Below are positions 1 through 38,657 of a DNA stretch of 38,657 nt, piece by piece (the stretch's first letter is position 1; the number at the start of each line of letters is the position of its first letter). A model generated the notes under the pieces. The model ran no database searches. It worked only from the letters and a program-made list of their open reading frames with translations, and was not told the DNA's origin. The position numbers and the translations under genes are program-made. The DNA comes from Chiloscyllium plagiosum (lineage: Eukaryota), in the NCBI RefSeq assembly GCF_004010195.1, contig NC_057758.1:8352956-8391612 (forward strand). Direction: 5' to 3'.

Positions 1-1611
1 TCTTTTTCCGCTACTCCAGGCCCATCTGAATAAACTTTGCCTTTCCAGGAATGTATTTTTAAACAAATCAGGGAGTTGCTCCTTCATTAACCTCTGATCA
101 GCTTGTGCAATCTTATGCAACTTTCTATCTCTCCCTGCACTTTCTGTTAGCACTGCAACAAAACATCCAGGCTTATCCTGCTTTCCCACGTCTGGCTTTC
201 CTTTGCTTCTCAAAGTCCAAAAACACTGTGATTTTATGTGGTCCACTTCATTACAATGAAAACACATGAGCTTTTTACCGACTTTGACCCTTCAATGATT
301 TCCTTTTTATACAGTGGGAAGTTCTCCTTTTCATCTTCACTGGGGATTTCTGTTTTTCCCAAATTCTAGCACTCATCGCTTTAAATTGATTCGGATACCA
401 AACAGTGCTTTCTGGGCAAATTCATTGTCATCTGCTACTTCAGCTGCTAACCTTGACTGCTTAACTTTCTGCTATTACACATACATTCGCACAATGTTGG
501 GCAGTGAATTTTTAAATTCCTCCAAAGTTATTGTAACTCTAACTACTTCGTAATTTTGCTCCATTTTTAAATCTTGTATCCACCTGTCAAATTGCTTTGT
601 TTGATCCTTTCAAACTCAATATAGGTTTGACCAGAGGCTCCCCTTACAATCCAGAATCTTTTCAGTCGGCATCTTATACAGGCTTATATGCACTTAAGAT
701 AACTTTGTTCGTCTCTTCATATTCCCTCGATACCTGTTCTGTTAGTGATGCAGATGGATCACTCGCAATTATTACCAGTTTTGTTTTCATCAACAAAGCT
801 ACATTGGTCACTGGCCAATGCATTTATTTAGCCACTTTTTAAAATGAAATGAAAATGGCTTCCACATCCTGTTCATCAAATTTAGGCGATGCTTGAACAT
901 ACTTAAACAGCTTCGCACCAGGCATTTGACTCCCAGGGAGACAGCCTCATTCTCTTGCTCACTTAGCCTTAGCTTTATCGTTCATGTCCATTCTTTCCTG
1001 CTGATCTGTATGTAGGCGAATGTGAGGAATACAAATTTGGAGATCAGAGTCTAGGTTAGAGTGGTGCTGGAAAAGCACAGCAGGTCAGGCAGCATCTGAG
1101 GAGCAGAAACGTCGACGCTTCCGACAGCGTGATGAAGGGTTCCGCCCAAAAACTCAATTTTCCTGCTTCTCGGATGCTGTCTGAGCTGCTGTTCTTTTGA
1201 AATACCACACTAATCTTGACTTCCGTTTATAAGTGTCAATTTCTGCAGTTCAAACTCTCTCTTTTATTTCCTCTCCTGCGAGAGCCCTGTTTTCTCTTTC
1301 TTTCTCTTCTGCTAAAGCCCTTCCTTTTTTTTTCGTTCTCTTCTGACTTTAATCGTAACTAAAACTGTTTCATTTCTGCTGCCCTTCGCGGGTCTCTCGC
1401 CTCTAACTCAAGCTGATTCATTGGCAATTGAACTGTTGCAATCTCCACGGAACACGATGGCGTTTCCCGAAAATCCAACCGCTCAGCCATTGCTGAAATC
1501 ATCTCATCTTTCCCCAAATTAGGAGGTAATTTCAACCTCAGCTTGTCCTCAGCTGGGTCATATCTACCTTTTGTAAACCTCAAGAAACTCCTTGGTGACA
1601 GAATGAGCCAT
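1..1611 (-). mobile_element. Decayed Ty3/Gypsy LTR retrotransposon gag (Gmr1-like), running off the left edge
   Basis: Hand translation of the minus strand from ATG 1611 gives MAHSVTKEFLEV, then a coiled-coil stretch (QLPMNQLELEARD). A capsid-like block follows (LFKYVQASPKFDEQDVEAIFISF*KVAK*MHWP...ILSAY...GQTYIEFERIKQSNFDRW...LEEFKNSLP), then a CCHC knuckle CFHCNEVDHIKSQC at 223-264. Many stops and frameshifts. Confidence 0.85.
1021..1221. mobile_element. Hairpin mini-element made of inverted Penelope-like 3' tails, inserted in gag
   Basis: Arm 1048-1115 (agtctaggttagagtggtgctggaaaagcacagcagg) is the approximate reverse complement of arm 1145-1221. The right arm matches the Penelope tail at 14790-14856. 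The centre has a degenerate TGATGAAGGG..GCCC-AAAA hammerhead core. Confidence 0.75.
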
Positions 1612-1689
1612 TGCTTGCCGAGCTATATTTACACCAATCAAATTAACAAGCGAACCAAAAGACACTAAGGCCTACCACTCGTTGCTGAA

Positions 1690-1707
1690 ATCCAGCAGCA
1701 ACTCCCA
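1690..1707 (-). promoter_or_regulatory. Degenerate primer-binding site, possibly tRNA-Pro type
   Basis: Minus strand tgggagttgctgctggat starts 3 nt after the LTR end (..aaca) and matches TGGGGGCTCGTCCGGGAT at 12/18 positions. Confidence 0.4.
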
Positions 1708-1710
1708 ACT

Positions 1711-2511
1711 TGTTTTGGACTAGACCAGACCCCTAAAAACATTTTCAACCATGTAACCCAGACTGCAAATTTGCGATTTATTTTGCTTGGTGTATAGTGG
1801 ATATACCTGGAGTGAAAGAGATAGCTGGACGTCCAAGTTTTGAACAAATAAAATATATTTACAAAATTATGGAATGAAACACAAAGAAAAGAAAACAGAA
1901 TACTGGATAACGTATCCAATTCAATAGGGCGAAAGTGAGGACTGCAAATGCTGGTGAAGAGAGTCGGGAGTGTAGTGCTGGAAAAAAAAGCACAGCAGGA
2001 ATGTGATGAAGGGCTTTTTACCGAAACCCCCACCTTCCTGCTCCTTGGATGCTCCCTGACCTGTTGTGCTTTTCCAACATTGCAATCTCGGATCCAATTC
2101 AGTCCAGCCTTAATGATGCTGTTCTGAACAATACTTGCAACAGTCTGAAAACACACATCCCCCAGCACAAACAGTAAAATCAAAGAAAAGTTTACAGTTT
2201 GCATGGGGAGAGAGCAGTCCAGCAGCCTTTCACATATGCCCTGCTGTGACTGACCTGATTCAAGTTCTGATCTGGACACAAACCTAACCTAAACGAAGGT
2301 TATCTATTCATCGAGCTGTCAATTCCTATTTGATTGTTTTATTCGAAGACTTGAATGTTTTAAGCTGGATGTGTTATCTGTTAGGGTAAAGAGAAAGGCC
2401 CCACTGAACAATTCAATCTACAGATATAATGCTCCCTGGTCAATTACCCCAATTCCAGGAAAGAATACATCAAGGGATAAGTAACCTTGTTAGAAAAACA
2501 GTACTGTAACA
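1711..2511 (-). mobile_element. 5' LTR of the Gypsy element
   Basis: TGT at 1711 and ACA at 2509-2511 give canonical termini. It lies upstream of the PBS and gag on the minus strand, and GPCR coding sequence begins abruptly at 2512. Confidence 0.65.
1924..2091. mobile_element. Second Penelope-tail hairpin mini-element, inside the LTR, with 10-bp target-site duplication
   Basis: Inverted arms (gtgctggaaaa..gcacagcagg / cctgttgtgcttttccaac) surround a central TGATGAAGGGCTTTTTACCGAAAC. ATCCAATTCA flanks it at 1914-1923 and 2092-2101. Confidence 0.75.
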
Positions 2512-3168
2512 CATTTGACCGATTTGTAGTGATCTGCCGTCAGAACTATCAAAAGCAGTATTGCATTAAAAGAATTGCAATCCTGTTAGGAATAGTCATC
2601 ACGAGTGTGATCGAATCGAAGAAACTGCCAGTTTTTCTTTGCTTATGAACCTGAGATAATAATTCGCAAAGTATAGTGGGGCAGCCAGGTAAGAATAACT
2701 TTGTTCTTGACTGCTGCCTGTGTAAATTGTGTCTGGTTTTGCACCGCCTGAGTGATCTGCCTTACCTTTACTCTGATTAACTTGTTCTACTTCATTAACT
2801 GTCCAACTTATTGTCGTGGCAAATAGACAGCAGAACTTCAAGGATCAAAGTGATTCAAAATGGCGACCCGCAGAAAGTCCATCCTTTTATTACTGTATAT
2901 GTCAGTAAGTTTTCTTTTTGTCTGGTTGACAATTGCCTTGACTTTAGGTGTTCCTAAACTAACGAACACCGTTTATTACAAAGGCAAGTAGACAAACGCT
3001 AAAATCACCGCTATTGAAGTTTTTCACACCTGGCAGCTTTTGAATTGTCTTCGAAATCCTTGCACGTATGCAGTGACAAAGATCAAGTTCAGAGCAGAAC
3101 TGAAGAATATGGAAAAATCACTGTGGATGACAATTTGGCGAGAAGGTCGACAGAAGTTTGTGAAATGA
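2512..3168 (+). pseudogene. GPR139/GPR142-like class A GPCR pseudogene, TM3 to C-terminus
   Basis: Not in the ORF track. Hand translation: FDRFVVICRQNYQKQYCIKRIAILLGIVI / FAYEPEIIIRKV*WGS / MATRRKSILLLLYMSVSFLFVWLTI...NTVYYKGK*TNAKITA...LLNCLRNPCTYAVTKIKFRAELKNM, ending TGA 3166-3168. It is colinear with the receptor at 15502-16399 and has several stops and frameshifts. Confidence 0.85.
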
Positions 3169-3789
3169 ATTCAATGCAGCAATTAGTTGTGACCAATAAA
3201 GTTTTCGTTTCTCATCATTCTCCATCAGAAATCTTCCTTGTCTCTCTTAAAATGAGAGACATCATTCATTTCAATGTTTGTATATCTTAGATTCCCCATA
3301 GCACCTTTAACATGGGTAATCTTTTACGTTTTCCCGTTTCTTTGTTGAGAAAGAACAACCTACTGCAGTAAAAACAGCATTTCCTGAATTCAGAGATCGA
3401 CAGTAACGGATATATTGATTTGAGCATTCATATGAAAAACAAAGGATTATGTGCAAATACACTTCGAAGAAGTGTATTTGAAGCCATCATTCAAATTTTG
3501 TTCAGTTCTAATCAACAGGACGATCTGTCCACATGCTTTGTTAATTTTCTTGGACACTAATGTAATGGCACGTTATGGGAGAGAGTTCATCAATGAGAAA
3601 CCGACATAACTCATTTCATACGATTTAGCTCATTCGGAGGAATCAGACGACACTCATCTATCGATGAAGCATAACTTCTTTATTCTTAGCCATTTCTTTC
3701 AACTGAAGTGTCGCACTTATTACAGTTATTGTCTTTATCAATCGCGAATAGTACAACGACGTCTCGAGTTATATTAGTAAACATAAAAT

Positions 3790-3875
3790 GATAGAAAAAC
3801 TCAGCATGTCTGGCAGCATCTGCGAAGAGAAGAAACGGGTAATCATATCCAGGTACTGTGAATCTTCTTCAGAAA
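3790..3875 (-). repeat. Degenerate Penelope-tail fragment
   Basis: aaaaactcagcatgtctggcagcatctgcg...ttcttcagaa resembles the fragments at 15335-15420 and 1070-1100. Confidence 0.45.
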
Positions 3876-6084
3876 TTGAGTAACTTTATTCCATTTTATC
3901 TGCACCTGTTGTGAAAACAATGGCGAACAATTCTGTAATTGACGTTCACAAAGCGTTATTAAGAGGTATGTTTCCCGTACGTTTACTGTAATCCAAATGA
4001 AACAACAGCAGAAATTCTGATAAAATCAGATTGATATAGATGATTTGCTAATGCAAACAGAACGTGCTACAGGAACTGAATAGTTCTTGCAGATTCTGCG
4101 GAAAGGTGAACAAATAATGTTGAGACCAATTGCCTTTCTTCAAGGCATATCTAGTTGAACATTTCCACTCTCTTGAGAAACGAAAGTCAAAGACATAGTT
4201 GTCATCGTCTGAGGTATTTTCTAACTCTATCAAGTCATAACAGCTATGCTCACGGGGGAAATCATGTTAAAACCAAATTCACCTGAGCATTTGAGATAAA
4301 TTCACAGTTTGTGCTTGTCTTTTCTTTTCTTTGACTGGCCTAGTCTGCGATGAGCGAGGTAAAATTGAATGCAAGTCTAACTGGTCTCTTAAAATTTGTC
4401 AAAATTTTGGAAGAGTGAAAGGTAATACCTTATCCTCTTACCTTCGCGCTTACCACATGTGCGAATAATGAGTGGAAATTCTTGAAGAAATGTGGAGAGA
4501 AGCAAGTTTAGAGAAAACGTGAATGTATAAATTTTGCTGGATTGTGAACTACTTTGACACAAAGTGTTTCAAACATGGAATTAGACAATAATTGCAAGCA
4601 TAAGAAAACGAATGTAGGCTTGGACAGATTCACAGAGTCATTGATTCTTTTGCAGGAATTGAAGTCTTCAAATGTTCTCCATTGACCAATTTGCACAAGC
4701 TCATTCACCCGCATTTTATATAATCATTTCACAGAATGTATGTGCCAATGGCTGGACGAGCACTTGTTGTTCAAATTGCACCAAAAGGCATTTAAGCATC
4801 AATCACATTGCCGTGGTTCTGGATGTAACGTAAGCACCGTATTTATTTTCCCTGAAAGACATCATGAAGCACAGTTGATTTTTTCTTTAACAATTATTAT
4901 ATTCCAAGATGTTTACCCATTTGTCTCATTGTGTTCAAATTTCCCAAAGAGAATTCTGCTTCTGAAAGGTCAGTGAACTTGAATCTTTTATGCTGTCAAA
5001 AGTGTTGAAATTTTGTAGCATTCTTTGGTTTACCGTGTTCCATTTGAGATCATTAATCTTTGTGTTGGATTTACACTCTTTCAAAGCATATTGGACACTT
5101 TCTTCCCATTCTGGCAATGAAACCATCTCTTAGCCACACACTGCAGAGTACATTAAGTTATCAATTACACCAACCAAGATGGCAATGTGGAGAGAATGTC
5201 AAAACAAATTCCTACCGTCACAATATTCTGAAGAAATGACACGTTATTCAGTTTATTAGATTCTAAATTACCCCACCTGCATTGGGATCATTTATACAAA
5301 TCGTTCGGAAGAAAGAGAACCAGAATACTGTGATTATTCAAAGTAAACTTTATCGGTGGAAATATTAATATTTGTCCACATGCATGTCGAGATGCTGCTA
5401 CATCTCTACGTAATCTCAATTTTAAACCTAACTTGCTAGTTCCCCCGTCGATCATATGGTATTCCAGCTGTTGTTACTTTTGAGGATCTGTTTTATTCTG
5501 ACTGTGTTTTCTGAAACGGAGAATTATGCGCAGTATGCTCTCAGATGAAGCCAGCCCACGCACAGATTAACCAGATTTGCAGAAAAATGCTTTAGTCGTG
5601 AATGGCTAAATGAATGGGGGAAAAAAATCGAGAAGCATTGCAAATGATCATGATTGATTAGAGAGTGGCATATGACAGAATGTCGGAGTAAAAACCTAAA
5701 CGTGTTTGTTTTCGAAACAGTGTTCATTCAGTTTCAGTAACCAAAATTCGAATGTACAAGTGGCGAACTTCTTCTGATTTTGTGAGAAATAAACTGCTGT
5801 GAAATGCTCTCGAGTCTCCGTCAAAATCCAGTTCCTTCAATAGATTTTAATTCAGATTCTTCCATTTCTCCTGAAGATACTGCTTAATGGTTTCACCGTC
5901 ACCCACACTTCTTAATTATCAGTGGAGCATAGTGGAGAACCCGGCCTCATAGCAATGGGGAGAATCAGAAAGACACGGGAATGCAATGCTAAGAAAAATA
6001 AACATCGTTTCTCTGTACGTCATCTCAGTCAACTATAACCTGTCCTGGTCATCGTTAATGGTGAATTCTACATGGATATATGGC

Positions 6085-7165
6085 TTAGAGTGTCACACAA
6101 AGTATTTACATTACTTTGAGCAGGAATTGGTGGAAGCGAGTTCCGCAACATGGGGACCTGTGACCAGTGGTGTTTCACAGGAATCCGTTCTGGGAACATA
6201 GTTGTTTGTGATTTGCATGAATGACTTGGAGAAATGTATAGGTCATCTGATTAGCAAGCTTGCAGTTAACACGAAGATTGCTTGTCGAGCAGTCAGTCAA
6301 GTGGCCTGTCAGAGAATGCTGCAGCATATAGGCGGATGAGAAAGTTGGGCAGAGAAGTGGCAGAGGTATTTTAATCCGGGCATGTGCAAAATGATGCATG
6401 TTTGAAGATCCAATTCAGGAACGAAATATGCAATACATGGAAAATTCCTGGGGAAAATTGATGTACAGTGACATCTGGGTGTTCAGGTCCATTTTTCACT
6501 GAAGGTGGCGACGCAGGACAACAGATTGACCAAGAAGGCATCCGACATGCTTCCTTCATCGGACGGGGTATTGATTATAAGAGTTGGCAGGTCATAATAC
6601 AGTTGCATGAGACTTTGATTCGTCCATATTTGGAATTCTGCGTTCAGTTCTGGCACCACATTACCAAAATAATGTGGATGTTTTAGAAAGGGTGCAGAGG
6701 CGGTTCACTGAAATGTTTCCTGGTATGGAGGAAACTGGCTATGCACAGATATTGATTAGATTAAGATTATTTTTACTGGAAAGACGGAGGTTTGGGGTGG
6801 TACGATATTGATGTCGACAACATCACGAGATGTACAGTCATGGTGGATCAAAGAAACATTTTTTTTTCTTCACCAGATTGGACGACTCAATTACTAGGGG
6901 TCACGAGTTCGAATTGAGAGGAGCAAGCTCAGAAGAGATGTACGTGGTAAATTCCTTATGCATAGGGTCATGGGTGACTCGAGCACGTTGCCAGCAGAGA
7001 TGGTAGTGGTTTGTACAATGGAGTCAGTTACACATGAATGGGCTGTGGGCAAAGGGATTCAGAATCTGAGAAAATAGGTGACAGGTTCAGGTCGACGATC
7101 TGGATTGGCACAGGCTTGTTCCCGTCCCATTGTTTTCTTGGTTCTTTGTTCATGTTCTTTGTTCA
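6085..7165 (+). mobile_element. 5'-truncated CR1 (HER1-like) LINE: RT C-terminus and 3' UTR
   Basis: VTSGVSQESVLG (GVPQGS motif) and IRPYLEFCVQFW motifs, with a tail of tgttctt-like short repeats at 7131-7165. Confidence 0.85.
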
Positions 7166-7184
7166 AATGTGACATGTTTGTGTT

Positions 7185-8720
7185 GAATCGCAGCAGATGG
7201 AGGAGGACCTCAACTAATACTTCTCCTCTGTGTTTACGTGGAGAATAACATGAAGCCTTGGAATTTGGGAAGGTTTGTGGTGATATCTTTGGGACAGTCT
7301 ATAATCCATAGAATAGTTTGCGTTGGCTGTATTGCAATCTATGAAGGTAGCTAAATACCTGGTCGTGACCAGGTATATCCAAGAACACTGCGTGGTGGGT
7401 AAGATTCTTAAGCAGATTCTCAGAGAGAGATGTACATGCGTTTGCAAAGACACAATTTGATGAGGAATAGTCAGCGTAGCTTTGTGCGTGGGATATAGTG
7501 TCTCACGAATCCTTCGAGATCTTTGATGAAGTGACAGGAATGTTGACAAGGACACGGCGGTATACTGAGACTACATGGATATTAGCAAGGCCTTTTTGAT
7601 GAGGTTCCATTTGGTTGATTGCTCTGAAATTCGAAGTCGAATGGAATCCTGTGTAGCTGGAAAATTAGATACAAAGTTGTCTTGACAGTAGGAAACAGAG
7701 CTAAAAATTAAGCCTGCCAGACTTCATGATTGTGATTAGTGGGTTTCCACAGGGGTCAGAGGTCGGTCTATTCTGTTTGTTAAGTACATCAATGATTTGC
7801 ATGAAAATGCACAAGGCATGGTTAAACAGTTTGTAGATGACAGTGAAATAGGCAGTGTCGTGGACAGTAAGGAAGCTTCTCAGAAATTGCAGTAGGACCT
7901 TGATCAGCTGGGGAAGTGGGCAGGGAAATGACAAATGGCGTTTCAAATGGGCAAGAGTGAGACCTTGCGTTTTGGAAAGTCAAATCACGGCATCAGGCTC
8001 ATGGTGAATAGTACGGCCTGAAGGAGTGCAGTGGAATAGAGGGACCTTGGAGTTCAGGTTCTCTCAAAGTGGAGTCAAACGTAGACAGATCAGCGAAGAA
8101 GGTTTTTCACAATTTGGCAAAGCCTAAAGAAGTTTGGAAGTTATATTGCAGCTGTACAGGTCATTCCTTGCCGTAATTGGAGTACAGCATTGTATTCAGA
8201 CTTGTTCAGTTTGCAACAAGAACAATGCCATTAAACTGGAAATAGTGCAGAAGAAATTTACCAAGAGTGGTCTAAGTTACAGTGAGAGTTTGGACAAGCT
8301 GGGACTCTTTTCCTTAGAATGTGGGTGACGGAGTGGTCTTCCTATGGAAATGTTAAATATCATGAGTGGCATGTTTCGGATCAATACAGTCAATCTTTCT
8401 TCCCATGGGTATGGAATCGAGTGCTACAGGGCTTCATTTAAGATTAGGTGGGAAAGAATAAAAATAAACTTGGCGGGGAGATTTTTCTTCACGCAGGAGG
8501 TGGTATACAGATAGAATCAGCCGCCATTGGCAGTTGTTGAAGCAGGTATGTAAACACCATTTAAAGGCTTTTGGCTAAATACATGAATAGGAAAGGATTA
8601 GTAGGAATTTGGCCCAGAACAAAGAAATGGGTTTAGCATGGACGGAAAATTTCCTCAGCATGCACTAGTTTGGGCTAAAGGGCCTGCTCCATGATGTCAG
8701 ATTCTATGAATCTGTAACTG
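7185..8720 (+). mobile_element. Decayed CR1 LINE ORF2 (RT) and 3' tail
   Basis: YFSSVFT, MDISKAF (about 7575), GFPQGS (7741), FVDDSEI (about 7830) and KLEIVQKKFTK, ending in gggcctgctccatgatgtcagattctatga. Confidence 0.85.
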
Positions 8721-9249
8721 TAGAATAACAACAAATCATAATGATAATTGTACAAATAATAATTAGTGTTAGTTTGCCGATTATCCCTCAACGTCCATCG
8801 AGTTCTCCTTCATTATCATCCAAACTTTGCTCTGGATGTTTGAAAATTCACAAATGGGATGTAGGCATGAGTTACTTAACTGAGGAACAGAGGTTTTCAA
8901 AACCAGAGCAAACAATATGAAAAGTGGAGGGAGAAACATCCGGAGCCATGCTTTCCCCATCTTTTGCTGATCACCATAAAGCCACAATGTGCGGTGCATG
9001 AACACCTGAGAGTGTTATATGAAAAATGACAAGTTTTTGTAGTTAATCATCGGACAGCTATGGCGACCATAGACTCCAAACTCAACGTGAAAAAGCATTG
9101 GGCTAACAAATGCGAAAAGCGTGAACGGGAGGACCTCCCTACCTTTGCAATCTATTTCGTTTGAAATAACGACCAACAAATTATTTGTGTTCCCTATTCA
9201 CCACATAATCTTGGATACTGGACATTTTTTTGTAATTCATGCAGATGGA

Positions 9250-10140
9250 CGGTCGAGTATTTTCATTTTGTAGCTTTCTGCAGTCTTCCTTCTTCTAAAT
9301 ACTCGGCATTTCCTCGATGCTTCCAGCCAATGTACATTACCTCACATTATCCCACATTACATTTCATCAGCAAGTTGTTTTTCCCACACAGCGAATTTAT
9401 CTCTATCCCTCTGCAGACAATTTCTGTCATCCTTGCTACCTGCCTTTCTGTTGGCTTTTCTCCGATTAACGCATATAAAATATATGCATGAAATAATTAT
9501 GGCTCCAGAACTCGTCTTTGCGTCCCTACTGTGGGTTGCAGTCTGCGATCCTGAAATTGCACTCAACTGACACAGCTCTGCCTTGTGTTAGATGACCAAT
9601 TGTATGTGAAAACAGAAAATTAGAGCACTAGTAGAACATTCGGCACTCTTATTTTTTTCTCCCATGATAATGCTGATCATCTCGCTCATACTTTTTTTTC
9701 AATTTCTCCCCCTGGTTTTGCTCAGTTTAATCCTAAGGTCTTTCTACAACTCTTTCTTCATAACGTTCAATGTTTCGACCTCAACTGCCTTCTGTGGCAT
9801 GGAATTTCACACGCTTGCCGCTCTTGATGAACAAGCTTTTCCTCATTTCGATCGAAGTGTTCTACCACGGATCCCTGGTAATGAACAACTATTTTCCTAT
9901 CTAATTCCTCACAGCAACATTCATACTGACACGTGAAGAATTCTAGTTCTTGTATATGCCTACTTTGGAAAGCACTGTGTGCCACTTGGAGTCCACAAGG
10001 GCTTCGCCACTACTCTCTAACATACAGGCAGTATTGACCGATAATGTTCAGTCAGCATCCCTTCATTGAACATCACTAGTCCGTATCCTGTCCAGAATGA
10101 GTAAATGTTCCTTTCTATGGTCCAAATTATGATGAAGCGA
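9250..10140 (-). mobile_element. Old CR1 LINE fragments (RT piece 9250-9600, 3' end 9605-10140)
   Basis: The minus frame has CLQRDRDKFAVW (LQRDIDRL-type motif). ctcaactgccttctgtggcatggaatttcac resembles the CR1 3' region also seen at 11090-11120 and 12020-12055. Confidence 0.6.
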
Positions 10141-10433
10141 AGGGGTTAAAGCAAATCTATTATTTCAAACATTCCAAGTATCATCAGTCACTGCGGCACT
10201 GAACAGTGTCTCTGGAGGCTGACTCTCTGATTTTAGAAAATATCATTCTTTTTACTGAAGTGTTCCATATTGTTGTAGGAGCATCGTCTCTGCAGCTCGA
10301 GTCAGCGGTGAATCTAGAGAGAACGAGAAGGACAGCGGTTTGAGAGAGAAAGAGAATATGATCAGATCTTAAAGCAAGAGACTGGAACTTCACAATAAGT
10401 GATGAGAAGCTAAGGAAAATCGATTGGACCATT

Positions 10434-10595
10434 ATGAGAATGGTTCAGAATCTGAAAACAAAGGATTGGAATATACCTGCCATGGATACGAATCTGGATA
10501 CAATGCACTGGAATGTTACAATGCATTTCAGGAGTCTCTTGGTATCTTTTCGTACTTTCCACTTATTATGATCGTTTTTCATTACGATCCCAATC
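10434..10595 (+). pseudogene. Candidate degraded first exon (extracellular N-terminus) of the GPCR at 15502
   Basis: MRMVQNLKTKDWNIPAMDTNLDTMHWNVTMHF is built from 21/42-nt repeats and contains a WNVT sequon. It is on the same strand, upstream of the TM1-start exon. No TM1 or splice donor is recognisable. Confidence 0.45.
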
Positions 10596-10914
10596 TCCGA
10601 AGTAGCTTTCCCCTTTCTTTTGTTGACCCTCTATATCCGGAAATTGGGCATACATATCCAGTTTTTTGAAGCACAGGAGGAATTTGTTGAATTCGGTAGT
10701 GCCAATGTCATGCATCAATATTCGTACATCAGTCTGTAAAACTCGATTCGTTTCGCCTTGACCAGCTAGGTTTTCGAAGATCAAAGCTGTCTGCTTCAGA
10801 GTAGCATGCAAGATCTATTGCCTGACTATTGACTCCGCTACATCATAGCATGAGTTTGAAACAGACTGTGCCACCTTCACTTTTTTTGTTTTAAATGCGA
10901 AATATCGAAAAAGG

Positions 10915-11340
10915 GAAAAGAATAGAAGCAGTCTATCAAATGGCCATCCCAGCTTGATCCACCATTCCGTGTCATCATGACTGAATATCCAACTTAGTCT
11001 CACTTTTTCACGTTCTCCCCATGTCCTTTGATCTTTTCGGGCTAATAACACTATCCAACTGCTTCATGAGATATTCAGTGTTTTGTTCTCATCATCTTTC
11101 TATGGCAGGGAATTCTGAAGGTTCGTCTCTGACTTGGTGAACTTGTCCCTCCTCATCTCAGTTCCACACTTTATCATTGGCCTGTGACAGGGACATCCTT
11201 CCTGCACTCACCATATCTTGTCCTACTCCAAGTGTTAGTCCGAGGTTTCAATGAGATCTGCCCCGATCTGCCCACACACACCCCATTCTTCCAAACTCCA
11301 TTCGATGCAGTCCCCATCGAGGCAGTGTCATGAAACGTTA
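10915..11340 (-). mobile_element. Old CR1 LINE 3' end
   Basis: ggccatcccagc...ccaccattc...tcatgactga tail pattern is shared with 11850-11920 and 16580-16635. Confidence 0.6.
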
Positions 11341-11829
11341 ATCCTGTGATCCAGCAATCAGTGCGATAGCAAGAGACTGGGACTTCACAGAGGTGAAGTC
11401 ATCTCATATATTCCCCATTAGCAAATTGTCACCGGTTTCCTCAGCAGTAAACTCAATCTCACCTCTTCACATTCTCAGCTGGTCACTTTCTAGTTAGAAA
11501 GATGCATGAGCAAAGTGTTATGAAACAAACGCCACCATCCCATCAGCATGGTGTTCACTCGTCCACGCTCTTTCACAGCATGTCAGTTCCTCAATGCTGC
11601 AATTTCCATCAATACTTCTGCATTTATATGAAGCCCAATTTCCTCATCCGCTGCCCATTTCAAACATTCCGACGTTTTTTTAAAAATCAAAATCGGAATT
11701 CCGACAGACATTATTTTTTATTGTTAGCTCTGTTCCAGAGTTGTCTCAACTTGGTATGCGCTGATAAGGTGCCAATGTCAGAAATCAAATCATCCAGAAC
11801 CTAAACCTATGATCAATAGACAAGGACTC

Positions 11830-12540
11830 GAAACTCACAACGATCTTGTGAAGTTGGCCAGGTGTCGGCCATTCAGCCTCTTATGCCTGGTCGACCATTT
11901 AACTTAATCATAGCTGACGTAATTTAGATCACAATTCCACTTCCATGCCAGTTCCCTTTGACTAATTGCTCATTAAAGGGATGTCAATATCCTTCTCAAA
12001 TGCAATCAGTGCCCGAATACCCACTGCACTCTGGAAGAGTATACTCCACGAATTCAAAACCCATTAAAAAACGATGTACTCACCACCGACTTTAAAAATT
12101 TGTTTCCCATTCGAGCAAAAACACCACCTATCCTTCTAGATCGCCTCAAAAGGTGAAACATTGCCTCCCAGCTTACTTTGTCCGTCTGACTTAGCATTTT
12201 CCGAACCAAAAATGGGACTCCTCTGATTGTTGTAAAGTCCAGCGTATATGCAGTTGTACTCCCCTAAAGCTCCTTGCGAGAAAAGCCTGTCATTTCTGAT
12301 TGAGTGAATCCCCCTCTTTAGTGCTTCCCATGTAATCACATCCTTGATCTATGAAGAGAAGCACAACTGAGCACAATACTGCAGGTGCAGTCTCACAAAT
12401 GTCTTCTACAGATAAAGCAACGTTTCCCTCCTTTTATGGTTCTTTTTCAACAATGAACGCTAGAAATTGCAATTTCCCTAATTATTACCTGTTGTACCTT
12501 CACACAAGTAGTCTGCGATTCATGGTATCAAGGTGATATT
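11830..12540 (-). mobile_element. Old CR1 LINE 3' end
   Basis: gccattcagcctc...accatttaac...atcatagctga tail and cacaatactgcaggtgcagtctcac (reverse of an RPHLEYC-type motif). Confidence 0.6.
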
Positions 12541-12784
12541 TGAATTCTATGAAGGACTAGAAGGAAATGCTCATCTCATCATGACCCTTTAATTATTGTC
12601 AGCAATTAAAATAAAAACTATTCCAATCAGTTTATATGTTTGACCGAATGAATTGATGTGTTATTCGGCTACCTTGGTTTATCAGTGAAGTATGTAAGCA
12701 GTGGTATCGATTGCAAACATCCTACAAGACAGAGACCAGATCAGTAAAGGGCAAACAATCTTTTTGAAGACTTTACTTTTCTGT

Positions 12785-13810
12785 ACTTCACACATGGGAC
12801 ACGTGCGTCGCTGGCCAGTCCAACATTTATTGCCCGCCCCTGGTTACTCAGTGTCAGAACATTTCTGAAATCTTGTAGTCCATTTCCTTGGCGAGGGATT
12901 TTCAGGAATTGATGCAGCGACAGTAAAGGAAAGATGATATATTTCCAAGTCTAGCTGGTGAGTGACTCAGTGAGGAAATTGTGAAAAATATGCTTTCAGA
13001 TAATTGCTGCAGTGTGTAAAGCGGTCATTTGGCCCAACAAGTCCACACTGACTCTCTGAAGCGTGCCACAACTGGACTTGCTTTCCTACTCGATATTTAC
13101 CAAACGTAATGCAATTACTCTACACATCCGTGAACACCATGGTCAATATAGCATGGCTAATTCACCCAAAGTACAACATACTTGGACTGTGGGAGGAAAG
13201 CGGAGCACCCAGACGGGACACACACAAATGCAGGGACACTGTGAAAAATTCACACAAACAGTCGCCCAAGCCGGAAGTGGAACTCGACCACCTTGCACGA
13301 TAAGGCACCAGTACTTACCATTAAGCCATCATGCCGCACCCTTGCGTTTCGATGTATCTGCTGCCTGTGTCCTTCTTGATTTTACTGATCGTGGGTTTGT
13401 TTGGTGTTACAGTGTAGATAGTACTCACTGCTGTCTTATGTTGGATGAGAGGACCTGTGTGAATGCAGTGCCAGTTAAGGAGTAGTGTTAAGATGTATAG
13501 AGGAGTCTCCGTTTTGTTGGGTTTGAACAAATTCAAGCAAGTGGCGAGTATTCCAATACACACCTGACTACTTGTGCCTTGTAGATAGTGAACAGAATTT
13601 GGGAAGGATTCAGGAGGGAAGGCATTCTCTGCAACGTTCCTCGACACCAACCTGATGTCGTTATTCTTCATGATAGTCGACTGCTGAGTCAGTAATGTGA
13701 AGAGTATTTAAGATTACTATCCTGGAAACAAGGATTTAACGATAAGGCAGGGCAATGATAATGTGAACGATCTTATTGGCAGAAAAACAGAGCATAAAGG
13801 AAGGGAAGAG
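12785..13810 (-). mobile_element. Decayed LINE of a second family (CR1/L2 group, Crack-like): ORF2 C-terminus and 3' end, split by a SINE
   Basis: The minus frame at about 13530-13610 reads PSQILFTIYKAQVVRCVLEYSPLA*, an IYKAQVRSxMEY-type motif unlike the HER1-like copies. It is interrupted at 13010-13340. Confidence 0.65.
13010..13340 (-). mobile_element. tRNA-derived V-SINE (HE1-like), full length and diverged
   Basis: Minus strand has an A-box tggcttaatgg, a B-box-like gagttccactt, the V-domain gggtgctccgctttcctcccacagtccaag, and a CR1-like tail gtgtggacttgttgggccaaa. Confidence 0.85.
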
Positions 13811-13812
13811 AA

Positions 13813-14890
13813 TGACTCAAAGGAGGACCACTTCCACGAGAGAACACACCAGTTGGTATCCTTCTTTGAAGACTGTAATTTCCCAACTTACGTGGTTGAA
13901 GATGCCCTTCAACGCATCTCATCCACGTCCCGCACTTAGTGCTCAATCACCAACCTTCCAACAATAACAAGGACAGAACCACCCTGTCCTCACCTTCCAC
14001 CCCCACCAACCTCCACATCAACCGTATCATCTGCTGGCATTTCCGTCACCACAAACAGACCCCACTACCAGGATATATTTCCATACCCACTCCAATCTGC
14101 TTTCTGCAAATACCTTTCTCTCCTGAATACCTAATCAGGTCCATGTCCCTCTACATACAATCCTTCCCCCCACCACCTTCCACTGCCACTGCAGGCATTG
14201 CAAAATTGCAACACCTCCCCCTCACCTCGATCCAAGGCACCAAAGGAGCCTGGCACATCCATCAAAGTTTCACCTGCACTTCCACAAAGGTCATTTATTG
14301 CATCAAATGCTCCCGATGTCGTCTCCTTTTAATTGGGGAGACTGGACGCCTTCTCACAGAGCGCTTCAGGGAACATCTCCGGGACACCTGCAGCAATCAA
14401 CCCCACCGAGGACATGAAGGTCGTGGGCCTCCTCCACCGCCACTCACTCACCACGCGACGCCTGAAGGAAGAACGCTTTACCTTCTGCCTCAGTATCCTT
14501 CAAACCCAGGGCATCAATCTGACTTTCACCAGTTTCCTCAATTCCCCTCCCCACCTGTCCCTAGTTCCTAACCTCCAGCTCAGCACCATCCTCATGACTT
14601 CTCCCACCTGTCAATCTTTCTTCCCACCCCTCCGTTCCATCCTCCGCTCCAACCTATCACATTTACCCCTTCTCCATCCACTTATTGCACTCTCAACTCG
14701 CTTCTCCCCAGCCCCACGCTCTCCCATTTATCTCTTCATGCCCGAGGCTTTCAGCCTCATTCCTGATGAAGGGCTCCTACCGGAAATGTCGATTTTCCTG
14801 CTCCTCGGATGCTACATGACCTGCTGCGCTTTTCCAACACCACTCTAATCTTGACTCAAATCTGCAGCAACTGCAGTCGTCACTTTTGCT
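13813..14890 (+). mobile_element. 5'-truncated Penelope-like element: RT C-terminus, GIY-YIG endonuclease and 3' tail
   Basis: FHERTHQLVSFFEDCNFPTYVVEDALQR, then FTCTSTKVIYCIKCSRCRLLLIGETGRLLTERFREH (GIY-YIG with CxxC), and TLQ-like ILQTQGINL. The pyrimidine-rich tail has CTGATGA..GAAA at 14763-14786. Frameshifted. Confidence 0.9.
14758..14795 (+). ncRNA. Degenerate minimal hammerhead ribozyme motif
   Basis: attc-CTGATGA-agggctcctaccg-GAAA-tGTC-gatt: core boxes are intact but stems II and III are mutated. Confidence 0.5.
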
Positions 14891-15334
14891 ACAGGTGTAG
14901 ATTCACCGAGTCTGAAAATCCAAACTGACAAAATATAATTTGAGGGAATGTGAGTTTCTGCAGTTATTAGAAGGTGGAATAGAGGAACTGTATACCACTT
15001 AAATGGAGAACTGCATGGTTGAATGCCACTACATTGCAGTTAATTTATTTACAGCTCTCTGCTTTCGAATTCTGTCCATGAAATAATCTACAGTCACCGC
15101 ATTTGATTCTTTTCGCCCCATGCCAACACTACCCACAGCTTCATAGTGATTCACTGTTTTGTTAACTGCATTTTCTACTTCCGAAACCCTGGATGACACA
15201 TTGGAAGACAATTTCCCTTTTACAATGCAATTTTTATTTTTCAATATGTTTGTCCTGCGTCAATAATTAACACAGATCAATTAGTAAAAAGGGAACCAAT
15301 TGCGAATATCATAAATCAAAAACTTAAATAGAAG

Positions 15335-15420
15335 CTTTTTGAAAAGCTGAGCAGGCTTGACAACATCTATGAAGAGAAATCAAAGTTAACGTTTCAGGTC
15401 CGGTGATCCTGACTCAGAAC
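15335..15420 (-). repeat. Penelope-tail fragment in the GPCR intron
   Basis: Minus strand gttCTGAgtcaggatcaccggacctGAAACGTTaac is a hammerhead-like remnant. Confidence 0.5.
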
Positions 15421-15501
15421 AAGTTTTCTAAATCCTCATTCGAACTGATTATATTTTCTAGCCGGATGTACTCTCACCGTGTGTATTTCACATCCTCACA
15501 G

Positions 15502-16399
15502 TTAACTTAATCACAATTAGGATCCTGAATCACGGAGGGTGCGGTCTCTCGAATTGCATCACAACTTACCTGATCGCCATGGCAGCTTCAGATCTCCTGG
15601 TAATTATTCTCGATCTGATTTTGAGGCACTTGCCGACCCTTTATCCAAGAACATTTTATGCATTGCTGGAACTGCCATATGTAACGTCCATGCTGTTCTG
15701 CTTTATGCAGTAACTGACTGCTCTGTGTGGTTCATGGCCGCATTTACCTTTGATCGATTTGTGGCGATTTGTTGCCAGAAACTGAGAAATAAGTATTGCG
15801 TTGTGAAAACAGCGACCATAGTTCTGGGAACAGTGACTGTGGTGAGCATCTTAAAGTATATTTTGTGGTACTTTGCCTTAACGACTAAGTATCTACACAT
15901 GAACTTCCCGTGGTTTTATGTTACAATGGATTACGTTCAGACCTCTCCGGTCTGGGTATCAACCGAGTTCCTGCACAACATACTAACATCATGTATTCCA
16001 TTTCTTCTGATTTTACTGTTCAACATCTTCACAGTCAGACACATTTTAGTGAGCAGCAAATTCCGCAGGCGACTGCGATCATCCAGCAATAATAAAAGTC
16101 ACAAAGACACAGAGATGGAGAGTCGATGGAGATCCATCATTTTGCCCCTAGCCATTTGCGTGAACTTTATCTTGTTATGGTCAACTTTAACGATTTATTC
16201 TGTTTGGATGTGGATCTTTAATTTAGGTTTCAGATCTGTGTTAATGCCTTATTATATGCAATAACTGGGTTTCATGTTGCAGCTCCTGAGCTGCTGCACT
16301 AACACGTGTGTCTATGTCGTGACCCAGAGTAAGTTCAGAGAGCAGCTCAACAATATGCTGAAATATCGCTTAACCCTCATTCTTCAATGTCTGCAATGA
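15502..16399 (+). pseudogene. GPR139/GPR142-like GPCR main coding exon (end of TM1 to TM7 and C-terminus), disabled
   Basis: Acceptor catcctcacAG at 15500-15501, phase 1. Reads (V)NLITIRILNHGGCGLSNCITTYLIAMAASDLLVIILDLILRH, then a 1-nt frameshift at about 15675-15679. Continues CNVHAVLLYAVTDCSVWFMAAFTFDRFVAICC...DTEMESRWRSIIL, with in-frame TAA at 16262-16264, then LGFMLQLLSCCTNTCVYVVTQSKFREQL to TGA 16397-16399. Confidence 0.9.
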
Positions 16400-16554
16400 G
16401 AGGAGAAAAACATTTCTAGAGGGGTGCCAGTGTTTGGCAATGGTTTTTGATAACTGCTTCGTTTATAAACATCGTTTTAACATCGTTTATAAAGTTCCAG
16501 AACATTTTGCAGTTTTTTTTAATCAACTACAATACTTACGGTCACTTCTTACAT

Positions 16555-16765
16555 AACAGCATAAGAACTAGAAACTGGTGACGCAATTCTGGCCCTTGAA
16601 GCTGTTCCACCATTTAATGTGATCAAGGCTGATCTTATCGAGGCCTCAATTCCACTATTTTGCCTGTTTTCTGCAACACTTTAATCTATTGCTGATTATA
16701 CATTTATCCATGCACACTTTAATTTACTCATTGTTACGTCTTCTCACCACATTCAAGCAGTGTGA
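16555..16765 (-). mobile_element. CR1 3'-end fragment
   Basis: cataagaactagaaactgg...ccaccatttaatgtgatcaaggctgatc tail pattern. Confidence 0.55.
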
Positions 16766-16769
16766 ATTC

Positions 16770-19700
16770 CACAAAAAAAAGAACACAAACGCAGTACAGG
16801 CCCTATGAACCTCGATGTAGCGCCGACGTATCCAACCAATCTGAAGTCTATCTTTACGACACTATTATATTTTCATCCATATGTTTATCGAATGAGCATT
16901 TAAATGCAATAATGTTGGTGAGTCAACTACTCTTGCATCGGGGCTTCCCTCGTGCCCACTCATGCTTGAGGTAAGAATCTATCTCTGATATCTATCCTGT
17001 CTTGCACCTGTATATTTATAGCTTTGTCACGTCGTGCTCGCCATCACCATCTGAGGTGAAAGGCTCTCACTGTCCACCCTTTCTAACCTACTAATTATCT
17101 TATGTGTCTCAATTAAGTCACGTCTCACCCTTCTTCTGTCTAACGAAAACAGCCTCAAGTCCTCAGACTTTCGTGCTAAGAGCTTCCCTTCTTACCAGTC
17201 AACTTGTTATTAAATCTCTTCTGATCTCTTTCAAAAGGTTCCATATCTTTCCTATAATGCAGTGACCATAATTATCCAAGTACGGCCCCACCAGAGTTTT
17301 CTACAGTTGCAGCATATCCTCATGGTTCCGCAAATCAATCCCTCCAAAAATAAAAGCTAGCGAACTGTATGATTTTTTTAACAAACCCAACAACTTGGGT
17401 GGCAACTTTCAAGGGTCTGTGTGCATGGACAACGAAATCAATTTTCCAAATTTCCAAGAATGTTACCATTAGCTCAGTACTCATTACTACAGCAGCTGGT
17501 TGCAAAGTGAATCACCTTTCCACATTAAACTCTCCTGCCACCTCTCAGTCCAGGCTCTGCAGCTTATCTATGTCCCTTTGTAAACTGCAACATCCTTCAA
17601 CATCATCCAAAACCACACCGGCATCAGTGTTATCTGCAAATTGAATAACCCATCCTTTCTCGTCCTCATTGAGGTCCTTTAGAAAAATGACAGATAGCAA
17701 ACGCACCAAAACAGATCGTTGCGGTACGCTACTAGTAACTGACCTCCAGGATGAACGTTCCCCATCAACCAACGCCCTCTGTTTTCTTTCACATGTCAAT
17801 TTCTTATCCAAACAGCTAAATCACCTTTAACTCATGCCTCCATATGTTGCACAACAGTCTACCATGGAGAACCTTATCAAACGCCTTACTGAAAGACATA
17901 TACATGACACCAAACGCTTTACCTTCTTCCACCTGTTTGCACACCAGCTCAAAGAAATCAATAAAATCTGTGAGGCATGAAATTGCCTTCAGACAACCGT
18001 ATTGACTTTTCCAAATCAACTCCTTCCTCTCTACATGATTACAAATCCTAACTTTTATAACCTTTTGTAACGCTTTACACACAACTGAAGTAAGTTTCAT
18101 TAGTCTATCATGACCAGGATTGTCACTTCTTGAACAAGGGAGAAACATTTACTATCCTCCAGACTCCTGGTAGTATTCTTGCCGAGAATGACGACATAAA
18201 GTTCAAAACAATCGACTGAGGAAAAACCTCACGGACTTCCAGAGATGTCTATGATAGATCCCATCTGTTAGAAGGGATCCATCTCTTTTCGCACTCTCCA
18301 GAATTGGAAACATCTCTTCCATGTGAACTTCAATCCCGTCTCGGGTAATAGCCTGTATGTTAATATTCTCCTCTACAACATTGTCTTTTTCCTTTTTGAA
18401 TACGGAGGAAAAATATTCATTTCGCGCTTCCCTAGTCTCCTTGGACTCCACACCCAACCTCCCACGACTGTCTTCATTAGCCTTAAGCTTTCTCTCGTCA
18501 TTGGTTTTTCCTGATTTACCTACAACGAGGTTTAGAGTTGCCCTTGGTCATGTCTGCCAATGACTTCTTAAGTACCCTCCTGGCTCTTCTTAGCTCTCTC
18601 TTTAGCTCACACTTGGGGAACTTCTAACGGTCAAGCGCCCTAACTAAGCCTTCATGTCTCATCCTAACATAATTCTGCTTCTTTTTAACAAGAGATTCAA
18701 CTTCTTTAGTAAACTACGGCTCCCTGTCTGACAGGTACATACCTATCAAGGACACACAGGAGTGGCTACTTGAATGAGCTTCACATTTCAATGCAGTTTC
18801 CTTTCATCCTGTATACCGTAAATCTTACCTAATCTCATCTTACTAGCCTTTATCTCAGCAATAACTCTTTCCCTGCCTTATATACCAAGCCCTTTCCATC
18901 TCGAAAGTTAATATATTCGAATTATGGTTACTATCACCGCAGTGCCCACCAAACTCCAAATCTAACACCTGGCCTGGTGCATTACCCTGAACCAAATTCA
19001 ATGTAGCATCGCCCCTTGTAGGCTTGTCTACATGCTGTGTCAGGAAACCATGCTGCACACAGTGGACAAAAAATCACCAACCTAAAGTACTCGAACTGCA
19101 TTTTTACAAGTCAATATTTGTAAATTTAATTGCATCCATAACAACCACAATGTTACTCTCAATCCTATCCAGAATTATCTTTGTTATACTTTGTTTTACA
19201 TCTCTGGAAATATTCCGAGCCATGGAGAAAAGGTTTGACTTCTCCTTTCCTGTTTGTTACCTCACTCCATACTACTGCAGTAGACGAGTTCTCAAACGTC
19301 CTCATTGTCAGTGTAGTCCTGTCCTTAGTGGATAATGCCACACTGCCCCTTTTTTTTACGATCCTCTCTGTTCTTACCGAAACATCTAAATACCGGAACC
19401 TAAAACAATCATCCCGGTCTCGGCTCTCTCCATGTCTCCGAAATGGCGACATCATCGAAGTCACAAGTACCAAACAATGGTGCCATTCACTTCTTTTCCG
19501 GATCCTCCAAATGTTGAAGTAGACACAGTTCAAACCACCGTCATGCTTGCTGGTGCACTCTTGCGACTTTGAAACCTCATTTCTGACCTCAATTCTCACA
19601 ACCTCCTGGATATTGGAACTATAATTTAAATTTCCATTCCTCTGCTGAATTAGTTTAAACCCTCACATTACAATGTTCACCTCCAGGATACTGGTACCCC

Positions 19701-20160
19701 ACTGGTTCATGTGAAGACTATCCTGTTTTTAGAAGTCTCACCTATCCCAAAATAAGCCCCAATTACCCAGACATCTGAAAACCTCCCTCCTGCACCATCC
19801 CAATAGCACGGGTTCAACTCATCTCGCTCACTATTTCTCTCTTCGCTAGCATGTGGCAGGGGCAAAAAAAGATAACAATTCTGTTTGTTGTAGCATTAAG
19901 CTTCCACCTGACACCCCTGAATTTCTGCCATAAAACCCGATCCCTTTTCCGACCTATATCGTTAGTAACTATGTGGACCACTACTTAGGGTACTCCCCTT
20001 CCCCCTCAAGGATGTCGAAAACTTGATTGAGACATCACGAACGCTGGCACCTGGCAGGAAACACACTACAAATGAGACTCTCTCTTTTTCACAGAAGCAG
20101 CTATCTGTCTCTCAGACTATGTAATCCTGAATGAATAATGGTATGCTCATCTCCTCCCTA
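16770..20160 (-). mobile_element. Near full-length decayed CR1 LINE (ORF1 esterase, AP endonuclease, RT, 3' UTR)
   Basis: LNCVYFNIWRIR (EN start), FLTQHVDKPTRGDATLNLV..DSNHN (EN end), NEYFSSVF, YMSFSKAFDKVLH, VTSSVPQRSVL and FADNT. The ORF1 remnant QDSLHMN is at about 19700. Confidence 0.92.
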
Positions 20161-20164
20161 TTCA

Positions 20165-21380
20165 TGAGGTAGCTATCGTAATATGTGATCCATCCTCCCA
20201 TCAGTCCCCTGCTCGACGCTCCAGCTCTTTCTACTGCTGAAACGAAAATGGAGGGCCGCGACCCTCGAGGTAAGTTCGCTCAATCCATTGAGAAAACAAT
20301 TCCGACTCATCTTTTCTAAATCTGCTCGCCTTTATCCTAATACTATAATCTCTCGCTCTAGATTGCCCCTCTGCTTTGCCTTTGCCAATCATCTTTCGCA
20401 TCATACCATCGTTACTTAAACCTCCTCTCATTCTTCGAAACTGCAGCGAACGTTTAGCCCCAAACAGCTCAATATGTCTCCATAAGCCAAGGACATTTCA
20501 TCTGGACTAGATCTGGTGAAATTATGCTGAACTTCCACCAATGCAGTAACAATCTCTCAAGGGAAATATAAAAATGTTACGCTGTACTGCAGACGTGAAA
20601 ACACCAATGCCTTGAGCAGTTGAATCAACACTTCCCTGCTGCTAATATTACCGTACTTGAACAGTAACTGCAAACATTCCATTTGCCATCGTATTACCTG
20701 CTTTTCCAACCTCTGAGCCGTCTGGTCATATGACGTTTTCCAATTCAAATAATTCTCAAGAGGGAAGTGAGAAGGCTCATTTGAAACAAAAGATAAATGC
20801 TTCTACAGAAAAGAGACATGAAGTCCATAGCTTTCCAAAGCTCATTGATGTTGCCAACCTCGAAAGAATAATTCATGAAAGATGGCTGTCATCAAGTTCC
20901 TGCCTTTTTTGCATCACAATTGACTCCCTGATCTCTCTGAACTCTACCTTTCTCAGGCTCCTAGACATTGAGTGATTCAGACTGCAGTCCTTGTTCGATT
21001 GGGAGAAGATGTGTGCAGAGATGTCAGAACATTCCCGTCCTCCAGAAAACGAGATATATTCCCATTATCATCTCATGTTGTAAATCGACTCTTTCAAAGC
21101 AGTTCATCTCTCAAATGTCTTGTCACGCAGCTTTCATGCATTATTAAATCAGATCATCACTAAGCCTCGTGAAGTCTATTGGGTGTGAAGCAAAACTCTT
21201 CACCTTCTCATCTGGAATTCAAAACACGGCCGTTTCCTTCCGAAGGGACCTTATGCAAGTATGCATTCAGCCCTTTTGATAAAATTTGGTGATTTTCCAA
21301 ATACTTATCCACTCTTTTGGGTGAAGCACCAACGTTGTGTTTATTTTTACAATTGCTCTGCAGATTGCAGTTATTTGAAA
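20165..21380 (-). mobile_element. Two old CR1-type 3' fragments (about 20165-20720 and 20880-21380)
   Basis: The minus frame has SREVLIQLLKALVFSRLQYSVTF and RDYSIRIKASRFRKDE, typical of ORF2 C-termini. The second piece is weaker. Confidence 0.55.
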
Positions 21381-24023
21381 AACCGACCGACTCCGAATAT
21401 TCCAAAACATTTATGATCTAGTGGGAATTCAGTCTATGGCTTCTGCTGATAAGGTGGTCTTGCTACCCCTGCACAACAATAAGAGCTCAGAGATGAATGA
21501 CGTCACTGAACGTAGTAATAGAGTGGTGAAACTATGAGAATTTTGAATCAAATTCTTCGTGTGTGATGTGAGACACATCCAGCACATGCGGAACGCCCAC
21601 CCAGGCTTGCAGAAAAAAATCAAACATAGATGATAGAACTGTGTAGCGAAGTACAGGGCCTTTGGACACGATATTGTGCCAAGCATTTATCTTAAACTGA
21701 GATCAACCTAGCCAACACATCCCTCAATTCACTGCCATCCATGTCACTTTTAATTCCCTAATGTCTCTAACTCTACTACAATGGCCGGCAGTGCATTCCA
21801 CACACCCACCACGCTCTGCATAACCTACTCCTGACGTCCCCCTCTACCCTCCTCTCATCATCTGGACATTGTGATACCCCGTGACAGTTATTTCTGCCGT
21901 GAAGATAAGCCTTCGGCTGTCGCCTGTAACTATGCAAGTCACCACCTTGTACACTTCTATCAAGTCACCTCTCTTCCTTCATCTCTCCAATGTCAAAAGT
22001 CCTAGCTCACTCGACCACTCTTCAGTCGACAAACCCACAAATCCAGGCAGCATCCTGGCAAAACACTACATTACTCTTACTAAAACATGGACATCCTTCC
22101 GATAATGGCATGACCAGAATTGAATATAAGTTTCCAAGTGTAATCTATCGAGTTTTATGTAGAGTTGCAGCAAAAACGTGCGGCTTTTAAACACAATCCC
22201 CCAATTAATGAGAGTCAAAAAAGAAACATCACAAGCCTCATTAACACATTTACCCTCTTGGGTGTAAACTTTGAGGCATCTATTAACGTGGACCCCAAAA
22301 ACTTGCTGCTCATCCACATTGCCAAGAACCCTATCTTTACGGCTGTCAAGATATTCAAACTTCCAAAATGAATCACTTCACATTCGTTCATGTTGAACTC
22401 CATGTACCAATAGTCATCCCAGCTCTGCATCCTGTCAATGTCTTATTGTAGCCTGCAAGAGCCAGCGACACTGCATACAACATCACCGAACTTTGTGTCA
22501 TCGGAAAATGTACTAACTCACCTTCCACTTCTTCATCCAAGTCATTTATCGAGAAATTCCGAAGTGCAGAGGCGCAAGAAAAAAAATCCTTTTGCGTCAC
22601 CACGCGGAATATTCCCATCCACTAACGTTTGCTGTCTTCTTTCGGTCAGCTACTTCTATATGCAGACAACCAAATCTCCCTGTTTCCCATACCTCCTAAC
22701 TGTCTGAAAGAGCTTACCATGCAGAACCTTATCAGATGCCTGACTGAAATCCATACGCATTGCATCCATTGCTCGACCTTCGTCAATGTGTCTCATCATA
22801 TCCTCAAAGAACCTAATAAGTCTTGTGAGGCATGAAGCTGCCCATCACAAAGCCATGCTGACTTTCTTTAATCAAACTATGTTTTCCCAAGTAATCATAA
22901 ATCCGACCTCTCAGAATCATTTATCGTACCTTGCTTGCCATAGACCTAAGACTGCCAGTTCCATAATTCTCAGAGATTTCTCTATTCCCTTTCTTGAAAA
23001 AGGACAACAGTCGCCTCCCTCCAATTAGTTGGAACTAACGCCGTTAACATTAAGGATACAACGATCATCGCTAGAGGCGCTGCAATGTCATTGCTCGATT
23101 CCCTTATTAACCTTTGGATAAATTCTACTAACCTTGGAAATACCTGTTCCACCCATGTCGACTTATCAATCTTGATGTTTCCCAGAATTTCCAACACATC
23201 AACTTTCTTAACATCAATCTGTTCAATCCCATTAATCTGGTCCATGGTGTTCTCACGATCAAGCAGTGAATACGGAAGCAAAAAAAAACTTATTTAGGGC
23301 TTCTTTTATCTCATCACACTCCAGGAGCAAGTTCCCTCCACTATTCCTGATTGGTCCTACCAATCTCTGATCATTCGATTATTCCTCACGGAAGTGCAGA
23401 AAATCTTCGTTTTTTTCTTAATTGTTACCGCCAAGGCTTTTTCGTACCCCTCCTAGCTGTGCCACATCCCTGCTTCCTCACCCTTAAGTAAGCTTCCTTC
23501 TTCCCCTTGACGAGAAACTCCTCTTCTCTTGGCATCCAAGGCTAGTTCAACTTACTATTTATCTCCTGGCTCATTTTGATAAGCTATCCAAAATTCGCGA
23601 TCAGTGCTCCTTAAAGTATACACATTTTGATTGAGTATTTCCCGTAGAAGATTTTATTCCCAGCTTATACGGCACACCTCATGTCTAATAGCTAGAAAGC
23701 ACCCAATGAATTGACTGCTCCATTTCTGTTATTGACGTCGACCCATAGTGACTCAGTGGATAAACCTTCCTCAACAAATTTCTTTTCTGCAGCTGTGATG
23801 CACTCTCCAATTATCAAAGATACTTTCACTTCAATTTCAACCCACACCCTGTTCTTCTTGAAATATTTAAACCCTGGAACATCCAGCAACTGTGCTTGTC
23901 AGTGTGAAATCCATGTCTCTATTGAGACCATGACATCATTATTCCAAGTGGTTATCCGTTCTCTAAGTTCATCACTCTCATTCCTGACACTCCTTGCATT
24001 GAAACAGACACACTTTAACTCAT

Positions 24024-24391
24024 CTAAATGTGTGGCTACGAAGGATAGCTGGTCATGTCGTTTCGTTTCAGATGACAATCAACATGAGTTCGACTGGGAC
24101 AACACTACTATTATAGGATAAGCCAAACAGAGAACAGCCAGGGAATTCCTAGAGGCATGGCACTCATCCACAGATTCAATAAATAAACACATCGACCTGG
24201 ACCCAATATACTGACCACTGCAACGGACAGCTGGAACTGACAACCGGAAGCGGCAGAGACAAACCACTATAAATGCCGAAGGAAACATCACAGAAGCGCT
24301 TCCCAGGAGGCTCCCAAGCACTGAGGATGTCACCTAGACAGGGGACGAAACGTCTGCAAAACAAATTCCCAGCTCGGCGAACAGAACCACA
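24024..24391 (+). mobile_element. Penelope-like element 3' fragment with 14-bp target-site duplication
   Basis: HEFDWDNTTIIG*AKQRTAREFLEAWHSSTDSINKHIDLDPIY is the GIY-YIG C-terminus. It is flanked by acactttaactcat (24010-24023) and acacttaaactcat (24392-24405). The uninterrupted CR1 site is visible at about 36920-36945. Confidence 0.9.
24318..24357 (+). ncRNA. Minimal type I hammerhead ribozyme
   Basis: GCA-CTGAGGA-T-GTCaCCT(agac)AGGgGAC-GAAA-C-GTC-TGC. Core CUGANGA/GAAA/UH is intact, stem I is GCA/UGC, and stem II has 6 bp. Predicted cut is after C24354. Confidence 0.8.
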
Positions 24392-24894
24392 ACACTTAAA
24401 CTCATACCTTTGCCCTATCAAATGTGTATCCCTCCTGACTGACTCTCTACGTTCTACTCCTGCCTGTTCAACAACTACCTTCTCCTCTGATCTGTACCTC
24501 TGCTTCCCATCCCCCTGCAAAACTGTTTTAAACCCTGGCAAAGGGCTTTTGTAAATATCCCGGTCACGGCATTGGGACTCCTCTAATTTAAATGTCACCC
24601 GTCTTTTATACATAGAGGTCCCAATTTCTTTAGAAAGTACCCTAATGATCTCCATATCCGAAGCCCTCCCATCTTCCACCAGCACTGTGGCCACGTGTTT
24701 CGTTGCACTCCCCCCATTCCTCACCGCACCAACGCCTCCACGCATTCAGACCTGGAACGAAGGTAACCACCACTGTGCCATCACCTCCTGAATTCGTCAT
24801 CTACTTGCCAAGATTTGGTGGTTCAGGCCGAGAAATCCTGTGTCCATTTTTACTGTTGTATTTTGATTCGCTTCTCCCATTAAATAACCTTATT

Positions 24895-25290
24895 TTGTTG
24901 CACTGCACCGTGTCTGGATGCAGCTCCGCTCAGGCCATGTGGATCGATTGAAGATAAAGTTTGAAGCATTGAGGAACGTACAGGAGACAACGAATGTGAT
25001 GCATAGTACTTTAGGAGGGTGTTCATATCACATTTACCTTACGGGTACATTGGTGATCGTCAGGAGAGGTAGCATGTAGTTCAGGACACCCCTGTGACTA
25101 TTCCCCCTCTCGCACAAGTATACCGATCCATATACTATTTCGGGTGGCAGGGGGCGGGAGTGCGGTTGGTAGTGGTAGTGGTGTTAGCGTCTCGGGGAAA
25201 ATGGCAGCAGCAGCCTTGTCTTTGGTACCAGGACTGGCTCTGCTCTGTGGTAATGTATTAGCGAGCAGTTGTGAATTGGGAATTTCAGTT
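24895..25290 (+). mobile_element. CR1 ORF1 N-terminal segment, inverted relative to the adjacent CR1
   Basis: CTVSG/WMQLRSGHVDRLKIKFEALRNVQETTNVMHST..VVQDTPVTIP/LSHKYT resembles the zinc-finger/leucine-zipper and linker region of CR1 ORF1. Confidence 0.7.
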
Positions 25291-25797
25291 TGGAGCACAG
25301 ACAAACTTCTGCATTCGTGATTGAATCTTCAGAATGATGTTTCACCTTCATGGGGACGGGAGCAAGGCCGCCTAGAAGCGGTTGCAGAATATCTTCAAAA
25401 GATAGCGCGAGCTTCTGGAAATCAGTGTCAACATAAGTAAAACGACATAAATTGGATAGGGGGTACATTCCTGCAGATTTAGGCCGGAAGTTTATAGAAT
25501 CGTTAAAGCTGTAACAGGTGAGAAAGTTTTTAACCATTACCAAGCATGAAGCAGCAAGTCAAGATACGCAGAACTCTTAATCGTTGTTACATTTTCAGAA
25601 GTCAGCATCTTCTTAGCTCACAGGAATGTGTAACTGTGTGTACATGCACAGGAGAACATAAACACTGTTATGGAAGATAGATGCACCATGTAAATACAGT
25701 GAAGCTGATTTGACCCCAATGTGGTTACATGCTCCTACCGAAAGCTTTCAAATAAACTGCATCTAGTTCCTGTGTACATCACAGGAAAATATAAACA

Positions 25798-28310
25798 AAT
25801 ATAAATATCGACGGCATAGATGGAAAGGAATTTCTTAAGTGTGTACTAGACAATTTTCTGATTCAGTATGTGGATGCACTTACTAGAAAAGATGCAAAAC
25901 TTGGAAAACTCTTGGGAAATAAGGCAGGGCAGGTGACTGAGGTGTCAATGGGGGAGCACTTTGGGGCCAGCCACCATAATTCTATTCGTTTTAAAATAGT
26001 GATGGAAAAGGAGAGACCAGATCTAAAAGTTGAAGTTCTACATTGGAGAAAGTCCAATTTTGACGGTATTAGGCAAGAACGTTCGAAAGCTGATTGGAGG
26101 CAGATGTTTACAGGTAAAGGGACGGCTGGAAAATGGGAAGCCTTCAGAAAAGAGATAACAAGATTAGGCAAGAACGTTCGAAAGCTGATTGGAGGCAGAT
26201 GTTTACAGGAGAAGGGACGGCTGGAAAATGGGAAGCCTTCAGAAAAGAGATAACAAGAATCCACAGAAAGTGTATTCTTGTCAGGGTGAAAGGGAATGGT
26301 GGATGACTAAAGAAATTGAGGGGTTGGTTAAAAAAAGAAGGATTCATATGTCAGGTATAGACAGGATAGATCCAGTGAATCCTTAGAAGAGTATAAAGGA
26401 AGTAGGAGTATACTTCAGAGGGAAATCATGAGGGGAAAACGGCGACATGAGATAGCTTTGGCAAATAGACCAAAAGAGAATCCAAAGGGTTTTTACAAAC
26501 ATATTAAGGACAAAAGGGTAACGAGGGAGATAATATGGCCCCTCAAAGATCAGCAAGCCGGCCTTTGTGTGGAGCCACAAAAAATGGGGGAGATATTAAA
26601 TGAATATTTTGCATCAGTTTTACTGTGGAAAAGCATATGGAAGATACAGATTGGAGGGAAATAAATAGTGACCTGTTGCAAAATGTCCAGATTACACAGG
26701 AGGAAGTGCTGGATGTCTTGAAACGGTTAAGGGTGGATAAATCCCAAGGATCTGATCAGGTGTAGCCGAGAACTCTGTGGGAAGCTAGAGAAGTGATTGC
26801 TGGGCCTCTTGCTGAGATATTTGTATCATCGATAGTCACAGCTGAGGTGCTGGAAGACTGAAGGTTGGCAAACGTCGTGCCACTGTTTAAGAAGGGCGGT
26901 AAAGAGAAGCCAGGGAACTATAGACCGATGAGCCTGACCTTGATTGTGGGCAAGTTGTCGGAGGGATTCCTGAGGGACAGGATGTACATGTGTTTGGAAA
27001 GGCAAGGACTGATTCGGACAGTCAACTTGGCTTTGTGCGTTGGATATCATGTCTCACAAACTTGATTGAGTTTTTTGAAGAGTAACAAAGAAGATTCATG
27101 AAGGCAGAGCAGTACATGTGATGAATATGGACTTCAGTAAGGCGTTCGACAAGGTTCCCCATTGGAAACTGATTAGCAAGGTTAGATCTCATGGAGTACA
27201 GGGAGAACTAGCCATTTGGATACAGAACTGGCTCAAAGGTAGAAGACAGAGGGTGGTGGTGGAGGGTTGTTTTTCAGACTGGAGGCGTGTGACCAGTGGA
27301 GTGCCACAAGGATCGGTGCTGTGTCCTCTACTTTTTGTCATTTACATAAATGATTTGGATACGAGCATAAGAGGTAAAGTTAGTAGGTTTGCAGATGACA
27401 CCAAAATTGGAGGTGTAGTGGATAGCAAAGTGGCTTACCTCAGATTGCAACAGGATCTGGACCAGATGGGAAATGGGCTGAGAACTGGCAGATCGAGGTT
27501 AATTCAGATAAATGCGATGTGCGGCATTTTGCGAAATCTTAGCAGGGCTTATACACTTAATGGTAAGGTCCAAGAGAGTGTTGCTGGACAAAGAGACCTT
27601 GGAGGGCAGATTTATAGCTCCTTGAAAGTGGAGTCGCAGGTAGATAGGATAGTGAAGAAGGCGGTTGGTATGCTTTCATTTATTGGTCAGTGTATTGAGT
27701 ACAGTGAATTGTGAGGACATGTTGCGGCTGTACAGGACATTGGTTAGGCCACTGTTGGAATGCTGCGTGCAATTCTGGTCTCCTTCCGATCGGAAAGGTG
27801 TTGTGAAACATGAAAGGGTTCAGAAAAGGTTTACAAAGATGTTGCCAGGTTTGGAGGATCTGAGCTACAGTGAGAGGCTGAACAGGCTGGGGCTGCTTTC
27901 CCTGGAGCGTCAGAGGATGAGGGGTGACCTGATAGAGGTTTACAAAATTATGAGGGGCATGGATAGGACAAAGAGACAAAGTCTTTTCCCTGGGGTCGGG
28001 GAGTCCAGAACTAGAGGGCATAGGTTAAGGGTGACAGAGGAAAGATATAAAAGAGACCGAAGGGGAATCATTTTCACGCAGAGGGCGGTACGTGTATGGA
28101 ATGAACTGCCAGAGGAACTGGTGGATGCTGGTACAATTCCAACATTTAGGAGGCATTTGGATTGGTAAATGAATAGAAGGGGTTTGGAGAGATTTGGGCC
28201 GGGTGCTGGCAGGTGGGACTAGATTGTGTTGGGATATCTGTTCGGCCATCGACGTGTTGGACCGAACGGTCTGTTTCCATGCTGTGCATCTCTATGACTC
28301 TAAGAATCTA
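25798..28310 (+). mobile_element. Best-preserved CR1 (HER1-like) LINE, 5'-truncated within the endonuclease
   Basis: IQYVDALTRKDAKL, ILNEYFASV, ANVVPLFKKGGKEKPGNYRPMSLT, MDFSKAFDKVPH, SGVPQGSVLCPLLF, FADDTK and LVRPLLECCVQFWSP, with tail tctatgactctaagaatcta. Several frameshifts. Confidence 0.95.
26068..26257 (+). repeat. 95-bp tandem duplication inside CR1 ORF2
   Basis: 26068-26162 and 26163-26257 are identical except caggTAaaggg versus caggAGaaggg. Confidence 0.95.
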
Positions 28311-30041
28311 CGGGTATGGAAGATAGATGCACCATGTAGCTATAGTGTAGCTGGCTTGACCCCAATGTCGTCACATGTTCCTACCGAAAGCTTTCAAATA
28401 AACTGCATCTGGTTCACTGCTAACTTCGTTTTATTCATATACCTGCAGCATATGTATTCCAGTAAGCATGGAATCGATGATAGAAAACTCTATGGAATCC
28501 CCTATCTCCCTCCTTAATTTCATGATGACTACTAGATACCTCTACTATATGGCTTTGCAATCTGAAAATGATTCTGACTGTTTACTTCCTTTCCAGACAC
28601 ATGTCAGCTGTACCGTATCATTGACTAGTAACGTAAATAGTCGCGTTTCACTGAGAACTAATCCAAATTCTGTACTAACCTTATATGTTAGATTTGGAAG
28701 AATATTAATTTTAACCAATTATTGAGAAAGTTATATCAGCGTACATTGGGATTCACAAAGTACTACAGCACAACGATGTCGCAATTCTATATTTTGTGAT
28801 CTGTCATTTCACTCTTCCCTTCATTTGATGACTTTTTCAATGATCTGCATATGTACGCAAATTTACTCTCGCTCAGTCGTGACCAACTCTTTTTGCAATG
28901 TATTCAGTGTGGTTTTTTTTGGGTCGTGTCACAACATTTACTATTTTATCTTCTCTCAAAATTGCCTCGGAGCATTTATTCAAGATCCAAAGTTTCACAT
29001 TGATTTCACATAGATTGGAAAATGCAGAAATTGTTTAAATGTCAAAATTTTACCACGAAATATTTGCAAGATTCTGGAATATCTCAGGCAGGGAAGCCTC
29101 AAACGGGGGGAAAATCTAGTTTCATTTTGAAATGATAAAGTCTTCGATACATCAAAATGCATCAGTATTCCGATATCCCAGGTATCCCAGACACTCCTGC
29201 AACAGAATGCTGTCTGACCCGTTTTGCTTTTCCCACGGCACAGTTGCTTTCTCCATTGATCTGTTTGTACGAATCTGCTACCAGAAACGAAATCAAAATA
29301 CTTCACCGAGAAAACATAACCCGATGATTGTAACTGGGAACCTTGTTAATTGATTGAGGCCCCTCACGTGGTACTTTCTTTTGTTCCTACAGTAATTATT
29401 GGCGAAGTTCCATAGCTTTGGAAGCAGACTCATAACTATTTCACTTTAGCATTTAAGATAGCACATGAGTGAGTTGGCAGTCTTCTAACGTCTGTGCTTC
29501 CTATGATTTAAATTTTCTTGTTCAATGTTACGAATGCTAGTTATATTTTCACAGCCAAACGATTCCACAGTGTTTTCCATGGTCACGGAAAGTAAAAGGA
29601 AAATTATCTTGGAACTGAAATAAAGAATTGAATGAAAATTGTAATCTTCGCTTTGTCCTCCAATTTAATGCCATTGTGGTCAACTTATGTTGTGCATTCT
29701 ATCGACTGCTCTGATGAGAAATTAGTCGTAAAGAGAAAAAAAAGCGATTCCTCATATGTGCCCAAAATTTGTGATTCATGCTTCAGTTTCTGAGTGGACG
29801 AATGAATAAGTGCAAATTCGATCTAACCCAAAAAACGTGCAGAGAGGAATTAGAGAATGTCATGAATACCAACCTGCTATGTCTTCTACACTTCTGAAAT
29901 GAGAATTAAAGCTATATATTTTGGAATGCTGTTACATATTCTGCTTTTTAATATTTAATCGTGGACTGCTGCTGCATGTTCATTGCAATGCGACATCTTC
30001 CTCAGCATATGATCAGAATAGTTTCATTTTATATAGTAAAC

Positions 30042-30120
30042 AATCCCACGACACCAGGCTATAGTCCAACAGGTTTATTTGCAAGTACAATCTTTCAGAG
30101 CGCGGCTCCTTCGTCAGAGA
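30042..30120 (-). mobile_element. Penelope-like 3' tail with hammerhead core and poly(A) signal
   Basis: Minus strand: CTGACGA-A-GGAGC(cgc)GCTCT-GAAA-gattg...AATAAAcctgttggactatagcctggtgtcgtgggatt. Confidence 0.7.
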
Positions 30121-30284
30121 TGCTTTACAAACACCAGAAACACTACATCAGCTCTTTTCAAATATATTGTTAACCAAGACTTTGTAAGTCTTCACGCTCA
30201 CAGTGCAGAACGCAATTCAAATATGTCTCTTCACAAGCAAAGTCCAATGAGGTTCTAAAAATAAAGGAAATAAACTATATAGGA

Positions 30285-30486
30285 TGGCGATCTGGAATAA
30301 AAATAGAAATTGCTGGACAAAATCCACAAATCTGACACAACCTGTTGGAAGCATGTGGAGTTAAACTTTTGAGTAGAGAGCCACCTCCAGAATGGTTCTG
30401 ATTAACGACTCGAAACGTCAACTCTACTTCTTTCCGACAGATGACACATCACCAGTGAATTTCTGCAGCGGTTTATTTTATTTTTG
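30285..30486. repeat. Old hairpin mini-element with hammerhead-like remnant
   Basis: Ends are inverted (aataaaaatagaaattgctgga / tctgcagcggtttattttatttt) around a central tCTGAttaacgactcGAAACGTCaac. The left arm recurs on the minus strand at about 31940-31992. Confidence 0.5.
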
Positions 30487-30764
30487 ATTAGTTGAGAATC
30501 CATCACCCTTTTGCACGCACATATGATACTTTCTGGATAAAGATCTCCAACAATCGATGATATTCATGAGTTTTTATACCGCTCCTCCGTCATATCGAGA
30601 TTGGTGCAAAGTAGAATGCTGAACAACCAATTTAAAATTGACCATAAAATAGCAGTATTAACAATGCATGTATTCCACACAGTTCTACGAATAGACTAAA
30701 TTGTGGATGTCAGATTCTGTGCTTTGAAAAAAGTTGGGTTGATATTTACATTTGGATGTGACAG

Positions 30765-30860
30765 AACTTGGAAGGATTTCAGCCAAATATTTTGACACTC
30801 CTGCTCATCCGATGCTGTCTGACCTGCTGTGCTTTTGCACCTTCACATTTTTATTTGTCT
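30765..30860 (+). repeat. Penelope-tail fragment
   Basis: ctcctgctcatccgatgctgtctgacctgctgtgctttt matches 14797-14835 and 1161-1198. Confidence 0.65.
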
Positions 30861-31074
30861 CTGGCTTCCATTATCTACACTATTTCCTGCCTTCCAGTTA
30901 ACCCCAGGTGTCAGTCTCCAATTCTACAACAAACTTATATTCATTCTGCTGACTCTACCCAATGCATGGTCATTGTTTCGGAATTTTTGGACTCCGTGAA
31001 ATTGTCTCAGCTGCCCTGTTGGATGTCTGGCTTTCTTAAGCTGTACATCGCTCATTCCTAACATAATCTTTGCT

Positions 31075-31580
31075 CACAGAACATAGAACAGTGCAGCACA
31101 TGTCAGACCTTCGGCCCTCGATGTTGTGTCAGCCTTTTATCCTACTGTAAGCTGAGACAAAACTACATATCCTTCATTGTACTAGCTTCCACCTGTCAAT
31201 TCATAGTCTCTTAAAAGGAACTAATGTATATGACTCAAATACCACTACTGGCAGCGACAATTCTCTGTGTCAGGAACCTAGTCTGGCATTTCCCCTAATC
31301 CTACCTCCAATCACCTTAACATTATTCCCTCTTGTTATCGAAATTTCTGCCATTGTAAGAGCTCTTTGGCTATCCAACCTATCTATGCCTTTCAACGTAT
31401 TGTACACCTCTATAAAGTCACCTCTCATCCTTCTTCACTCCAATAACGAAAGTCCGATCTCGGTCAACCTTTTTTTTTATAAGACATGCCCTCCAGCCAG
31501 GCAGCATCCTAGTAACTCTGCTCTGGACCCTCTCTAAGGCTACCTCATATTTTCCACAATAAGGCCACAGAACTCAATTC
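31075..31580 (-). mobile_element. CR1 LINE 3' end
   Basis: cagaacatagaacagtgcagcaca...ccttcggccctcgatgttgtg is colinear with 21625-22110 and 34450-34950. Confidence 0.85.
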
Positions 31581-32319
31581 GATTTCAATCTGGAAATTGT
31601 TCCTGGGGAGCTGCTGTTCTTTGTCTCAAACTTTCTGTAACGTTTGATCAACTTATTGTCTGTGACTCACTCCAGGTTATCTGCTGTTCCAGATAAATGG
31701 CATCCTAATCCCGTTGATAAGTCTCCAGATTCTATCTCGTGTCAGAATGTATCTTATTAAATCTATAAACGACCATCATCCCTTTGTGAAGGATTCAGCA
31801 GAATACCACAAGACCAGAAAAACGGACAGTATTAATTGAGACATGAAAACTTAATCAGAGCAGATTCAAAGTGTCCAGTGACAATAATAGGAATAAAAGA
31901 GAAATAAAGAGAATATGTATGCGTGTCCATTTAACAACGTAACAGATTTGTGGATCTTCCCCAGCAATTTTTATCTTTATTCCGGATCTCCACGCTGTAT
32001 AGTTTATTTCCTTTCTTTTGACATCGTGTACAGCAGGGGATAACCACAGAGTATTAGCATTTGGTCTGAAGTATTTAACTGAACAGGTAATTGTGAAGTA
32101 CTTACATGAATCGGTCCGTTTCAAGTACTTGTCAATAAATTCATAATTGCACCCTGCCAATGTTAGACATATCAATGAATTGATCATTGCATCGGATAAA
32201 TGTTAGACTGAAAACTTCATCCAGTAAATATTAAACCTTTTAATGTGTTGATACCTGTATCCTGAAAATGTTGATATTACTAATGAGCAGTCTGTTTTAC
32301 TATGCCATGATGTAGAGTT

Positions 32320-32640
32320 GCCTGTGTTGGAAGAGGGTGGGCAAAATTATAATTCACATAACCCTGTGTTATCGTCCAACAGGTCCACCTGATAATAGAA
32401 ACTTTCAGAGCGCCTCACACCCATCAGCTACCGAATGGTGTAGGACCGCAGGTCACAAAACTCAAGCAAAAAATCTAGATGTCACACAACTGATGCGATG
32501 CATCGAATAAACCCAGACGTCCATCAAGTCTCCAGTCGCCTAGAATGGGGATGCAAGTCTCGACCTATCAATACAGATATCCTAGAACTTCCTTCATGTT
32601 GCATTTCATATGCTAACAATTCCGTTGCAAGTTTTGTGCT
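32320..32640 (-). mobile_element. Degraded Penelope-like 3' fragment of the same family as 30042-30120
   Basis: gtgttatcgtccaacaggt...ctttcagagcgc...catcag aligns by eye with 30055-30117. The right boundary is uncertain. Confidence 0.5.
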
Positions 32641-33538
32641 GTCAGGTTGCTGTCTGCAAAATCGACAATTCCTATATGTCATTTAATTTAATTGCACGAG
32701 GACTCGTTTGAATGTCATAGGATTATGGTCAATTTTATGGTCAAAGATATGATGTAAATGAAATGTGTCAATCTATCAATTGAACTTGTTCGCTACAATA
32801 AAACATCTTATAACAAACATTTCACTCTTGGTGATAAATGTAACTGGTCCTGACACAATGACTATCGAGATATGTTTACTTAGCATCAATATGCAAATAT
32901 GTTGGACTTGAATGTCGATCACAATTCAGAGCTAATCGTTTAAGATAGTTTTCTCTTTTTTTTGAACAGTGCCAGGGAACCTGCAACAGCCCCTCTCTTT
33001 CACCCAGTGATGATACAACCTGATGAATATCTGCCCATTTCTCATCTGCTAAAAATCTGGTGGTCTCCACTTCCTCACAAAGATTTTATTTCAAACATCG
33101 TAGCATTCTGGGATATGCACAGATTATTCTTCAGTGAATGTTTTTTGATACAAATACTTTAGTCTTTCATTGTTATGTTGTATCCCAGCTAACATCGCTG
33201 AACTAATCATAATCACTTTGTCCTCCATCTGTCGTTGTTTGTTTTTATTCTCCACGATTTGTTCAAATGTAATTTCTGATAACTGAATGTCAAATGCTTT
33301 AATCCTGTGCTTTCATTTGTCATTCTGTTTCGTCATGTGGTTTTGTGAATTTGTTACCAGTGAGTTACGAATCTCGGGATAAATTGCTTGTAACATCCAA
33401 ATTGTCTGATGTTCCTCTGACGTTTCAACTAAAGAATGAAAAAACCCATCTGTGATCTACCTATACCATTAACAAATACAAACAAAATTTCCAGAACAGA
33501 GAATTTATCGAAATTACCTAACACCGCTTCAAAATATT

Positions 33539-34038
33539 NNNNNNNNNNNNNNNNNNNNNNNNNNNNNNNNNNNNNNNNNNNNNNNNNNNNNNNNNNNNNN
33601 NNNNNNNNNNNNNNNNNNNNNNNNNNNNNNNNNNNNNNNNNNNNNNNNNNNNNNNNNNNNNNNNNNNNNNNNNNNNNNNNNNNNNNNNNNNNNNNNNNNN
33701 NNNNNNNNNNNNNNNNNNNNNNNNNNNNNNNNNNNNNNNNNNNNNNNNNNNNNNNNNNNNNNNNNNNNNNNNNNNNNNNNNNNNNNNNNNNNNNNNNNNN
33801 NNNNNNNNNNNNNNNNNNNNNNNNNNNNNNNNNNNNNNNNNNNNNNNNNNNNNNNNNNNNNNNNNNNNNNNNNNNNNNNNNNNNNNNNNNNNNNNNNNNN
33901 NNNNNNNNNNNNNNNNNNNNNNNNNNNNNNNNNNNNNNNNNNNNNNNNNNNNNNNNNNNNNNNNNNNNNNNNNNNNNNNNNNNNNNNNNNNNNNNNNNNN
34001 NNNNNNNNNNNNNNNNNNNNNNNNNNNNNNNNNNNNNN
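33539..34038. other. Assembly gap of exactly 500 N
   Basis: Run of N. The round length suggests a scaffolding placeholder. Confidence 0.99.
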
Positions 34039-34258
34039 CATCTAATAAACAAATCCATGGATGCAATGGGCAATTTGACATGACCATCCACCTAACGGGC
34101 ACATCTGTGGACTGTGAGAACGAACCTGAGCACCTGGAAGGAAACCCATGCAGACACGGGGAGAATGTCCAAACTCTGCACAGACTGTCACCCGAAGATG
34201 TAATCGCGCCTGGGTCCCTGGCACTGTGATGCAGGAGTGCTAACCACTGAGCCATCCC
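34039..34258 (-). mobile_element. tRNA-derived V-SINE (HE1-like), 3' end lost in the gap
   Basis: A-box TGGCTCAGTGG and V-domain agtttggacattctccccgtgtctgcatgggtttcc...cacagtccacagatgtgc. Confidence 0.9.
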
Positions 34259-34444
34259 TATAAACTCCATTCCCTCACTGATGGTATCTGACTCATTATT
34301 ATCATATGGACCAAGATACAGTGAAAAGTATTGTATTGCATGCTAAACAGACAAATCATATCTTCCATATATACCTTATACTAAGAGAACAGAATGCAGA
34401 ATCCTGTTTTACAGCTACAGAGAGGATGCAGAGAATGACCAAAT

Positions 34445-37400
34445 CTAATACAGAACATACAACATAGAACAGTACAGCACAGTACAGGGCCTTCAGCCCA
34501 TGATATTGTGCCAAGCATTTATCTTAATCTAAGATCAATCTAACCGAGACCCCCCCTCAATTTACTGCCATCCATGAGCTTGTCCAGCAGTCTCTTAAAT
34601 CTCTCTAATGTATCTGACTCTACTACCACCGTTGGCAATGCATTCCACACATGTACCACCCTCTGCATAAATAACCTACCTCTGACATCTCCCCTATACC
34701 TTCCTCCAATCACCTTACAATTATGACCCCTTATGACAGCCATTTTTGCCCTGAGGAAAAGTCTCTGGCTATCTACTCTATCTATGCCTCTCATTACGTT
34801 GTACACCTCTTCAAGTCTCTTCTCTTTCTTCAGTGTGAAATGCTCGAGCTCATGCAAACCCTCAAATCCAGGCAACATCTTGGTAAATCTCGTCTGCACT
34901 CTTGCTAAAGGATCTACATTCTTCCTATAATGAGACAACCAGAACTGGACACAATAATCTGAGTGTGGTCTAACCAGGGTTTTTCAGATCTCCAGCAAAA
35001 CCTCGCGGCTCTTAAACTCAATCCCCCAGCTAATGCCTTCTGAACACCCCTATCAACTTGGATGGTAACTTTGATCTATGTACGTGGGTTCCAAAATCCC
35101 GCTGTTCCTCCACACTGCCAAGATTCCTGCATTTAAGCCTCTGTTCTGCATACAAATTAGATCTTTCAAAATGAACCACTTCACATTTCTCCACGTTGAA
35201 CTCCATCTGTCACTTCTCAGCCCGGCTCTTCATCCTGTCAATGTCTTGTTTTAGCCTGCAACAACCTACAATACCATTTACAACACCATCAACCTTTTGT
35301 ATCATTGGCAAACTTGCTAAGACACCCTTCCACTTCTTCATCCAAGTCATTTATAAAATCTACAAAGGGAAGAGGCGGAAGAACGGATCCCTGCGGGACA
35401 CCACCGGTCACTGATCTTGAGGCAGAATACTTCCCATACATTACCACTGACTGTCTTCTTTCAGCCAGCCAATTCTCTATCCAAACAACCAAGTTTCCCT
35501 GTATCCTCTGCCTGCTAACTTTCTGAATGAGCCTATCAGTGGGAAACTTATCAAATGCCTTTCTGAAATTCATATGCACCACATGCACTGCTCGGCCGTC
35601 ATCATCTTGTCTCGTCACATCCTCAAAAAACTTAATAACGCTCGTGAGGCATGGCCTGCCACTCTCAAAGCCATGCTGATGTTCTGTAATTTTAAGCATG
35701 TACTGTACCTTTAAGAGAGTTGAAAAGCTGACAAGCCAGTCATGTGACTGACTGCAAGTACAGAGTGTGATAAAAATTAAAAATATAACATTTGACTGTG
35801 AAAAAAATAGCTGAGCTGAGTTGCTGTGTCCCATAACAATTCACTTTTAGCCAATTAGTTTAAATTAAGCTCCAAGATACTAAACCCCATTGAATTTGAA
35901 TTATACTGTTTTGGCAACATCAAACCAACAAGGCCATGTGATGTTTTGGGGTATAAAAATCAGGCATTTTGAACAGTTAGACAGAAACTGTGCCAGATCC
36001 TTGCTTCCTCAAACTTATGTAAGCTTCCTTTTTCCTCTTGACAAGAAGCTCCTCTGCTCTTGTCTTCCAGTGCTCCTTCACCATACTATTTCTTGCCTGT
36101 CTCAGTGAGACACAGTAATCCCACACTCTCAACAAGTGCTCTTTAAACAGCCTCCACATTTCTGATGTACATTTCCCATAGAACAATTGTTCCCAATTTA
36201 TACTCCACAGGTCCTGTCTAATTGCAGTGTAATTTCCCCTTCCCCAATTAAATACCTTCCCCAACCGTCAGTTCCCATCCCCCTCCCTGGCTATGGTAAA
36301 GGTGATGGTGGTCACTGTCAGTGAAATGCTCTCCCACCGAGATATCTGACATCTGGCCTGGCTCATTGCTGAACACCAAATCCAATATAGCCTCCCCCTA
36401 GTCGGTCTACCTACATATTTAGTCAGGAATCTTTCTGGACACATCTGACAAAATCAGCTCCATCCAGGCCATCTGCACTAAGGAGGTTCCAATCAACACT
36501 GGGGAAGTTGAAATCGTCCATAACAACAACTCTGTTACATCTGCAACTTTTCAAGATCTGCTGTCCAGTCTGCTCTTCCTTCTCTCTGCTGCTATTGGGG
36601 GTCTATCTAAAATGCCCAATAAAGTGACTGCTCCTTTCCTGTTACTGACTTCCACCCCACATAACACAGTGGACAAGCCCTCCTCAACAACCTCCTTTTC
36701 TGCAGCTGTGATGCTCTCTCTAAATATCAATGCTACTCCCCTTCCTCTTTTATCACCCTCCCTGTTCTTTTTAAAAGATCTAAACCCTGGAACATCCAGC
36801 AACCATTCCTGACCCTGTGAAATCGTGTCTCCATTATGGCCACAACATTGTAGTTCCAAGTACTGCTCCATGCTCTGAGTTCATCACTCTTATTCCTGAC
36901 ACTCCTTGCATTGAAACAGACACACTTTAACCCATCCCTTTGCCATGTCAACTATGCATCCTTCCTGACAGACTCGCTGTATTCTATTTCTGCAGCTCTG
37001 GGTTCCCATCCCCCTGCCAAACTGGTTAAAACCCTCATGAAGTGCTCTCAGCAAATCTCCCACCCAGGACATTGTGCCCCTCCAGTGTAAGTCCAAGCCA
37101 TCCTTCATTTACAGGTCCAACATTTCACAGAAGGTACCCCAATGATCTATGTATCTGAAACCCTCCCTCCTGCATCCGCCCTGTAGCCACACATTTAGCT
37201 GCGCTCATTTCCTGTTCCTTGCCTCACTAGCACGTGGCAGCAGTAGTAATCCTGTGATTACTACTCTGCTCGTCGCGCTTTTTAGCTTCCAACCTAACTC
37301 CCTGAAATCACTTTTTAGATCCCCATCCCTTTTCCTGGCTATATCATTAGTGCCAACGCGAACCACGACTTCTGGATGCTCCCTCACCCCCTCCAGAATC

Positions 37401-37600
37401 TTGTAGACTCGATCAGACACATCTCGGACCCTGACACCTGGAAGGCAATGTACTTTCCGAGAGTCCTGTTTATGACAACAGAATCTCCTGTCCATTCTTC
37501 TAACTATTGAGTCTCCTACCACAAGAGCCTTTCTATTCTTCCCTCTTCTCTATGAGCCACAAGGCTGGCTCCATGCCAGAGACATGTCCACTATGGCTTT
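34445..37600 (-). mobile_element. Long CR1 LINE (ORF1 SGNH esterase, endonuclease, partial RT, 3' tail), interrupted at 35680-35997
   Basis: VGDSIVR..CLPGVRV..VGTND (ORF1), LKCVCFNARSVRNKSDEL, WLLDVPGF, MNFRKAFDKFP, GVPQGSVL, FANDTK and LARVQTRFTKMLPG, with a tail of aacatag repeats. Confidence 0.95.
35680..35997 (+). mobile_element. Probable truncated LTR (U3/promoter part) replacing part of CR1 ORF2
   Basis: CR1 similarity stops abruptly at TGT (35680). CCAAT is at 35851 and TATAAAAA at 35952-35959. There is no closing ACA, and the RT N-terminal region of the host CR1 is missing. Confidence 0.45.
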
Positions 37601-38204
37601 CTCCTGCAACACCAAGGAAGAAGCATGCTAAGGCAGCCCATCACTGCTGACTGGACCCAAAATTCCATCTCTGTCAAAGCTGCCTCATCGCTGCTGATAT
37701 CCCAGCCATCTCCAGAGACAGGAGACTGGGGTCTACCTTCCGAGAACCACCTGACCATCCAAGTTAACTCTTGAGGACTGGGAGTTCATTCATTCTGCTG
37801 CCAAAACTTCAGAGAAAAGGAATCGGCCCCAATTCCTTGTAGCTGGAACAGTTGCACATGCCACGATATCCATGGCCACAAGGAATGGACTGGATCCACT
37901 GCTCAACAGCTCGCCACAACCTCTCATACCACCACAGCCACAGAACAAAGAACAAATGAATTTGATTCAAAAGTTGTTTGAAGAAAAATGGAATTAATGA
38001 AAGGAAGCAGTCCATCATGCGAGAGGGAGCCAATGGGCCGAGAGCCCAATCACCACCTTTCCTGCTGCCTTCATCATCTTGGAGATCTTTGACCAAGGGG
38101 CAGGTCAGTAGATGAACAATGGTGGACATATTTGCAGATATTTCATAATGTTTAGCAAAAACCTATTCCTGTCAAAATGAATAAAATGATGAAAAGGTTC
38201 AACG

Positions 38205-38626
38205 TTTGTGAGAAGATTTGTAGCTCGGGTGCTCGTTGCTGTGGTTCTGTTCGCCGAGCTGGAAGTTTTTGTTGCAAACGTTTCATCCCCTGTCTAGGTG
38301 ACATCCTCAGTGCTTGGGAGCCTCCTGTGAAGCGCTTCTGTGGTGTTTCCTCCGGCATTTATAGTGGCCTGTCCCTGCCGCTTCCGGTTGTCAGTTTCAG
38401 TTGTCTGCTGTAGTGGCCTGTATATTGGGTCCAGGTCTATGTGTTTGTTGATGGAGTTTGTGGATGAGTGCCTTGGGAGCCTCCTGTGAAGCGCTTCTGT
38501 GGTGTTTCCTCCGGCATTTATAGTGGCCTGTCCCTGCCGCTTCCGGTTGTCAGTTTCAGTTGTCTGCTGTAGTGGCCGGTATATTGGGTCCAGGTCTATG
38601 TGTTTGTTGATGGAGTTTGTGGATGA
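38205..38626 (-). mobile_element. Penelope-like 3' end with hammerhead motif and 159-bp tandem duplication
   Basis: Same family as 24024-24391 (SINKHIDLDPIYRPL occurs twice). Units start at 38313 and 38472. The motif GCA-CTGAGGA-tgtcacctagacaggggat-GAAA-CGTT-TGC is at 38274-38313. Confidence 0.9.
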
Positions 38627-38657
38627 CTGCACAAAACACTATATAGGACAAACAGAA

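Follow-up and report, generated by a model that had tools for sequence, protein, structure and literature searches.

Four disabled receptor copies in a shark genome window and the expanded GPR139-related receptor family from which they probably derive

The window analysed here, a 38,657-nucleotide stretch of the Chiloscyllium plagiosum genome, raises the question of what its disabled receptor genes are remnants of, and what their intact relatives might recognise. A preliminary description had reported two co-oriented, divergent and disabled GPR139-like paralogues about 12 kb apart in repeat-rich DNA. Both are real: copy A ends some 12.4 kb before exon 2 of copy C on the same strand, and the two agree at 58 of 191 residues, an identity that rules them out as a recent duplicate pair. 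The count was nevertheless too low, as copies B and D and the first exon of copy C had been overlooked, and the window holds four disabled class A GPCR copies, all on the plus strand and spanning 27 kb (Table 1). The surrounding DNA is repeat-rich as described, with RVT_1 in two of six pieces scanned, many self-matches and LINE remnants. When the window was compared with itself, no DNA-level match among the four remnants was found at E ≤ 1e-4, and there was therefore no recent segmental duplication. In our tree copies A–D belong to three subfamilies; because these are old, the array is both ancient and mixed. The four copies encode no protein today.

Table 1. Receptor remnants and associated repeats in the window
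Feature	Position	Strand	Extent and assignment
Copy A, pseudogene remnant	2511..3135	+	End of TM3 (DRF motif) to helix 8
Copy B, pseudogene fragment	5745..6129	+	ECL2 to start of TM7; subfamily of copy C
LINE remnants	6130..8615 (right end approximate)	+	Start exactly at the end of copy B
Copy C, exon 1 remnant	about 10365..10660	+	N-terminal repeat and start of TM1; 3' end and splice donor approximate
Copy C, exon 2	15502..16399	+	Second half of TM1 to stop codon
Copy D, most decayed remnant	29240..29888	+	TM3 to helix 8; third subfamily

Copy A, broken by stops at 2674, 2749 and 2989 and by three frameshifts, shares 89 of 207 residues with the consensus of the subfamily to which it belongs (score 290, versus 28-31 for shuffles), and the tree places it as sister of whale shark P0174 with support of 100/98; its 5' half was not found. 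Copy D carries seven stops and four frameshifts, agrees with its own-subfamily consensus at 73 of 201 residues (score 195 versus 26-30 shuffled), gives an hmmsearch match that runs to 29888 and falls in a five-row clade supported at 100/100. Copy B has stops at 5790, 5841 and 5930 and two frameshifts. It was recognised by hmmsearch at E 4.5e-10, with 53 of 116 residues identical to the consensus, and it lies within an 18-row clade (100/100) in which it was placed on only 22% of the columns. This copy is interrupted by a LINE: the interval 6136-6603, with stops read as X, resembles an RVT_1-positive ORF at 27079-27711 (36% over 138 amino acids, E 7e-19), and 8271-8615 matches 27859-28200 in the self-comparison. 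The missing 3' part of copy B was not found in 6130-10300, where the tail scored 36 versus 27-29 for shuffled sequence.

Exon 2 of copy C has 189 of 300 residues in common with the family consensus, matches Pfam 7tm_1 at E 3.4e-10 and follows a phase-1 acceptor (cacag, 15497-15501) positioned just before N1.50. Its exon 1, detected by tblastn at E 1.6e-10 (score 97 versus 21-22 shuffled), contains a 14-codon N-terminal repeat in four degenerate copies, has 21 of 34 residues identical to the consensus over 10482-10584 and coincides with the window's strongest lag-21 and lag-42 periodicity (0.45 and 0.43, against a mean of 0.26, s.d. 0.04). Since exon 2 carries just one frameshift (near 15678) and one stop (TAA at 16262), copy C could be taken for an intact gene with assembly errors, and G is indeed present at 16262 in 3/3 and 5/5 of the listed contigs of organism A. 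However, the two contigs listed in full over this position are only about 87% alike, and so represent paralogues. Exon 1 is also broken, by a frameshift near 10536 and an in-frame stop at 10359, and the ECL2 disulfide cysteine, present in 100% of filled rows among the 120 nearest homologues, is Tyr in copy C. An intact copy C is thus highly improbable. When 197 residues of copy C were used as a single query, the PDB yielded nothing at E ≤ 0.01, and matches to solved structures required the family profile. As judged from these comparisons, A–D are almost certainly a pseudogene array from an expanded receptor family.

The size of this family was evaluated with a protein search, in which 1833 of 2081 candidates passed E ≤ 1e-5. 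The entries are clusters at 90% identity, and the species is known for the 120 listed of the 1833; among these 120 matches, 119 are shark proteins from 10 shark species; horn shark accounts for at least 47 clusters and whale shark for 25. At 50% identity, 133 representatives have E ≤ 1e-30. Twenty-one of the 22 clade members looked up are chondrichthyan, including rays and Callorhinchus (the other has no name), and rays and one chimaera are nested inside the shark family in the final tree, which was built without the long-branched P0406 and without true GPR139/GPR142. The genes are also clustered. As many as 14 of the 25 whale shark rows lie on one 94.4-Mb record, 8 of the 47 horn shark rows share a 90.1-Mb record, and four consecutive catshark accessions from a single 90% cluster are on the same 98.3-Mb record, while P0153, of the subfamily of copy D, shares its horn shark record with members of the subfamily of copy C. 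In a metagenome scan, 28 pattern matches yielded no confirmed locus. All 35 family proteins inspected contain 7tm_1 as their only Pfam domain, with a weak Srx in 7 of the 35, and an AlphaFold model of a family receptor shows seven helices at pLDDT 87.6, superseding a first model at 60.7; domain and fold both identify the family as class A (rhodopsin-like). The paralogues are many, form tandem clusters with pseudogenes and fall into subfamilies older than species. Together with the 1833 matches, the shared records and the three subfamilies in the window, this bears out the earlier proposal of a lineage-expanded, clustered array with birth-and-death turnover; the alternative of few copies without clustering is not what we found.

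We then asked how far the label 'GPR139-like' applies. GPR139 was the best of 11 matches of the family profile to solved structures, at 54 bits (E 1.1e-13) with the next at 40; a conserved GPR139-like relative scored 70 bits to GPR139 versus 44 for the next, and an amphioxus relative 101 versus 60. The family's Atlas neighbours are named GPR139 and FMRFamide receptor-like, and GPR139 is the nearest characterised receptor by sequence, within a GPR139/GPR142/FMRFamide-MIP superclade. A fold search ranked GPR139 second of at least 500, with the highest identity (22%) among the 50 matches listed, and gave no discrimination between GPR139 and peptide receptors; a search with two amphioxus proteins returned 12 proteins, no true GPR139 or GPR142 among them. 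Salamander, coelacanth, amphioxus and leech proteins outscore human GPR139 against the family profile. The label stands for sequence affinity, but sharks possess a conserved GPR139-like gene as well, and the family is distinct from it.

This conserved non-mammalian gene (coelacanth XP_005988539, catshark P0281; RefSeq 'probable GPR139') forms its own clade with three shark rows, supported at 100/100. Among 120 rows listed, those with a name place it in sharks, bony fishes, amphibians and reptiles, and neither mammals nor birds appear there. Like the family, it has the disulfide cysteines, a basic motif before TM6 and an intron in TM1 before N1.50; from N1.50 onward, unannotated open frames match at 14/14, against 0/8 and 1/7 immediately before it. 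An intron in TM1 was thus seen both for copy C and for the conserved gene, and we take that of human GPR139 to lie in TM1 as well. The human gene has two exons, and GPR139 is 70% identical from human to zebrafish, as given in PMC7318219; the family, about 22% identical to human GPR139, does not share this conservation of GPR139/GPR142 orthologues. The conserved gene differs from the family in being low copy, only about 29% identical to it (94/320), and in having a slow-changing pocket with R6.51 in 37/37. A further 'probable GPR139', from salamanders (Pleurodeles XP_069092602, Ambystoma XP_069461538), groups with the expanded family at 100/98, a placement to be treated with care given its long branch (1.34), and is the best candidate for the family's surviving bony-vertebrate counterpart. 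It forms a single cluster at 90% identity (5 members, 3 species), agrees with the family at 89 of 322 residues and, unlike the family, keeps P6.50, K6.51 and N7.39. The name 'probable GPR139' is attached to at least three distinct genes outside mammals. The low-copy relatives found here may be the 'Orphan 139-like' and 'NMOGPR' groups, which Table 1 of PMC5207463 lists as orphans next to GPR139/142, their relationships being unclear; this table contains no sequences, species or copy numbers and allows comparison by name only.

The affinity with GPR139 suggested that sensing of aromatic amino acids might have been carried over, but the site concerned is not kept. In PMC5430874 the GPR139 Trp/Phe site is given as F3x33, H5x43, W6x48, R6x51 and N7x38; among 33 subfamily representatives these are found in 5, 6, 31, 1 and 2, respectively. 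The subfamily of copy C retains Tyr/Phe 3.33, His 5x43 and Trp 6.48, the hydrophobic half of that site, with Leu/Phe at 6.51 and Phe at 7.39. This half-site and the lead of GPR139 among solved structures would be consistent with a family of expanded Trp/Phe or general amino-acid sensors resembling mammalian GPR139/GPR142. However, the polar anchors R6.51 and N7.39 are gone in this subfamily and in nearly all representatives, a loss that weighs heavily given that N271A in human GPR139 abolishes or sharply lowers Trp/Phe responses (PMC5430874), and we consider such a function quite unlikely.

What the pockets do instead is indicated by their rates of change. Across subfamilies (47 rows), site rates were 1.63 for the pocket, 0.99 for outward positions and 0.38 for cytoplasmic positions (p=0.007), using pocket and outward lists that we take to be the standard class A positions, numbered from sequence anchors rather than from a structure. 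A second alignment (33 rows) gave 1.72 for the pocket versus 0.93 outward (permutation p=0.0003). The conserved GPR139-like gene shows the reverse, at 0.45 versus 0.96 (p=0.0006) and 0.49 versus 0.76 (p=0.011). Within the subfamily of copy C the median pocket rate was 0.16 versus 0.44 outward, a weak contrast (p=0.09), and the pocket is near-invariant among the 120 nearest homologues. This subfamily has a fixed polar/acidic pocket (D2.57, R2.61, H3.28, D3.37, E5.39, H5.42, E7.36) and a variable rim at 6.58, 7.32, 7.35, ECL2 and ECL3. The pocket thus varies between paralogue groups and is conserved within them, and in this diversification the family evolves like chemosensory or immune families, as had been suggested. 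Olfactory receptors follow the same pattern: their pockets are constant inside a subfamily and change from one subfamily to the next. Representatives in the deep set were chosen for divergence, and the set may include mispredicted or decaying genes; at the level of site rates, fast pocket change between subfamilies shows putatively different ligands or a relaxation of constraint rather than positive selection.

A competing reading is that amplification was mostly neutral, with one or a few functional receptors in repeat-rich, recombination-prone DNA being passively copied and most of the copies silent or redundant. All four copies in the window are dead and lie amid LINE remnants, and two RNA runs of unstated tissue, sampled at 2% and 6%, gave no clear transcript: 1898 reads were placed in run 1, 96% of them diverging beyond a match and 5 at ≥99%, the 2 reads over 15804 each had at least 7 differences, and none were placed in run 2. 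In contrast, the rate across subfamilies is about four times lower at cytoplasmic sites than in the pocket, and full-length models of 330-410 residues with a Met start make up 75 of the 120 nearest homologues, which have that near-invariant pocket. Subfamilies common to sharks and rays, and the nested chimaera gene, further indicate long retention, making predominantly neutral amplification unlikely.

At the sequence level, these data show A–D to be defunct copies from a very large and ancient orphan class A GPCR family of cartilaginous fishes, one that occupies tandem arrays and turns over by duplication and decay. Intact members are predicted to be two-exon genes whose seven-helix products have a pocket capped by a disulfide and conserve their cytoplasmic face, and because of this face a shared G protein is most likely. 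Given that the pocket is fixed within the one subfamily examined and differs between subfamilies, a different ligand class for each is also most likely. The family would descend from the GPR139/GPR142/FMRFamide-MIP receptor lineage, distinct from the Trp/Phe sensor, and could serve in sensory or barrier tissue to recognise many chemicals or peptides; on present evidence it is probably a recognition repertoire with diversified ligands. One special case, competing with a role in nose or taste, is immune or barrier surveillance by leukocytes, mast-like cells, skin, gill or gut, where the receptors would detect cationic peptides from microbes or from the host, much as MRGPR or formyl-peptide receptors do. 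The array and pocket pattern are equally expected in this case, the fixed polar/acidic pocket with its variable rim would suit peptides sharing a core, and cartilaginous fishes are described in PMC8455134 as being without MAS1 and relatives; the window itself showed no immune gene, however, and we put this forward tentatively. It is equally tentative, though possible, that the repertoire is an unrecognised vertebrate chemosensory family of hundreds of genes, independent of OR, TAAR, V1R, V2R and T2R; likewise speculative is its growth from the GPR139/FMRFamide-receptor lineage, with one or a few members per cell in nose, taste papillae or skin. In catshark brain and olfactory epithelium, the lists of the 50 most abundant, specific genes in PMC11979771 contain no GPCR, although a large family would not be expected to place individual members on such lists.

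Our literature search found no description of this expansion, nor did whale shark supplementary files, searched in part, yield a match. Published accounts depict cartilaginous fishes as having few GPCRs and olfactory receptors (PMC8455134, PMC11979771), a picture that dozens to hundreds of members per shark contradict. The family has been concealed by the automatic label 'probable GPR139', which misleads because several genes share it and the Trp/Phe site is not kept. The dead copies in the window are themselves informative only on the age and turnover of the array. If the chemosensory reading is true, no other receptor set would contribute as much to chemical sensing in sharks, and vertebrates would have in this family a counterpart of the Srw receptors of nematodes; for catshark, PMC11979771 counts only 2 OR, 6 OR-like, 3 ORA and 3 TAAR genes.

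Among known systems, human GPR139 (PDB 7VUG, 9M42) and GPR142 resemble the family in keeping W6.48 and in having a non-proline motif in place of NPxxY. Human GPR139 is, however, one conserved gene rather than dozens or more per shark; the family has lost R6.51 and N7x38 (N7.39) and mostly lost P6.50, and has the TM3-ECL2 cysteines, which are absent from the human chain at the corresponding alignment positions. In their tandem arrays and many pseudogenes, OR, TAAR, V1R/ORA, V2R, MRGPR, FPR and nematode Srw receptors are all like the shark family, whose Atlas neighbours carry Srw in 16-87% of members. These chemosensory and surveillance repertoires nevertheless differ in ancestry from the shark family (Pfam 7tm_1).

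The pair of broken GPR139-like paralogues given in the preliminary description appears in the six-frame translation as two disabled class A GPCR sequences at the stated places, and a wider search enlarged this to four plus-strand remnants (copies A to D) with one upstream exon. For this, 120 homologues served as tblastn queries and 75 full-length ones as the basis of a profile, and the limits, stops and frameshifts of each remnant were taken from a frameshift-aware alignment. Alignment scores were 290 for A and 195 for D, against 26-31 for shuffled sequences (two shuffles each). LINE reverse transcriptase sequence starts where copy B stops (E 7e-19 to an RVT_1-positive frame), and a search for the missing tail of B did not find it. 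Copy C is very probably a true pseudogene, since its exon 1 is also broken and it has lost the ECL2 cysteine, a residue that is invariant across the filled rows of its 120 nearest homologues. Contigs from organism A, the source of separate DNA runs, gave no confirmation of the exon 2 lesions of C, since those listed, about 87% alike, represent paralogues. The receptor copies within the window are all dead, and the interest rests with their family.

Receptor remnants and other features of the window
Feature	Position	Strand	Details
Copy A	2511-3135	+	89/207 identical to own subfamily; 3 stops, 3 frameshifts
Copy B	5745-6129	+	53/116 identical; 3 stops, 2 frameshifts
Copy C exon 1	from about 10365	+	four decayed 14-codon repeat copies; also broken; 3' limit approximate
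Copy C exon 2	15502-16399	+	189/300 identical; frameshift near 15678, TAA at 16262
Two-copy tandem	26068		95 bases
RVT_1	27079-27711		LINE remnant
Copy D	29240-29888	+	73/201 identical; 7 stops, 4 frameshifts
N gap	near 33.5-34.0 kb		500 bases
RVT_1	35292-35840		LINE remnant
OSK-like match	37205-37549		E 4e-5, below cut-off
Two-copy tandem	38309		159 bases

A 14-residue repeat that includes a possible N-glycosylation site occurs at the N-terminus of C's subfamily, in variable copy number (0 to 5 by motif count across 77 long homologues, e.g. P0106 and P0121), and four decayed copies of the same repeat lie at 10360-10530. A length-variable glycosylated stalk is unusual in class A receptors. Within the intron of C, a frame at 13900-14571 falls in a region highly repeated in organism A; we take it to resemble the GIY-YIG endonuclease of a Penelope-type element, and a Pfam search of the frame gave no match. 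A weak zf-CCHC zinc-knuckle match at 1-291 on the minus strand (E 0.005, below cut-off) is probably a decayed retroelement gag, and several LINE remnants on both strands occupy 17500-28200 and 31000-38657.

The remnants belong to a very large cartilaginous-fish family. Of 2081 candidate clusters formed at 90% identity, 1833 matched C at E<=1e-5; among the best 120 of these 1833, ten shark species accounted for 119 (47 horn shark, 25 whale shark, 17 Heptranchias), with identities of 55-63%, mostly named 'probable G-protein coupled receptor 139'. Clustering is also seen outside the window: 14 of the 25 whale shark rows in the same 120 have one record length in common and 8 of the 47 horn shark rows another, and one record carries four consecutive catshark accessions. 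Among representatives at 50% identity, a profile search returned 133 at E<=1e-30; of 30 examined out of 150 listed, 22 fell inside the clade, comprising 21 chondrichthyans (sharks, Callorhinchus and four genera of rays) and one unnamed. Two DNA runs of organism A yielded 34 and 37 contigs with the family TM3 motif and loose ends at 15746, which fits many paralogues. The proposal of a lineage-expanded birth-and-death array is well supported, by four dead copies of three subfamilies, at least 47 horn shark clusters and the shared records. Members are also named 'neuropeptides capa receptor-like', 'GPR15-like', 'GPR142', 'vasopressin V2 receptor-like' and 'tachykinin-like peptides receptor 86C', and such mixed labels would conceal the size of the family from name-based counts.

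Phylogenetic analysis (79 rows, IQ-TREE, LG+G4 without a mixture model, P0406 left out as a long branch) placed A as sister of whale shark P0174 (100/98) inside a clade containing ray genes. Copies B and C, the former filling only 22% of columns, share an 18-row clade (100/100), and D belongs to a third (100/100). Between A and C 58 of 191 residues are identical, and no DNA-level match was found among the four remnants. From the ray members, we infer that the array mixes subfamilies predating the shark-ray split. The closest bony-vertebrate relative in the tree is a salamander gene (P0234, P0272-P0275; conserved at 90% over three species), which forms a clade with the expanded rows at 100/98; the expanded rows alone were weakly supported (74/7), and 60 of the 61 grouped at 95/88. 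A separate low-copy GPR139-like gene, hereafter the conserved gene, forms its own clade (100/100) including three shark rows, and anchovy P0268, a third divergent 'probable GPR139', joins neither group.

Against solved sequences, the family profile ranked human GPR139 first of 11 (54 bits, E 1.1e-13; next 40), and the same receptor was top for the conserved gene (70 bits) and an amphioxus relative (101 bits). In a fold comparison GPR139 came second among at least 500 nearly equal matches, with an identity of 22%. The label 'GPR139-like' holds for nearest human receptor and superclade; orthology is unlikely, because the human and zebrafish versions of true GPR139 share 70% identity, according to the accessible text of PMC7318219. 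The available part of PMC5430874 gives the Trp/Phe site as F3x33, H5x43 and W6x48 plus the polar residues N7x38 and R6x51; we read off the human residues where the family profile aligns with GPR139. C's subfamily keeps the Tyr/Phe, His and Trp of this site, with Leu/Phe at 6.51 and Phe at 7.39. Over 33 subfamily representatives, F3x33 is kept in 5, H5x43 in 6, W6x48 in 31, N7x38 in 2 and R6x51 in 1, so that the amino-acid sensing suggested earlier is unlikely in the manner of GPR139. As aligned, loss of R6.51 is particular to the expanded family, since the conserved gene (37/37 rows) and the amphioxus and anchovy rows retain it.

The best 120 of 145 rows place the conserved gene in sharks, bony fishes, amphibians and reptiles, and none of those named is a mammal or bird; it shares its TM1 intron position with copy C. 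Adjacency to TMEM183A is suggested by two of its models, which carry the name 'transmembrane protein 183A isoform'. Given a near-invariant pocket with Ser or Cys replacing Trp at 6.48 (P0240, P0281, P0284, P0382), it is a candidate for an orphan receptor that has a single conserved ligand.

No description of the expansion was found in the non-subscription papers searched, by expansion or by names; members are on record in RefSeq under automatic names, and the family as such seems undescribed. 'Orphan 139-like' and 'NMOGPR' are entered without detail in a table of PMC5207463, whose likely source may be about the low-copy relatives. The accessible text of PMC8455134 reports a GPCR paucity in cartilaginous fishes, and a search of 13 of its 24 supplements gave no match. 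Catshark OR, ORA and TAAR counts are small in PMC11979771, where '139' is absent from the main text as available. GPR139/142 are tied to MIP, proctolin and FMRFamide receptors in parts of PMC12208981 and PMC8514136, the former with no mention of sharks in the part available.

Site rates were compared between pocket (27), outward-facing (25) and cytoplasmic (62) positions, which are general class A positions numbered via sequence anchors. Across subfamilies (47 rows, representatives picked for divergence), the pocket evolved at 1.63 versus 0.99 for outward and 0.38 for cytoplasmic positions (p=0.007); a second alignment of 33 rows of ordinary length gave 1.72 versus 0.93 (permutation p=0.0003). 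The conserved gene showed the opposite trend (0.45 versus 0.96, p=0.0006; 0.49 versus 0.76, p=0.011). In C's subfamily taken alone, the core pocket hardly varies (medians 0.16 versus 0.44, p=0.09), and the pocket mean exceeds the outward mean (0.61 versus 0.48) because two rim sites are fast. Fast change between subfamilies may reflect positive selection or relaxed constraint, both of which fit the rate test.

A pocket reset between subfamilies would allow the repertoire to bind many ligand classes, and a constant cytoplasmic face would allow signalling via a common G protein. Such a repertoire might serve smell, taste or skin sensing, which we regard as a tentative assignment, or immune or barrier surveillance, about equally doubtful; it may instead serve internal signalling. 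One single-cell run, its tissue unrecorded, contained a few partial, paralogue-like reads, and a second contained none. Whichever role applies, a many-ligand repertoire signalling through a common G protein appears somewhat probable to us, because the fast pocket and constant signalling face recall olfactory receptors, in which a constant signalling face lies beneath a pocket reset between subfamilies.
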